In this document: in pieces, positions 1 through 64,000 of the stretch
Layout: every line of letters starts with the position of its first letter
Numbering within the stretch: position 1 is the stretch's first letter
DNA from: an uncultured Gemmatimonadales bacterium
GTDB taxonomy: Bacteria > Gemmatimonadota > Gemmatimonadetes > Gemmatimonadales > GWC2-71-9
NCBI GenBank assembly: GCA_963695555.1
Contig: CAVOGR010000012.1
Span: 29,743 to 93,742 of the forward strand
Direction: 5' to 3'
DNA: 64,000 nt
Program-made: the position numbers and the translations under genes
The notes under the pieces: generated by a model
Seen by the model: only the letters and a program-made list of their open reading frames with translations
Database searches by the model: none
Told to the model about the DNA's origin: nothing

Positions 1-2
1 CG

Positions 3-1348
3 GGGCTCCTGGCCAAGAAGGCGGTCGCGAGGGGCCTCAAGGCCCGGCCTTGGGTCAAGACCAGCATGGCCCCCGGATCCCGCGTGGTGACCGATTACCT
101 CACCGGCTCGGGGCTGCTGCCGTCCCTGGCCGCGCTCGGGTTCCAAGTCGTGGGGTACGGCTGTACCACGTGCATCGGCAACAGCGGCCCGCTGCCCGAG
201 CCCGTGGCCCGGGCCATCGATGAGCATCACTTGGTTGCGGCCGCGGTCCTGAGCGGCAACCGGAACTTCGAAGCGCGGATCCATCCGCAGGTGCGTGCCA
301 GTTACCTCGCCTCTCCGCTCCTCGTGGTGGCCTTCGCTCTGGTCGGCCGCGTCGACATCGATCTTGTGCACGAGCCGCTCGGAACGGACCCGGATGGCCA
401 GCCGGTCTTCCTGCGCGACATCTGGCCCTCCCAACAGGAAGTCCATGAGGCCATGAGCGGATCGCTCAATCCCGGCCTCTACGTCCATCAGTACAGCCGG
501 GTGTTCGAAGGAGACGACCAATGGGCCGCCCTCGAGGCCCCGCCAGGGAAGCGGTTCGCATGGGACCCCGCCTCCACCTACGTCCGGGAGCCGCCCTTCT
601 TTCAGGATCTTCCCCATGCCCCGCCACCGTTGGCCGACATCGTCGACGCCCGCGTGCTGGTCAGCCTCGGTGACACCGTCACCACGGACCACATCTCGCC
701 GGCTGGGGCGATCCCCAAGGACGGGCCGGCCGCACGCTATCTGCGCGAGCACGGAGTGGAGTCCGTCGATTGGAATACCTTCGGCTCCCGCCGAGGCAAC
801 CACGAAGTGATGATGCGGGGAACGTTTGGGAACGTCCGGATCAAGAACCGTTTGGCCCCGGCAAGGAGGGCAATTGGACGGTCCACTTGCCCAGCGGCGA
901 GGTCGTCTCGATGTACGACGCCGCCATGCGCTACCAGGCCGAAGGAACGCCACTCATCGTGCTGGCGGGGAAGGAATACGGGACCGGGTCGAGTCGCGAC
1001 TGGGCCGCGAAGGGGACGACGCTCCTGGGTGTCAAGGCGGTGCTCGCTGCAAGTTACGAGCGGATCCACCGCAGCAACCTGCTTGGCATGGGGGTGCTGC
1101 CACTCGCCTTCGAGCCCGGCCAGAATGCGGAAGCCCTCAGACTCACGGGCCGCGAGTATTACAGCATCACGGGCATTGCCAACGGGCTCAAACCGGGAGG
1201 TCGGGTTGAGGTGCGTGCCCGGGGCGATACCGGGAAGGAGATCGTGTTCCCGGCTGTCGTACGCCTCAACTCCGACATCGAGATCGACTACTACCGTCAC
1301 GGCGGCATTCTCCAGCGCGTGCTGCGCACCTTTGCCGCGGACACGTAG
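3..1348 (+). CDS. acnA: Aconitate hydratase AcnA, 3' part (runs off the window start; single frameshift near 860)
   Basis: Motifs GYGCTTCIGNSG, VLSGNRNFEARIHP, TTDHISPAG and GSRRGNHEVMMRGTF are in ORF 66..1418. GKEYGTGSSRDWAAKG and ERIHRSNL..MGVLPL continue in ORF 770..1348. Restoring one G at ~860 (CCG GGC AAG GAG GGC) joins them. Confidence 0.95.
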
Positions 1349-1363
1349 CATCCGAACCCAGCA

Positions 1364-1410
1364 GTCGACACAAAGGCCCCTCCGCGATGCGGAGGGGCCT
1401 TTGTGTCGGC
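1364..1410. terminator. Bidirectional intrinsic terminator between convergent acnA and sigma genes
   Basis: 22-bp stem gtcgacacaaaggcccctccgc / gcggaggggcctttgtgtcggc with 3-nt loop. Confidence 0.85.
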
Positions 1411-1429
1411 CTTGGTAAGGCGGCGTCGG

Positions 1430-2323
1430 CTAGGCGACCAGATCCTTCAGTCGGTCGCCCGTTTCTCCTTCGCGGAGCCGGAGCAGCGCACGATCGCGCA
1501 GCTGGCGGATCCGCTCCCGGGTGACACCCATCATCCGGCCGATTTCCTCGAGCGTCCGGCTGTTGCCGTCGTCGAGCCCAAAGTACAGCCGGAGCACCTT
1601 CGCATCGCGCGGCGGCAGTGACGCAAGCGCCTGCTCGATGCCCTCGGTCCGGCTGTTGAGTATGGTGCTCGAATCGGTACCCTCCTGATCGGACCAGGAG
1701 AATCGCTCGATCCGCTCATGGCCATCGCCGTCGCGCGTCGGATGGTCGAGCCGCACCGCCTCGGAATTGAGGGCGCTCAGGCTGCGGACCGCCTCGAGCG
1801 TCAGCCCGGTAGCTCGCGCCAGCTCCTCCACCGTGGGCATCCGGCCCAGGCGCTCCTTGAGCAGGGTCGTGGTGCGGCCCAGGCGGCTGAGGTCGGCCGT
1901 CCGGTTGAGCGGCACCCGAACGGGCCTGCCGTGCCGGGCAATGGCGGCCTGCACGGCTTGGCGAATCCACCAGACCGCATACGAGATGAATTTGACGCCG
2001 CGGTCCGGATCGAACTTCCGGGCAGCCGTCATGAGACCGAGGTTCCCTTCGCCGATCAGATCGACGAGTGGGACACCGCGATTCTGGAATTTCTTAGCGA
2101 CGGATACCACGAACCGCACGTTGTGCCGTGCCAGCCTTTCCTGAGCCGTCACATCGCCCCGGAACGCCTTGCGCGCGAGAGCCATCTCTTCTTCGCGATT
2201 GAGCAGCGGCACCCGGCTGATCTCGTCGAGGTAAAGATCGAGGCTCTCCCGCCCCTCATCGACCGCACGGGCGATTTGAGCCGGCCGAACCTGGCGTCGC
2301 TTTGCTCGCGTCTTTGTTGCCAC
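1430..2323 (-). CDS. RNA polymerase sigma factor, RpoD/SigA family (lacks region 1.1)
   Basis: YLDEISRVPLL (r1.2), DLIGEGNLGL..AARKFDPDRGVKFISYAVWWIRQ (r2), TLEEIG..GVTRERIRQ (r4). GTG start with AAGGAGG RBS. Confidence 0.93.
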   Translation of the reverse strand: MATKTRAKRRQVRPAQIARAVDEGRESLDLYLDEISRVPLLNREEEMALARKAFRGDVTAQERLARHNVRFVVSVAKKFQNRGVPLVDLIGEGNLGLMTAARKFDPDRGVKFISYAVWWIRQAVQAAIARHGRPVRVPLNRTADLSRLGRTTTLLKERLGRMPTVEELARATGLTLEAVRSLSALNSEAVRLDHPTRDGDGHERIERFSWSDQEGTDSSTILNSRTEGIEQALASLPPRDAKVLRLYFGLDDGNSRTLEEIGRMMGVTRERIRQLRDRALLRLREGETGDRLKDLVA

Positions 2324-2452
2324 TCAGCCTCCTTGGGGACTCCCGTCGTCCACACTGTATACCAGCTTACCCTCGAGCGGGTTCCCATATCTGCGTGGGA
2401 ATCGAGAGCTGTTCAAAAAGTAACCGTGCAAGATAACACGTAACTCACCATA

Positions 2453-2465
2453 AATCAATACCTTA
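2453..2465 (+). promoter_or_regulatory. Putative IHF binding site upstream of the sigma gene
   Basis: AATCAATACCTTA matches WATCAANNNNTTR, inside an AT-rich patch of a GC-rich intergenic region. Confidence 0.45.
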
Positions 2466-2669
2466 GCTAACCACTTCTGTACCTAGGGTTTGCACGTTTG
2501 GACCGGTATTGGTGCCATTTCTCTAGATGCACCACTCGGAACAAGCGTCGCGCGAGCAGTGGACGTTCCATGTCGCAACGTTTAATCCATCCGGGCCCGA
2601 CTCCACCGAGGGGACGCGCGGGGCCAGTACCCTTGCACGGCCTAAGTCTGGGCCCGTCACCTCCAAAGC

Positions 2670-2704
2670 GGACGGGGGCGGCACCCCCGGTGCCGCCCCC
2701 GTCC
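2670..2704 (-). terminator. Intrinsic terminator after the pnt operon
   Basis: 16-bp perfect stem ggacgggggcggcacc / ggtgccgcccccgtcc followed by CTTT on the minus strand. Confidence 0.75.
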
Positions 2705-2725
2705 AGAAACCACTGGACCACAGTC

Positions 2726-3373
2726 CTAGAATCCTGGCATGTCCTGAATCGGTCCCGTAATCGCGCTGGTCGCGTCGCTCCCATGACCAGCCAGCTCGAT
2801 TGAGCCGTCCTTGCTGGTGGCCTTGACGAGAAAGAATGACATGTCCTTGCTCAGCCACATGTCGCCGTCGTCACCGCGGTAATGGCGCGCGGTGAAGGTG
2901 CCCGCCGGGACGGTGACGGATTCCTCGCCGAGATCTGCGATCTTCTCACACCCCTCCATCACGTCGGCCATTGGATCCTTCATCTTGTCCCGGAACATGG
3001 ACATCATCCGCTCCGGCATCCGCATGGCGGGCTGGCCGGCCGGCTGCATCACGATCTCCTTGATTTCCCCCATGTTCTCCCATCCCGCCACCAGCATCTT
3101 CATGATGACGTTCCCGTCCTTCTTGTCACCTTTGAGCGCCATCTCCATCCAGTAATATGCCTTCCCGTCCCGCTCTTCCTGCCCCACGATGGCCTGCTTC
3201 ATGGTGCCGTGCGACGTCTGATAGGAGGCCCATGATCCGACCTCCATTCTCCTCCCTTTCGCGCCCTCGACTAGCTCGCAGGCGTTCTGGCCGTACAGCG
3301 GAGCCGCGGCGACCACCAGACCGAGCAGGAGGCCAGGCAGCGACCCACGACTGAGACGAATGACCTTCTCCAT
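2726..3373 (-). CDS. Secreted hypothetical protein (Met-rich, VPAGTF motif)
   Basis: N-terminal signal peptide, GEESVTVPAGTF motif, directly downstream of pntB with a purine-rich RBS. Confidence 0.75.
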   Translation of the reverse strand: MEKVIRLSRGSLPGLLLGLVVAAAPLYGQNACELVEGAKGRRMEVGSWASYQTSHGTMKQAIVGQEERDGKAYYWMEMALKGDKKDGNVIMKMLVAGWENMGEIKEIVMQPAGQPAMRMPERMMSMFRDKMKDPMADVMEGCEKIADLGEESVTVPAGTFTARHYRGDDGDMWLSKDMSFFLVKATSKDGSIELAGHGSDATSAITGPIQDMPGF

Positions 3374-3387
3374 TCCATTCCCCCTTG

Positions 3388-4770
3388 CTACAGAGACTTG
3401 ACCTCATTCACCAGCCCTGTGAGCGAGGCCTTGGCATCGCCGAAGAGCATGGAGTTACGAGGGTGGAAAAATAGCTCATTTTGGATGCCGGCAAACCCGG
3501 GATTCATGGAGCGCTTCATGACGATGATGCTCTGGGCCTCATCGACATTCAGAATCGGCATGCCGTAGATCGGGCTCGTCGGGTCGCTCCGGGCCGCGGG
3601 ATTCACCACGTCATTGGCCCCAATGACCAAAGCCACGTCCGCCCGCTGGAATTCGTCGTTGATCTGGTCCATGTCGTACAGCTTGTCGTACGGCACGTTG
3701 GCCTCGGCCAACAGCACGTTCATATGGCCCGGCATCCGTCCGGCAACCGGGTGAATGGCGTACTTGACCTCGCCACCCCTCTTCTCAATCAGGTCGGCCA
3801 ACTCCCGCACCTGGTGCTGAGCCTGGGCCACGGCCAAACCGTAGCCCGGCACCACGATGACCAACCGGGCATAGGCCAGCTGGAGGGCCGCGTCCTCCAC
3901 GGAGAGCGACCGCACGGTGCGCTCCTCGGCGCCTTTGCCCGGCCCCAGCGCCGTGACGGACCCAAACGCGCTGAAAAGCACGTTGCCGAGCGACCGGTTC
4001 ATGGCCTTGCACATGATGGTCGTGAGGATGATACCGGACGAGCCCACCAACGCGCCGGCAATGATCAAGACGCTGTTGTTGATCACGAACCCGGTCATCG
4101 CCGCCGCCAATCCCGAATACGAATTCAGGAGGGCGATGACCACCGGCATGTCCGCACCGCCGATGGGAATGACGAAGAGCACACCCAACACGAGCGAAAT
4201 GGTGATGACGATGTAGAAGCTCTGGAGTTGCTGCCCGGGCGTCACGACTTGATACACCGCGAGGCCGAGAATGCCGAGCAGTAGAATGGAGCTAACGATC
4301 TTCTGCAAGGGATAGGTGATGGGCTTCCCGGTCATCACTTCCTGCAGCTTAGCCCAGGCGATGACGCTGCCGGTGAAGGTCACGGCCCCGATCAGAAGAC
4401 TCAACTGAATGGTGATGTCGGTGTCGACCGGGAGCGTTTCCACCTTCAGGAACTCCGCACCACCCACGAGGAGCGACGCCGCGCCACCGAATCCGTTTAG
4501 GAGCGCCACCATCTGAGGCATGGCGGTCATCTTGACCGTACGGGCCATCCACAGGCCGGCCGCGGAGCCCACGAAAATACCCGCGATGATGACCTGGTAC
4601 GACAGAATGTCGCGGTTGAAGAGGGTGACCGCGATGGCCACCAGCATGCCCAGGGCGGAGAGTTGGTTGCCGCGCGGGGCCGTATCGGGATGGCCCAGCT
4701 TCTTGAGCCCGATGATGAAGAGGCTGGCGGATACCAGGTAGATCAGAGCGGTCAAGCCGGAGGGTATCAT
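3388..4770 (-). CDS. pntB: NAD(P) transhydrogenase subunit beta
   Basis: MTAMPQMVALLNGFGG, GGADMPVVIALLNSYSG, VPGYGLAVAQAQ, HPVAGRMPGHMNVLLAEA. ATG at 4770 overlaps the upstream stop. Confidence 0.97.
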   Translation of the reverse strand: MIPSGLTALIYLVSASLFIIGLKKLGHPDTAPRGNQLSALGMLVAIAVTLFNRDILSYQVIIAGIFVGSAAGLWMARTVKMTAMPQMVALLNGFGGAASLLVGGAEFLKVETLPVDTDITIQLSLLIGAVTFTGSVIAWAKLQEVMTGKPITYPLQKIVSSILLLGILGLAVYQVVTPGQQLQSFYIVITISLVLGVLFVIPIGGADMPVVIALLNSYSGLAAAMTGFVINNSVLIIAGALVGSSGIILTTIMCKAMNRSLGNVLFSAFGSVTALGPGKGAEERTVRSLSVEDAALQLAYARLVIVVPGYGLAVAQAQHQVRELADLIEKRGGEVKYAIHPVAGRMPGHMNVLLAEANVPYDKLYDMDQINDEFQRADVALVIGANDVVNPAARSDPTSPIYGMPILNVDEAQSIIVMKRSMNPGFAGIQNELFFHPRNSMLFGDAKASLTGLVNEVKSL

Positions 4771-5060
4771 TTCTCCTCCGGCTTCTTCTTGAACATGTGG
4801 AGCATGCGGTCCGTCACCATATACCCGCCGACCACGTTCATCATGGCCAGCACGACGGCGCCGAAGCCGAAGACCATCGAGACCCACCCGTGGCCTCCTC
4901 CCGCGACGATCAGCGCGCCGACGATGGTGATGCCACTGATCGCATTCGACCCGGACATGAGCGGGGTGTGCAGCGTGGGCGGTACCCGATGGATGAGCTC
5001 GAAGCCCAGGAACGTTGCCAGCGTGAAGACCACAATGCCCAGGATGATGCCTTCGCTCAT
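4767..5060 (-). CDS. pntA: NAD(P) transhydrogenase subunit alpha, membrane part (alpha2)
   Basis: VPPTLHTPLMSGSNAISGI, NVVGGYMVTDRML. Confidence 0.95.
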   Translation of the reverse strand: MSEGIILGIVVFTLATFLGFELIHRVPPTLHTPLMSGSNAISGITIVGALIVAGGGHGWVSMVFGFGAVVLAMMNVVGGYMVTDRMLHMFKKKPEEK

Positions 5061-6175
5061 GCCGTTCTCCCGAACCGGACTGTGCCGTTATAGGTCACGC
5101 ACATCGGCCCGACGACCGAATCATCGAGATCGATGTGCAGCGCGCCTTCTTTGGTCACCGCGTCGACAAACGTCGACAAGTTCCTGCTGTACATCTGGCT
5201 GGCATGAATCGGCACCGAGGCTGGCAGGTTTGCCGGACCCAGGATGGTGACGCCGTGCCCGGTAACCGTTTCACCTGCACGGGTGAGTTCGCAATTCCCG
5301 CCGGATTCATTGGCCAGGTCGACGATGACGGACCCCGCCTGCATGCTCTTGACCATGGCATCGGTAATGAGCCTCGGCGCTGGCTTGCCCGGGATCTGGG
5401 CCGTGGTGATGATCAGGTCCATGCCGGGCACGTGGTTGCCGATCGCCTCCAGAACCTTCCGCTGCTGCTCCGCGGCCAGCTCCTTCGCATAGCCGCCGCT
5501 GTCTTCGGCCTCCTGGCTTACCGCCTCGGCTTCCACAAAGATGGCGCCGAGGCTCTCCACCTGCTCCTTTACGACGGCCCGGACGTCGAACGCCGAGACC
5601 ACGCCCCCGAGTCGGCGCGCCGTCGCGATGGCCTGAAGACCGGCCACACCAGCGCCGATGATGAAGACCTTGGCCGGCGCAAGCGTCCCCGCCGCTGTCG
5701 TGAGCATGGGCAACAGCTTGCCGAGGTGGGAGGCCCCAAGCAGCACCGCTTTGTACCCGGCGATCGTCGCCTGGGATGACAAGGCGTCCATGGATTGGGC
5801 CTTGGTGATGCGTGGCACCAGCTCCATGGCAAACCCGCCGACCTTACGCTGGGCCATGTGCACGAACAGGTCGCCGGAGGCCGCCGGTTGCATGAACCCG
5901 ACCACGGCGGCGCCGGCCTTGAGCAGGTCGATCTCCTGGAGCGGGGGTGGTTGGACCCGGAGCACCAGGTCGGCCTGGCCGACCGCCGCCTTGAGATCCG
6001 GGGCCACGGTCGCGCCGGCGCCGGTGTACAGATCGTCTCCAAGGCCGGCCTCAGCACCCGCTCCGCGCTGAATGGTCACGTCCAACCCGGCCTTCACCAT
6101 TCGGCGGACCGTGTCGGGCACCAGGGCTACGCGGCGTTCACCCGGGGTGGTTTCCTTCGGGACGGCAATACGCAT
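5057..6175 (-). CDS. pntA: NAD(P) transhydrogenase subunit alpha, NAD-binding part (alpha1)
   Basis: PKETTPGERRVAL, QSMDALSSQ, GAGVAGLQAIATARRLG, GGYAKE. Confidence 0.96.
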   Translation of the reverse strand: MRIAVPKETTPGERRVALVPDTVRRMVKAGLDVTIQRGAGAEAGLGDDLYTGAGATVAPDLKAAVGQADLVLRVQPPPLQEIDLLKAGAAVVGFMQPAASGDLFVHMAQRKVGGFAMELVPRITKAQSMDALSSQATIAGYKAVLLGASHLGKLLPMLTTAAGTLAPAKVFIIGAGVAGLQAIATARRLGGVVSAFDVRAVVKEQVESLGAIFVEAEAVSQEAEDSGGYAKELAAEQQRKVLEAIGNHVPGMDLIITTAQIPGKPAPRLITDAMVKSMQAGSVIVDLANESGGNCELTRAGETVTGHGVTILGPANLPASVPIHASQMYSRNLSTFVDAVTKEGALHIDLDDSVVGPMCVTYNGTVRFGRTA

Positions 6176-6318
6176 ATGGATTTCTCGCGTCGAAAAAGCG
6201 CTGGGGAATCTAGTGGAAATCCAATTTCATGCGAGGGGTCGTTGGCATTCGTTCCAATAGTCTTCAGGAAATATTCACGAACCCCCTGAGCGGGGCGCGA
6301 CGAACCGGCCCCCTCGCC

Positions 6319-7269
6319 TCACCAGCGCCGCCGCACATCCAACCGGGTGAGCCCAATCTGGCGGGCCCAGTCTTGGGCCTCGCGGAACTCGTCCTGGGCG
6401 AGCAGGCGGTTGATTTCGGCATGCTGGTCTGCCTGGACCCGGCCCGCAGGCCGGTACTGGTTCATCAAGTTGAGGTAGCAGTCACCGCCGAGCTCGGAGG
6501 CGATCCAGCTCATGATGGCGCGCGTATCATCGAGGCACCCCGGCATGACCAAGTGCCGGATCAGCACGCCTCGCCTGGCCAATCCGTCGGACCCAATGAC
6601 GAGCGGCCCGACCTGCTGGTACATGGCGCGGATTGCGGCGCGAGCCACGGCCGGATAGTCCTCGGCCATGAGATAGCGCTTGCTCCGCGCCGGGGACCAG
6701 AACTTGAAGTCGGGCATGTAGATGTCCACAATGCCGTCCAAGAGCGCCAGACTCTCCAACGAATCGTAGGCGCTCGTGTTGTAGACGATCGGCAGCTCGA
6801 GGCCGCCATCGACCGCGAGGGAGAGCGCTTCGACGACCTGCGGGACGACGTGTTCGGGCGTTACCAAGTTGATGTTGTGGCACCCTCGGTCCTGAAGCTC
6901 GAGCATCATTTCAGCCAGGCGCTCTGGCGAGGTGCCGGGCGACCTCGCGCCCGGCCGGGCGCCCTGACTGATATCGAAGTTCTGACAGAAGACACACCGC
7001 AGGTTGCAGTGGGAGAAGAATATGGTTCCCGACCCGTTCCATCCTCGGAGGCAGTCCTCTTCTCCGGAATGCGGGAAGGAACTCCCCACCACCGCGTACC
7101 TGCCGGTCTTGCATGCGGACCATTTGTCCTCGAGCCGGTTGACGCCGCAATTGCGGGGGCAGCATCGGCAATCCTCGAGCAAGGCAAGCGCACGGTGGCT
7201 CCGCATCTGGAGTTCCGATGGCGGAAGCCGCTTGTATGCAGGTTCGAACGAGGCTTGGCGGCGAATCAA
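6319..7269 (-). CDS. pflX: PflX-like radical SAM protein
   Basis: CRCCPRNCGVNR, GSGTIFFSHCNLRCVFCQNFDISQ (CxxxCxxC), HNINLVTP, DIYMPDFKF. Confidence 0.88.
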   Translation of the reverse strand: MIRRQASFEPAYKRLPPSELQMRSHRALALLEDCRCCPRNCGVNRLEDKWSACKTGRYAVVGSSFPHSGEEDCLRGWNGSGTIFFSHCNLRCVFCQNFDISQGARPGARSPGTSPERLAEMMLELQDRGCHNINLVTPEHVVPQVVEALSLAVDGGLELPIVYNTSAYDSLESLALLDGIVDIYMPDFKFWSPARSKRYLMAEDYPAVARAAIRAMYQQVGPLVIGSDGLARRGVLIRHLVMPGCLDDTRAIMSWIASELGGDCYLNLMNQYRPAGRVQADQHAEINRLLAQDEFREAQDWARQIGLTRLDVRRRW

Positions 7270-9113
7270 CCGACTACCTCCCCGCGCCCAGGCAATGCGA
7301 CGCCGATCAACCCACCCGATAGACGCCTCAGCAACTCTTCGAGACGTTGCTTTTCCTGATCGAGCCTGCTCTGCCCTGCCTGCAGTTGCGTGTCCACCGA
7401 GTCCTTGAGTGCCAAGACGCGGCGTTTGATCGGGGTCACGTGGAGAGCCACCACGCTGTCCACCATCGCACGGGCCCGTGCTTCCGCCTTCGCTACCTCT
7501 TCTCCGGCGACTGCCCGAAGCCGGCGCTCAATGGCTGGGCCGATGTTCGATGACACCTCGATGTGCGGCTGACGGATGGTGCCGGTCAGCTGAGCCGAAA
7601 TCGAGAGGGACGGCACCCCACTCAGCACCCGCCAAAGCAGTGTCTCGACCCCCGGCGGGATCGCCGAAGCTCGGTCGTGCCGCGACCATTCGACTCGATC
7701 CGATTGGAGGGTCCATCGAGCGAGGATGCTGTCGCCGGCAAGTTGGACCAGGAGCCGGGAATTGCCGAGACCCGGATCGACCCGAAACGGCAGCGGGCCC
7801 AAGTCGAACGCGGGCAGTCGCAGGCCCGTGACCGAAGCCTGAAGGGAATCCCGCGGGTTGAGACCGGTGTGGTCGATCACGGCGTCGACGTTCACCCTCC
7901 GAGGACCAGCATCCTGGGCAGTCCGCTCGGCAGACACGCGGGTCGGCCGGCCCAAAATGGCAGGCGCCGAGGTGAGGTCCGAGATCCGGACTGAATACCG
8001 CGCCTCGCTGGCTCCGCCGGATCCCAGGACGAAATTCGCATCGCCCCGTTCGATCCAAAATTTCGGATACTCTTTCATGCGCGGGAAGTCGAACGTGGTC
8101 CCGGCACGGCGGACCCGAAAAGGTCCCGGCCGTTCTCGCGGAAGCAGTCCCGGCGGCAAGTAGCGCTTCACCAACTCGGCCCAATAGGCAGCCTGCTGCA
8201 GTCGGTCGATGCTGACCTGCCCGAACAGCGCACGGCTCACCTGTGGAGCCGAGAAATTAGGAACCTTGAGCAGGCCCCGGGCGGTGGCGTAGTCCAGTTG
8301 CGTCGCCGCATCTACCTGGCCCAAGCCGCGCTCCAGATTGGTGACACCCTGTGTGGCTCCAACCTGGAGTTGCTCCAGCCGCCGCCGTGCCGCCGCCAGA
8401 CTGTCCATCGCTCGCCTCAGGTCGGAAACGGCCCGCCGGGTGCCGTCGAGCCCGAGCGTCAGCGGATTGGCGCCGGCCAGCCGACGCGCGACGGAAGCCG
8501 CGGTGTCGAGCACCGGCGCCAGGGCGAGCCCGGCAACTCCGGCCTGGAAGGCGGTGCGCGCGGAATCGACCTGACCCGCAAGGCGCGTGGCTGCTTGCAC
8601 CGTCGCGAGAGACCCCGGATCGAGGATGATGCTTCGAATCGTGTCGATCGGCAGCAAGTTCTGGAGCGAGGCTTGGACATCGAGCGGCCACGACCGGATC
8701 GTCTGGAGGGTCTTGGCGGCAAAGCCATCGGGCGGGGCGGCAGCCGCAGGGCGCCGTCGTGCAGTGCCGAAGGTGAGGTCTTGAAGGCTGATGCGGCTCA
8801 CCACCAGCTTCTTCTCGAGCAGGGGAACTGGCTCGATGTCGACCGTCACCAGAGCTGCTTCGAGCAGGTTGCGATTCCGATCGAACGGATCGGCAACTTC
8901 GAGTCTCTCCATCCTGACCGAGGCATCGCGCTCGTTGATGGTCAGGCTCCCGACATCGACTTGGGTACCCAGCAGTTCGGTCGAGGCTTCCTCGGTTGTG
9001 GTTTCGGCTATCCGATCGGAGAAGACCCAGTACAGCACCCCGAGCAAGACCAACACGAGGAGCAGCGGCCCGACGGCCCGCCAGCGGAATATCTTGATCT
9101 TCCGCACGCTCAA
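7266..9113 (-). CDS. TIGR03545-family membrane-anchored protein
   Basis: N-terminal FRW-TM segment, long AsmA-like periplasmic part, paired with a TIGR03546 gene. Start is TTG 9113 or GTG 9107. Confidence 0.75.
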   Translation of the reverse strand: MSVRKIKIFRWRAVGPLLLVLVLLGVLYWVFSDRIAETTTEEASTELLGTQVDVGSLTINERDASVRMERLEVADPFDRNRNLLEAALVTVDIEPVPLLEKKLVVSRISLQDLTFGTARRRPAAAAPPDGFAAKTLQTIRSWPLDVQASLQNLLPIDTIRSIILDPGSLATVQAATRLAGQVDSARTAFQAGVAGLALAPVLDTAASVARRLAGANPLTLGLDGTRRAVSDLRRAMDSLAAARRRLEQLQVGATQGVTNLERGLGQVDAATQLDYATARGLLKVPNFSAPQVSRALFGQVSIDRLQQAAYWAELVKRYLPPGLLPRERPGPFRVRRAGTTFDFPRMKEYPKFWIERGDANFVLGSGGASEARYSVRISDLTSAPAILGRPTRVSAERTAQDAGPRRVNVDAVIDHTGLNPRDSLQASVTGLRLPAFDLGPLPFRVDPGLGNSRLLVQLAGDSILARWTLQSDRVEWSRHDRASAIPPGVETLLWRVLSGVPSLSISAQLTGTIRQPHIEVSSNIGPAIERRLRAVAGEEVAKAEARARAMVDSVVALHVTPIKRRVLALKDSVDTQLQAGQSRLDQEKQRLEELLRRLSGGLIGVALPGRGEVVG

Positions 9114-9631
9114 TCCGGCCGAAACAGGCGGTACAGGTTGTATACCTTGGATGCCTTCACCGCCTTGTAAATCCGAAGCTGGCTGACCCGCGCGCCGATG
9201 GTTGCCCGATACCGGGCAATGCCGAACCGCGCGAGGAAGAAGATCGGTACGCTGAGGAGCACCCAGATGATGATGCTCCCCAAGACGACCGAATTGTTGA
9301 ACTCCGTCAGTGGGACGACCGGAATGTTGTACCACGCCGTCCAGGCCGAGCGGAGGGCGGGGGCTTCAAGTACGGCCCGTCCGATCGAGTCCGAGGCCGG
9401 GTCCAGCAGGAAGCCGATCGGCGTGAACAGCACCCAACCAAGCATCCCACCGGCAAATGACACATTGAGCAGCACAATCGCCGCGAAAACGACCAGGTTG
9501 TGGAGCGACATGAGCGGGGTCAGCCCCAGACAGGCACCGAGCGCAACCCCCAGCGCCACCTGCCCGGGTGTGCCCTCCGAATGCAGGGACTTGACCAGCG
9601 ATTGGATGAACTTGATGAGTAGTGTGAGCAT
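9110..9631 (-). CDS. TIGR03546-family membrane protein
   Basis: LHSEGTPGQVALGVALG..LGLTP, FNNSVVLGS. Confidence 0.82.
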   Translation of the reverse strand: MLTLLIKFIQSLVKSLHSEGTPGQVALGVALGACLGLTPLMSLHNLVVFAAIVLLNVSFAGGMLGWVLFTPIGFLLDPASDSIGRAVLEAPALRSAWTAWYNIPVVPLTEFNNSVVLGSIIIWVLLSVPIFFLARFGIARYRATIGARVSQLRIYKAVKASKVYNLYRLFRPD

Positions 9632-9735
9632 CGATCTGCGAGCGACGGAGCGTGACCCGAAAGGTAGTGTATCGGCACGCGGCCTGCCGAAGTCCAGTGG
9701 ACTTTGATTCGACAGACCGATATCCTCGATCCAGA

Positions 9736-10674
9736 ATGCCCCACCCACCCGTGGTGACCGCCCATGCTCCGGGCTCGATCGGCAATGTCGGGCCGGGCCT
9801 CGACATCCTCGGCATGGCCGTGGCCGGCGCCGGCGATACCGTGACGGCGCGCCGCACGGACTCGGCACGGATCACGGTTCAGGATCCGGGGCACCCCGAT
9901 CTCCCGACCGACCCCGAGCGCCACACCGCGGCTCTCGCCGCTCGCGAAGTGTTGCGGCAAGCCGGTGCCGGCGGGGGGCTGGAACTCCGGGTCCACAAGG
10001 GATTGCCGCTCGCCGGTGGTCAGGGGGGCAGCGCCGCTTCCGCCGTGGCCGGCGCCGTGGCCGTCAACAGGCTGCTCGGTCAGCCCCTGTCCACCAGCGA
10101 ACTCATCGAGGCGTGCTTGATCGCCGAGACTGTCGTGGCCGGCCGGCACGCGGATAACATCGCGCCGTCGCTCTTGGGCGGGCTGGTGCTGGTCCGCTCA
10201 CTCGAGCCGGTCGAGGTTGTCTCGATCCCCGTCCCCAGCAATCTCTGGATCGTGCTGGCCCACCCCGAGCAAGTGCTTCGAACGGCAGAAGGAAGAGCCC
10301 GGCTCCCGAAGCAGATTCCATGTGATCTGGCACTGAGACAGGCGGCCCAGGTGGCCGCCCTGGTCGTGGCGTGCGCGAACGACGATCTCCAGCTCTTGGG
10401 ACGCGCCCTGGTCGATGAGATCGCCGAGCCGGCGCGCGCGCCGTTGCTCCCAGGATTTGTCGAGGCCAAGGCCGCGGCATTGGCTGCAGGAGCCATCGGC
10501 TGCTCGATCTCGGGCAGCGGCCCGACCTCATTTGCCTTTGCGGCCACGAAGGCAGTGGCGGAACGAGTCGCCGCGGCCATGCAGACCGCGTATCTGACCC
10601 GCGGCATTCCCTGCCGGGCCCGAGTCACCCAGCCTGACACTCGGGGTGCTCATGTGCTCCACCCTGAGCCATGA
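9736..10674 (+). CDS. thrB: Homoserine kinase
   Basis: APGSIGNVGPGLDILG, GLPLAGGQGGSAAS (GHMP loop), HADNIAPSLLGG, ISGSGPT; upstream of thrC. Confidence 0.93.
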   Translation: MPHPPVVTAHAPGSIGNVGPGLDILGMAVAGAGDTVTARRTDSARITVQDPGHPDLPTDPERHTAALAAREVLRQAGAGGGLELRVHKGLPLAGGQGGSAASAVAGAVAVNRLLGQPLSTSELIEACLIAETVVAGRHADNIAPSLLGGLVLVRSLEPVEVVSIPVPSNLWIVLAHPEQVLRTAEGRARLPKQIPCDLALRQAAQVAALVVACANDDLQLLGRALVDEIAEPARAPLLPGFVEAKAAALAAGAIGCSISGSGPTSFAFAATKAVAERVAAAMQTAYLTRGIPCRARVTQPDTRGAHVLHPEP

Positions 10675-10684
10675 GATACGCGTC

Positions 10685-11983
10685 ATGTCCGTGACCTCTG
10701 AGACTCGAAAGAGCTGGCAAGTCTGCGCGACGTGCGGGGATCGCCTATCCGAGTTGGATTCCTCCGCTCGGTGCGACTGCGGCGGTCTGCTCGATATCGT
10801 CCACCCCGCTCCACCATCGACGGGCGAAGAACTCCGCGGACTTCTCGATGCACGTCGGACAGCATTCGAGGGACCTGCCGCTTCCGGCGTCTGGCGCTTC
10901 CGCGACTTGGTCCTTCCGTCCGCCGGCCTCGACGTCGTCAGCTATCCGGAAGGGAATACACCCCTCCTCGAGCGCCGATCAATCAGCCGCTGGGCCGGGG
11001 TAACGCGTCTCGAACTCAAGCACGAAGGGCATAACCCGACGGGATCGTTCAAGGACCGAGGCATGACGGTGGGCATCACGCAGGCGCAGCGGATCCAAAC
11101 GCCTGCCGTGGCGTGCGCATCGACCGGCAACACGGCGGCATCACTGGCGGCCTACGCGGCCACCGCAGGAGTGCGATGCCTAGTGCTGGTACCCAAGGGT
11201 CGGATCGCCGGGGGCAAGCTGGCGCAGGCGTTGGCCTATGGGGCGACGACCCTGCTCGTTCGGGACGGGTTCGACGGCTGTCTTGCCCTCATTGATCGAG
11301 CGTCCAGAGAGCTGGGAGTGTATCTCCTCAATTCCATCAATCCGTTCCGGATCGAGGGTCAAAAGACCATCATGTTCGAGCTGCTGCAGCAGCTCGCCTG
11401 GTCGACGCCGGACTGGCTCGTCGTGCCCGCAGGCAACCTTGGCAACACCGCCGCGTTTGGAAAGGCATTCCGGGAGGCGGTCGAGTGGGGTCTGATCGAG
11501 CGCTGTCCCCGAATGGCCGCCGTCCAGGCCGAAGGGGCGGCGCCGTTTGCGCAGAGCTATCGTGAGGGATTTGCCAGACGCCATGAGGTCACTCCCGACA
11601 CCGTCGCGACCGCGATCCGGATCGGCAACCCCGCGTCCTACGACCGCGCGGTACGCGCGATCCGAGAAACGGACGGCGTCGTCACGACAGCCACAGATCA
11701 CGAGATCCTCGAGGCGAAGGCGGTGGTCGACGCGGCCGGCATTGGCTGCGAGCCGGCGAGCGCGGCAGCCGTGGCCGGCGTGCGGCGACTGGTGCGCGAC
11801 GGGGTGATTGATCCCAGCCAACGGGTTGTCGCGGTCCTGACCGGCCACATCCTGAAGGACCCCGAACTATTGCTCGCGTATCACCAGACGACAGAGCCGG
11901 CCCCCCCGAAGGCGAACCGGCCCATTGAAATCGATGCGGATCTGGATCAGCTGGCCCGCGTGCTCGATCGCTCGGCACGCTGA
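10685..11983 (+). CDS. thrC: Threonine synthase
   Basis: EGNTPL, KHEGHNPTGSFKDRG (PLP Lys), CASTGNT, NSINPFRIEGQKT, CEPASAA, LTGHILKDP. Confidence 0.95.
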   Translation: MSVTSETRKSWQVCATCGDRLSELDSSARCDCGGLLDIVHPAPPSTGEELRGLLDARRTAFEGPAASGVWRFRDLVLPSAGLDVVSYPEGNTPLLERRSISRWAGVTRLELKHEGHNPTGSFKDRGMTVGITQAQRIQTPAVACASTGNTAASLAAYAATAGVRCLVLVPKGRIAGGKLAQALAYGATTLLVRDGFDGCLALIDRASRELGVYLLNSINPFRIEGQKTIMFELLQQLAWSTPDWLVVPAGNLGNTAAFGKAFREAVEWGLIERCPRMAAVQAEGAAPFAQSYREGFARRHEVTPDTVATAIRIGNPASYDRAVRAIRETDGVVTTATDHEILEAKAVVDAAGIGCEPASAAAVAGVRRLVRDGVIDPSQRVVAVLTGHILKDPELLLAYHQTTEPAPPKANRPIEIDADLDQLARVLDRSAR

Positions 11984-12004
11984 GCCTCTGCCCCTCGGTG
12001 TCTC

Positions 12005-12586
12005 CTACCCCTCTTCAGTCTGGTGCTCGTGGCTGCCGGCGATCTTGTCGATGGCCTTCTCGAGCTCGGTATAGGCCGTTGGGTCGACCTCGCGAAACGG
12101 GATCTGCCGGTACCCGATGGTGCCGTCGGGCGCGATCACAAACAGGTTCCGATTGTTGGTCCGACCGCTCGGGCTCATGGCGCCGTACAGCCGGCCAACC
12201 GCACTGCCGGGATCGCTCAGGAACGTGAACGGGAACCCTTCGTCCTTGGCCCAGGATGCCTGGGCCTCCGCTGGATCGGAGCTGATCGCGAGCAGAACCA
12301 CGTCATCGCCATCATTGAACAGTGTCGCGTACTGATCACGGTACGCTTTCATTTGGATGGTTCAGCCAGGGGTCCTCACCCGGTAGAAGAACGCAAGGAC
12401 CACGGTTTTCCCGGCGAAGTCGCCCAACCGCACCGTGTCCGGCAGGACGCCCTCGCGGGTCGAGCCCACCAGCGTGAACTCCGGGGCGACCGTTCCGACC
12501 TCGAGCGGCGCTTGGGCCTCGAGCGCACCGGCCGCGAACACGCACCCGAGCCCGGCTGTTGCCAACGCAAGTCCTATTGGTCTCAC
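12005..12586 (-). CDS. Exported peroxiredoxin (BCP/PrxQ, AhpC/TSA family) with in-frame UGA at the peroxidatic position; probable selenoprotein
   Basis: ORFs 12362..12637 and 12005..12352 are in the same frame and read VVLAFFYRVRTPG-UGA-TIQMKAY. The UGA sits at the C of the TPGCT motif. GTG start at 12586 follows GGAGG. Signal peptide present. Confidence 0.85.
12327..12346 (-). promoter_or_regulatory. Candidate bacterial SECIS hairpin
   Basis: mRNA GCGUAC-CGUGAUCA-GUACGC forms a 6-bp stem starting 16 nt after the UGA, with G in the loop. Confidence 0.55.
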
Positions 12587-12637
12587 ACGATCCTCCATCG
12601 GCATATGTTGCTGCCTACCGCCCCACGCTCCTACCAC

Positions 12638-13888
12638 CTACTCGCTGCCCTCCATCATTACCCGCCAGATCTTCTGATCCCGGTCCGAGGCGATGTAGAG
12701 CGACCCGTCCGGACCCATCGCGACGCCCGACGCGCGAAGACTGGTCGGCCCGGCGGCCCCGGTGGCGAAGGTCGAGTATTCACCCGTGGGCCGGCCGTTC
12801 GCAAACGGAATGTACACCACCCGGTATCCGGCTTGTGGCAAGGGCGCCCGGTTCCATGAACCGTGGAACGCAAGGAAGGCACCGCCCTGGTACTCGGAAC
12901 CCAACGCGGGCATGGTGTTGAAGGCCAGGGCCATCGGGGCCCAATGGGCCGGAAAGCCGATGATCGGGTCTTTCATTTCAGCGCACCGGCCCACCGCTCG
13001 TCCATCCCCGCCATACTCGGGCGCCAGGACCTTGGTCTGGGTCTGTGGGTCGTAGTAACAGTAGGGCCAGCCGTAGTCGTCGCCCTTGGCGGCGACGCCG
13101 AACTCCTCGGCTGGCAGTTCCGCGTTCTGTTCGGCGGTGAATCCCCAGTTGGCGCTCAGCTGGTCGCGCCCATGTGACGCAAAGTAGAGCTCACCGGTCG
13201 ACGGGTGAACCGCCAGGGCCATAGGGTTCCGCAGCCCGGTGGTCCACCGCTCTCCGTCCGACGGTGCTTGATCGAGCTTAGCGGCATCGAACCGCCAGAT
13301 GCCGGCGCGCTCCTCGAGTTCCGTGCAGGGCATCCGTCCCGGTGACCGTGCGCTCCGATCCTGTGCCTGGCAGCTGTTGCTCCTCGATCCGAAGTCGACG
13401 AAGAGCGATCCGTCCGGCCCGACCGCCATGGTCTTGGCGGCATGTCCGCCGGTCGGGAGGCCCGTGACAACCGTCTCGGGTTGGTCCGAGGGCACGAGGG
13501 CCCCGTTCGCCAACCGGTACCGTACGATCCGGTCGTTCGGCGCGAAGTATAGGTAACCACCGTGGAGCGTCACGCCTGTTCCCGAGGCGCGCCCGATTGG
13601 ACGGAGCATGTCCGCCTTGCCGTCACCGTCGGTGTCGCGAAGGGCCAAGAGGCCGCCTCCGCCACGTCCGCCAACGCCGGCGTAGATGTCGCCATTATCC
13701 GCTACCACAATGTGTCGCACGGCGCCTAGCCGCTCGCCCACCAGGAGAGCGCAGTAGCCGGCGGGAAGCACCAAGCCCGCGTTGCCTGGATCGCACACCG
13801 GACGTACTTGGGCCTGCACGAAGGTGCAGGGGACGATGACCAGGACTAGGAGGCTGAAACGGGGCATGCGTTCTCCAGCAAGGAACAT
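12638..13888 (-). CDS. PQQ-dependent sugar (sorbosone/glucose) dehydrogenase family beta-propeller
   Basis: GLRNPMALA, DYGWPYCY, FPAHWAPMAL, AFHGSWNRAP..GYRV. Start is 13888 or 13867. Confidence 0.88.
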   Translation of the reverse strand: MFLAGERMPRFSLLVLVIVPCTFVQAQVRPVCDPGNAGLVLPAGYCALLVGERLGAVRHIVVADNGDIYAGVGGRGGGGLLALRDTDGDGKADMLRPIGRASGTGVTLHGGYLYFAPNDRIVRYRLANGALVPSDQPETVVTGLPTGGHAAKTMAVGPDGSLFVDFGSRSNSCQAQDRSARSPGRMPCTELEERAGIWRFDAAKLDQAPSDGERWTTGLRNPMALAVHPSTGELYFASHGRDQLSANWGFTAEQNAELPAEEFGVAAKGDDYGWPYCYYDPQTQTKVLAPEYGGDGRAVGRCAEMKDPIIGFPAHWAPMALAFNTMPALGSEYQGGAFLAFHGSWNRAPLPQAGYRVVYIPFANGRPTGEYSTFATGAAGPTSLRASGVAMGPDGSLYIASDRDQKIWRVMMEGSE

Positions 13889-13909
13889 GGAATGTAGAAT
13901 AGCATCAGG

Positions 13910-15340
13910 TCAGCGCCCTTCTGGTGGGCTGGCCGGATCGATGCTCCCAGACACGATCGAGGCTTCGATCTCGGTTAGAAGGTCCGCTCTCGTGGCCCTA
14001 TCGAACACTCTCCCCGCCGCAATCACGGTCTCGATCCGTCGCGTATTCGCCACGTCGGCAAGAGGGTCGGCGCTGAGCAGAACTAGGTCTGCGCGCTTTC
14101 CTCGCTCGATCGTCCCCGTCTCCGCCTCCATTCCCATGAAGGCCGCCGGAAGAGCTGTGGCGCTCTGCAGCGCCTCCATTGGCGTCATCCCGTAGTCTTG
14201 CACCAATAACGCGAGCTCGTCATGGAGGCTGAAGCCCAGGTATGTGCCCGTGGTCGGGACATCGGTGCCCGCCAACATCTTCACGCCCGCCTGCCTTGCC
14301 TCGTACAGGAAGTGATTACTGCTCGCGATCATCTGCCCGATGACCTCCGGCGGCGGACGCTCCCTATCGGCAGCATTGAAGGCAACTGTCTTGATCCACC
14401 CACGACGAATACTCGGAGATACATATCGGTTGCGGGAGTCGAGATTACCCCCGGTGTCCTTCACGATGGCGCTGACCCTATCGAGGGGCAGAGTTTCCAT
14501 CTCATTCGTCACAAGAGTGGGCACCAGATGGGTGTCGTTTCGGAGCAGAGCTTGGAAGATCGCGCGCTTCTCCTCAAGAGATCTCTCGTTGAACCCGGGC
14601 AAGATGTTGTGCTCGATGCTTCGCTGTCCGCCGTCGGCGCTCTCCTCGAGGCTCATGATCCAGACGTAGTGACCGACGAGGTGGGTCCCAGCCTCGGCGG
14701 CCGCGTCCGCGATCGCGGCGAAGACCTCGGGCGACTCGGCGTGCCGGATCTTTATGAAATCAGCCCCTCCAGCTATCAAAGAGTCCACGACGGCCCTGGC
14801 CTCTGTCGGGTCCGCCGTTGTGATCCTGGTGCGTAGAAACTCCTCGACCTCCGCCTCATCCTGGCCACGCTCCTGCATCAGGTCGACGTACTGTGCGACC
14901 CATCGTGAGCTCTCGACCATCATGCCCGAGGTTCTTATGTCGGGGCCCACGAGGCTTCCATCTCTGACTCGCTCCCTCAACTCCACCGTCTTCTCGAGCT
15001 CGCTGCCCATATCGCGGACAGCGGTTATCCCGTTGATGATGAAAAGGGGAAGGGTGCCGTCCAGGTCCCGCAGGTGCACGTGCATGTCCCACAAGCCGGG
15101 GATGAGGAACTTACCGGTCCCGTCGATGACCCGTGCTGAAGAGGAAAAGTGCACGGAGTCTTCTTTGCCGACGGCACGGATTCGGCCCTGCTCGATGACG
15201 ACGGTCATGCCGGATTGCGGACCGGCGCCCGTTCCATCGATGACAGTCACGTTACGAATAGCCAAGACCCCGGGTTGCTTCGAGCAACCGGATGAGAATG
15301 AGAGCCCCAGAATCAAGGCCAGTACACCGGTATGCTTCAT
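13910..15340 (-). CDS. Amidohydrolase family lipoprotein
   Basis: Lipobox-like FSSGC, IDGTGKFLIPGLWDMHVH, LAGTD, GTIERGKRADLVLL..DP. Confidence 0.88.
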   Translation of the reverse strand: MKHTGVLALILGLSFSSGCSKQPGVLAIRNVTVIDGTGAGPQSGMTVVIEQGRIRAVGKEDSVHFSSSARVIDGTGKFLIPGLWDMHVHLRDLDGTLPLFIINGITAVRDMGSELEKTVELRERVRDGSLVGPDIRTSGMMVESSRWVAQYVDLMQERGQDEAEVEEFLRTRITTADPTEARAVVDSLIAGGADFIKIRHAESPEVFAAIADAAAEAGTHLVGHYVWIMSLEESADGGQRSIEHNILPGFNERSLEEKRAIFQALLRNDTHLVPTLVTNEMETLPLDRVSAIVKDTGGNLDSRNRYVSPSIRRGWIKTVAFNAADRERPPPEVIGQMIASSNHFLYEARQAGVKMLAGTDVPTTGTYLGFSLHDELALLVQDYGMTPMEALQSATALPAAFMGMEAETGTIERGKRADLVLLSADPLADVANTRRIETVIAAGRVFDRATRADLLTEIEASIVSGSIDPASPPEGR

Positions 15341-15532
15341 GGGACCTCCCCGTACGGCGAGCGACGACGTGACGCGAGGGATGACAAATCGCCCACCCTT
15401 GGACTGATGAGCGCAGGGGAAGTGTGGGGGACAGGAAGTGGGTTTGGCAACAGGAGGGTGATGGTGACCCAGGGACCGCGCTCGGCGACGCGTTGCTTCC
15501 AGGTAGACTGGGGCGCCTCTATCTTCCCGCCC

Positions 15533-17212
15533 ATGACCACACACCAGTACATCTTCACCATGGTCGACCTGCGGAAGGTCGTCCCGCCCAAACGTGAGAT
15601 CCTCAAGGGCATCAACCTGGCCTTCTTCCCGGGCGCCAAGATCGGCGTTCTGGGGGCGAACGGCGCAGGCAAGAGTTCCCTGCTCCGCATCATGGCGGGC
15701 GTGGACCAGGACTTCATTGGCGAGGCCCGCCCGGCACCAGACATTCGGATCGGGTTCTTGCCGCAGGAACCCGAACTCGATGCGAGCAAGACCGTCCGCG
15801 AAAACGTCGAGCAGGCCGTGGCGTCGACCAGGGCCCTGTTGAGGGAGTACGAGGCGATCAGCGCCCAGTTTGCGGAGCCGATGTCGGACGACGAGATGAC
15901 GGCACTGCTCGAGCGTCAGGGTGACCTCCAGACCCACATCGAAGCAATCGGAGCCTGGGACCTCGACCGGAAGATCGACATCGCGATGGACGCCCTCCGG
16001 TTGCCGCCGGGAGAAGCCGGCGTCACCAATCTTTCCGGCGGCGAGAAGCGGCGCGTGGCGCTCTGCCGCGTGCTGCTCGAGCAGCCCGACCTGCTGCTCC
16101 TGGATGAGCCCACCAATCATCTCGATGCCGAGTCGGTTGCCTGGCTCGAGCGCCACTTGGCAGAGTTCCCGGGCACGGTGGTGGCCGTGACCCACGACCG
16201 GTACTTCCTCGACAATGTGGCCGGCTGGATTCTCGAGCTCGACCGCGGAGCCGGGATTCCCTGGAAGGGGAACTACTCCTCCTGGCTCGACCAGAAGCGC
16301 CAGCGGCTCGCGGTGGAGGAGAAACAGGCCTCAGCACGACAGCGCACCCTGGAGCGCGAGCTCGAATGGATCCACATGGCACCGCGGGCGCGGCGTGCCA
16401 AGTCGAAGGCCCGCATCTCCGCCTACGAATCGCTCTTGGCCGAGGGCCAGCAGGACCAGGAAGGCAAGGCCGAGATCCTGATTCCCACGCCGGAGCGCCT
16501 CGGCGATCAGGTCGTGGTGGCGGAGGGCTTGCGGAAGGGCTACGGCGATACGCTGTTGATCGATGACTTGAGTTTTGCCTTGCCGCCCGGTGGCATTGTG
16601 GGCGTGATCGGTCCGAATGGCGCGGGGAAGACGACGCTCTTTCGGATGATCGTGGGTGCGGAAGCGCCGGACAGCGGAGCGCTCACCGTCGGCTCGACCG
16701 TAGCAATCGCCTACGTCGATCAATCGCGCGAAGCCCTCGAGCCCGACCACACCGTGTACCAGGAGATCTCGGGCGGCGTGGACGAATTCGAGTTTGGCAA
16801 GCGGACCGTCAACGCGCGGGCTTATGCTGCGGGGTTCAATTTCCGCGGCGCGGACCAGCAGAAGCGGGTCGGCGATCTATCGGGCGGCGAACGGAACCGG
16901 CTCCATTTGGCGAAGCTGCTCAAGAGCGGGGGCAACTTGTTGCTGTTGGACGAGCCGACCAACGATCTCGACGTCGATACCCTTCGGGCATTGGAGGACG
17001 CATTGCTCCGCTTTGCAGGCTGCGCCGTGGTGATCAGCCACGATCGGTGGTTTCTCGACCGGGTCGCGACCCACATGCTCGCCTTCGAAGGCAATAGCGA
17101 GGCGATCTGGTTCGAAGGGAATTATCAAGACTACGCCGCCGACTACAAACGGCGAAAGGGCGCGGACGTCGACCGACCCCACCGGATCAAGTACAAGAAG
17201 CTGGTGCACTGA
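15533..17212 (+). CDS. ettA: Energy-dependent translational throttle protein EttA (ABC-F)
   Basis: FFPGAKIGVLGANGAGKSS, LSGGEKRRVALCR, RELEWI, second ABC domain, C-terminal PHRIKYKKL. Confidence 0.96.
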   Translation: MTTHQYIFTMVDLRKVVPPKREILKGINLAFFPGAKIGVLGANGAGKSSLLRIMAGVDQDFIGEARPAPDIRIGFLPQEPELDASKTVRENVEQAVASTRALLREYEAISAQFAEPMSDDEMTALLERQGDLQTHIEAIGAWDLDRKIDIAMDALRLPPGEAGVTNLSGGEKRRVALCRVLLEQPDLLLLDEPTNHLDAESVAWLERHLAEFPGTVVAVTHDRYFLDNVAGWILELDRGAGIPWKGNYSSWLDQKRQRLAVEEKQASARQRTLERELEWIHMAPRARRAKSKARISAYESLLAEGQQDQEGKAEILIPTPERLGDQVVVAEGLRKGYGDTLLIDDLSFALPPGGIVGVIGPNGAGKTTLFRMIVGAEAPDSGALTVGSTVAIAYVDQSREALEPDHTVYQEISGGVDEFEFGKRTVNARAYAAGFNFRGADQQKRVGDLSGGERNRLHLAKLLKSGGNLLLLDEPTNDLDVDTLRALEDALLRFAGCAVVISHDRWFLDRVATHMLAFEGNSEAIWFEGNYQDYAADYKRRKGADVDRPHRIKYKKLVH

Positions 17213-17238
17213 ACCGGCAGGGTTCTCCGGCAGGAAGG

Positions 17239-18321
17239 TCAGCGCGGTCCTAAGATCGGGATCTCAAACGGCGCCTGGACCATGATCCGGTAGGAGTATT
17301 CCCAGTTCGTTCCGGAAATCGCCTTGCTCGTATCATTGTCGATTTTGTGGAACCGCAGCTCCACTCGAAAATGAACGGCCTCATCGATCGTCATCCGGCG
17401 GATGAAGCCGATCTCGGTATAGCGCCGCTCTGAGCGGTAGAAGGTCGGATCGAACCCGACTGAGTTGTAGTTGTTGTCGCCTTCCTCCGACAAGAAATCG
17501 CGGCCCCACCAGAGAACGGTGAAAAACTCGCCCAACGGAGGCGTGACCGAAGCCTTCAGGTAGGTTCCATGACCCTTCTCGGGTCGGCCGGGCGGCGGGT
17601 CGGTCGCGAAGATCCCGCTGCTCCACAACTGAAAGAGCGCGAGACTGCCCTGCCGCACTACGGGGAGTGCTGCGGTGAGCCTGATCCCCGGCCCTCCCGC
17701 AAAATTGTTGGTGACCGGGACGCCGGCGCTGAAGAGCTGGCCGCCACGATGCTTGCCGTGCCCTTGGTACTCGAGCGCCAAGAATGGGAGCGGCCGCACG
17801 CGAACCACCAACCCGTAGTCGAAGACCTCCCGACTCTCTGCGGTGTTGAGCACCTGCCAGTTGATGAACGCCTCAGCGTCCACGTGCTCCCGCCGCTCGA
17901 CCCACTGGAGGCCATACTCGACCGGCCGAGTGATCTCGAGCGTCGTGACCTGAAGCGGCTCCAGAAACCCGTGCCGGTTCGCGGTCTCCAGGGTGCCTAG
18001 CACGCCGAGCGAGTGATCGGTGCGATAGCGGAAAGACAGGAGCGGTTTCACAGGATCGAGGAACTCGTCACTGCCGCTCCGCTGATCGCCGAATACCCCC
18101 GCGAGTACCTCAGTGTGTTCGCTGGTCTTGAAACGCAAGAAGCTCTTGAATTGTCCGCCAAGGAGGGTCTCCCCCTCGCGGAATGGCGTGAAGAACTCCG
18201 TGTTGTCGCCGTAGAACGTGAATTCGTTCCGCCAAACGAGCCGTTGAGCTGCCAACCGCGGGGCGGCCCATGGCACGATGGCCAACATGAATACGAAGGC
18301 GCGGGAAATGATTCTGATCAT
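17239..18321 (-). CDS. Hypothetical outer-membrane beta-barrel-like protein
   Basis: Signal peptide, aromatic alternating beta-strand pattern, immediately downstream of argE. Confidence 0.65.
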   Translation of the reverse strand: MIRIISRAFVFMLAIVPWAAPRLAAQRLVWRNEFTFYGDNTEFFTPFREGETLLGGQFKSFLRFKTSEHTEVLAGVFGDQRSGSDEFLDPVKPLLSFRYRTDHSLGVLGTLETANRHGFLEPLQVTTLEITRPVEYGLQWVERREHVDAEAFINWQVLNTAESREVFDYGLVVRVRPLPFLALEYQGHGKHRGGQLFSAGVPVTNNFAGGPGIRLTAALPVVRQGSLALFQLWSSGIFATDPPPGRPEKGHGTYLKASVTPPLGEFFTVLWWGRDFLSEEGDNNYNSVGFDPTFYRSERRYTEIGFIRRMTIDEAVHFRVELRFHKIDNDTSKAISGTNWEYSYRIMVQAPFEIPILGPR

Positions 18322-18328
18322 TCCGAGT

Positions 18329-19492
18329 TCACCGGCCCCCGCGGCAGAACTGGTAGATGAGGCGGTCCAAGATCCCCGAAGCGGCAATGAACTCCCGTAC
18401 AGGGAGGGATTCATTGGGTTTGTGCGCCACGGCGATGTCACCCGGCCCGAACACCACGCACTCGAGGCCCGCATGCTGCAACCAGCCGGCGTCGGTGGCG
18501 TACGACACGCTGTCCGGGCCGTTGCCCTGTGCCTCCCGTTGCACCGCTTGGAAGATCTCCGCCTGGGGGTCGAGCAGCAGCGCCGGGCTCTCACTGGTGC
18601 ACTCGAACGCAAACTGGGTGTCTCCCAACGCCTCCGCCAGGAGATGCCCGAGGTGGTCTCGAATCACTCGAATCTCGGTTCCCGGCAAGACGCGGACGTC
18701 GAAGGCGATCGCGCATCGGTCCGGCACGACGTTCACCGCCACCCCGCCAGCAATCCGGCCGATGTTGAGCGTGAGGTGCGGCACGTCCGGAAAATGCCGC
18801 CCGGCGTCGGGCCGCTCGTCCCGCCACCGGTCGCGCAATGCGGCCAGCGCCACGATCGCCCGGCCGGCAGGTTCGATCGCGTTGGTGCCCAGGTGGGGGT
18901 AGCCACTGTGCGCGCTCGTGCCGTGGAACTCGAGCCGGAACTCCAGGTGCCCCTTGTGAATCCGCACCGCGCTGAGCGACGTGGGCTCGCCGATAATGGC
19001 GTGCCTCGGCAGGCTGGAGCGATCCTGCCAGGATTGGACGAAGTGCTTGGCGCCGACCGTCCCGACCTCTTCGTCATAGGTCAGCAACACGGCCAGCGGC
19101 TGGCGAAGCTCCGCGCGCGCCACAAGAGCGGCACGATTGATGGCGAGCGCCAGGAATCCCTTCATGTCGCAGGCCCCGCGCGCCACATAGGCGTCCCCGC
19201 GCTCGGTCAGGCGGAACGGGTCCGTGTCCCACTCCGTCGGGTCGGCCGGGACGACATCCATGTGGCCGGAGAGTACGAGGCCGTCGCGCCGCTCGGGGTC
19301 CGTCTCGGGGCCCACGAAGACCAGGACATTGGCCTTCTCCCCATCGGGCGACGGCACGCGGTGGACACGGATGCCAGGCCGGTCCAGATAGTCACAAATA
19401 AAATCGGCGATCGGCAGGTTGCTGTTCCGGCTGGTGGAATCGAATCCCACCAGTCGGGCCAGCAGCTGCTCGTCGGTCAGTAGGGCGGTCAC
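18329..19492 (-). CDS. argE: Acetylornithine deacetylase (M20 family)
   Basis: LVGFDSTS..SN, LSGHMDVVP, ARGACDMKGF, TYDEEVG, IIGEPT, FGPG.I..AHKPNE. Confidence 0.9.
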   Translation of the reverse strand: MTALLTDEQLLARLVGFDSTSRNSNLPIADFICDYLDRPGIRVHRVPSPDGEKANVLVFVGPETDPERRDGLVLSGHMDVVPADPTEWDTDPFRLTERGDAYVARGACDMKGFLALAINRAALVARAELRQPLAVLLTYDEEVGTVGAKHFVQSWQDRSSLPRHAIIGEPTSLSAVRIHKGHLEFRLEFHGTSAHSGYPHLGTNAIEPAGRAIVALAALRDRWRDERPDAGRHFPDVPHLTLNIGRIAGGVAVNVVPDRCAIAFDVRVLPGTEIRVIRDHLGHLLAEALGDTQFAFECTSESPALLLDPQAEIFQAVQREAQGNGPDSVSYATDAGWLQHAGLECVVFGPGDIAVAHKPNESLPVREFIAASGILDRLIYQFCRGGR

Positions 19493-19556
19493 GGGGTGAA
19501 GTCTGCCGGTGAATGCGCGGTGCGACAAGGGGGACGGGCGTGTTATACTTGCCGCC

Positions 19557-20444
19557 ATGTCGACGACGTCGCCGGGCACGGTCTCGCTGGGACTGGTCCA
19601 AATGCGCTGTTCGCCCGATCCCGAGGTCAACCTCGTGGCCGGCATCGAGCGGATACGCCTCGCGGCCGAACGGGGCGGGCAGATCATCTGCCTCCAGGAG
19701 CTCTTCAAGTCCCAGTATTTCTGCCAGACGGCGGATCATCGGCACTTTGACCTGGCCGAGCCGATTCCGGGCCCCTCGACCGAGGCGCTCACGCCCCTCG
19801 CCCGAGAACTCGGCATCGTCATCGTGGCGTCGCTGTTCGAGAAGCGCGCCGAGGGCGTCTACCACAACACCGCTGTGGTGATCGACGCCGACGGTCGGCT
19901 CGTCGGCAAGTACCGGAAGATGCATATTCCCGACGACCCGAGGTACCACGAGAAGTTCTATTTCGCACCGGGCGACCTCGGCTTTCGGAGCTGGGACACG
20001 CGCTTCGGCCGGATCGGCGTCTTGGTTTGCTGGGACCAGTGGTATCCCGAGGCGGCTCGACTCACGGCGCTCAGCGGGGCGCAGATCCTGTTCTATCCCA
20101 CGGCAATTGGCTGGCTCCCCGAGGAAAAGGCGGCCGTCGGCGCCGCGCAGCAATCGGCCTGGGAGACCATGCAACGAGCCCACGCGATCGCCAACGGCGT
20201 GTACGTCGCTGCGGTCAACCGCGTTGGTCACGAAGGCAGCAGCGAGGGTGGGATCGAGTTCTGGGGCGGGAGTTTCGTCAGCGATCCCTACGGCAGCGTG
20301 CTCCAGCGTGCCGGGCACGAGGAAGAGGTCATGATCGTCCCGTGTGCGCTGAGCGCGGTCGAGACAGCGCGGACCCACTGGCCATTCCTCAGGGATCGCC
20401 GAATCGACGCTTACCAGGGCCTCACCGAGCGGTATCTGGATTGA
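19557..20444 (+). CDS. aguB: N-carbamoylputrescine amidase (carbon-nitrogen hydrolase)
   Basis: CLQELF..QYFCQ, YRKMHIPDDP.YHEKFYF, VCWDQWYPEAAR; adjacent to aguA. Confidence 0.9.
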   Translation: MSTTSPGTVSLGLVQMRCSPDPEVNLVAGIERIRLAAERGGQIICLQELFKSQYFCQTADHRHFDLAEPIPGPSTEALTPLARELGIVIVASLFEKRAEGVYHNTAVVIDADGRLVGKYRKMHIPDDPRYHEKFYFAPGDLGFRSWDTRFGRIGVLVCWDQWYPEAARLTALSGAQILFYPTAIGWLPEEKAAVGAAQQSAWETMQRAHAIANGVYVAAVNRVGHEGSSEGGIEFWGGSFVSDPYGSVLQRAGHEEEVMIVPCALSAVETARTHWPFLRDRRIDAYQGLTERYLD

Positions 20445-21484
20445 CCCTACCGGCCCAACTCGGCTACCGCATGCCGGCGGAATGGGCGCCGCACCGAGGC
20501 ACTTGGCTGAGCTGGCCGCACCGGGAGTCCTCCTGGCCGGGGAATTTCGAGACGATTCCGCACATCTTCGCCGCCATGGTTCGGGCCTTGGCACCGGGCG
20601 AGGAAGTGCACATCAATGTCACTGGTCCAGAGATGGAATCCGACGCGCGCCGCCTGCTCGACGATCTCGAAGTCCCGGCCCACCGCGTCCGCTTCTATCA
20701 TCATCCGACCAACGACGCCTGGTGCCGGGATCACGGACCGGTGTTCATCCAGCGGACGGAGGGCGACCGCGTCGACGAAGCCATCGTCGATTGGGGGTAC
20801 AACTCCTGGGGTAACAAGTACCCTCCGTTCGATCTCGATGACGCGATCCCCACTCGGATCGGACAGACCCTAGGCGTTCGCGTTTTTCATCCGGGAATCG
20901 TGCTCGAGGGCGGCTCCATCGACGTGAATGGCGCCGGGAGCCTGCTCACCACCGAGGCGTGCCTTCTGAACCCGAACCGCAATCCGGACCTCTCACGAAC
21001 GCAGGTTGAGCAGCACCTGCGTGACTATCTCGGCGTGGCCAACATTCTCTGGCTCGGCGACGGGATCGTGGGTGACGATACCGATGGGCACGTGGATGAC
21101 ATCGCGCGATTCGTCGGCCCGAGCACCATCGTCACGGCAGTCGAGGAGGATCCGGAGGACGAGAACTTCGACCCCCTTCAGGATAACCTCCGCCGTCTTC
21201 AAGCGATGACGGATCAGGACGGACAACCGTTCCGGATTGTTCCTTTACCGATGCCGCCGCCACTCTTCTACCAGGGAGAGCGGTTGCCTGCCAGCTACGC
21301 CAATTTCTACATCGGGAATGAGGTGGTGTTGGTGCCGGGATACGATGCGGCCCGCGATGCCGCGGCCGGTGCCGTGCTCCAGTCAGTCTTTCCGCGGCGG
21401 CGCATGACGTTCATCGACAGCCGAGACCTCGTCTGGGGACTCGGCAGCTTCCATTGCGTAACCCAGCAGTGGCCCGCGCGCTAG
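20441..21484 (+). CDS. aguA: Agmatine deiminase
   Basis: RMPAEWAPH, DAWCRDHGP, LEGGSIDVNG, DTDGHVDD, ASYANF, GSFHCVTQQ. Confidence 0.93.
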   Translation: MTLPAQLGYRMPAEWAPHRGTWLSWPHRESSWPGNFETIPHIFAAMVRALAPGEEVHINVTGPEMESDARRLLDDLEVPAHRVRFYHHPTNDAWCRDHGPVFIQRTEGDRVDEAIVDWGYNSWGNKYPPFDLDDAIPTRIGQTLGVRVFHPGIVLEGGSIDVNGAGSLLTTEACLLNPNRNPDLSRTQVEQHLRDYLGVANILWLGDGIVGDDTDGHVDDIARFVGPSTIVTAVEEDPEDENFDPLQDNLRRLQAMTDQDGQPFRIVPLPMPPPLFYQGERLPASYANFYIGNEVVLVPGYDAARDAAAGAVLQSVFPRRRMTFIDSRDLVWGLGSFHCVTQQWPAR

Positions 21485-22650
21485 GTCGGGGACGCGGTCG
21501 CGACTGCCTCCCGCAACACTTCGAGCAGCACCGCCATATCGCTGGCATCGTTGTAGACGTGGGGAGCAATCCGGACGGCATCGCCTCGCACCGACACGGA
21601 TAGTGCCCGTAAGGCCAGCAGGGCTTGAAGATCGGTGCGGCCTACCCCCGCCGGCATCCGCAGGCCGAAAAGGTGCGGCGCCTGCCAGTCGTCATCTTCC
21701 ACTCCATACCCCAACCGGCGAACCTCGTCCTTGAAGTCTGCGCTAAGCTGACGGCAGTACTGCTCGATCTCGCCCACGCCCCACGCCGCAATCTGTGCCA
21801 GCGCCGCCAAGAGCATGGGCACGAGAATGAAATTGCTCCCCTCGCCCACGTCGTAGCGAATCGCGCCGGGGCGGTACTTGTCGCGGTACCGCACCAACCC
21901 GCCGAAGTCGTCACTCTCCGGGCGGGACATCCAGGTCTCTTCCACCGGCATTCCCCGGTCATAGCGCTCGCCGAGGTACGCCAGGCCGATCGAGTACGGG
22001 CCCAAGAGCCACTTGTAGCCGGCGCACACGAGCGCATCAGGACGCACGCGCTCGATGTCGAACGGCATCGCTCCGATCGACTGCGTGCCGTCGAGCACCA
22101 CGGCGGCGCCAACGTCACGGGCCCGGGCGGCAATCTGCTCGACATCGAACCGGGTCCCGTCGGTCCAATGCACCGGCGCAAGCGCCACCAGTCGGGTGGA
22201 GCGGTTGATGGATTCCAAGAGACGGGTGGTCCATGCCTCGCCCCGGACCGTCCCGTCCGGGGGCTCGACCGTGCGCAGCTTGGCCCCGGTCGTTGCCGCC
22301 AACCGGCGCCAGGCATACACGTTCGACGGGAATTGCTGATGGGCGGTGACGATGTTCTGCCGCGGGCCGATCCGCGTGTTCTTTGCCACGGTCGCCATGC
22401 CGTAGGAGACCGACGGGATGACGGCGATCCGGCGCGGATCCCCCGCGTTGATTAGGCGGGCGAAGAGTTCGCGCACACGCTGCACGTCCTCAAAGAACGC
22501 CGCGGGTGTGATCGCCGACGGGTCGCGCTTGCGGCGAATCCCCGCAATGCCGGCCTCCTCCACTGCCTTGAGCAATGGGGACATATAGGCACAATTGAGG
22601 TAATGGAGATTTGGCGGCAGTGAGAACAGGTGTCTCTGACACGTCAGCAT
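21481..22650 (-). CDS. Aminotransferase class V PLP-dependent enzyme (selenocysteine lyase/cysteine desulfurase-like)
   Basis: YLNCAYMSP, QFPSNVY.W, LDGTQSIGA, AGYKWLLGPY, RIAPHVYN. Confidence 0.88.
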   Translation of the reverse strand: MLTCQRHLFSLPPNLHYLNCAYMSPLLKAVEEAGIAGIRRKRDPSAITPAAFFEDVQRVRELFARLINAGDPRRIAVIPSVSYGMATVAKNTRIGPRQNIVTAHQQFPSNVYAWRRLAATTGAKLRTVEPPDGTVRGEAWTTRLLESINRSTRLVALAPVHWTDGTRFDVEQIAARARDVGAAVVLDGTQSIGAMPFDIERVRPDALVCAGYKWLLGPYSIGLAYLGERYDRGMPVEETWMSRPESDDFGGLVRYRDKYRPGAIRYDVGEGSNFILVPMLLAALAQIAAWGVGEIEQYCRQLSADFKDEVRRLGYGVEDDDWQAPHLFGLRMPAGVGRTDLQALLALRALSVSVRGDAVRIAPHVYNDASDMAVLLEVLREAVATASPT

Positions 22651-22729
22651 ACGTGCACCTTCGCGAGTGGGTGACCGCACACACAGCACGTTCCGCCCGT
22701 GCGCCGGACCGCGAGCCAGACGACCTGCG

Positions 22730-23950
22730 CTACGCTTTCCATCCCACCTGACCGTCCACCACGGTCATCCGACACGTATCCGGCCGAAAGTGGTAGAGCC
22801 AGTGGGTCACATCGGGAGCATCGATCACGGCAAGATCGGCCGCCTTCCCTACTTCGAGCGAACCGAGATGCTGGTCCCGACCGACCGCCCGGGCCGCATG
22901 GAGTGTCCCCCCCTTCAGCGCTTCGGTAGGCGTCAGTCCCGATAGGGTGCACGCGAGCAGCAACGCAAGGTGCATGTCATAGCTCGGGGCCGACCCGGGA
23001 TTGAAATCGGTCGCTACCGCCACCGGAACCCCCGCCGCCACGAATCGTCGAGCGGCCATGGGCTGCTGGCCCAAGTACAGAGTGGCCAGAGGGAGCGCAA
23101 CGGCGACCGCGCCGGAGCGCGCCATGTCCGTTATCCCTTCGGGCGAGGCGTGCTCGAGGTGGTCGGCGCTCACGGCCTGAACCTCCGCCGCGAGCTCCGC
23201 GCCGCCGCCCGACTCGAGCTGATCGGCGTGGAGCTTCGGCCGGAGCCCCGCCGCTTTCGCCGCGCGGAAGATCCGCCGCGCTTCGTCCGCCGTAAAGGCC
23301 GTATCCTCCACGAACACGTCACAGAAATCGGCCAGATGGTCCTCGGCAACCGCTGGAATCATCTCCTCGATGATGAGGTCGACATACCGCACCCGGTCGG
23401 CTTGCCACTCCTTCGGAATGACGTGAGCTCCCAGAAACGTCGACACGATGCGAACGGGCTGCAGGTCGCGCACTCGGCGATACACCCGTAGCAGCTTGAG
23501 CTCGTTCTTGGTATCGAGTCCGTAGCCGCTCTTGCACTCGACGGTGGTGACGCCAAGCCGGACGATCGCATCGAGAAAGGTCAGGCAGCGTTGGCTGAGC
23601 TCGTCTTCGGAGAGCGCCCGGGTGGCCGTCACCGTCGAGGCGATGCCGCCGCCGCGACGTGCGATGTCCTGGTACGTTGCGCCCAGCAGCCGCTGCTCGA
23701 ACTCCCCGGCGCGCCAGCCGCCGAAGGCCAGGTGCGTGTGGCAGTCGATCAGGCCGGGAATGACGAGGCACCCACCGGCATCCCATGTCTCTCCGGCCGC
23801 GAGGGTTGGCGGGACATCGGCCTCGGCGCCCACCCAGGTGATGCGGCCGGCTTCCCACGCGAGGGCTGCGTCGCGGATGGGATGGATTTCCCCCTGCCCG
23901 CCGGGGGCACGGCAGGTGGCGACCATTCCGATATTCCTGAGCAGCGGCAT
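22730..23950 (-). CDS. hutI: Imidazolonepropionase
   Basis: PGLIDCHTHL.FGG.R..EF, GVTTVECKSGYGL, KLHADQL, SADHLE, ATDFNPGS. Confidence 0.95.
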   Translation of the reverse strand: MPLLRNIGMVATCRAPGGQGEIHPIRDAALAWEAGRITWVGAEADVPPTLAAGETWDAGGCLVIPGLIDCHTHLAFGGWRAGEFEQRLLGATYQDIARRGGGIASTVTATRALSEDELSQRCLTFLDAIVRLGVTTVECKSGYGLDTKNELKLLRVYRRVRDLQPVRIVSTFLGAHVIPKEWQADRVRYVDLIIEEMIPAVAEDHLADFCDVFVEDTAFTADEARRIFRAAKAAGLRPKLHADQLESGGGAELAAEVQAVSADHLEHASPEGITDMARSGAVAVALPLATLYLGQQPMAARRFVAAGVPVAVATDFNPGSAPSYDMHLALLLACTLSGLTPTEALKGGTLHAARAVGRDQHLGSLEVGKAADLAVIDAPDVTHWLYHFRPDTCRMTVVDGQVGWKA

Positions 23951-23956
23951 GGGGTG

Positions 23957-25626
23957 TCAGTCTTGCATGGGAAGGTCGACGCCCCGCTCACGGGCCACGC
24001 GTATCGCATCGTCGTAGCCCGCGTCGGCGTGGCGCATAACTCCGGTGCCGGGATCCGCCGTGAGCACCCGCTCGAGCCGGCGGTCGGCCGACGCCGTCCC
24101 ATCGGCGACGCACACCATGCCGGCGTGGATCGAGTATCCGATGCCGACCCCGCCGCCGTGATGGATCGAGACCCAACTCGCCCCGCAGGCCGTGTTCAAC
24201 ATGGCGTTCAACAGCGGCCAATCCGCGATCGCGTCGGAGCCGTCTGCCATGTTTTCCGTTTCGCGGTTGGGAGATGCCACGGAGCCGGCATCGAGATGAT
24301 CGCGACCGATCACGAGCGGTGCCTCGACCTTCCCCTTCTTCACCAGCCAGTTGAACTTGAGCCCCATCTCGGCCCGTTCGCCGTATTCGAGCCAACAAAT
24401 GCGGGCGGGAAGGCCCTGGAACTGCACCCGCTCGCGCGCCTGACGAATCCACCTGGCCAAAGAAGTGTTTTCGGGAAAGGTCTCGAGCACCGCGTCGTCG
24501 GTAGCCGCGATGTCCTTCGGGTTCCCCGAGAGGGCAGCCCACCGGAACGGGCCGGCGCCCCGACAGAAGAGGGGCCGAATGAATTCGGGAACGAAGCCGG
24601 GGATCCGGAATGCCTCACGCAATCCGCGATGATCGGACACTTGCCCCCGGAGGTTGTTGCCATAGTCGAACGTCACGGCCCCTTGACCCATGAGGTCGAG
24701 CATCGCCTTGACGTGCGTTGCCATTGAATCGAGTACCCGAGCGTCATAGCCCGCAGGATCACGCTCGCGTTCCCCGGCTGCTTGCTCCACCGTCATTCCC
24801 ACCGGGATATAACCGAGCCGGATGTCATGGGCCGACGTCTGATCGGTCAGCATGTCGGGTACCACCCCGCGTCGGACCAACTCGGGAAGCACGTCTGCAA
24901 TGTTACCCAGCAAGCCGACCGAGAGCGCCTCCTTCCGTTGTTTTGCCGATTCGACCAATTCCAGCGCCTCATCGAGATCGGTGCTCATCCGGTCGCAGTA
25001 GCCGGTCTCCACCCGTCGCTGGATGCGAAGCGGATCGACCTCGACGCCGAGAAACGCAGCCCCATTCATCGTGGCGGCGAGCGGCTGAGCTCCTCCATGC
25101 CTCCGAGGCCGGCGGTTACCACCAACCGCCCGGCCAGGGTGCCTCCGAAATGCTTTCGCGCGCACTCGGCGAAGGTCTCGTAGGTCCCTTGGAGGATGCC
25201 CTGGGTACCGATGTAGATCCACGAACCCGCGGTCATCTGGCCGTACATGGTGAGGCCGAGGGCGTCCAGCCGCCGGAACTCATCCCACGTGGCCCAGCGA
25301 GGAACCAGATGCGCATTCGCGATCAGGACACGCGGGGCCTCGTCATGGGTGCGAAACACCCCGACGGGCTTCCCGCTCTGCACCAGTAGGGTTTCATCGT
25401 TCTTCAACCGGCGGAGGGTCTCAACGATCGAGGCGTAGCATTCCCAGTTGCGTGCGGCCTTTCCCCCGCCCCCGTAGACGATGAGCTCGGCGGGGTTCTC
25501 CGCCACATCCGGGTCGAGGTTGTTCATGAGCATCCGGAGCGCTGCCTCCTGGTGCCATCCCTTGCATGACAGGGAGGTACCGGTCGGGGCCCGAATGACG
25601 TCTGGTGGGTTCTGAGTGGCTGGCAT
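23957..25626 (-). CDS. hutU: Urocanate hydratase (single frameshift near 25095)
   Basis: [17 protein letters not shown] and [25 protein letters not shown] are in one frame. [16 protein letters not shown] and [13 protein letters not shown] are in another. One missing G in GGMGGAQ joins them. Confidence 0.95.
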
Positions 25627-25822
25627 GGTTGAATCGACACCCGTTCAGGAGGGTGGAGGGTGTGCGCACCCACCGGGGGGCGCGGCCCATATCTCTGGAG
25701 GCTACAATAGGAAGTGCCTCGGCGCGACCCCGACCCGACGATGGGGGTGCGCGGTCCTGGTTTGGCCCATGGGCGAGGCACCCTTCCAACCCTTCGCCTC
25801 CTCCTGCTATCCAATGGGATGC

Positions 25823-26398
25823 ATGCGGAGACCAGGCCCTGGAGTCGCAACGCTGACCGGAAGCCGGCGGATCACCACAGCGGGATCGGACATCGCGGAC
25901 GTCGCCCTGGCCGCGAGCGGAGATGCGCACGCGTTCGAGCGCCTCTACCGCAGACATGTGGCTCGAATCCGCAGCCTGGCATGCCGCATGTTGAACCAGG
26001 ATCTCGCTGATGAGGTCACGCAGGACATTTTCGTTCGGGCCTGGGAAAAGCTCAAGACCTTTCGCGGAGAGGCTCAGTTCGGGACATGGCTCTATCGCTT
26101 GGGAATCAACGTGATTCTTGCCCAGCGCGCGACTCTCGGGAAGCACCGGGACCGTTACGTGGAGGGCGATGCGACCCTGGCACGCCTGCCGAGCCGACCC
26201 GAGGCGCCGGGGGCCATGGTGGATTTCGAGGAAGCCCTCAGCCGGCTTCCGGACGGCGCCCGCCAGGTGTTCGTGCTCCACGACGTGGAAGGGTATCGGC
26301 ACGAGGAAATCGCCGGCATGCTCGGCGTCGCGGAAGGCACCAGCAAATCGCAGCTGCACCGGGCGCGCATGGCACTACGTGGGTATCTGGATCGATGA
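25823..26398 (+). CDS. ECF RNA polymerase sigma factor (start uncertain)
   Basis: GDAHAFERLYRRH, DEVTQDIFVRAW..L..FRGEAQFGTWLYR, HDVEGYRHEEIA..LGVAEGTSKSQLHRAR. Confidence 0.9.
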   Translation: MRRPGPGVATLTGSRRITTAGSDIADVALAASGDAHAFERLYRRHVARIRSLACRMLNQDLADEVTQDIFVRAWEKLKTFRGEAQFGTWLYRLGINVILAQRATLGKHRDRYVEGDATLARLPSRPEAPGAMVDFEEALSRLPDGARQVFVLHDVEGYRHEEIAGMLGVAEGTSKSQLHRARMALRGYLDR

Positions 26399-26411
26399 CT
26401 GGAGAAGGCCG

Positions 26412-27086
26412 ATGATGGATCAGTGGACGGAACGTCTGTCCGAATACGTCGACGGCACGCTGGAGGCGGAGGAACGCCGCCAGGTGGAAGCCCATGTGTC
26501 CGGGTGCGAGGCCTGCACCGCGATCGCGAATGAATTGCGAGCGGTTGCCGCGCGCGCGAGCACGCTGGCGGACCGTCCGCCGACGCGAGACCTCTGGCCC
26601 GGGATTGCCGCGCGCATCGCAGTGACCGGCGAATCGGACATCCTCGATCTCTCGCACGCTCGGACTCGGCGGCGGTTCGCCTTCACCGTCCCGCAACTCG
26701 CGGCGGCGGCGATCGGTTTGATCCTCCTCTCCGCAGGCGGCGCATGGCTCATGCAGCCCAGCCCAGTGCCGGCACCCGTGGCCGCGGCTTCAGTCCCATC
26801 GCCCGTCGTCCAAGCAGTGACGGGCACAGCGTCGTACCAGCACTACGACCGGGCCGTGGCTGAGCTTTCGCTGGTGCTCGAGGCCGGGAGGGCCCGGCTC
26901 AACCCCAGCACCGTCCGCATTTTGGAGCGCAATCTCCGGGTGATCGACGCGGCGCTGGCCGAAGCCGTCCAGGCCGTGGCCGACGATCCGGCAAGCGTGT
27001 ACCTCCAAGACCACTTGGCAAACACCATGCAGCGAAAACTGGCTCTCATGCGCCAAGCCGCTGATCTCGTCACGGCTTCCAGCTGA
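26412..27086 (+). CDS. Zinc-finger (zf-HC2) anti-sigma factor
   Basis: LSEYVDG...HVSGCEAC (HxxxCxxC), single TM helix, downstream of the ECF sigma. Confidence 0.85.
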   Translation: MMDQWTERLSEYVDGTLEAEERRQVEAHVSGCEACTAIANELRAVAARASTLADRPPTRDLWPGIAARIAVTGESDILDLSHARTRRRFAFTVPQLAAAAIGLILLSAGGAWLMQPSPVPAPVAAASVPSPVVQAVTGTASYQHYDRAVAELSLVLEAGRARLNPSTVRILERNLRVIDAALAEAVQAVADDPASVYLQDHLANTMQRKLALMRQAADLVTASS

Positions 27087-27105
27087 GACCTGCTACGGAG
27101 ACGAC

Positions 27106-27945
27106 ATGTTACTCACCACCACTCTCGGGTTGATCACCGCGCTCGCGGCAGGACCGCAGGACACGACATTTACCGTGTCGCGCGATGCGCGTCTGCACGT
27201 GGCGAACTTCGCCGGCACCATCACCGTGGGGGTGTGGAACCGTGGCGAGGTCCGGATTCAGACGGATGCCGATCAGGGCGCGCTTGCAGTCAGCCAGACC
27301 GGCTCGGTCATCCGGGTCAAGACCCGCGGACCGTACCAGCACGAGGAAAAGGCATACACGCTGACCGTACCCCGCTGGCTCCCGCTCGAACTCTCGGGCA
27401 CGGAGACTGACATCGTGGTCGAGGGAACCGACGCTTCGGTCACGGCATCGACCGTCGATGGGGACGTGACCATCCGCGGCGGACGGGGCCAGGTCATGGC
27501 CAGCTCGATCGAGGGCGACGTCAGCATTGAAGGCGCAAACGCTCACATCACCGCAACGTCAGTCGACGGCGACATCGTTGTGTCGAGTTCCACCGGCGAT
27601 GTGTCGGCCCAGAGCGTCGATGGGTCCATCGAGTTGACGGGAGTGACGGCCTCCTCGGTGAAGGCCAGCACCGTCGATGGGGATATCTATTTTCGTGGAC
27701 CGATTCAGGCGAACGGTCGCTACGGACTCACCACCCATGACGGCGACGTGACCCTCGTCGCAGGGCGAGGCATCAACGCCAATATCACCGTGTCGACCTT
27801 CGCCGGCGAGTTCGAGTCGGACTTCCCGGTCACGATTCAGGGAACGACCCAGCGGGAGCGATTCTCGTTTACGCTTGGCACCGGCAGCGCCCAAATCACG
27901 CTCGAAGCGTTCGACGGAACGATTCGATTGCAGCGTGGGCAATAG
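27106..27945 (+). CDS. DUF4097 beta-strand repeat exported protein
   Basis: Signal peptide, repeated (T/S)VDGD(V/I) units, FESDFPV. Confidence 0.85.
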   Translation: MLLTTTLGLITALAAGPQDTTFTVSRDARLHVANFAGTITVGVWNRGEVRIQTDADQGALAVSQTGSVIRVKTRGPYQHEEKAYTLTVPRWLPLELSGTETDIVVEGTDASVTASTVDGDVTIRGGRGQVMASSIEGDVSIEGANAHITATSVDGDIVVSSSTGDVSAQSVDGSIELTGVTASSVKASTVDGDIYFRGPIQANGRYGLTTHDGDVTLVAGRGINANITVSTFAGEFESDFPVTIQGTTQRERFSFTLGTGSAQITLEAFDGTIRLQRGQ

Positions 27946-27974
27946 TTCCGCGACCATCCTTAAGGAGACGACCT

Positions 27975-28805
27975 ATGCTGAAGTCTTTTGCCCTTGCTGT
28001 CGCCACCGCCGGCATCCTCGGCTGGCAAGCCACGGCCGATCACGAGGGCGCGTTCACTCTGACGGAGCCTGGTCATGCAAACAGGGCCCAGCAGGATTTT
28101 CGCTGGAGCGGCAGGATTCCGGCCGGGAAGGCGATCGAGATCAAAGGGATCAATGGCAACCTCGTGGCCCAAGGGACGAGCGGCGGCGAGGTCATCGTGA
28201 CCGCCGACAAAGACGGTCACGGTGACGACCCCGAGAGCGTCAGGATCGAGGTCGTCGAGCACGATGACGGCGTCACGATCTGCGCGGTCTATCCGGATAC
28301 CCGGAGAAACCGGCCCAATATGTGCGCTCCCAAGAACGAGGGCCGCCTCAACAGCGACGATAACGACGTGTCCGTCGACTTCGAGATCAAGGTCCCTGCC
28401 GGCGTGCGGTTCATCGGGCGCACCGTCAATGGCGACGTTGATGCCACCGGGCTCACCGCCGATGCCGATGTGTCGACCGTGAATGGTGACGTGCACGTGA
28501 GCACCGCCGGGGAGGCGGAAGCGAGTACCGTGAACGGCGGTATCCGCGCCTCGATGGGCCGGGCCACATGGAGCGGAACCGTCGAATTCCACACGGTGAA
28601 TGGCAGCATCGAGGTGACGCTCCCATCCGATTTCAGCGCTGACGTGCGGGCCAGCACGGTCAACGGGGATATCAGTACCGATTTTCCCCTGACCGTGACA
28701 GGGCGTTTCGGACCGCGGCGAATCTCAGGAACGGTCGGGGGCGGTGGTCGGAAGCTCGAGCTGGAGACCGTGAACGGCAGTATTTCGCTTCGCAAGGGCG
28801 GCTGA
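27975..28805 (+). CDS. DUF4097 beta-strand repeat exported protein
   Basis: Signal peptide, repeated TVNG(D/S/G)(V/I) units, ISTDFP. Confidence 0.85.
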   Translation: MLKSFALAVATAGILGWQATADHEGAFTLTEPGHANRAQQDFRWSGRIPAGKAIEIKGINGNLVAQGTSGGEVIVTADKDGHGDDPESVRIEVVEHDDGVTICAVYPDTRRNRPNMCAPKNEGRLNSDDNDVSVDFEIKVPAGVRFIGRTVNGDVDATGLTADADVSTVNGDVHVSTAGEAEASTVNGGIRASMGRATWSGTVEFHTVNGSIEVTLPSDFSADVRASTVNGDISTDFPLTVTGRFGPRRISGTVGGGGRKLELETVNGSISLRKGG

Positions 28806-28816
28806 GCCACCAGCGT

Positions 28817-28841
28817 GGCCGGCACCCGTGAGGTGCCGGCC
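28817..28841. terminator. Hairpin between convergent genes
   Basis: ggccggcacc-cgtga-ggtgccggcc, 10-bp perfect stem. Confidence 0.6.
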
Positions 28842-28843
28842 TC

Positions 28844-29983
28844 TCATGGTTCGTAGGTAATGCGGTAAATCACATCCGCCACATCGTCGGACACGAGCAG
28901 AGATCCGTCCGGCAATGCTAGCACATCCACCGGCCGCCCCCAGGCACGCCGCCGTCCCAACCAGCCCTCCGCAAAGACATCGTAGATCGGCACGCTATCT
29001 TGACGCTCCCGGACGACCATGAGTCGATACCCAACTGGCTGCTCGCGGTTCCAGCTGCCATGTTCGGCGACGAATAGTGCGTTGCGATAGAACTCCGGGA
29101 AGGCCGTGCCTGTGTAAAATCGCATGCCAAGCGGAGCCGCGTGGGCGGGAAGATCCAGCAGCGGCGGGGTGGACGCCCCACAATCGCCTTCGATGCCGAA
29201 GTCGGGATCGACGATGTCGGTCCCAAAGCATTTGGGAAAACCGAAATCCAACCCCGCTCGGACGGCGACGTTGATCTCATCGGGCGGGACGTCATCGCCC
29301 AACATGTCTCGGCTGTTGTCGCCGAACCAGAGGACCCCCGTCTCGGGATGCCAGTCGAACCCGACCGTGTTTCTCACACCGCGGGCAAAGACGGTCCGGT
29401 CCGTCCCGTCAGGGCGCATGCGGAACATCGCCGCGTATCGGTCTTCGACCACGCGGCACACGTTGCAGGGCGCTCCCACCGGCACGTACAGGTATCCGTC
29501 CGGACCGAATGCGATGTACTTCCACCCATGCTGGGTGTCCCGAGGAAACCCCGCATAGGTCACGATCGGAAGCGGAGCGGCATCGAGCCGCGATTCGATG
29601 GCGTCGAACCGGAGCACTCGGCTCACCTCCGCCACGTACAGCGCACCGTCGCGAAAGGCCACGCCGCTGGGCATCTGGAGCCCTCGGGCAATGGTCAGAA
29701 CCGCATCTGCCGTGCCGTCCCCATCTGCGTCGGGCAGCGCATAGACGTTGCCGGCGGTGCGGCTGCCGACGAACACCGTGCCGTTGTCGCCCCTCGCAAG
29801 CGCTCGGGCGTTGTCAACACCGGTGGCAAAGAGCCGGACCGTGAATCCCGGGGGCAAGCGAAGTCGCTCCGGATACGGCCGCGGACCATTGTAGTGCCAG
29901 TAGAGACCAACCGCCGTCAGTACCGCGAGCCAGAACATCCAGCGAATACGCGATCGTCGCCCAAGGGCAGTCGGCGAGGTCAT
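28844..29983 (-). CDS. PQQ-dependent sugar dehydrogenase family protein (second paralogue)
   Basis: HGWKYIAFGPDG.LYVPVGAPCN, GVRNTVGFDWHP, AHAAPLGMRFY, EHGSWNR, GRPVDV. Confidence 0.9.
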   Translation of the reverse strand: MTSPTALGRRSRIRWMFWLAVLTAVGLYWHYNGPRPYPERLRLPPGFTVRLFATGVDNARALARGDNGTVFVGSRTAGNVYALPDADGDGTADAVLTIARGLQMPSGVAFRDGALYVAEVSRVLRFDAIESRLDAAPLPIVTYAGFPRDTQHGWKYIAFGPDGYLYVPVGAPCNVCRVVEDRYAAMFRMRPDGTDRTVFARGVRNTVGFDWHPETGVLWFGDNSRDMLGDDVPPDEINVAVRAGLDFGFPKCFGTDIVDPDFGIEGDCGASTPPLLDLPAHAAPLGMRFYTGTAFPEFYRNALFVAEHGSWNREQPVGYRLMVVRERQDSVPIYDVFAEGWLGRRRAWGRPVDVLALPDGSLLVSDDVADVIYRITYEP

Positions 29984-30075
29984 GGGTAGATGGCCATCGA
30001 TGATGGCACTCCCAGAAACGAGGTGAACGTGGTCTCCAGCCGCCGGAGGGCGAGCGCGAACTCGGCGAGGCTCAT
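29980..30075 (-). CDS. Possible small protein (31 aa)
   Basis: AGGGGAG RBS before ATG. MSLAEFALALRRLETTFTSFLGVPSSMAIYP. Its stop overlaps the next ATG (ATGA). Confidence 0.4.
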   Translation of the reverse strand: MSLAEFALALRRLETTFTSFLGVPSSMAIYP

Positions 30076-30091
30076 CTCCCCTACCCTCGGA

Positions 30092-30616
30092 TCAGTTGCG
30101 CTTTCGGTAGAGCCCGTCGAAAACGACCTTCCACGTCGAGCCGCCGTCCCTCGACTGCTCCCACACTTGTTTGACTGTTGATTCCGCGGTGTTGTCATAG
30201 AATGTCAGCTTGTGCATCACGGGACTTCCGTCCGGGGCTCGGGACTCGCCCGACAAAGCGAGGCGCCCGTCGGCATACCGGCCGGAAAACCGTAACACAC
30301 CGCCAGTGCCGTCGATCCAGATCTGGTGCCAGAGCCCCGTGGAACGATCGAAGAAATTCCAGCTCTCTCCGGTACCGCCCTGGGAGCCCTTCCAATGCTC
30401 GTGCAACACACAGCCGTCATCCCGCAACGTGACGAGGTTCGTGCCAGCCACCCCTCCCTGTGCGGTCACCTCCCAATCACCCACCCAGAAATCGAATTGC
30501 CGATGCTCGGGCCCGGTGCAGTCCGGCCGGGTGGCCTGAGCCGCGGCGTCGGTCCCGCCGAGCATTCCGAATGCAACCACGGTAGCCAGTACCATGCGGC
30601 GAGTCTCATGTGCCAT
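30092..30616 (-). CDS. Exported hypothetical protein (FDFWVGDW motif family)
   Basis: Signal peptide, C..PEHRQFDFWVGDW, W.Q.WID, SRDGGSTW..FDGLY; GGAGA RBS. Confidence 0.8.
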   Translation of the reverse strand: MAHETRRMVLATVVAFGMLGGTDAAAQATRPDCTGPEHRQFDFWVGDWEVTAQGGVAGTNLVTLRDDGCVLHEHWKGSQGGTGESWNFFDRSTGLWHQIWIDGTGGVLRFSGRYADGRLALSGESRAPDGSPVMHKLTFYDNTAESTVKQVWEQSRDGGSTWKVVFDGLYRKRN

Positions 30617-30767
30617 TGATCTCTCCAAACTCGGGGCTTGTTTCGCAACCTAATGCGGCGTCCGGTCACCAGCCACTGACGCATGGGGCCGCGGTCGAGC
30701 ACACAGGCCGGCCACGAAGAGCCGCGCTCGGGCGAGCGCGTTGCCCCCGTCAGCCGAATAAAACGAA

Positions 30768-30800
30768 GCGGAGCGACCAACGCTGCGTTGATCGCTCCGC
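30768..30800 (-). terminator. Intrinsic terminator downstream of tRNA-Pro
   Basis: gcggagcgatcaacg / cgttggtcgctccgc stem followed by TTCGTTTTATT on the minus strand. Confidence 0.8.
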
Positions 30801-30805
30801 CCAAA

Positions 30806-30879
30806 TCGGGACGGCGGGATTTGAACCCGCGACCCCTGCAACCCCATTGCAGTGCGCTACCGGACTGCGCCACGTCCCG
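30806..30879 (-). tRNA. tRNA-Pro(GGG)
   Basis: CGGGACG acceptor, D-arm GCGCAGTCCGGTAGCGC, anticodon arm CTGCA-AT-GGG-GT-TGCAG, T-arm GGTTCAAATCC; no encoded CCA. Confidence 0.95.
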
Positions 30880-31310
30880 TTCACCCGGCCGTGTGCCGAC
30901 TGCGGCCCAGGATTCCCAAGTCTATCCCCGGGGGGCCAGCGTGGGAAGGGTTTCTCCCGCTGAAAGAAATGCGGACGCGGCTACGACCGGATGGCCCCTG
31001 GACCGCCTCGGCCAGGCAGGCCACCGAAACAAGCCCCTGTCATCGCATTCCTCGACTGCCCGCCGGCCGCTGTCTCCGAGCTGAGACCGGCGTGGACTAC
31101 CCGAGCCGGCTGGCCACAGGCCGTATCTGATTGCACGGCAAGATATTACATCGGCCGACGTGAAGCTGCAGTCCCGTTCGTGCGCGGCTCGGGGGACCTA
31201 ATCATTTGGGCCTGAGACTTGCACTAATCTCACGCGGGCACTCTCAACCCTGAGGGTGCTGGCCACTCGGAGGACCCACCGGCGATCGTGCGAGCCGAAG
31301 GCAGGCGAAG

Positions 31311-31604
31311 ATGAGCAACCCGTGGACCCCACAACCGAACGACGAAGAGGACGACGTCCTGTTTTCATCCGGCGGCAGTGACGAAGCCTGGCGGGGCGAT
31401 CTGCACCTGGAAGACGACGAGAGCTGGAGAATCGACGTGGAAGAGGAAAGCACGGGGTTCTACGACGACTTCGAGGACGACGCCGGTGTCGTCGAAACCG
31501 AGGAGGATTGGGGTGCCGAGGAGGAGGCCGCCGACTGGCCGGAGTGGCTGTCCGATCCGGAGTACTGGCTGTATGAGGACCGCGACGAGGGAGAGGCTGC
31601 CTAA
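31311..31604 (+). CDS. Small, highly acidic Trp-rich hypothetical protein
   Basis: 97 aa, about 37 Asp/Glu, 7 Trp, 3 Arg; codon pattern looks coding. Confidence 0.65.
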   Translation: MSNPWTPQPNDEEDDVLFSSGGSDEAWRGDLHLEDDESWRIDVEEESTGFYDDFEDDAGVVETEEDWGAEEEAADWPEWLSDPEYWLYEDRDEGEAA

Positions 31605-31784
31605 CAACCCTCAGCGAGAACCTCGTTCCAGAGCGCACGTCCGCATAGCCCGCCACTGCCCGATTCGTGAAATATCCTGCACGCCGACCTATGACTCGTA
31701 GGTGCCTTCGAGCATATCGTCCGTGATCTCAGCCAAAGCAGACCGACTCCACTCGACCATCGCATGCGGGCTCGTGGTCCATGG

Positions 31785-32696
31785 CTAGTGCTCCGCGGTC
31801 GGTCGGCAAATCAGCACGGGCACGGTCGCGCCGCGCAGTATCTTGTCGGCGACGCTTCCGAGCAGGAAGCGGCGGACGCCTGATTCTCCATGGCTCGCGA
31901 TGGCCACCATACCGGCGTCGTTCTCCTCGACGAGACCGAGAATCGTCGTCGCGGTGTCTCCTCCAGACGCGATTCGGGTGATCACAGCCAGGCCCTTCTG
32001 CCGCAGGACACCCGCGAGGGCACCGAGATAGGCTTCCGCTTGCGATTCCAACTGCTTGGCAACTTCCTCGTCATACCCGACAACGTACGGTAAGGGCGGC
32101 TCCGCAATCGGGAGAGGCGGGTGGACCACGTGCAGCAGCACCAACTCCGCTTGGAACATCGCGGCCAGGTCTCCGGCAGGGCCGAGCACCGTCTCCCCGA
32201 AGCCCGAGCGATCGAGGGCTACCGCAATCCGAGCCGGGACGGGCGCCGGCCCAGCGGAGGTGTCATCGGGGTCCGTCCGGATCAGGACCATCGGGATCGG
32301 CAGCGACCGAACCAGCCGGTCAGCGACACTTCCCATCCAGAATCGGTTGAAGGCACCTCGCCCATGGGTGCTCATCACGATGAGGTCCGGCCGCGTGTCG
32401 AGGACGTGCGTGCTGATGGCCTCGGCCACCGGCCCTTCGAGCAACGACGTGGTCGTCTTGATGACCTGACCCGGAACCAACCGCCCGGGCGCCTGACCCA
32501 GATATGCCTGCGCCGCCTTCCGAGAGGCCTCGGCATAGGCAGTAAACCCCTCGGGAATACCGCCGGGCACGGCTGAGTGATGGACCAGGACGAATTCGAG
32601 CCCGGCGCCCGAGCGCTCGGCGATGGCTCGCGCAAGAGGTACGGCGGCTTCGGCGGAGTGCGAGCCATCGAGCGGAACGAGAATCGTGCGATACAC
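31785..32696 (-). CDS. Universal stress protein (tandem USP domains)
   Basis: ILVPLDGS..AEAA, DLIVMSTHGRG....WMGSVADRLVR, SHGESG..RFLLGSVADKILR. Confidence 0.92.
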   Translation of the reverse strand: MYRTILVPLDGSHSAEAAVPLARAIAERSGAGLEFVLVHHSAVPGGIPEGFTAYAEASRKAAQAYLGQAPGRLVPGQVIKTTTSLLEGPVAEAISTHVLDTRPDLIVMSTHGRGAFNRFWMGSVADRLVRSLPIPMVLIRTDPDDTSAGPAPVPARIAVALDRSGFGETVLGPAGDLAAMFQAELVLLHVVHPPLPIAEPPLPYVVGYDEEVAKQLESQAEAYLGALAGVLRQKGLAVITRIASGGDTATTILGLVEENDAGMVAIASHGESGVRRFLLGSVADKILRGATVPVLICRPTAEH

Positions 32697-32764
32697 CAGT
32701 ACCTCCTCAGCTCCGAATCGGCCTTGCGGCGAAGGAGCCCTTTAGAAATGTCGGCTGCGCAGTG

Positions 32765-32791
32765 TGAAGGACCTGTGAAGCCCTCGCGAAC
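32765..32791. promoter_or_regulatory. Triple direct repeat (11-bp period) between divergent USP and cyc2-like genes
   Basis: TGAAG-gacctg-TGAAG-ccctcg-CGAAC. Confidence 0.6.
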
Positions 32792-32912
32792 CTCCCTTGC
32801 GCACCCCAATCTTCCATATTTCTTCCACTGGCGTTCATGCACGGAGTCCTACTGTAGGCGGGTCATGAGGCAAGCCAACTCACCGCCGGCACAACAGAGG
32901 AGGTACGATTCC

Positions 32913-34106
32913 ATGCCGCGTCGTGTGTTCCAGGGGTCCACGCTGGCCGTGCTCGGTATCCTGCTCGCATTCCCGGTGCGGAATGCTGACGCCATTCCCG
33001 TCTTTGCCCGGCGATACAAGGTCAGCTGCCAGCTGTGCCACAACGTCATCCCGGCACTCACCGCCTTTGGGGAGACCTTTGCGGGCAACGGCTTCCGCAT
33101 GGCGCCGCGCGAGGAAAGCCCGGGTCTCCTCGCCACGGGCGACAGCGCGCTGTCGCTCCTCGAGCAATTTCCCTTGGCCGCACGCTTGGACGCCTACGTC
33201 CAGGGGTTCGCCAATGGCAACGCGGTGACCGATTTCGAGACCCCGTACGGCCTCAAGATCCTGTCGAGCGGGGCGATCTCGAAATCGATTTCCTATTACT
33301 TCTATGCCTTCCTGTTTGAGCGCGGCGAAGTCGGCGGTGTCGAGGACGCGTTCCTTTACGTGGATGACATCAAGGGAGCCAAGCTCGACCTCGCAGTAGG
33401 CCAGTTTCAGATCTCCGACCCCATTTTTAAGCGGGAGCTTCGGCTGGAGTTCGAGGATTATGCCGTGTACCGTGCCCGCGTCGGCGATTCTCCGGTCGAC
33501 CTCACCTACGACCGCGGCATCATGGCCATTGCCGACATCGCCGGCTTTACGGTGACCGGCGAAATCGTCAACGGAAACGGGAAGGGCGAAGCACTCCCCA
33601 ACCGTCGATTCGATGGCGATGGCGGCAAGGATGTGCTGCTGCACGTGTCGCGGGACGTGACCGAGGGCCTTCGGCTCGGGGCGTTTGGATACTACGGCCG
33701 GGCGCGGAGCGGGGGGTTCCGGAACGAGACGAGCATGTTCGGCGCGGACGGTACCGTGACGCACGGCGCCCTGGAATTCAACGTCCAGTACATTCACCGC
33801 GAGGACGATCGCCCGACCTTTGCGCTGTCAGAGCCGCGCGCCAAGCTGGACGGAGGGTTCGGCGAGCTTCTGGTTCGCCCGCCAGGGAGCCCGTGGTACG
33901 GATTCGCCCTCTACAACCTGGTGTCTACCAATCGTCCCCTGCTCGACGTGAGACTCGGTGGACCGGCCAACGTCGATCGATACGAGGCCGTGTCGGCGGG
34001 GGTCGGGCGCTTGATCCAACGCAACCTGCGGGTGACAACCGAGCTCACCTACGATATCGAACTGGAGGAAGGTCGATGGACACTCGGATTCGTAACTGCC
34101 TTCTGA
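32913..34106 (+). CDS. cyc2: Cyc2-like fused monoheme cytochrome c / outer-membrane porin
   Basis: Signal peptide, then AIPVFARRYKVSCQLCHNVIPALTAFGETFAGNGF, matching the Cyc2 N-terminal pattern AxPxFAR..CxxCH...PxL...G..F..G(Y/F). Followed by a beta-strand-rich barrel ending in Phe (LGFVTAF). GGAGG RBS. Confidence 0.8.
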   Translation: MPRRVFQGSTLAVLGILLAFPVRNADAIPVFARRYKVSCQLCHNVIPALTAFGETFAGNGFRMAPREESPGLLATGDSALSLLEQFPLAARLDAYVQGFANGNAVTDFETPYGLKILSSGAISKSISYYFYAFLFERGEVGGVEDAFLYVDDIKGAKLDLAVGQFQISDPIFKRELRLEFEDYAVYRARVGDSPVDLTYDRGIMAIADIAGFTVTGEIVNGNGKGEALPNRRFDGDGGKDVLLHVSRDVTEGLRLGAFGYYGRARSGGFRNETSMFGADGTVTHGALEFNVQYIHREDDRPTFALSEPRAKLDGGFGELLVRPPGSPWYGFALYNLVSTNRPLLDVRLGGPANVDRYEAVSAGVGRLIQRNLRVTTELTYDIELEEGRWTLGFVTAF

Positions 34107-34483
34107 CCGTTGCCGCCTTGGTGTGCTTGGCCCCAGCCCTTGCGGCCCAGGAAAAGACGGTCGAGACCCCGAAGGACGTGACGCCGGAGACGATCGCCGC
34201 GGGAAAGAAGCTGTTCGGCGGTACGGGCCTGTGCAGTGCGTGTCACGGAGCAAAGGCGGAAGGCGGGGTCGGGCCAAACCTGATTGATGAAGAATGGATC
34301 CACAGTACCGGAACTTACGACGAGATCGTCGCCCAGATCCTCGCTGGCGTGCCTGCAGGCAAATCGAAAAGCGGCATTCCCATGCCGCCGAAGGGTGGCT
34401 CGTCACTCAACGAGGAACAAGTCAAAGCGGTGGCCGCGTACGTCTGGTCGCTGAGCCACCAGCCGGCCAAGAAGGCGGGCTAG
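34076..34483 (+). CDS. Periplasmic monoheme cytochrome c
   Basis: Signal peptide, CSACH, GPNL...WIH, distal Met in IPMPPKGG; start overlaps the cyc2-like 3' end. Confidence 0.9.
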   Translation: MDTRIRNCLLTVAALVCLAPALAAQEKTVETPKDVTPETIAAGKKLFGGTGLCSACHGAKAEGGVGPNLIDEEWIHSTGTYDEIVAQILAGVPAGKSKSGIPMPPKGGSSLNEEQVKAVAAYVWSLSHQPAKKAG

Positions 34484-34716
34484 CCCGCGCCTCCATTGTC
34501 GTCGGTGCGTCGGCAGGTCCGGATGCCCAGCCAGGCATAGAGCGGGCAAAACCCGGTGATGGCTGTGGCGATGAAGCCAAGCCCGAGGAGGGTCACGTAC
34601 TTCCAGGGAGAATCGAGCGCCCCATAGAGCCCGAGCAGCATCACGCCGAGCACCAACCGGATCGCTCGATCGACCAGACCCGCATTTCGCATGGCACGCG
34701 ATGGCGTTCCCGTCAT
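34480..34716 (-). CDS. DUF2892 (YgaP-like) small membrane protein
   Basis: NAGLVDRAIRLVLG, TAITGFCPLYAWLGIRTC. Confidence 0.88.
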   Translation of the reverse strand: MTGTPSRAMRNAGLVDRAIRLVLGVMLLGLYGALDSPWKYVTLLGLGFIATAITGFCPLYAWLGIRTCRRTDDNGGAG

Positions 34717-34726
34717 GTTGGGTGCC

Positions 34727-35656
34727 TCACAACGGGACGGTGAGAACGGCGCAGGGAGCCCGGTGCGTCAGCTGTCGGGCCACGCTACGAGATTCCAGCG
34801 GCCCCGGCGGACCGCCGCGATGATATCCCACCACCAGCACTCCCGCCTGGGTATCCGATAACTCCTGCAAGATTTCCGGAACCGGACTGCCGCGCCGAAC
34901 GGTGAGCCGCTCGGCTGCGGACGACTTCGGCTCTAACCGGCCGTCCTGTTCGCCATGCATCGCGAGCTGGTCGAGATCCCGGGCCAGCATTACGCTCCGC
35001 TCGCCGGGAAGCCGCTCGGCGAGGTGAGATGACTCATCGTCGTGTGGCGGCTCGACCGTCACAAAGGAGACATCTTGGCCGATCGCCTGGGCAAAGGCGA
35101 TACCCGCGTGGACCACGGCAAGACCCCGTTCGGTGCCGTCCGCCGCCACCAGAATGGGTGACTCGTCGAATCCATCGGGTGGCACGAAGAGACAGGGCAC
35201 CGGACTCCGGCGAACCACGGAGTCGGCGGTGTCGCCAAGCAACATCCGGCGCAACTGAGAATGGCGCTTTCGGGTCATGACAATGAGGTCGGCCTCGTGG
35301 TCCTCCGCGTACCGGGTGATCTCGACAGACGGAAGGCCCAGACCCACCATGCAGGCCACCGGAACGTCGGCGCCTCCGCAGTCGGCTCCGCGTGGTCCCG
35401 ACCGCCACCAGAGGCAGAGATTGTCGTACTCCTCTGCGAGCCCGTCCCGATCCGGCACGGGCGCAATGGCCTCCATGGAAACTTCCATCGGCCGCTGCAA
35501 CACCGCCGTCGCAACGTAGATTACGCTGACCCGGGCGTGAGCCCGGCCAGCGATGCCCACGGCCGTAGCCTGGGCCGCTCGGGCCGCCTCGGTCTTGTCG
35601 CACGCCACGACGAGATGCCGGAGATTCATTGCGGGTCGCGATCGAACACGAGTCAC
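34727..35656 (-). CDS. Universal stress protein (tandem USP domains)
   Basis: ADLIVM......LLGDTADSVVRRSPVPCLFV, ILVAADG, SVARQL..RAPCAVLTVP. Confidence 0.85.
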   Translation of the reverse strand: MTRVRSRPAMNLRHLVVACDKTEAARAAQATAVGIAGRAHARVSVIYVATAVLQRPMEVSMEAIAPVPDRDGLAEEYDNLCLWWRSGPRGADCGGADVPVACMVGLGLPSVEITRYAEDHEADLIVMTRKRHSQLRRMLLGDTADSVVRRSPVPCLFVPPDGFDESPILVAADGTERGLAVVHAGIAFAQAIGQDVSFVTVEPPHDDESSHLAERLPGERSVMLARDLDQLAMHGEQDGRLEPKSSAAERLTVRRGSPVPEILQELSDTQAGVLVVGYHRGGPPGPLESRSVARQLTHRAPCAVLTVPL

Positions 35657-35680
35657 CCACCTAGGATGGCGTTCATCGGA

Positions 35681-35707
35681 TGAAGTGATGATGAAGCCTC
35701 CTGTAAG
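35681..35707. promoter_or_regulatory. Triple direct repeat (11-bp period) between divergent USP and sensor kinase genes
   Basis: TGAAG-tgatga-TGAAG-cctcct-GTAAG. Confidence 0.6.
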
Positions 35708-35766
35708 CCAGGATCGGCCGTCGAGGCGGGTCGCCCTACCGAGGCCAGGTGCTTAGACTCCAGTCT

Positions 35767-37020
35767 ATGCCCTCCCCCAGGTCCAGAGCCTCGCAGGCGC
35801 GGCTCGAGCGCCTCCTCTCGGCCGGACTCGACTTGACGTCGGTTCTCTCGCTCGACGGCGTGCTTCGTCGGGTCGTCGATCTCGCATGCGAGATCATCGG
35901 CTCGCGCTATGCCGCCATGGGATTACTGGGACCCGACGGGAAATCGCTCCAGCAGTTCGTCACCGCCGGGATCGAGCCGGCGGACTACGCCGCCATCGGT
36001 CGCCCGCCCAAGGGGCTGGGCGTGCTGGGACTCGTCATGCGGGACGGCAAGATCCTCCGGCTCGAGAACCTGACCCAGCACCCCGAGGCCCACGGGTTTC
36101 CGCCGGGGCACCCACCAATGCGCTCCTTCTTGGGCGTGCCGATCGTGGGTCGGCGCGGCAGCATTGGCATCCTCTACATCGCGGAGAAACTCGAAGGCGG
36201 GGCGTTTACCGAGGATGATGAGTACATCGCCCGCCTCATGGCCGCACAGGCGGCGGCAGCGGTCGAGAATGCACGCCTGCATGACGAGAGTGCACGCCTC
36301 CTCGAAGAAGTGCAGCAACTGCACCGGTCGAGGGAGCGCTTCTTCGCCATGGTCAACCACGAGCTGCGGAACGCACTCGCCGGCACCTATGGGTGGGCCG
36401 AGATGCTGGTCCGTCGAAAGGACCCGGCGACGGTGCCCCGCGCGGCATATGAAGTGCTCGACTCCGCCGAGCAGGCCGTCAGCCTGATCAACGACCTGCT
36501 CGACTTGAGCAGACTCGACGAGGACCGGTTGAAGCCGAAGATCGAGGAGGCGGTGCCCGCCGCGATTGTCCGTAGAGCTATCGGGCGGGTGACGCCGGCA
36601 GCCGAAGCCAGGCCTGCCGGGCTCGAGTTCCACGGCGAGAACGAGATTCCGACCTGTGCCACCGATGCCCATCGTGTGGAACAGATCCTGGTGAACCTGC
36701 TGACCAACGCCATTCAGCACAGCCCGCCCGACACGACTGTTCGCACCACCCTCCTGGCGACCGAGGACGCGTGCCGCTTCATGGTCGACGACGAGGGCCC
36801 AGGCATCCCCGAGGACGACCTCGAACGGGTGTTCGACATCTATGCCACAAAGCCTCGTGCCGGGTCTCAGGGCACGGGAATCGGCCTGCCGCTGTCACGG
36901 CGGCTGGCTCGCGTGCTCGGCGGGGAGCTGTGGGCGGAAAACCGGCCCAGCGGCATCGGAGCTCGCTTCGTGCTCGAGCTACCCCAGGTCAGGCGGAGAG
37001 TTGACCGGGTCTCACCGTGA
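35767..37020 (+). CDS. Soluble sensor histidine kinase with DosS/DevS-like GAF domain
   Basis: GAF PKGLGVLG...LRLENL..HP...GFPPGHPPMRSFLGVPI; HisKA NHELRN; HATPase NLLTNA, DEGPGI, GTGIGL; no TM helix. Confidence 0.9.
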   Translation: MPSPRSRASQARLERLLSAGLDLTSVLSLDGVLRRVVDLACEIIGSRYAAMGLLGPDGKSLQQFVTAGIEPADYAAIGRPPKGLGVLGLVMRDGKILRLENLTQHPEAHGFPPGHPPMRSFLGVPIVGRRGSIGILYIAEKLEGGAFTEDDEYIARLMAAQAAAAVENARLHDESARLLEEVQQLHRSRERFFAMVNHELRNALAGTYGWAEMLVRRKDPATVPRAAYEVLDSAEQAVSLINDLLDLSRLDEDRLKPKIEEAVPAAIVRRAIGRVTPAAEARPAGLEFHGENEIPTCATDAHRVEQILVNLLTNAIQHSPPDTTVRTTLLATEDACRFMVDDEGPGIPEDDLERVFDIYATKPRAGSQGTGIGLPLSRRLARVLGGELWAENRPSGIGARFVLELPQVRRRVDRVSP

Positions 37021-37053
37021 AGGTTTCTTCATAAATGGTTCCTCCAGGGTTCA
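37018..37053. promoter_or_regulatory. Regulator box upstream of the response regulator
   Basis: Palindrome TGAAG-gttt-CTTCA overlapping a triple 11-bp-period repeat CTTCA/GTTCC/GTTCA, ending 11 nt before the -10-like TAGGTT. Confidence 0.6.
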
Positions 37054-37077
37054 TCTGCCCGCTCTAGGTTCGGTATC

Positions 37078-37800
37078 ATGAAGATCCTCATCGTGGAAGA
37101 CGACCGGAAGGTCGCCGGGTTCATCGAGCAGGGCCTCAAAGAGGAAGGGTATGTCGTCGATGTCGCCTCGGATGGTGATGAGGCGACCATGCTGGCGCAT
37201 GTCTATGACTACGACGTCATCCTCCTCGACATCGTGTTACCGAAGAAGAACGGCTTCCAGATCGCCACCGAGCTTCGGCGCGAGGGCAAGAGCACTCCGA
37301 TTCTGATGCTGACGTCTCGCGATGCTGTGGAAGACGTGGTGCGGGGATTGGATGCCGGCGCGGACGACTACCTGTCGAAGCCGTTCCGTTTCGATGAGCT
37401 GCTGGCTCGCATCCGGGCGCTGGTGCGGCGCGGCGGCGCCGAACGGCTCGAGATCCTACGCTACGGCCCAGTGTCCCTCGACCGCCTCCGCCATCTCGTC
37501 ACCGTGTACGACGAACCGCTGGATCTGACGCCCAAGGAATTCCAGCTCCTCGAATTTTTCCTTCTCCATCCCGAGGAAGTGGTGCGGCGGACGACGCTGC
37601 TCGAGAAGGTCTGGGATATGCACTTCGACCCCGAGAGCAATGTGGTCGATGTCCATGTGGGAAACCTCCGGCGTAAACTGACCCAAGCCGCTGGTGAACG
37701 GCTCTTGTCCACGGTCCGCGGAGTGGGCTTCGCGCTCCGCCATGACGGCAAGGCCTCCTCGACCACCTCATCAGCAGAGCTCGGCCAGACGGCTCCGTGA
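37078..37800 (+). CDS. OmpR/PhoB-family response regulator (CusR/CzcR-like)
   Basis: MKILIVEDD, LLDIVLP, GADDYLSKPF, LTPKEFQLL, VWDMHFDPESNVVDVHV. Confidence 0.95.
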   Translation: MKILIVEDDRKVAGFIEQGLKEEGYVVDVASDGDEATMLAHVYDYDVILLDIVLPKKNGFQIATELRREGKSTPILMLTSRDAVEDVVRGLDAGADDYLSKPFRFDELLARIRALVRRGGAERLEILRYGPVSLDRLRHLVTVYDEPLDLTPKEFQLLEFFLLHPEEVVRRTTLLEKVWDMHFDPESNVVDVHVGNLRRKLTQAAGERLLSTVRGVGFALRHDGKASSTTSSAELGQTAP

Positions 37801-39629
37801 CCGGTCGGCTGCGGGCCTATGCCCGACCCGGTATAACTCTCCTCTTCATCATCGCAGGCTTTCTGCTGTGGCTCCGTCCGGGCACCACCCAGACGGGGGC
37901 CACGGTCTGGCTGATCGGGTTGGCGCTCACCGGCGCCCCCGTGGTGTGGGGCACGGTGCGAGGAATCCTGATCGGGCGATGGGCTGCCGATGTGGTGGCC
38001 ACCCTGGCCATTCTCACGGCACTCGCGCTCCGCCACCCGCTGGCCGGCCTCATCGTGGTGCTCATGCAGACCGGCGGCGAGGCGCTCGAACGATATGCTG
38101 CGGGAAGGGCATCCGCCGCCGTGCGTGATCTCGAAGCCGCGGCGCCACGCACGGCTCACCGCTACCGGCACGAGGAGGTCGAGGATATTCCCGTCGACCT
38201 GATTCGGGTCGACGACCAGCTCCTCGTGCGTCCGGGTGAACTGATCCCCTGTGACGGGATCACAATCACGGGCCGGTCGAATGTCGACACCTCACGGCTG
38301 ACCGGGGAGCCCCTCCCCGTCGAAGCGGGCCCTGGCACCGTCCTCTTGAGTGGAAGCGTCAACGGAGCGGGCGCCCTCAGGATGCGAGCCACCGCCTTGG
38401 CACGCGAGAGCCAGTACGCCTTGATCGTCGAGTTGGTCCGAACAGCTCAGGCGAGCAAGGCACCGTTGCAGCGCGTCGCCGATCGCTACGCCGTGTGGTT
38501 TACCCCGCTCACCCTGGTGGCCTGCCTCGTGGCATTTGCCTGGTCGGGCGAGGCCGAGCGGATTCTGGCGATCCTGGTGGTCGCCACGCCCTGCCCCCTC
38601 ATCCTCGCAACGCCGGTTGCCATCATCGGAGGCGTCAACCGGTGCGCCCAGGATCAGGTCATCGTGCGCACCGGGGCGGCACTCGAGCAGCTCAGCCAGG
38701 TTACTGTCGGGGTCTTCGACAAGACCGGCACGTTGACCATCGGGCGCCCTCAGGTGAAACAAGTGGTGGCCTTAGCACCGTTCACGGAGCTTGAGGTGTT
38801 GCGTCTGGCCGGTGCGATCGAACAGCAATCGAGCCACCTGCTCGCGCGCACGCTGGTCGAAGCGGCCACGGCCCGTGGGATCAGGTTCCCCGACGTGCAT
38901 CATGTCGTCGAGGCTCCCGGATCGGGCATTCAAGGGATGGTGGAGGAGAAATCCGTCTCGGTGGGGTCCTTGGCGTATCTCAAGACCACCGACCCCGCGG
39001 CAGCGGTGGGCTTTGCAGAACTGGGACAGGGTGCCGACGGCGTCCACGCCTTCGTCGCCGTCGAGGGTAAGCCCGCCGGAATGGTGGAATACGCCGACCG
39101 CATCCGGCCGGAACTTGGCTCGTTCCTCGCACGACTGAATGCGCTGGGCATCCGCCGCACCATCCTGCTCTCGGGAGACATTACCGCCAACGCCGTGGCA
39201 GTGGGGAAGGAACTCGGCATCCAGGAGATCCACGGCGACCTGCTACCTCAAGACAAGGTGAGCCTCGTCCGTCAACTGGTCGATGCGGGCCAGAAGGTCC
39301 TGATGGTCGGGGACGGGACCAACGACGCGCCCGCCCTAAGCACCGCCACGGTCGGCGTGGCGCTGGCCGCACACGGCGGCGGGATCACAGCCGAAGCGGC
39401 CGATATGGTAGTGCTGGCGGACGACCTCAACCGGGTGGCCGATGCCGTCGCCATCAGCCAACGAACGCTGCACATCGCGCGTCAGAGTATCTGGGTCGGC
39501 CTCGGCTTGAGCGGCCTCGCCATGATCATCGCGGGCCTCGGGTACATTCCGCCCACCGTGGGTGCGTTGCTGCAGGAAGGCATCGACGTGACCGTGATCC
39601 TCAATGCCGTCCGGGCGAGCGCATCATGA
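37797..39629 (+). CDS. Heavy-metal P-type ATPase, P1B-5 type (no hemerythrin tail)
   Basis: LTGEP, TM motif ATPCP, FDKTGTLT, MVGDGTNDAPAL, QSIWVGLGLS, PPTVGALLQE. Confidence 0.9.
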   Translation: MTGRLRAYARPGITLLFIIAGFLLWLRPGTTQTGATVWLIGLALTGAPVVWGTVRGILIGRWAADVVATLAILTALALRHPLAGLIVVLMQTGGEALERYAAGRASAAVRDLEAAAPRTAHRYRHEEVEDIPVDLIRVDDQLLVRPGELIPCDGITITGRSNVDTSRLTGEPLPVEAGPGTVLLSGSVNGAGALRMRATALARESQYALIVELVRTAQASKAPLQRVADRYAVWFTPLTLVACLVAFAWSGEAERILAILVVATPCPLILATPVAIIGGVNRCAQDQVIVRTGAALEQLSQVTVGVFDKTGTLTIGRPQVKQVVALAPFTELEVLRLAGAIEQQSSHLLARTLVEAATARGIRFPDVHHVVEAPGSGIQGMVEEKSVSVGSLAYLKTTDPAAAVGFAELGQGADGVHAFVAVEGKPAGMVEYADRIRPELGSFLARLNALGIRRTILLSGDITANAVAVGKELGIQEIHGDLLPQDKVSLVRQLVDAGQKVLMVGDGTNDAPALSTATVGVALAAHGGGITAEAADMVVLADDLNRVADAVAISQRTLHIARQSIWVGLGLSGLAMIIAGLGYIPPTVGALLQEGIDVTVILNAVRASAS

Positions 39630-39640
39630 AGAGCCCTTCA
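39627..39640. promoter_or_regulatory. Palindromic regulator box upstream of the ba3 oxidase operon
   Basis: TGAAG-agcc-CTTCA, same geometry as the palindrome at 37018. Confidence 0.5.
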
Positions 39641-39755
39641 CGGAGCGCGGTCCGAACTCACCCTTGAGAAGATCCGGTCCGGCTCCTATCTTCGGCCCCT
39701 GATCGTTCACCGACCTCCATTTCGCGCCATCGCAGCACACTGTGAGGAGGTATTG

Positions 39756-39896
39756 ATGTCCGAAATGCCCCCCGGGCTCCCCAAGCATCCGATCGGCACC
39801 TTCGCGTTCGTGGCGACGTACATCATCCTGTTCGTCATCGGGTGGCTCGCGATCTACCTGTTCATCTTCCTCGCTCGTCAGCCGGTGACACCATGA
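39756..39896 (+). CDS. cbaD: ba3-type oxidase subunit IIa (46 aa; absent from the ORF track)
   Basis: GAGGAGG RBS. MSEMPPGLPKHPIGTFAFVATYIILFVIGWLAIYLFIFLARQPVTP resembles Thermus IIa (P.G.....W..Y..F.AR). Stop overlaps the cbaB ATG. Confidence 0.85.
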   Translation: MSEMPPGLPKHPIGTFAFVATYIILFVIGWLAIYLFIFLARQPVTP

Positions 39897-40429
39897 AGGT
39901 CGATCTCTACGAACGCATCTGGATGTATGGCGTGGCTGTCGTCCTCGCAGGGTTCTTCGTGAGCACCGCCATCGCGGCTTACGGAAGCCAGATCCATCCC
40001 CCGAGCCACGTCGAGACCATCGATCCCCGAACGGCGATCACCGACCCTCGGATGGCGCCGCAGGGTGTCTCGGTCGATGCCGACGGCCGGGTACACGTCC
40101 GAGTGGTCGGCGTCACGTTTGCCTGGTTGCCCGCCGAGGCCACGGTGCCCGCCGCCACACCGATCACCTTCCACATCACAGCAGCCGACGTGGTGCACGG
40201 CTTCCAGATCGTGGGTAGCAACGGCCAGGCCATGGCCATACCCGGCTACATCAGTCAGTTCACGACCCAGTTCATGACGCCCGGAGAGTATCTCATCGTG
40301 TGCAATGAGTACTGTGGCGTGGGGCATCATATGATGGCCGGCAAGTTGATCGTGGCGCCGAAAGACTCCTGGCAGGCCCCGAGCCCTTCCCGGTCTTCAG
40401 AGCCGGAGTCTGAGGAGGTGGAGGAATGA
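39893..40429 (+). CDS. cbaB: ba3-type (family B) heme-copper oxidase subunit II
   Basis: YERIW single TM, ETIDP, DVVHGF, CuA motif CNEYCGVGHHMM. Confidence 0.92.
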   Translation: MKVDLYERIWMYGVAVVLAGFFVSTAIAAYGSQIHPPSHVETIDPRTAITDPRMAPQGVSVDADGRVHVRVVGVTFAWLPAEATVPAATPITFHITAADVVHGFQIVGSNGQAMAIPGYISQFTTQFMTPGEYLIVCNEYCGVGHHMMAGKLIVAPKDSWQAPSPSRSSEPESEEVEE

Positions 40430-42078
40430 CGGCACCGACCAACGGACCGATCCAGGCCACCGAACGGCGCCTCATTCTCGCCCATATCTGGGTAGCCGTC
40501 CTCGCGTTCGGCGTCGCTGCCGGCATGGCCATGATGCAGGCGCTGAGCCGGGCCAACCTGCAATTGCCGTATCGGTCGGCCCGGATGTACTACATGTCAG
40601 TGACCGGCCACGGCGTTCTGATGGCGCTGGTCTTCACGACCTTCTTCATCATGGGGCTGGGGTACGTCATCGCCAGGAAGGAAACGGGTGGCATCCGCTG
40701 GCCCAAGTTTGCGTGGGCCATGTTCTGGTTGGCGCTCTTCGGCACGGCCTTGGCGGGCTGGGCCATTTTCAGCTTCCGAGCGAGCGTGCTCTATACGTTT
40801 TACCCGCCGCTCCAGGCCCACCCGGCGTTCTATATCGGCCTCACGCTCGTCATCGTGGGATCGTGGGGCTGGGCGGCGAACATGATCGCGACGTGGCGTG
40901 CGGCGCGGCGACTGTCCGCGGAGCGGCCGGTGAGTCTCGCGATGCACGCGACGACCGTCAACGCGTTGCTCTGGCTCCTGGCGACGCTTGGGGTAGCCGC
41001 GGAGATGCTGTTCTTGCTCATCCCGTGGTCGCTCGGCTGGGTCGAGACGGTGGACCCGCTCCTGGCTCGGGTTCTCTTCTGGTACTTCGGTCACCCGCTG
41101 GTCTATTTCTGGATCCTACCGGCCTACACCATCTGGTACACCGTGCTGCCGCGCGAGGCCGGCGGCAAGTTGTTTTCCGAGCCACTGGGCCGGATGGTCT
41201 TCATCTTGTTCCTCATCCTGTCCACCCCGGTAGGCTTCCACCATCAGTTCCAAGACCCTGGCATTCCGGCCAACTGGAAGATGCTCCACACCCTGTTGAC
41301 CATGGCTGTAACGTTCCCCAGCCTGGTCACGGCGTTCACGGTGTGCGCATCCCTCGAGGTCGCGGGACGCCTTCGCGGCGGGACGGGCCTCTTCGGTTGG
41401 ATTCGTCGATTGCCGTGGGGTGACCCGTTTGTGGCCGCATGCCTGCTCGCCATGTTGCTATTCTTGGTCGGAGGATTCGGCGGTGCCGTCAATGCCGCGT
41501 ACGCCCTCAACTCCGTCGTGCATAACACGGCGTGGATCCAGGGCCATTTCCACCTGACCGTGGGTAGCGCCTCGGCGCTGACCTTCATGGGGGCGTGCTA
41601 CTGGCTGGTGCCCAAGATATCCGGGCGAGAACTGGAACTCCGCCTGTTGGCCAAACTGCAACCGTACCTCTGGTTTGGCGGCATGGTCCTGTTCTCGTTC
41701 ACCAACCACATCACCGGCCTCATGGGCCTCCCGCGGCGGGTATTCGAAACCGGGTTCTCCAACGCGCCCCAAGCCCAAGCCTGGGAATCGCTCACCACCG
41801 TCTCGGCACTCGGCGGCGTGCTGCTCTTTGTCAGCGCAGGATTCTTTGTGCTCGTAATGCTGGGCACGCTGCTCGCCGGTCAGCGCAAGGAACAGCCGGA
41901 GATCGAGTGGGCCGAACCGCTGGCCGCGCCCGCCGGAGGATTCCGTAACGGGCTCTGGGATCGCCTGGGATTGTGGTTTGCTGTGGCGGTGGTCCTGGTC
42001 CTCATCGCCTACGCGATGCCGCTTTGGGACATCCTCAGCATGACCCGGTACGGGAGTCCGGGCTTCAAGCCTTTCTGA
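40426..42078 (+). CDS. cbaA: ba3-type (family B) heme-copper oxidase subunit I
   Basis: TGHGVLMALVFT, LFWYFGHPLVYFW, PVGFHHQF.DP, VHNTAWIQGHFHLTV, GLPRR. Confidence 0.94.
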   Translation: MTAPTNGPIQATERRLILAHIWVAVLAFGVAAGMAMMQALSRANLQLPYRSARMYYMSVTGHGVLMALVFTTFFIMGLGYVIARKETGGIRWPKFAWAMFWLALFGTALAGWAIFSFRASVLYTFYPPLQAHPAFYIGLTLVIVGSWGWAANMIATWRAARRLSAERPVSLAMHATTVNALLWLLATLGVAAEMLFLLIPWSLGWVETVDPLLARVLFWYFGHPLVYFWILPAYTIWYTVLPREAGGKLFSEPLGRMVFILFLILSTPVGFHHQFQDPGIPANWKMLHTLLTMAVTFPSLVTAFTVCASLEVAGRLRGGTGLFGWIRRLPWGDPFVAACLLAMLLFLVGGFGGAVNAAYALNSVVHNTAWIQGHFHLTVGSASALTFMGACYWLVPKISGRELELRLLAKLQPYLWFGGMVLFSFTNHITGLMGLPRRVFETGFSNAPQAQAWESLTTVSALGGVLLFVSAGFFVLVMLGTLLAGQRKEQPEIEWAEPLAAPAGGFRNGLWDRLGLWFAVAVVLVLIAYAMPLWDILSMTRYGSPGFKPF

Positions 42079-42088
42079 GCATCAGCGC

Positions 42089-42125
42089 CAGGCACTGGCC
42101 CACCAGCGTGGCGGGTCAGTGCCTG
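42089..42125. terminator. Hairpin between convergent cbaA and KamA-family genes
   Basis: caggcactggccc ... gggtcagtgcctg 13-bp stem. Confidence 0.6.
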
Positions 42126-43282
42126 TGCTGGCGCGGTTCGATCCGGTCCGACCAGCTGTGGGGATCGTATGCCCGGGCCGCCTCGATCGCGCTCTGAGGA
42201 CCGGCCAGCACCGTGAGCTGGTCCAGCCAATAGGCCCGATCGTCCCGTCGGGCGATGATCATGCGCCCGTAGTCCTCTCGGCGATGGGCTCGGTGATAGC
42301 GGAGGTAGATGAGGTCGTCATCGACCCCGCAGATTTCCAGCTTTCCGACGTGATGGGACATGACGAAACGGGCGCGCTTGGCCAGCCCCGAAATGCGGCG
42401 GTTGGCCTCGAGAAAGATCTTCCAGCCCTCAACGATCGGGACCTCGTAGGGCTTGTTTCCGACGGTGGGCCGTCCCTGGAAGACGTAGTAGGGCGGGCAA
42501 CCTTCGAATGACAGCTCGCGAAAGAGGGTGGCGAGTATGTGAGGCCGGTCGTTCACCCCTCGCACGATCGGGCACTGGTTGACGATCTGGGCGCCGGCGG
42601 CCAAGAGCCGGCGCAATGCTTCCCTCGCCTCGGGAGTCAGTTCTCGAGGATGGTCGAAGTGGTTCATGATGTAGATCTGCGTTCCACTCTCGCCGTACTC
42701 GCGGATGAGCGACAGCAGCGCCGGGTCCTCCAGCACCCGGAAGGGATTGAACGCCGCCATCTTCGTTCCGATCCGTACGATCCGCACATGCGGAACCGCG
42801 GCCAGGTCGCTGATGATCTCGCCAAGCCGGCGGGTGGACAGCATGAGCGGGTCGCCCCCGGTCAAGAGCACGTTCGTGATCTCCTCGTGCTCCGCGATGT
42901 AGTCGAGCCCCTCCCGATAGTCGAGTGACGCCTCGTCGTTGTCGTCCATGAAGAGCCGCTTCCGGAAACAATACCTGCAGTAGGCCCCACACACCTCGTT
43001 CACCAACAGGAGCGCCGTGTCGGAGTACTTGTGCTGGCAGCCCCTGACGGGGGTGTAATCCGCCTCTCCGCTGGCGTCGAGCGTCCCCCAATTCTCAGCC
43101 TCTTCGGTGCGGGGAATCACGAGCTGTCGTATGGGATCGTTGGGATCATCCCAGTTAATCAGGCGCTCGTAGTAATCGTTGAGTCGGAACGCGTAGCGAT
43201 CAGCCACCGGTTGGAGCCGGCGACGCTCCTCCTCGGACAATCCGGCGAGCTTGCCGAGGCGCCGTGTGTAACGAACTTTCAT
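42116..43282 (-). CDS. KamA-family radical SAM protein (lysine 2,3-aminomutase-like)
   Basis: NDPIRQLVIP, HKY..TALL, CGAYCRYCFRKR, NVLLTGGDPL, HFDHPREL, NQCP..RGVND; GGAGG RBS. Confidence 0.9.
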   Translation of the reverse strand: MKVRYTRRLGKLAGLSEEERRRLQPVADRYAFRLNDYYERLINWDDPNDPIRQLVIPRTEEAENWGTLDASGEADYTPVRGCQHKYSDTALLLVNEVCGAYCRYCFRKRLFMDDNDEASLDYREGLDYIAEHEEITNVLLTGGDPLMLSTRRLGEIISDLAAVPHVRIVRIGTKMAAFNPFRVLEDPALLSLIREYGESGTQIYIMNHFDHPRELTPEAREALRRLLAAGAQIVNQCPIVRGVNDRPHILATLFRELSFEGCPPYYVFQGRPTVGNKPYEVPIVEGWKIFLEANRRISGLAKRARFVMSHHVGKLEICGVDDDLIYLRYHRAHRREDYGRMIIARRDDRAYWLDQLTVLAGPQSAIEAARAYDPHSWSDRIEPRQHRH

Positions 43283-43520
43283 GGCCACCTCCTTCGACGC
43301 GACACCCATGGCCCACGCACCTCCCTTGCGGGAGCACCATCGACCACCGGGGTTGGGGGAAGAACGGACAGGGTGCGGAGCGCTGAGCCGTATGTCTAGC
43401 CCGTGGCCCCACTCGCAAACGGACTCGAGGCCCGCCGCGTTGTCCTGCCCTCGGCGTCCAACTGGAGCGCAGGTTCTTTCTTCAAGATACCCCCTCATAG
43501 TTGGGCCGCACGTTTCGATA

Positions 43521-43536
43521 TGAAACTTCCCTGAAA
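43521..43536. promoter_or_regulatory. Direct repeat (11-bp period) upstream of the KamA-family gene
   Basis: TGAAA-cttccc-TGAAA. Confidence 0.4.
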
Positions 43537-43630
43537 GGGAAATCGCGACTCTGGGCTGAGGATGGACAGAATCGAGCCCGAGTCTGCCAACGAGAGCCCT
43601 AGCTTGGTAGACTTGGACAGTGCGGCGCCT

Positions 43631-43645
43631 TGGCACGATGGATGC
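43631..43645 (+). promoter_or_regulatory. Putative sigma-54 (-24/-12) promoter of the RRE operon
   Basis: TGGCACG-ATGG-ATGC with exact GG-N10-GC spacing, 57 nt before the RRE ATG. Confidence 0.6.
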
Positions 43646-43702
43646 CGGCATGCGGCACCAGTATCAACGGTCTCGTGTCGTCACCCCGCTCTGAGGAGAG
43701 GA

Positions 43703-44053
43703 ATGAGCCCACCGGATCGGCTTCCAGTTGCGACCGCTCATGTCGTGTATGGCCCCCTGTCGGACGGTGCGGTGCTGTTCTCCACCAAGGACGAGGTCTA
43801 CTTCGGCCTCAATCAGGTGGGGGCGCAGGTTTGGGAATTACTCCCTCCAGCGACCCGCACGCTCACCGAACTCTGCGCCAATCTCGAGCGACGATTCGAG
43901 GGCATTGCCCCCGATGTCCTGAGACGTGATGTGGCGGCCCTGCTCGACGACTTGCTCGCCAATGACCTCGTGGAGTATCTCGACCAGGAGCGCGCCGATG
44001 CCGGGACGGATCCGGACACTGATCGGCAAGCTGATTCGCCTCCGACCGCGTGA
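43703..44053 (+). CDS. PqqD-family / RiPP recognition element (RRE, lasso B1-like)
   Basis: DGAVLF....EVYFGLNQVGAQVWELL....T..ELC..L...F......LRRDVAALLDDL; GAGGAGAGG RBS. Confidence 0.88.
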   Translation: MSPPDRLPVATAHVVYGPLSDGAVLFSTKDEVYFGLNQVGAQVWELLPPATRTLTELCANLERRFEGIAPDVLRRDVAALLDDLLANDLVEYLDQERADAGTDPDTDRQADSPPTA

Positions 44054-44459
44054 GTGGGTGGACCTCCTGCGGGCGCAAGCTGCCTTGCTGGTAGCCCAGG
44101 TCGTCGTGTGGACGCGACCGCACGGCCGCTTGGTGTCCCGGAATCCCGCCCCGCCGGCTTCCGCTCAAGCGCAAGCACAGGCCGCGCCTCGGGCGGAGGC
44201 GCTGGCACGCGCCATCCACCGGGCCGCTCACTACGGTCTGACCCGCCCCGCCTGTCTCGTGCGCGCTATTGCCCTGCGGCGCATACTTGCCTCCAGTGGC
44301 TTCGACGCGGTGGTTCGCGTGGGCGTCCGGCAGCGGAATGGAAGCCTCGATGCGCATGCCTGGGTCGAGCTCGACGGAGCGGTGCTGGGAGACCACGAAT
44401 CGAATACGGAATCGTTCACCGAACTGTCGGACCTTCACATCGCCGAGAAGGGGCGATAG
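43998..44459 (+). CDS. Lasso-peptide B2-like transglutaminase-fold peptidase
   Basis: ACLVRAIAL (catalytic Cys), VRVGV, DAHAWVELDG (His/Asp). Confidence 0.88.
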   Translation: MPGRIRTLIGKLIRLRPREWVDLLRAQAALLVAQVVVWTRPHGRLVSRNPAPPASAQAQAQAAPRAEALARAIHRAAHYGLTRPACLVRAIALRRILASSGFDAVVRVGVRQRNGSLDAHAWVELDGAVLGDHESNTESFTELSDLHIAEKGR

Positions 44460-44463
44460 CGCG

Positions 44464-45417
44464 GTGCCAGACCTCGCGATGTACGGTGGCATCTTACGGT
44501 CGGAACTTCCCTTCCCCGACCTGCGGCCCAGCTCAGGGGGCGAGCCCTCGTGGTGGTTCCGTCGATCCGCCGACCGGCCTCCGGACTGCGCCGGGGAGGT
44601 CCTGGGCGAGGAGACGTTCGAGGGACCGGTCCGTCTCGCGGTCACCAAGATGCCCACCGGTCTTCGATTCGCCTACACCGACACCGGGGTGTTCGATATC
44701 TCCGACGGCGGACGGAATCTCGTGTGGTATCCCACCGCCGGCGCCCCGCTCGACCTTGCCAGGATCGACGTGATGGGGCGTGTCATGGCCGGTGCGCTCC
44801 ACCTCGGCGGACTCCTCTGTCTGCATGGCAGTGCCGTCGCATTGGGAGCCGGGTCCTGCGGCATCGGGTTCCTCGCGCCCAAGCACTACGGCAAGTCCAC
44901 GCTCGCGTTCGCCATGACGCAACGCGGCGCCCAACTGCTCACCGACGATACCTTACCCGTCGAGTTCAGTCATCCGGTGCGACTCCGGCCCGGTGTGCAC
45001 AGCGTCCGACTGTGGACCGACTCCGCTGAGCGGCTCGCCTCAGATCGGATTGGGACCGGCCGCGAGTATGGCGGCAAGCACATCGTCGATCGGCTCCCCG
45101 AAGACCGGATTGCCGACCAGGCGGTCCCGTTGTCCGCCATTTATGTATTGAATCCGCCAGGCGAGCAGACCCAGCCGGCCTTGGTGCGCCGCGCTCGCCT
45201 ACCGGACGTGCCTGCAGCCATGGCCCTGGTCCGGCATGCGAAAATTGGAGCGTTGCTTGGGAAGAGTGAGGCGCCGGTGTTGTTCGAGCGCGCCGTTGCC
45301 ATGGCCCGGGCGGTGCCCGTCTATGACCTCGACTTCGTCCGCGACTTTGCCCAGGTCGACCATGTCGTCGGCCAACTCATGGAATGGCATGCCATGGCCA
45401 CCAATACTCGCGTATGA
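44464..45417 (+). CDS. HprK-related (lasso-cluster-type) kinase
   Basis: YGGILRSELPFPDL, LHGSAV, Walker A variant APKHYGKST, LLTDD. Confidence 0.85.
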   Translation: MPDLAMYGGILRSELPFPDLRPSSGGEPSWWFRRSADRPPDCAGEVLGEETFEGPVRLAVTKMPTGLRFAYTDTGVFDISDGGRNLVWYPTAGAPLDLARIDVMGRVMAGALHLGGLLCLHGSAVALGAGSCGIGFLAPKHYGKSTLAFAMTQRGAQLLTDDTLPVEFSHPVRLRPGVHSVRLWTDSAERLASDRIGTGREYGGKHIVDRLPEDRIADQAVPLSAIYVLNPPGEQTQPALVRRARLPDVPAAMALVRHAKIGALLGKSEAPVLFERAVAMARAVPVYDLDFVRDFAQVDHVVGQLMEWHAMATNTRV

Positions 45418-46541
45418 CGCTGTCCCGACTTGCCCCCGAGGCCCAGGTCCTCCTGTTGGCGGCAGGACCTCCCGCCGACTGGCGCCAGGCCCGCATGCAC
45501 GCGGTGCTTGCGGAACCATTCCCGTGGCCGCGTCTCTTGTCGCTGGCCGACCGCGAGCACGCCGAGGTAATTCTCCGCCAGCGGCTCAATGAGATCGACG
45601 GTTTCGTCATACCTGAGGCCGCGGCAGAGCAACTGCGACGCCAGGCCATGGTCGCGGAATTCCACGTGACCCATTTGGAAGACCGCCTCCACGAGGCGCT
45701 CGACATTCTGGACCGGGCGGGCATCGAGGCCATCGTCCTCAAGGGTGCCGCATTGGCCTATATGGTGTACCAGTCGTTCGCCGATCGACCCATGGGCGAT
45801 ATCGACCTCCTTTTCGACCCGGACACCGTCAAGGAGGCCCGGGCACTGCTCCAGCCGTCCGGCTGGGGGTGGAGCCAGGACCCGGCGGTCGAGGCTCGAT
45901 ACCAAAACCACCACCATCTTCCGCCGCTCGGAGACCAAGCGGGTACGGGACTCCGCCTCGAGCTCCACACCTCGCTGTTCCCCTCGGGGCACCCGTTTCA
46001 CGGCTTCAGTGAGGACTTCGTTGCCAACCGACATCCGGTTGCAGCCCGGGATCGGTTCATTTCGACCCCTGATCTCCTGTTTCAACTGCTCCACGTCTGC
46101 GTACACTTCGCGTGGTCGCATGTGATGCAGGTTGGGGCCTGGCGCGCCATGCGCGATATAGACACGATCGTGAGACACGGTACCATCGACTGGGCGGCAT
46201 TCATAGAGCACGCGCGTCAGTACCAGGCCGAAACATGCTGTTATTGGACGCTCAGGCTGGCGCGCACAATTACCGACGCCCCGATTCCGGATACCGTATG
46301 CGAGGTGCTGCGCCCCCGGTACCCCAGCGCGGTGCTGTCATGGTTGGAGCACCGCTATCTTCGGCTCATGCTTCCAAGCGAGGCGTTGGTGCGGTCGGTG
46401 CGATTCAACCGGATGGTCTGGCAGCTCGGCATCAATCCGAGGCGCAACGGTACTGATCAACGGCTGCCGTGGGACGCCATGGGGCCGGAGGCCAACCATT
46501 CGACAATGGACAGGGAAACGGCGCACAGCCAAGCGACGTGA
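45414..46541 (+). CDS. Nucleotidyltransferase family protein (NTP_transf_5-like)
   Basis: GIEAIVLKGAALA, RPMGDIDLL, LELH, LLHVCVH, RDI.......IDW. Confidence 0.87.
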   Translation: MTLSRLAPEAQVLLLAAGPPADWRQARMHAVLAEPFPWPRLLSLADREHAEVILRQRLNEIDGFVIPEAAAEQLRRQAMVAEFHVTHLEDRLHEALDILDRAGIEAIVLKGAALAYMVYQSFADRPMGDIDLLFDPDTVKEARALLQPSGWGWSQDPAVEARYQNHHHLPPLGDQAGTGLRLELHTSLFPSGHPFHGFSEDFVANRHPVAARDRFISTPDLLFQLLHVCVHFAWSHVMQVGAWRAMRDIDTIVRHGTIDWAAFIEHARQYQAETCCYWTLRLARTITDAPIPDTVCEVLRPRYPSAVLSWLEHRYLRLMLPSEALVRSVRFNRMVWQLGINPRRNGTDQRLPWDAMGPEANHSTMDRETAHSQAT

Positions 46542-46604
46542 GAAGTGACGTCGGGTGAGCACTTGGTGGGGTGGGAACGTCGGCGCGCCGCACATGCAGC
46601 CGAG

Positions 46605-46676
46605 AGCCACTGGTCGGATTTGAACTGACGACCGCTCGATTACGAATCGAGTGCTCTACCCCTGAGCTACAGTGGC
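46605..46676 (-). tRNA. tRNA-Thr(CGT)
   Basis: GCCACTG acceptor, anticodon arm CTCGA-TT-CGT-AA-TCGAG, T-loop TTCAAAT. Confidence 0.94.
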
Positions 46677-46696
46677 GAGGCTGCGGGTGACTGCCA

Positions 46697-46778
46697 TGCC
46701 CTGGCGCGGATTCGAACCGCGACGCCTTTCGGCACTACCCCCTCAAGATAGCGTGTCTACCAATTTCACCACCAGGGC
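46697..46778 (-). tRNA. tRNA-Leu(GAG)
   Basis: GCCCTGG acceptor, D-arm GTGAAATTGGTAGACAC, anticodon CTATC-TT-GAG-GG-GGTAG, long variable arm, GGTTCGAATCC. Confidence 0.95.
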
Positions 46779-46789
46779 GGGACCGGGTG

Positions 46790-46818
46790 AACATAGCGGA
46801 CCACCCGATGGCGGTCAA
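46790..46818 (-). promoter_or_regulatory. Sigma-70 promoter of the tRNA-Leu/tRNA-Thr pair
   Basis: TTGACC-N17-TATGTT just upstream of tRNA-Leu. Confidence 0.75.
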
Positions 46819-46819
46819 G

Positions 46820-47134
46820 CGCGACCGAGACGTCGTACCCGCAGAGCAGGAAGACCGGGCACTCCATCAACGGGAAGAGCGGCGGCCAGAGCGACATGCG
46901 GTGGATCTCGGCCACGAAGCGGAGCGGCTCGCCGGCATGCAGGGCGGCGGCGAGGGCCACCCCGTCGTAGCCGTGCTCGGCCATGTCCCAGCGCGGCAGC
47001 CGCGCGCTCGTCACGCTCAGAGCCGCGATCTCGAGAGCCACGCGAGCCGTGGCACCCGCGACGAGCAAGGCGCCCACGACCGCTACGGTCCTGGCCCGGA
47101 CCTGTGCGGTCCTGTGTGAATCGACTCGGGACAT
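46820..47134 (-). CDS. Truncated membrane protein, N-terminus of a GT-C/PMT-like glycosyltransferase
   Basis: TM helix then LPRWDMAEH...WPPLFPL..P.FLL.G; runs directly into the tRNA promoter, so it appears cut at a junction. Confidence 0.5.
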
Positions 47135-47428
47135 CGGCCGGAGAGCGAGATTCGACGCACCCGTTGCCGCGTCGGCTCCTCCTCGGACGTTCCGTAGGAG
47201 GCCGGACACGAGCGTCCGAGCGGATCACCCGGACCGGAAGACTAGTCCCTCGACGGAACCGCTGCCAGGGGCACGATGGAGGCGCTCGGAGCTGCTCTGG
47301 CGGCGAGGACGGGCAGGTTTACGGCCGCGGCGACCGCTCCGAACCAGCGTCCGCGCGGTTCGCACCCGCGGGACGGCTGGTACTGCGACATGGAGACCGG
47401 CGAGGGGGCGAGTCGTCAGACAGGCGCC

Positions 47429-47456
47429 ACTTGACATAATATTCATTATGCGCCAG
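47429..47456 (-). other. dif: dif site (XerC/XerD recombination site)
   Basis: Minus strand CTGGCGCATAA-TGAATA-TTATGTCAAGT; 22/28 identical by eye to E. coli dif GGTGCGCATAA-TGTATA-TTATGTTAAAT; AT-rich island in an apparently non-coding GC-rich stretch. Confidence 0.85.
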
Positions 47457-48039
47457 AAGCGGTGGGTGGCCGGTCGCGCCGGTCGACCGAAGAAATCGAC
47501 CCCGGAGCGCGCCGCGGCGAGAGAAAGCCCGCAACGGAGCCGGCCTGGCCGGGGCAACCTGTGCGCTGCGCATGCACGGGCGTTCGGCGTCGTCTGGCCG
47601 GGGTGGATCCGACGCCCGACGGACACTCGCGGCCCCGGGCCTCGGCCGCCTCGGCATGTCGACAGGGTCCCGTGCACCCCGGGATGCATGAGAGAGGATC
47701 GCCGGGGTCCCCTCGAGCATGGTGTCGCTGGGGATCGACGGGCCGGCGGATCAGTGCGCGGACTCGGGCCGGATGATGGCGCTTGGCCGCCACTGCGGGA
47801 CGAGCGGGCGCACGCCGGATGAGCGTAGCCAACGGCGTGCCGCACCGGGTCGCGGCGCCGGGGTGACCGGGCGGCCGACCGGCAGGCGATCATGTCGATG
47901 CTTATAGCAATACTTGTGGAGCACAAGTAGTAGGGTCACGGCGGGCAGGCGACATGGGCCACCTGCCCGGTGGGCGCCGAGTGGTAGATGTGCGGGATGG
48001 CGCGGCGCTCGGAGACGCGGGCCGGCGCGGGCGACTCGA

Positions 48040-48405
48040 TCACTCGACGTCGAGCGGCTGCTGCTCGACGACGTGCGCGCGCAGGGCGTTCAACTCCGCG
48101 CAGAGCTCCGCGACGATGCGCTCGAGCTCGACGAAGGCGGCTGCCGCCTCGTCCACCCTCCCCTGACGGGCCAGGGTGTCGAGCAGCACGGCGGCCTCGT
48201 AGGCCGGGGGGGCTTCGAAGTTGCCCACCGATCCCTTGAAGGCGTGCGCGGCCCGGTGCAGCCCCTCGGCTTCGCCGATCTCGAGCGCTTCACGGATGTC
48301 GTTCAGGCGCGACTCGCAGTCGATTTCGACGAAGATCTCGATGATGTCGCACAGGAGCTCGATGTCCCCGCCGGTGCGGTCCATCAGCTTGTCGAGTTCG
48401 ATCAC
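48040..48405 (-). CDS. Stand-alone Hpt phosphotransfer protein
   Basis: GGDIELL..I..IF, LHRAAHAFKGS..N (H-x-x-K-G); AAGGAG RBS. Confidence 0.88.
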   Translation of the reverse strand: MIELDKLMDRTGGDIELLCDIIEIFVEIDCESRLNDIREALEIGEAEGLHRAAHAFKGSVGNFEAPPAYEAAVLLDTLARQGRVDEAAAAFVELERIVAELCAELNALRAHVVEQQPLDVE

Positions 48406-48559
48406 GTCGGTTCACTCCTTGTGAACTGAGTCGATGGTGTCGGCGCGACGCGATGCCTCGAGATCGGAAACGCGCGTGCACGGCGAGTTCGTGATGACCG
48501 GGAGCGGTATGGCTCGAGCAGCGTCGGTGACCAGGCTGATTGCGGCTGCCGTGGCTGTT

Positions 48560-48575
48560 TGCACGGATCGTGCCG
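48560..48575 (-). promoter_or_regulatory. Putative sigma-54 promoter upstream of the Hpt gene
   Basis: CGGCACG-ATCC-GTGCA with GG-N10-GC spacing. Confidence 0.4.
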
Positions 48576-48704
48576 GGTGGAGGGCGAACGAGACGGGCGG
48601 GCGGATGCGCGCGCAGCGTGAGTTACGAGGGCGGCGAGAGGTGACAGCGACCGCTGCCGGCGCGGCACTGGTCGGAAAGCCCCAGGAACTGGGTGTCGCG
48701 CCTC

Positions 48705-49212
48705 TCAGCCGAGATGCAGTCGAGCCCGGTCGATGGCCGCGATCAGCGTCGTGAGGACCGCGCGCACCGGGCTCTGCTCGCTACGCGGGATCTCCTCGGC
48801 GACGCGGGCGTAGGCGTCGCTCAGCTGCTGCTCGACGCGTCGCAGGACTCGTCGCCCCTGCGCGGTCAGGGTCACGCCGATCACCCGGCGATCGCCGGGA
48901 TCGGGCAGTCGCTCGACGAATCCCTGCCGGACCAGCGGGTTGACCAGCCGGGTCACGGTGGACGGGGCAGCCCCGGGTGGCGGCGAGCCCGGCCATCGAC
49001 GGGCGTCCCATGTCGCGCATGGCGAGCAGTGCATTGCCCTGGGCGCGGGTCACGCTCGCCCCGGCCAGCGCCGCGAGTTCGAGGTCGCGCACGGCGCGCG
49101 CGAGGCGTTTGAGGTCGCCGGCCACGGCCGGTAACCGGCCCGCCGGCGCCTCCTCTCCCCCGCCTCGCCGGCTGCGGGCGAGGCCGCGCGTGCCCAGGGC
49201 CCGGGACCCCAT
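48705..49212 (-). CDS. MarR-family regulator (frameshift near 48975)
   Basis: VTRAQ..ALL....G.PSM..LA in one frame; [19 protein letters not shown]...V.LT..G in the next. Confidence 0.8.
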
Positions 49213-49499
49213 CACGTCACCCTCGCTCGGGCACCGCCCCGCTCGGGCGATCGCCGCCGAGTCACCGTCACCGTGCATGTCTTTGGTGGCCACAACCGTT
49301 GGTGAGCACAATTGATACGACAGCGCCGGGTGGCTGGCAAGTCCCAAATGACGCCTGTCCGGGCGCACACCGCACCACGGGCTCGACGATCGCGCACGTC
49401 TGGTGGTACATTGTCGACATTGGTTCTCGGTTCACCTTCGCGCGGGACCGGCGGCGGACCCGGCGATGGTCCGTCTCCCAGCTCACGCGGAGTGACCCC

Positions 49500-50561
49500 A
49501 TGCATATCCTGGTAACCGGCGGCGCCGGCTTCATCGGCTCGCACCTGTGCGAGCGGTTGATCGAGCGGCGCCACGATGTCGTCTGCCTCGACAACTACTT
49601 CACCGGCTCGAAAGACAACATCCGGCATCTGATGGGTCACCACCACTTCGAGGTGGTGCGTCACGACATCATTCACTACATCGACATCGAGATCGATCAG
49701 ATCTTCAACCTCGCCTGCCCGGCCTCCCCGGTCCACTACCAGCACGACGCCATCCGTACCATCCACGCCAATGTACTCGGGGTCACCAATATCCTGGAGC
49801 TAGCCCGCCGCACCGGCGCGCGTATCCTGCAGGCGTCCACGTCGGAGATCTACGGCAATCCCCTGATGCACCCGCAGACCGAGGACTACTGGGGCAACGT
49901 CAATCCGATCGGTCCGCGCTCCTGTTACGACGAGGGCAAGCGCGGTCGCCGAAAGCCTGATGGATGGACTATCATCGCCAGCATGGCGTCCGATATCCGC
50001 ATCGCTCGCATCTTCAATACCTACGGCCCGCGCATGGCGATCGACGACGGACGCGTGGTGTCGAGCTTCATCGTCCAGGCGCTGCGTGGCGAGCCGCTGG
50101 TCGTCTTCGGCAAGGGCGACCAGACCCGTTCGTTCTGTCACGTCCAGGATCTCCTCGACGGATTGCTGGCCCTGATGGCTGCGCCCGATCTCACCGAACC
50201 GGTCAATCTCGGCAATCCCGACGAGCACACCATCCTCGAGATGGCCGAGCTGATCCGCTCGAAGGTCGGCTCGACATCCGAGATCCAATTCGCCGAGCTA
50301 CCCACCGACGATCCGGTCAAGCGACGCCCCGACATCACGCGGGCCCGCGAGATCCTCGGCTGGGAGCCGCGCATCTCGCTCGACGACGGTCTGCGATCGA
50401 CCATCGACTACTTCGAGGGAGTGCTCAGGGTGTCATCGCCGATCCCGGCCTCGGCGCGGGCGGCGCGGGTTGCCGGCACGCGGGAGCGAGATGACGGTCG
50501 GGAGGCGCCGAGCGACGCGGATCGCCGGCGCCGGACCGGTGAAGAAGGGGCCGGCCGCTGA
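49500..50561 (+). CDS. UDP-glucuronate decarboxylase (extended SDR; local compensating indels ~49940-49990)
   Basis: [63 protein letters not shown]. Confidence 0.92.
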
Positions 50562-50625
50562 CGGCGGGTGGTTCGACCGGGTGGCCGCGTGATGGGGCGT
50601 TCTGGCGAGCCGCGCTCGGCGCGCG

Positions 50626-51961
50626 TCAGGCGGCGAGCTGCTCGCTCTCCTCTTCGCGAGCGAGGTCAGCGGTCGCCGGCGCCGGTTCGGCCGGCGGACG
50701 CGTCAGCGGCAAGACGACGACCTCCGGCAGCCCGGTGCGTGCGGGCGTCGGGTCGGGCGGCGCGACGATTGTTTGCCCGAGCATGACCTCCGCGCTGCTG
50801 ATCCATGCGCCCGCCGGCTCGAGATCATCCTCTTCGATGAACCCGCCGACAGCCGATTGACGGGAGAAGGCGCTGCGGAGCGACAGCACACAGCAGGCTA
50901 CCGTCATCAGTCCACCGCAGGCGACGAAGGCGCCGGCGTGACTCGGATCGAGGTAGAGCGCTACCGAGAAGGCGGTGTAGACGAGCGCCAGACCCACCAG
51001 CACGATCGCCGTCTCTCCCGCCCTGAGGCCGACGCGGATCAGCACGTGATGGAGATGGCCGGCATCGGCCGTCATCAGCTCGCTGCGTACGAAGCGGACC
51101 AGGCCGCCGAGGCCCCGATACCAGCTCTCCGACGTCAGGGTGCGGCGAATCACCGTCGTCGCCATCTCGGCGAGCGGCAACCCCATGAGCAGGATGGCGA
51201 CGCCCGGAAAGAGCGAGCCCTCCCCGCGCGACGGGCCACCAGGAGGGTCGCCGCGCTGAGCATGAAGCCCACGTAGAGGCTGCCGGAATCACCCAGGAAG
51301 ATGCCGCCCGGTTTGAGATTGGTGCGCAGGAAGGCGATCACCGCCCGGCCAGCACCGCCGCCAGCAGCACGGCGCCCGGCGCTCCCGAGCCGGTCGCGAT
51401 CGCCGCGACGCCGCAGGCGGTGATCACCCCCACGCCTCCGGCCAGGCCGTTGACGCCGTCGATCATGTTGAACGCGTTGGTGATCGCGGTGACCCAGAGT
51501 ACGGTGCAGAGGAGCGATGACAGCCAGCCGAGTTCGATGACGCCGTATCCTGGAACGGCCACTGCGGAGATCTGACCGCCCGCTCCGAACAGGATCAGGG
51601 CGAGCAGCATCTCGACGGTCAGCTTGACACCGGCCCCCAGTCCGCGCACGTCGTCGACGAAGCCGAGGATCATGAAGCAGGCACCGACGGCCACCACCAC
51701 GGAGAAGAGCCCGTCGCACCAGGACAGGCCGCTGGCCCCCGCATCGCGCACGGCGAGCATGGCGCCGACCGAGATGCCGGCGCAGACGCCCGCGAAGATC
51801 GCCAGCCCGCCGAGACGCGGTGTCACGTGCCGGTGCAGGCGGCGGGCTCCGGGATGATCGACGGCGCCGAGGCGGAAGGCGAGCGTTCGCATCAGCGGTA
51901 CGAGCAGCCAGGTGACGACGACGGCGGTGAGGAAGGCGACGATGGCGCTCATGTGATTCAT
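50626..51961 (-). CDS. WecA/TagO-like (MraY family) undecaprenyl-phosphate sugar-1-P transferase (frameshifted)
   Basis: AVDHPGARRLH..TPRLGGLAI, GFVDD, TNAFNMIDGVNGLA, IFLGDSGS, AD..HLHH, spread over three ORFs. Confidence 0.85.
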
Positions 51962-52318
51962 CGTGATCGATCGGATGGTCGTGCCGGGCCGAGTCGAGCT
52001 CGAGCGCGCCGATCGGCGCGCTCGGGCTAATCGACAGTCATCGCGCGAGATGTGGTGGATACCGAGTCTTCGCCGCGGGGTTGCGCACGCTCTCTTTCCC
52101 CATCGGATGCTGCCGGGCTAACTCAACCGGGAGCGAGTATCGACACGGGACAGGAGCGCGGCGCGTGCATCGGACGGGTACAAATCCGGGCGGGAGAGAG
52201 CGGGGGGCGTTGCGCAGCGGCGATGGCGGCGCAGATCGCCAGCCGTTCGGCGGTGCCGGCGGTCCAGTCGAGGTTCGCATCGGCAGTTGCTCGGCGCTGC
52301 CTTCGATCCGGTCGCAGC

Positions 52319-52714
52319 TCACATCGGCAGCCGCTCGGCAGTGCGGGCGATCCAGTCGAGACTCCTCCGCTCGCCGGTCAATGCCCTGAGCGCTCCCAGA
52401 CCGGAAAGGAGTACCAGACCCAAGGCGAACGCCAACCGCCCGATCACCTGAGCGACGACCCCGAGCACCGGTAACGGTCCCAGCGCCCATTCGGCGAGCT
52501 GCTCGGCGACACCGAATACCGCCGCCGAGAAGAGGATCAGGAAGGCTTGACGACCGTGGAAGCGCGCGAAGTCGTCGTCGGTGGCGACGAAGTAGGGCAG
52601 GAAACAGAGCGTCGGCACGTAGGCGAGCGCCGCGATCAGACGACTACGATCGGTCACGACGCCGGAGTGGTCGTGCGGCGCGCTCGACTCATCGAGGCCT
52701 GCAGGATTCGACAT
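52319..52714 (-). CDS. DUF4870-like small membrane protein
   Basis: AALAYV..L...P.......FARFH.RQA; three TM helices. Confidence 0.7.
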   Translation of the reverse strand: MSNPAGLDESSAPHDHSGVVTDRSRLIAALAYVPTLCFLPYFVATDDDFARFHGRQAFLILFSAAVFGVAEQLAEWALGPLPVLGVVAQVIGRLAFALGLVLLSGLGALRALTGERRSLDWIARTAERLPM

Positions 52715-52757
52715 GGATCGTCCCCCTCTCGCATGTCCGCCCGCGCGCCGTCGCCGG

Positions 52758-55011
52758 TCACGATGCCGACCACATCGTTGCCTCGAAGTCGGGATCCGGC
52801 GCGCGGAACACCAGCGGGCCGTGCGAGGGCAGCGCCTCGAGCGTTCTGCCGTCGTGCACGAGCATCACGGCCACCTCGACGGTGTCGCCGTGACTCACCG
52901 CCAGCTCCGCAAACGGTATCTCCACCTCCATCACGTCCCGCACGGCATAGACGCCCTCGGTCTCCCGCCTGCGAAAACCGCCGTCGTCGTGGCTGAACAC
53001 CAGCGGCTGCCGCCGCCGCCCGTCGGCGGGAGCCAGGGATAGCTCGATGCGCACGCGCTGCGGCCGGCTCAGCTCGATCCACAGGCGACGCTCCTCCTCG
53101 TTGGAGGTCTGGGAGAATTTCTCGACGCCGTCGACGCGCAGGTAGAGGTGATCGAGATCGAAGCCGTAGTGCAGGTGGGAGAGCTCCCGTGCACCGATAC
53201 GCATGGTGGCGCCGTTCTGGGTCGCGTCGACCTGGCCGGCCAGCTTCCACTCGTAGAAGTGCGTCACGCGTCCGTCGATCGACGGAGCGATGAAGCGCAC
53301 GGGCACCTGCTCGGACGACGGCAATCGGCCGAAGCGCCCCTTGATCGCTCGCATGCATTCGGGCGGCACTTCCAGGCCGAGTGCCTCGTAGGCGGCGATC
53401 AGGTGCCCGCGGAAGAGCTGGTCGAAGACGTCGAGATGGTTGCACCAATGCTCGTCGCCGTACCACCAGAACCAGTCGGATCCCTCGGCGATGTACAGGT
53501 GTCGCCAGGCCTTGGCGAGCGCCGGCCGCTCGGGCGAGCCGGACGCCGCGGCCGCGGGCTCGCTCGCCGCTGCCGCTGCCATCTGCCGCCAGCTCCACTC
53601 CGGCGGCGTGTGTCGCTCGAGCGTCGCACGGGTGGCTGCCAGCAGGTCCCAGGCGGCGTTGTCTTCGGGGTGGCCGATCCAGATCGTATAGTCGTGGTTG
53701 ATCCAGGAGCCCGCGTAGACGCGGTCGATGCGACGCTCGGGCGGGTGGCGCTCGAGGTAGTCGCTGACCGTGACCGTCTCGATGCGCGGATCGCCGGCCA
53801 GGCGGCTGTACAGCTCGCGCAGGAAGAAAATCCCGTCTTCCGGATAGTGCTCCCAGCAGTTTTCGCCGTCCAGGATGACCGGGACGAGCGGCGGGCGTCC
53901 TCCGGCCATCGGCCGCAGCCGGCCGGCCCGCACCACCTCTTCGACGAAGTCGGCCGCCGCGGCGGCGGGGTTCCAGTGCATGTAGGTGAAGCCGATCAGG
54001 TCCGACAGCCGCTGGTTGCGGAAGATGAGCGCCGCACGCTCCCCGTCCGCTTCGACCAGGTAGGGATGTCGGGGATCGGGTGGATCGTTGCCGGCCAGCC
54101 GCGAGCGCGCCAGCACACCCTCGTCCGAGGCGAGCCAGCGTACGCCGTGCTGGATGAGGCGTCGCACTGCCGAGTCCGAGATCGACCCTTCCGAGGGCCA
54201 CATGCCCGCGGGCCGCACGCCGAAGGCCCGCTCGTAGATCTCGCGACCATGAACGACGTGATAGTCGAAGTCGTCCGGATAGCTGAGGCGAGTCCGCGGC
54301 AGCACCACGTAGGGCATGGCTTCGCGCGCGCTCTCGCTGTCGAGCAGCAGGGGCAGGATCGGATGGTAGGCGGGCGAGGTCGACAGCTCGATGGTGCCCT
54401 TCTCGGCCAGCCGCCGGTAGAGCGGCACGATGCCCGCGAGGATCTCGAGCTGGCGGTCGAGCACGAACTGCTTCTCCTCCTCGGAGAAGTCCTTGCCCTT
54501 GTCGGCGAGCAGCTTGAGATCCGGATCGGTGAGGAAGGAGGGATCGATCCAGGCCAGATTGAAGAGCAGAACGAGATCGCGCATCTCGCCGTCGGTGAAC
54601 AGGTCGGCCTCGCGGCCGCGAACGCGGTGTCGCTGGCGGTGGTGGAGCTCGGCGAAACGCGGATAGCGCCCGATCATGTTCGCCTCGTTGCAGGAGAAGA
54701 AATTCTCCACCACGAAGCGACGCTCCTCGGCGTCGAGCTCGATGGTCGGACGCCGGCTCAGATCGAGATAGCGGTCGGATCGGCGGCCGCTCACGTAGTC
54801 GTCGATCTGCTCGATGAGGCTGGGGACGATGTTGACGGTGAACCGCAGGCCGTCAAAGGCATCGGCCAGCGCCACCACGTCGTAGTAGTCTTTCGAACCG
54901 TAGCTGCACCCACGGCATCTCGAAATGACCCGTGCGTGGATTCTCGTAGTGCGGCTGGTGCATGTGCCACACGAGGGCCAGGCAGACGCGTTGTTCGCTC
55001 GACTGGGCCAT
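52758..55011 (-). CDS. Glycoside hydrolase family 57 (amylopullulanase-like; frameshift near 54895)
   Basis: WHMHQP.Y, HPILPLL, GMWPSEG, LSDLIGF, ILDGENCWE, GSWI, AEGSDWFWW. Confidence 0.92.
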
Positions 55012-55118
55012 GGAGTCGGTCGAGGTCCTCTCCTGGGGCCCGGCGGGGTTCCCCGAAGTGTCGGCGCTCGGCGGCAGGTTCACCGAGCCCATGCTCCCTG
55101 ACGCTCGCCGCGACGACG

Positions 55119-55810
55119 CTAGCTCGGACCGGGCCGGCTCGACGTGTCGCTCAGTTCGAGCAGCTTCACCCGCACGTCGACTCCGGTCTGCACATCCGGA
55201 TAATCGTCCAAAACCTCCTGATAGAGAGCCCGTGCTCGCTCGGTGTCGCCCGCCAGCGCCAGGCATCGAGCCGCGCCCAGCAGGTCGATGGCGACCAGAT
55301 TGCCGTGGCTGACCTCGCGGGCGAGAGTCTCGTGGAGCCGGGCGGCCTCCGCGTAGCGTCCGAGGTCCTCGAGGGCGGCCGCCTCGCCGCGGAGGGCTGA
55401 GTTGCGCGTCACGCCCGCCTTCTTGTGCTGCTCGAGGAATGTCTGGTAGGCAGCCAGCGCGTCCTCGGTGTCGCCGAGAGCGAGCAGCGCGTCGGCGCGC
55501 GTCAGCCGCGCCATCGCGGCGCTCTTCGTCCCCGGCCAGCGCTGGATGAGGTCGTCAGCCAGGTCGATCGATTGCTGATAGCTCTGCGCCCAGAGATATA
55601 CTGCGCCTGGGAGAGCTGCGTGGTCGCCGTCGCCTCCTGGGAGCGCCGGGCGTTCCTCATCGCCGCCAGCGACGCCACCACCAGCACCGCGATGCCGACG
55701 CCGATCAGCAGGCGGCGCATGTTGCGCTGGGTCCATGAGTGCGCCTGGGCGACGAAGGTGACCAGAGGGTCTTCCTTGATCTGTCGTTTGGTCAGTCTGT
55801 GTCGCGTCAA
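55119..55810 (-). CDS. Membrane-anchored TPR protein (YfgM-like; frameshift near 55610)
   Basis: LTKRQIKED, single TM, then TPR helices (A...Y..VL..YP). Confidence 0.72.
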
Positions 55811-55828
55811 CTTCGTATCTCCGAACGG

Positions 55829-57393
55829 TCACGAACCGCTGGCTGCGACCAGCTGGTCGACGAGCGTCGAGGTGTCATAGAGAGAGAAACCGTACGCGGC
55901 GCTGAGCTCCTCGTACGACCGCCGGCTGCCGTCGCCCCACATGGTCGCGAGGAACTGCCCCGCCTGCTCGAGTCGCCACCAGTCTTCACCGAAACGCGAG
56001 CGCAGCGCATCGCGCATCTGCGCCGCTAGCTTGCGCCCGACCAGTTGCTCGGCGGCCATGGAGCGGAAGTCCTCGAGGTAGAGCTCCGAGTCGATGGTGA
56101 GGAACTTCACCTTGAGGCGCTCCTCCATGAGCGAATTGTACTTGGGTTGCCCATCCTCGAAATCGTCGTGCAGGACCAGCTGGAACAGGAACGAGGCGGC
56201 ATCGAGCCGGAGCTGCATCAGGGCGGCGAACTGCCGCGAACGCTTGAGGTCCTCGGCCTGGGTGTCGTTCAGCCCCAGTGCTTCCTTGGTGAACTCGGGC
56301 TCCGCCAGGAGATCTTCGAAGAGGTAGCCGGCGGCGAGATCGAGCGCCCGCGATTGCCAGCGCCGGAATTCCCACTGCCCGGTGGTGAGGTTGAGCAGCA
56401 GCTCGAAGCGCCCGAAGAACTCGAGAAAGGTCGCCACGTCGGCCGTGGCGCCGTACTCGCGACCCGCCACGATGATCTTCTGGAGCGGGTCGATGGCATA
56501 GACCTGGCTCCAGGGATCCCTCTTCTTGTCGGCCTTGAAGTCGACGTCGAGTATCTCGTTCCAGCCGGGCAGCCGCAGCTGGCTCTGCAACGTGCGCCAC
56601 ACCTTCTCGCCATCCGCCTTGGCGAGCGCGTCGTCCATTTCGGTGGACATGGTGAGGAACTCGAGGTCGTAGCGGCGCACCTTGCTGATGTCGGTGTCGA
56701 GAACCGTCTCGGCGCGCTCCGCGAGAGCGGCCTCGTAGGCCCCGGCGGTCTCCTGGAGGATCTTCTCGCAGTAGCTCTTCAGCTTGCCGTAGTCGATGCC
56801 CTGATGCTTGGCGGCCATGGCGGGAAGGAACCGTATCCGAGCGGGCCGAGCGCATCGTTGATCGTGGCGATGATCTGGTTCTTGTACACGTTGGAGATCG
56901 TGTACGCGTCAGCGAGAGTCACGTAGGCGAGCTTGCGTTCGCGGCGATCCCGTTCGCCGCGAACCATCGCGCGCACGTGGTGCAGAGGATAGGTGCCCGA
57001 CCCGAGATCGATCTCCTCGCCGAGCTCGAAATTGGCGCGATCGTCATAGCTGGCGGGGATCTTGCTCAGCACGATGTTGTGCTCGATGAGATCGCCGAGC
57101 ATGGTGTAGGGGCGGAATCCTGATCCGCACCGCCGGCCTTCGCCGGGTGCTCGTCGCGCAGATCGGGATCTTGCTGGGGCTGAACAGGTAGCCGAAGTCC
57201 TTGAGCACACCGGTCGAAACTGGCCTCCTTGGCCTGGATCAGGTGCTCGTAGTCGGTCTCCAGCCAGTTCTGGGTGAACTCCTCGAGCCTTCTCGCGGAT
57301 GCGATCCGGATTGGACTTGGCGCCGGCCACGCCGGGCATGAGCCCGACGAGCAGCAGGGCGACCAAGAGATACGACCAGTTCGCTGCCTTCAT
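55829..57393 (-). CDS. Secreted M3-peptidase-like protein with degenerate HExxH (frameshifted)
   Basis: Signal peptide MKAANWSYLLVALL. ORFs 56779..57606 and 55829..56818 join at LGYGSF/MAAKHQGIDY. M3-like features EFR, YLFE.L, LR.RFG..WW...AG.FL..W. The zinc motif position reads FLEFFGR. Confidence 0.6.
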
Positions 57394-57616
57394 CGATCTC
57401 TGTCTCCTATCTCCGGCTTCGATCGGCTTCGACCAGGTCGGCGCCGCGGCCCGTCTCGGGGCCTGGCGCCGCGGCCGACGGTTGCGCGCGGCGGCCTCCC
57501 CCCCGTTGCCCGGCGGCGGCGCGTCGTCCCGTGGGTCGTAACTGGCGTCTCCATCGCTCGATGCGCATGCGATGCGAGATCGTAACACAGGCTCCCCGGC
57601 GCGCACAACGAGGGGC

Positions 57617-58630
57617 CTATGAGTCGCACAGGCCGCACTCCTCCAAGCACTCCCCGCACACCAGATGTTCCCCCGTACACGCGTGTAGCGTCGCGAGGTC
57701 GGCGCCGCACGAGGCGCAGCAGGCGCCGACGACCTCGCCGCTGGCGAGATCGAGCTCGGCCTCGATGAGCGCCTCCGTGCCGCGCCGCACTTCCAGCGAG
57801 CGCGCCGGCTCGCAGATCTCCTCCAGGCCGATCAGATGCACGGCGACCCGGGGTGCGAAGAGACGGTTCTCGCGGTCGAGTCGTCGCACCCACTCGACCT
57901 TGCGCTCGGCGGCCCCCACCGACGGGGCCTGCTGCTTGCGGCGCAGGAGTCGCGATTTCTCCTCCTCGATCAGGTCGATGAAGAACTGGTTCAATCGCTG
58001 ACTCTCCCGCTCGAGCTGTGTTTCCGAACGACCGACGAAGCGCTCGACCTCCGGTCCGATGCGACGCTCGAGCTCCTCGAGGGCGCCGGCGAGCAGCGTC
58101 GCCGATCTCATGCGGATCCTCGTCGGCGATGCCCTGCTCCGGCGTCTCGGCGAGATTCTGGCCGCGGAAGAAACCGTCGCCCTCCTGGTAGCGGCCGCTC
58201 AGTCCCGACAGCATCACCGGGTGGATGGCATCGAAGCTCTCGAGCGAGCGGTAGGCGACCCGGAAGGTGAAGAGGAAGCTCGAGCGGTAGCGCGGCTCGG
58301 CCGATCTCGACCTCGAGACGCCCGTGCGGTGTGCCGATCGCCGAGCGGGCGGCCGAATCGTCGAGCAGGGCCCGCCGTGCGCGGCGATAGCGACGGCTCA
58401 ATCCGCCGAAACGCCGAGCCATGGCGATCAATCGGTCGAATACCGGATTTCCCGGCACCATGAGCTGCCCGTCCGGGTGGTCGTCGAGATCCCCGGTCGG
58501 AAGACGGCAGGTGAGTTCCGTGATCGCAGGCGCCGCCGGAGCCTCTTCGACAGCGTCGACCCGGTGGGGCCGCGCCCGTCCCCGTCCGGCTCACAGCCTC
58601 GCAGTGCCGGAAGAAGTCGCGCACGAATCG
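57617..58630 (-). CDS. YqhG-like partner of the SNF2 ATPase, with Cys-rich C-terminus (frameshifted)
   Basis: ESQRLNQFF...EEE...RENRLFAPRVAV; C-terminal CASC..C..H..C..C..CGLC; directly downstream of the SNF2 gene. Confidence 0.6.
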
Positions 58631-60775
58631 CTCGCGGTCGCCGGGGCGGGTGCCGTCTCAGTCGTCCCCCGCCGCAGCGACTCGAAGATCGACGATCGAG
58701 CTCGCGACATCACCTCGTAGCGCAGACGCGCACTCTCGAGCTCGTCGCCGAGCGGCGGAAACCGGCCTTCATCTCGTCGTAGTCGGAGAGCGTCCACAGC
58801 TTGAAGATCGCGTCCTCGATCGAGGTCGCCTCCGGGATAGTGGCCCAGGATCATGTCCATCTCGCCGATCACGAGCTCGAACATGCGGATCTTCTTTGCC
58901 AGGATCTCGAGCACGTAGGACTCGACCGTGCTCTCCGCGGTGAAGTTGTAGATGTAGACGTCGCGCTTCTGCCCCAGGCGGTGGATCGCGGCCGATGCGC
59001 TGCTCGACCTTCATCGGGTTCCAGGGCAGGTCGTAGTTGACCACGCGGTGGCAGAACTGGAGGTTGCGCCCCTCGCCGCCCGCCTCGGTGGAGATGAGGA
59101 CCGGGCGCCTGACGGCGGAAGTCGTCGATCGCCTCCTTCCGCCGCGCATCCTCAGCCCGCCGTGGAAGGCACCGTGCGTCAGGCCGCGCGCCGCAGAGCG
59201 CGCGGCGAGGAAGTCCAGGGTGCCGCAGGAACTGGGTGAAGACGATGACCTTCTCGCCCTGGCGTCGCGATACACGTCGAGGAGCGCCTCGCACCTTGTT
59301 GGATGCTCGATCGCTGCCGCCACGCTCGGCCAGCTCCGAGGCGCCAGCCGTCTCGAGCTCCGGCGCGACAGCGTGGTGGCGAGGCGTCTCAGGGTGCCGA
59401 CCGCGGCCGCGGCGAGCTGACCCGATCTCCTTCTGCAGCACCATGAGGATGAAGTGCCACCTCTGGCGCGACTTGTCTCGCCCGTTGCGATCGGGCTCCG
59501 AGACGAAATCGGAGACGTCGTCGTAGAGCTGGCGCTCCTCGCGCGAGGGCTCGAGCGTGCAGAGTCTCCACGAGGCGCTTGGGGAACCGGATTCGGTGTC
59601 GACGCGCGCGTGGTCCGGATCATCACCTCGCCAGCAGAGACGGGACAGCTCGCGGGTGTTGCGCGGGCAGTGCGGCGGTCCCTCGCACCATGAACTCGCG
59701 CCGGAACTGCGCGTAGGTGCCCAGCGCCCCGGGCCTGAGCAGGGTCACCAGGTTGTAGAGCTCGCGCAGGTCGTTCTGCACCGGGGTGGCGGTGAGCAGC
59801 AGCAGGTAGCGTGACGCGAGGGCGTTGACGAACTTCCAGCCCAGGGTCTGGTGATTGCGTCAGTCGGTGGGCCTCGTCGATGATCACCATGTCGTAGCTC
59901 TGCCGGAGGATCGCGCTGCGGTTGCGCATGGCTCCGCGCCGTGTCCGAGGGTGGTGATCAGGAAGTCGGCGCCGGCGCCGTCGGCGCCGTGCGAGACTCG
60001 AAGTCGAGGTCGAACTTCTGGCACATCTCGTCGCGCCACTGCTCCGCAGCGAGGCCGGCACCAGCACGAGCACGCGCCGCACCAGGCCGCGCAGCACGTA
60101 CTCCTTGAGCACGATGCCGGCCTCGATGGTCTTGCCGAGCCCGACCTCGTCGGCCAGCAGGCGCGCGACCGCTCATGTCGCCGATGACCCGGCGGCAGGC
60201 CTCGACCTGATGACTGGTAGCGCACCACGTCGCGGGCGAGATCGAACGCCACCAGCTCGGCCGGGTCGAGGCGCGCCGCCAAGCTCCTCCGCGCTTCAGG
60301 CGCAACCGCACCTCGCGGAAGGGGTGACAAGGCCCCGCGGCGGTGCCGACCGAGGAGTTTCTTGTAGCCGGGGACGAGATCGATGACCGGGCGGCGGGGA
60401 CTGCCAGCCCCGCGCGACCGGGCTGGTCGTCGGCGCCGCGCGCGGTGTGAACCGTCGTCCCCCGGCCGCTCGAGCGGCCTCGCTCGGCGAGTGCCGTGGC
60501 CACGATCGGGCCGCGTCCTGGCGACTCTCGGGGGTGGCGGGGATCGGGGCGGGCGGCGCGGGTCCGCCCGGTACGTAGCCGTCATCGCGGTGCACCGAGT
60601 CGACGCGGCCGATGATGTCGGGATGGATCGAGGTCAGACCGCTTGACACCCGTCCTCGAAGGCGACCTCGAGGACGTCGTAGAATCCGCGGTCGCGGGAC
60701 CTCGACGACCAGTCCGGTGCCGAATCGCCGAGTGGTAGATGCGCTCACCAACCCGTAGCGTTCCCGGTCCACCAT
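58591..60775 (-). CDS. YqhH/RapA-like SNF2 ATPase with N-terminal Tudor-like domain (many frameshifts)
   Basis: [87 protein letters not shown]. Confidence 0.82.
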
Positions 60776-60833
60776 GCCCCCCTCGTCCTCAGCTGCTGCG
60801 GGGCGACGGCCGCCCCGACGCCGTCGATACACC

Positions 60834-61443
60834 CTACTTGATCAGGTAGTGATGGAAACCGATGGCCGCCTCGAGGGTCGCTCAACGGCACCCCCTCATC
60901 ACCGAAGAGGGCGTTGGCCCGCACCGACAGTCGACGAAGTCGTCCGAAGCGCGAAGATCTCGGCGCCACCGCCGAACACCAGGATCGAGGCCATCGCGAT
61001 GCGGGTCGCCAGACCGGGGCGCGCTCTCGGAGGGGCGGTAGAGCCCGAGCCCCGCCACCATATACTGCGAGTGGCCCTGTCCACGGTTGAAGTAGCGCAG
61101 GTACTCGAGCGTGGTGTTGGCGAGCTTGAGCTCGTGGGGACGGTCGTCTGGACCGATCTGCGCGATCGCGCTGCATCGGCCCCGAACGTCTGGCTCTCGA
61201 ACGAGAGCCGAGCGCGTGCGGACCACCCAGCGCATAGCGCAGGCGGATGGCGAAGCCCGGGACCGTCGATCGTACTCCTCGGCGAAGCTCGATGGACCGG
61301 CGATCATGCCGTACTGGGCCTGGATGCCCACGCAGGGTCCCCGGCCGCTCCTGGGCCAGGCCCGGGACGGTGGTGCTGAGGATCAGGAGCAGGGGGAAGC
61401 CGACCAGGATCCAGCGGGGGATTCTCGTGCTGCGTCCCTGCAT
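60834..61443 (-). CDS. Small outer-membrane beta-barrel protein (frameshifted)
   Basis: Signal peptide; strands GIQAQYG, LEYLRYF, YMVAGLGLY, VFGGGAEIF, C-terminal IGFHHY. Confidence 0.6.
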
Positions 61444-61554
61444 GCAATGCTCTCCAGGCGGACCGTGTTGCGCGAGGTCGCCTGCCGGTCCGCGCGGCAC
61501 GCGACGGGGGGATGGATGGATCGCTGCTCGCCGAGCCGCGCTGCGATCCCGCCT

Positions 61555-62340
61555 CTAGCCGCGGGGGTGGTAGCGAGAGTGCACCTCCTTCAGATACTCG
61601 CGCTCGACCTGCGTGTAGATCTGCGTGGTGGTGATCGACGCATGACCCAGAAGCTCCTGGACCACCCGCAGATCGGCTCCGCGGGCGAGAAGATGGGTCG
61701 CGAACGAGTGTCGCAGCATGTGCGGGCTCACCGCCCGACCAAGGCCGGCCCGGCTGGGCGTGCACGGCGCAGGAGATCCCAGACTCCGGCGCGCGACATG
61801 CGGTTGCCGCGATGGTTGAGGAAGATCTCCCGGCCGGTCCCCCGGCTCCTGAGTTGCGGGCGGCCGCGCTCGAGGTACTCGGCCAATGCCCGTGCTGCTG
61901 GCTCGCCCATCGGTACCGCGCGCTCGCGGCCTCCCTTGCCCAGACACACGACGTAGCGCTCATCGAGGTTCACGGCGCCGAGCGCGAGGCCGACGAGCTC
62001 CGAACACCCCAGGCCGGTCGCGTAGAGGAGCTCGATCGCGGCCCGATCGCGCAGCCCGAGCGGTGTGCGCGTATTGGGGGTGTCGACCAGGGCGAGCACC
62101 TCGGCCTCGCTGAGCACGCGCGGCACTCGCCGGGTGAGCCGCGGCCGTCCGACCTGTTCCGCCGGGCTCGCCGTGATCGTGCCCTCGGTGGACAGGTAGC
62201 GGAGAAATCCGCGCAGCGAGGACAGGTGGCGGGCGACCGAGCTTGCTGCCAGACCGCGCCCGCTCAGCCGCGCGAGATGCTGCGCCAGCTGCTCGTAGCG
62301 CAGCCCGCCGAGCGGCCAGGCGGACCGGATGCCGGCGGAA
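61555..62340 (-). CDS. xerD: Tyrosine recombinase XerD (5'-truncated, frameshifted)
   Basis: [71 protein letters not shown]. Confidence 0.88.
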
Positions 62341-63306
62341 CGCTTTTACCGGGTCCTGTTCTGTCTGCTCGAACATCTGCAGGTTCATTTTTACCGCCGA
62401 CATGGGGTTTCTGATCTCATGGGCAAGTGATCCGGCCTGTTTTGCAAGTGCCTTTAATTTCTTTGTTTCATGAATTTTTTTTCCAAGCGCAATTCGCTGA
62501 CTGATGTCCCTGCAGATACCGATCTCCGCGGGTTGGTTTTCAAATGTTAAGTGTTTGGCAATGATTTCCGTCGGGAGCCGACGGCCGTCCTTGTATTGCC
62601 TTAAGTATTCAATCCTGCTGGGAGTAATTTTTCCCGGTCAGGCTTGACCTGTATGCAGATTTAACTGTTTCATAGGATTCAGGGGCAACAAAATCCAGGA
62701 AATCCGATTTGAGGATACTGTTCAGAGAACACCCGTGCATCTGGGCAAAAGAACGATTTGCAAACGCAATCTTCCCCTTGACCACAACAAAATAACCGTC
62801 ATTGATATCTTCCACCAGTGTTTTGTATTTTTGCTCGGACTGTGCCAGTCTTTGGTCCTCCTGATGACCTCTTTTTCCAGGAATTCAGCATGAGACTTAA
62901 TAAATTCATCATGTATGTTTTGGAAAAACTCACTGAATCGGGTAATGGTAAATACCATACATTCCTGAAGACGAAGCATTTGTGTACAAAGAACATCGCT
63001 TTTCATATGTTTTATCATCAGAGGAATGAGAATCCGGCGATAGATTTCAAAGGTCTTCTGAACATCCGACACTTTAAATCCCTGGGCAAATCTTTTATGG
63101 GCAATACTGGTGATAAAGCAATCAAGCTGTTTCCATTGGCCTGAAATCAGCACCTCATAAAACCCTTCAGCGGCTTCTTCCAAAAGGGGGAGCAGTTCCT
63201 GTTCTGATTTTTATAGTAGCTGCTGTCAGGGTCGCTTGCTCATGGCCTGATACCAATCGTTTACAATACCTTCACGATTTTGTTCCAATATGGTTTTCAG
63301 TTTCAT
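62340..63306 (-). CDS. Histidine kinase with RsbRD_N-like, PAS and HisKA domains (frameshifted, 3'-truncated)
   Basis: GAGGTG RBS; MKLKTILEQNREGIVNDW; IAHKRFAQGF..SDVQK; PAS DGYFVV..GKIAFAN; LAHEIRNPMSAVKMNLQ, then joins unrelated GC-rich xerD sequence. Confidence 0.78.
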
Positions 63307-63402
63307 TTCTCACCTCAAGTATGCTCAGTCTCTTTTGTCCGGCTGATCAGGTAATGTCTTCCTGTTTATCAAAATCAGGACTGACGAACAAGCATAAGGA
63401 CC

Positions 63403-63451
63403 ATTTGAAAGAAACTTTCAGATTTGATTTGAAATAAACTTTCAAATCAAA
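63403..63451. promoter_or_regulatory. Tandem palindromic operator/UAS sites in a divergent promoter region
   Basis: ATTTGAAAgaaacTTTCAGAT and ATTTGAAAtaaacTTTCAAAT, 24-bp period; the second lies within a perfect 12-bp inverted repeat. Confidence 0.6.
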
Positions 63452-63798
63452 ACACATAAAATTAAATAAATATATAAATAACAGTATGTTATCCAATGGC
63501 ATAAATATTGCTGCCTATAACAACAGGTTAACAAAAAAAGATATTTTTAATAATAGCGGAAATGGAGAAATTATCTCAAGATCGTGGAAAAACCGACACC
63601 CTTTAAATTCCCTTTTCTTGAGGCAAATGGCCAAGGTGATCCAATCGCAAGGTGTCTTAGCGTTCGTGTGCTTTATCAGATTTGTATATCCGTAAACGCG
63701 GATATTGAAATAGCAAGCGAGGGCATGGTCCCTTGCATTAACTGTCTCCTACAACGTCAAAGGAGATATAAACCTAACACCCATAAGGAGGAAGCCTA

Positions 63799-64000
63799 AT
63801 GAAAATCAAAGCTGCAGTCGCGCGAGAAACGGGAAAACCATTTAAAATTGAGGAAATCGAATTAGATGAGCCCAGAGATGATGAGGTAATCGTGCGTATC
63901 GCGGGCACCGGGATTTGCCACACGGATTTCTTTCCGTGGCAGGGAGGGGTCTCCTGCCCCGTTTCCAGCCGTATACGGCCATGAGGGGTCAGGTGTCGTA
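63799..64000 (+). CDS. Zn-dependent alcohol dehydrogenase (aryl-alcohol dehydrogenase-like), 5' part
   Basis: KAAVARE.G.PF.IEEIEL..PR.DEV.VRI...GICHTD; GHEGSGVV after a frameshift near 63958; AAGGAGG RBS. Confidence 0.88.

Follow-up and report, generated by a model that had tools for sequence, protein, structure and literature searches.

The region is best explained, with modest confidence, as a regulon with a haem-based sensor of gas or redox state at its centre. The regulon itself is quite probable, and the proposal that uptake of electrons from Fe(II) or another donor feeds its ba3 oxidase is put forward tentatively. The island spans about 11.5 kb of the window, the 64 kb stretch of Gemmatimonadales DNA that was analysed, and was compared with other Gemmatimonadota loci (L-numbers) and genomes (G-numbers). 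In this abundant soil and sediment group, the cluster hints at a means of coping with low O2, perhaps with electrons taken from iron. Domain and family searches, together with translations, recovered every gene that the earlier note had named (Table 1).

Table 1. Genes and sequence elements of the island, with positions in the window.
Feature	Position	Strand	Description
USP1	31785-32696	(-)	303 aa, tandem; two Usp domains, Pfam Usp E 1e-52
Operator cluster, divergent region between USP1 and Cyc2-like gene	32764..32838		Repeats 32764-32780 (-), 32811-32827 (+), 32822-32838 (+); pattern match
TACTGT, -10-like hexamer	32850..32855	(+)	11 nt past last repeat, 57 nt ahead of ATG
Cyc2-like fused cytochrome-porin	32913-34106	(+)	397 aa; ATG 32913 behind GGAGG
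Cytochrome c, periplasmic monohaem	34076-34483	(+)	135 aa, CSACH; Pfam Cytochrome_CBB3 E 1.3e-12
DUF2892 / YgaP-like transmembrane protein	34480-34716	(-)	78 aa; PF11127 E 5.2e-18
USP2, tandem, divergent from kinase	34727-35656	(-)	309 aa; Pfam Usp E 3e-38
Operator, divergent region between USP2 and kinase (CTTCATCATCACTTCAT)	35680..35696	(-)	Pattern match
Sensor kinase GAF-HisKA-HATPase, cytoplasmic	35749-37020	(+)	Domain search; haem-type GAF (His121, Tyr143, Gly58)
Triple 11-nt repeat CTTCAT-N5-GTTCCT-N5-GTTCAT, kinase-regulator gap	37027..37054	(+)	Pattern match
OmpR/PhoB-family response regulator	37078-37800	(+)	240 aa
P1B-type metal ATPase	37797-39629	(+)	610 aa; TIGR01525 496.5 bits vs cut-off 346
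cbaD-like small single-helix subunit	39756-39896	(+)	46 aa; position before cbaB
cbaB, ba3 subunit II	39893-40429	(+)	Thermus ba3 subunit II E 6e-24
cbaA, B-family (ba3) subunit I	40426-42078	(+)	Thermus ba3 E 1.3e-126
KamA-family radical SAM enzyme	42116-43651	(-)	TIGR00238 206.9 bits vs cut-off 199.2

The sensor kinase had been described as DosS-like, and alignment and ligand residues confirm a haem GAF sensor of the DevS/DosT type. Its GAF residues 35-181 match GAF-A of DevS and DosT with E values of 1e-35 to 6e-35, and His121 and Tyr143 align with the proximal His149 and distal Tyr171 of DosS (PMC4082495). Position 58 is glycine, as is Gly85 of DosT, in 30 of 31 orthologues. Regulator orthologues in related loci share 70-86% identity.

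The ba3 oxidase, previously called complete, belongs to the B family, with subunit I matching the Thermus enzyme far better than the best A-family chain (E 4e-19). The CuA site is intact, the ligands C..C..H..M and H of cbaB aligning with those of Thermus ba3 subunit II. Relatives of the cbaD-like subunit stand ahead of cbaB at other loci (43-80% identity, tblastn), and no library family matched it. The P1B ATPase gene overlaps the regulator stop by 4 nt, follows the regulator in L040, L093, L094 and L100-L105, and, in the island as in L093 and L094, precedes cbaDBA in the same orientation. Its translation carries TPCP in TM4 and QEGID in TM6, in keeping with TPCP plus QEXXD, the motifs that define P1B-5; it has neither an N-terminal metal-binding domain nor a hemerythrin tail, and its best plasmid-borne relatives are about 45% identical and generically named. 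USP genes adjoin the kinase or the ba3 operon in related loci, the divergent USP-kinase layout being kept in L093 and L100-L105. DUF2892 also occurs in L040 and L054, and directly 5' of the Cyc2-like gene in L045.

Three island intergenic regions, between USP1 and the Cyc2-like gene, between USP2 and the kinase, and 5' of the regulator, contain the direct repeat TTCAY-N6-TTCAY with an 11-nt period. The strict pattern STTCMH-N5-STTCMH occurs 7 times in the 64 kb where 0.87 would be expected, a count reached by 0 of 100 shuffles, and 6 of the 7 lie within these regions. As the pattern was built from the island sites themselves, the independent test is recurrence in other genomes. In 24 of 67 other Gemmatimonadota loci, a repeat matching at no fewer than 9 of 10 positions stands ahead of the Cyc2-like gene at a constant spacing, independently of which genes adjoin; seven control windows each give 0-3 of 67. 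Across 78 other loci, 31 exact matches lie no more than 450 nt 5' of the Cyc2-like gene; they come from 25 loci, and 30 of them share the strand of the gene. The remaining ~1.1 Mb carries 37. Intergenic matches in the 12 loci with a kinase or regulator lie 5' of USP(-CBS-cbaDBA), cbaD and the Cyc2-like gene, and between kinase and USP; in another set of 20 kinase loci, 17 of the 28 matches, spread over 10 loci, flank a kinase, regulator or USP gene. Sites of the USP2-kinase type have equivalents in L040, L054, L090, L093, L101, L102 and L103, repeat-like sites precede the regulator in L102 and L103, and L039, L043 and L047 share a conserved element, CTTCATAAAG..GTTCAC, in front of the regulator gene. 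The layout repeat-N11-TAnnnT, with the hexamer about 11 nt downstream of the repeat, also recurs at other loci, and TACTGT in the island is probably a promoter element.

A common operator for the USP, Cyc2-like and kinase/regulator promoters is conserved across the phylum. The statement that most promoters share one motif is weakened at ba3: only one half-site, and no full operator, was found upstream of cbaD in the window, which leaves 3 of about 5 island promoter regions with the motif. The relaxed repeat is unspecific genome-wide, with 49 intergenic sites ahead of unrelated genes. The island's own OmpR-type regulator is the presumed binder, and another OmpR-family regulator could also fill this role. 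The Pho regulon was rejected as the identity of the repeat, the genome's own phoB-phoR-porin-pstS locus showing no enrichment (3 matches vs 2.37 expected) and 0 matches in its promoters.

Of 301 sampled genomes, 111 have the sensor, 65 ba3 and 45 the Cyc2-like gene. By a hand tally over these genomes, with ba3 orthologues taken at >=59% identity, the kinase lies <=12 kb from ba3 in 24 of the 30 genomes with both, the other 6 having them on different contigs. Of the 26 genomes with kinase and Cyc2-like gene, 11 have the two about 10 kb apart or closer, and only 4 genomes bring all three genes together over such a distance. Near the Cyc2-like gene, ba3 is present in only 4 of the 32 loci having 8 kb on both sides, and 20 Cyc2-like loci without the regulator have unrelated neighbours (LysR/TerC/rhodanese, YggX/RidA, ArsR/DUF4142). 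Repeat recurrence and these linkage counts define a conserved core of sensor, regulator, USPs, ba3 and metal transporter, with the Cyc2-like/cytochrome c pair as an accessory to it. Synteny upholds the pairing of the kinase with ba3 and with the Cyc2-like gene but not the 11.5 kb island as a unit, since the whole arrangement is kept within the same genus only (L001, L002; G023). The KamA gene, formerly counted as a member, is not co-conserved in related loci and lies outside the arrangement. The end given for the island in the earlier note, 43282, is inside this gene. Metatranscriptome contigs covered every bin at flat depth, hence giving no readout of transcription.

For the Cyc2-like gene, GTG 32577 was rejected as the start in favour of the ATG in Table 1. 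The protein has a signal peptide, the segment AIPVFARRY-KVS-CQLCH-NVI-PAL, a 16-strand barrel and a C-terminal F; the best solved look-alikes of the barrel are OprP and OprO, and in the structure model pLDDT stays <50 over the haem domain. With the motif definition given in PMC8406198 as yardstick, the label of Cyc2-like cytochrome-porin fits the published description, including xPxFARx[Y] and PXL placed, respectively, five residues ahead of the haem motif and four behind it, except at one motif position, where R replaces the expected Q/K. Close homologues have R here in 108/120 and K in 11/120, so that most of the clade would be missed by the published screen in its strict form. The Cyc2-like and cytochrome c genes share 31 nt, and 29 of 71 loci carry a homologue of the cytochrome c just 3' of the Cyc2-like gene.

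In the proposed explanation, the cytoplasmic kinase would sense O2 (or NO/CO) through its haem GAF and, when ligand-free, phosphorylate the OmpR-type regulator, with low O2 as the predicted inducer. The regulator would bind the 11-nt direct repeats, standing in for a -35 element, and activate three transcription units, namely the two tandem-USP genes with DUF2892; the kinase/regulator operon itself, which probably runs on into the P1B metal ATPase and cbaD-B-A; and the Cyc2-like outer-membrane porin-cytochrome with the periplasmic monohaem cytochrome c. Electrons from outside the cell, with Fe(II), oxidised by the Cyc2-like protein, as the likeliest donor, could then travel through this protein and cytochrome c to the CuA of ba3 and finally O2.

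The regulon could be real and yet unwired, ba3 drawing its electrons from the ordinary bc-complex/cytochrome c chain and the Cyc2-like protein acting alone, for example in cell-surface Fe(II) oxidation as detoxification beside P1B (or ZIP) transporters, with low O2 keeping Fe(II) soluble. This is unlikely, although the Cyc2-like gene and ba3 are independent in most genomes and the three-gene neighbourhood is rare. The conserved presence of metal transporters (P1B in type I loci; ZIP in type II loci, two ZIP genes in L045) and the Fe(2+)-trafficking protein gene close to the Cyc2-like gene in L050, L069, L072 and L075 also favour it, whereas the translational coupling of the cytochrome c gene and its recurrence downstream imply onward periplasmic electron transfer, not a dead end. 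Even less probable is outward flow within the same regulon, whereby at low O2 the Cyc2-like protein and cytochrome c would export electrons to Fe(III), Mn(IV) or humics while ba3 scavenges the remaining O2 in parallel. Such flow is suggested by L053, where two multihaem cytochromes with MtrC-like domains follow the Cyc2-like gene, and by the failure to find RuBisCO in this 87% complete genome, which makes classical autotrophic iron oxidation unlikely. However, the monohaem porin-cytochrome is unlike conduits of the multihaem Mtr type, which are known to carry electrons outward, and its adjacent partners, where present, comprise a monohaem cytochrome c along with a cytochrome c oxidase. According to the marine Gemmatimonadota MAG survey that already reported Cyc2 homologues from annotation (PMC11316326), annotation cannot separate iron oxidation from iron reduction for these proteins, whereas the Cyc2 proteins characterised so far are described in PMC8406198 as Fe(II) oxidases.

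A two-component system responsive to metal (Cu/Fe/Ni) stress instead of gas, which would make the island a metal-homeostasis unit, is highly improbable. The P1B ATPase in the same operon, the ZIP transporters of type II loci and the regulator's best library match, the NCBIfam CopR/CusR/CzcR heavy-metal group, point this way, but that match (232 bits) falls below the cut-off. Domain analysis found no periplasmic sensor and no transmembrane segments in the kinase, whose sole sensor domain is the haem-type GAF, both pocket residues being invariant in 31/31 orthologues.

The favoured gas- or redox-sensing regulon resembles the mycobacterial DosS(DevS)/DosT-DosR system in its homologous sensor GAF (E 1e-35), proximal His, distal Tyr and DosT-like Gly. 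USPs are prominent targets in the mycobacterial Dos regulon, and USP genes are among the island's predicted targets too. The predicted set differs from that of Dos in taking in a terminal oxidase as well as an outer-membrane cytochrome. The island kinase has one GAF instead of GAF-A plus GAF-B and HisKA (PF00512) instead of HisKA_3, and its partner is of the OmpR/PhoB type, not the NarL/LuxR type of DosR, hence the 11-nt direct-repeat operator. Repeats of this period ~11 nt upstream of a -10-like hexamer, replacing -35, recall class II activation by PhoB at the pho box, but the island's repeat system is not the Pho regulon. Thermus thermophilus ba3 (cbaD-cbaB-cbaA) shares the aligned CuA, haem and CuB ligands, the GHPxVY motif and the small single-helix ORF in front, and differs in regulatory context and in that the island's small subunit lacks a library family. 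The island ATPase shares the P1B core, TPCP and QEXXD with P1B-5 ATPases (Sinorhizobium meliloti Nia, the Acidothermus cellulolyticus enzyme) and lacks their C-terminal hemerythrin-like domain; from the title of the Nia paper, the class is reportedly tied to Ni/Fe transport, with expression in root nodules. Like Cyc2 of Mariprofundus (Cyc2PV-1) and Acidithiobacillus ferrooxidans, the island protein has a signal peptide, a single CXXCH, about 400 aa and a 16-strand barrel; unlike the neutrophilic and acidophilic Cyc2 hosts, the host belongs to Gemmatimonadota, with no RuBisCO found. The rus operon of A. ferrooxidans has the order cyc2-cyc1-cox genes-rus, and the island likewise unites at one locus the genes for an outer-membrane Cyc2-like protein, a c-type cytochrome of the periplasm and a cytochrome c oxidase. 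It differs from rus in having a ba3 (B-family) oxidase instead of aa3, a monohaem cytochrome and no rusticyanin, and in distributing its genes over three predicted transcription units with a haem-GAF two-component system embedded among them.

The gene map of the island, made by listing the ORFs of the window (G+C about 65%) and scanning them against Pfam and NCBIfam, contains every gene that the earlier note had listed. The Cyc2-like gene starts at ATG 32913, preceded by GGAGG, the listed ORF from GTG 32577 being over-extended, and the cytochrome c start at 34076 lies inside it, giving a 31-nt overlap. The cbaD-like ORF encodes a hydrophobic protein of 46 aa that matches no Pfam or NCBIfam family; its stop overlaps the cbaB start, and it is kept ahead of cbaB in other loci. 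The P1B ATPase scores 496.5 bits against TIGR01525, with ATPCPL, QEGID and DKTGT present in the translation. Its assignment to P1B-5 agrees with the P1B core and the TM4 and TM6 motifs found, given what we take to define the class, (T)PCP in TM4 and QEXXD in TM6. Domain scan and translation gave no hemerythrin match, the protein stopping directly after its last membrane helix; as described in PMC9388753, only some P1B-5 members have a hemerythrin-like C-terminal domain. Plasmid relatives detected by tblastn carry generic P1B names only, at 45% identity or less.

Genes of the island and its KamA-side neighbour, with positions in the window
Feature	Position	Strand
USP1, two Usp domains	31785-32696	-
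Cyc2-like	32913-34106	+
cytochrome c	34076-34483	+
DUF2892 (PF11127)	34480-34716	-
USP2	34727-35656	-
GAF-HisKA-HATPase kinase	35749-37020	+
OmpR-type regulator	37078-37800	+
P1B ATPase	37797-39629	+
cbaD-like ORF	39756-39896	+
cbaB	39893-40429	+
cbaA	40426-42078	+
KamA-family radical SAM gene	42116-43651	-

The Cyc2-like protein (397 aa) has no family match in Pfam or NCBIfam. In the description given by Keffer et al. 2021 (PMC8406198), Cyc2 combines a signal peptide, one CXXCH and a 16-strand porin resembling OprO/OprP, with AXPXFAR[Q/K][T/Y] before the haem motif, PXL four residues behind it and a length of at least 365 aa, and Fe(II) is the substrate of the characterised proteins. In the window protein, MPRRVFQGSTLAVLGILLAFPVRNADA stands ahead of the conserved block, with a helix at residues 3-19 in the model and the signal peptide judged by eye. 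The sequence continues through NADA-IPVFARRY-KVS-CQLCH-NVI-PAL and ends in TAF. Its single CXXCH (CQLCH, residues 39-43) lies near the N-terminus, with C39, C42 and H43 invariant in 26/26 aligned homologues, as are P29, F31, A32, R33, Y35, P47, L49 and the last F. PXL is present as NVI-PAL, and the R of AIPVFARRY where the published motif has [Q/K] is the sole deviation. PxFARx[T/Y]-xxx-CxxCH-xxx-PxL occurs in 119 of the 120 closest homologues; at the variable position 108 have R and 11 have K. A profile search with the protein retrieved 3151 representative proteins at E <=0.001, and the strict published motif is found in 18 of the 44 full-length relatives (>=360 aa) among the best 150 of them.

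An AlphaFold model on the 26-homologue alignment reached a mean pLDDT of 62.4 and a pTM of 0.65, with residues 22-86 below 50, and displays 16 long strands, the first from residue 88. Foldseek placed OprP (2o4v) at rank 1 (E 2.7e-10) and OprO (4rjw) at rank 3. By comparison with the published description, the window protein is predicted to be Cyc2-like and to grade into the Cyc2 family. Two clusters looked up for its distant relatives gave no name but hypothetical protein, from Gemmatimonadota or Gammaproteobacteria MAGs, and the ESM Atlas clusters of relatives are unnamed, one carrying Porin_O_P on 20% of its members. Cyc2 homologues of Gemmatimonadota MAGs have been published already, at annotation level only as presented in PMC11316326. 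The gene is present in one copy in the 3.57 Mb genome (87% complete) and shows a patchy spread, in 45 of the 301 Gemmatimonadota species genomes sampled.

CbaA matches Thermus ba3 subunit I (1ehk/1xme) with E 1.3e-126 versus 4e-19 for the best A-family chain, and its GHPxVY, HH and HxH motifs align to the Thermus enzyme. CbaB matches ba3 subunit II with E 6e-24, CNEYCGVGHHMM and VVHGF aligning to the Thermus CuA ligands. Haem-copper oxidase classification, a check proposed earlier, thus gives the B family, and the enzyme is predicted to be a ba3 cytochrome c oxidase with a CuA site, not a quinol oxidase. B-family oxidases have high O2 affinity. The genome encodes one A-type and a third haem-copper oxidase in addition; cytochrome bd and RuBisCO were not found and no CO2-fixation marker was seen, in a genome that is 87% complete, so that cytochrome bd or RuBisCO may lie in the missing part.

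Over residues 35-181 the kinase aligns with the GAF-A domains of DevS/DosS and DosT, which bind haem and whose structures are solved (E 1e-35 to 6e-35). His149 is the proximal ligand and Tyr171 the distal residue of DosS, and DosT has Gly at the place of DosS Glu87, as reported in PMC4082495; the kinase equivalents, with positions counted along the printed alignment, are His121, Tyr143 and Gly58. Among 31 orthologues from other Gemmatimonadota loci the His and the Tyr are each conserved in 31/31 and the Gly in 30/31, and a haem-GAF of DosS/DosT type is predicted in the kinase. Of the 301 sampled genomes, 111 carry the sensor domain, which is near-universal within the family of the window's own genome (101/125). 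A second kinase with a DevS-like GAF, 54% identical to that of the window, is encoded elsewhere in this genome (G000:C1:67093-69213; L126 3093-5213, minus strand); it has 706 aa arranged as PAS-PAS-GAF-HisKA-HATPase, and a CBS-pair gene lies nearby.

Linkage was tallied by hand from listed places in one set of 301 genomes. Synteny across Gemmatimonadota, a check proposed earlier, is evident for kinase and oxidase: 30 genomes have both the kinase and a ba3 orthologue (>=59% identity), and the two lie <=12 kb apart in 24 of these and on separate contigs in the remaining 6, but kinase, ba3 and Cyc2-like gene come together in only 4 genomes (the window's own G000, G023, G134 and G281). Kinase and Cyc2-like gene are found together in 26 genomes and are no more than about 10 kb apart in 11 of them, and most genomes carry the Cyc2-like gene and ba3 independently of each other. 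Where 600 nt of flanking sequence was available (71 loci), 29 loci have a cytochrome c homologue directly 3' of the Cyc2-like gene. Across the 32 Cyc2-like loci whose flanks extend 8 kb each way, the regulator is present in 7, the kinase in 8, ba3 in 4 and a USP gene in 8.

Two architectures recur. Type I, that of the window, places USP(-DUF2892-USP) divergent from kinase-regulator-P1B(-cbaDBA). Type II exists in two forms, one being kinase-regulator-second kinase-cbaDBA-P1B and the other USP-CBS-cbaDBA-two ZIP genes-kinase-regulator-second kinase-DUF2892-Cyc2-like-cytochrome c. The recurrence points to a conserved core of sensor/regulator, USPs, ba3 and metal transporter, and the Cyc2-like/cytochrome c pair appears to be a frequent but accessory component whose putative operator is retained even when the pair is elsewhere in the genome. 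In the type II arrangement of L045 1849-9895 (also L039, L051, L071 and L095-L097) a CBS-pair protein is encoded between USP and cbaD, cbaA is followed by genes for two ZIP-family metal transporters and the regulator by a membrane-type second histidine kinase, and DUF2892 is encoded immediately ahead of the Cyc2-like gene. The surroundings of the Cyc2-like gene vary further. At L053 11216-14819 ('Bacterium HR33') it precedes a pair of multihaem cytochromes, of which one has an MtrC/MtrF-like domain; at L055 two monohaem cytochromes c come after it, and a cytochrome b/Rieske pair faces it.

A generic repeat finder reported no shared motif on the island; side-by-side comparison of intergenic regions revealed 11-nt-periodic direct repeats of [C/G]TTC[A/C][T/C/A]. 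STTCMH-N5-STTCMH has 7 matches in 64 kb versus 0.87 expected, a count reached in 0 of 100 shuffles. Six of the 7 lie in island intergenic DNA, three between USP1 and the Cyc2-like gene, one between USP2 and the kinase, and two between kinase and regulator, where the pair forms a triple repeat. The promoter motif that the earlier note considered shared is therefore found in three island intergenic regions, but the region upstream of cbaD has one half-site only. Ahead of the Cyc2-like gene, GTTCAT (32833-32838) is followed by TACTGT (32850-32855) and then by the start codon, and this spacing of repeat and TAnnnT is that of class II promoters of the PhoB/OmpR type.

Since the pattern came from window sites, a relaxed form, TTC[AC][CT]-N6-TTC[AC][CT], was tested in other genomes, with L001 and L002 excluded as congeneric (97% and 95% identity) and 78 loci remaining. 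The 450 nt just 5' of the Cyc2-like match contain 31 exact matches in 25/78 loci, 30 of them on the gene's strand, and the other 45 bins of the 78 loci (about 1.1 Mb) contain 37. In a positional test on the 67 loci with sufficient flank, a match of at least 9/10 occurs 130-175 nt 5' of the FAR codon in 24, with 0-3 of 67 in each of seven control windows. TAnnnT is usual about 11 nt past the repeat at Cyc2-like loci, and the repeat stands before the Cyc2-like gene irrespective of neighbours, for example at loci beside LysR/TerC/rhodanese.

The 12 loci with a kinase or regulator orthologue hold 12 exact matches in 22.9 kb of intergenic DNA and 7 in 208.8 kb of DNA called as coding, 3 of these 7 being actually intergenic and mislabelled by a crude gene caller. 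Intergenic matches lie upstream of USP(-CBS-cbaDBA) at L043, L045, L047, L051 and L071, upstream of cbaD at L051, between kinase and USP at L040 and L054, and ahead of the Cyc2-like gene at L039, L048 and L060. In 20 further kinase loci, with coordinates read by hand, 17 of 28 exact matches flank a kinase, regulator or USP gene, in 10 of the loci. The repeat also adjoins the kinase and regulator genes, and we infer from this arrangement that the island regulator is its probable binder; half-sites of this kind may also serve further regulators of the OmpR family. A scan of the entire genome with the relaxed repeat gave 103 matches, 49 of them intergenic and fronting unrelated genes, among them a Na/Ca exchanger, Ser/Thr and HAMP kinases, a citrate carrier, OMPs, an ECF sigma factor and a multihaem cytochrome, and genome-wide regulon prediction was rejected as too unspecific. 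The multihaem cytochrome gene (G000:C1:580960-582420, 419 aa, c554/c7-type matches) has exact repeats just upstream on both strands, at 582326 (-) and 582408 (+), and is a possible further regulon member.

An OprP-like barrel and a pho-box-like repeat invite a reading of the island as part of the Pho regulon. This reading was rejected, because the genome has a separate locus with phoB-like, phoR-like, porin and pstS genes; a Pho regulator as binder was rejected likewise, the Pho locus holding 3 one-mismatch matches versus 2.37 expected and none in promoters. Between the phoR-like gene and pstS of that locus lies a 385-aa protein (G000:C7:416225-417382) that ends in VSF, has no NCBIfam family and looks like an outer-membrane porin. 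In some other genomes, genes for PstS-family binding proteins or for a pst-like ABC transporter adjoin the Cyc2-like gene (L076 11310-13806; L050, L058, L072, L075), in some cases with an Fe(2+)-trafficking (YggX-like) gene nearby.

The KamA gene scores 206.9 bits against TIGR00238 (cut-off 199.2). Its inclusion in the island is withdrawn: it adjoins the island only in L001 and L002 and is thus a neighbour, not a regulon member. It stands beside a PqqD-like gene (43562-44053), an unassigned 382-aa ORF and an NTP_transf_5 nucleotidyltransferase (45384-46541), and the stretch 42116-46541 looks like a small RiPP-like peptide-modification cluster separate from the regulon. The family match of the 511-aa KamA ORF begins only at residue ~121, two extra G follow 43446 within its N-terminal extension in the X1 and X20 RNA-library contigs, and a one-mismatch repeat copy lies at 43520-43535 on the gene's strand; the true start may be further downstream, with an operator then also before KamA. 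Island and RiPP-like cluster, about 15.7 kb, are bracketed by tRNA-Pro (30806-30879) on one side and tRNA-Thr and tRNA-Leu (46604-46778) on the other. A mobile island was considered on account of these tRNA genes, but rejected for want of att-like repeats, an integrase or a GC shift. The last 2 kb of the window (62001-64000) has a G+C of 0.476 versus 0.61-0.70 elsewhere.

The reading best supported is that of a regulon under a haem sensor responding to low O2, or to NO/CO; induced by it would be stress proteins and the B-family oxidase, together with a metal pump, an outer-membrane cytochrome and the periplasmic partner of that cytochrome. With the cytochrome c coupled to the Cyc2-like gene and the oxidase under the same presumed control, a chain of electron uptake to O2 is plausible. 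Electrons could instead flow outward through the Cyc2-like protein, as its pairing with multihaem cytochromes at L053 would suit; the authors of a marine Gemmatimonadota survey likewise leave the direction undecided in their treatment of Cyc2 homologues (PMC11316326). The full proposal, in which a haem sensor of DevS/DosT type, rewired to act through an OmpR-type regulator, induces a route from Fe(II) through the Cyc2-like protein and cytochrome c to ba3 as O2 falls, is tentative and, in our estimate, rather doubtful. In the estuary metatranscriptome X1, 77% of sampled words are present, and its contigs cover 30/30 bins at a flat depth of 5-15, convergent gene ends included, which makes them uninformative on transcription, strand and level; X20-X22 gave scattered short pieces.

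Cyc2 homologues serve widely as a genomic marker of iron oxidation, and the conserved operator, together with a candidate haem-based sensor system beside a low-O2 oxidase, offers a regulatory handle on them, by which the question of their purpose can be put to experiment through binding of the regulator, dependence on O2 and respiration that depends on Fe(II). If the full proposal were true, Gemmatimonadota, a phylum abundant in soils and sediments, would include many iron oxidisers that are facultative, heterotrophic and microaerobic, and the operator would serve in genomes as a marker of the conditions under which Cyc2 homologues come into use.

Cyc2, cytochrome c and an oxidase are known at one locus from the rus operon of Acidithiobacillus. 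A literature search, at the level of search results, found no published description of the present sensor/Cyc2-like/ba3 combination. As far as it shows, three elements are new, namely the predicted rewiring of a DevS/DosT-type haem sensor to an OmpR-type regulator, the tight sensor-ba3 linkage across a Gemmatimonadota family, and the conserved operator before the Cyc2-like gene. DosS and DosT have GAF-A and GAF-B, a HisKA_3-type core and the NarL/LuxR-type partner DosR, whereas the window kinase has one GAF, HisKA (PF00512) and an OmpR/PhoB-type partner with Trans_reg_C. From the DosS-like kinase with an OmpR regulator described in the earlier note, sensor homology and pairing are retained, but orthology to DosS/DosT is not; the single GAF, HisKA and OmpR-type partner indicate a shared sensor module outside the DosS/DosT-DosR system. 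Judged by sequence, the DevS/DosT haem-GAF module would thus occur beyond Actinobacteria with a different output regulator.
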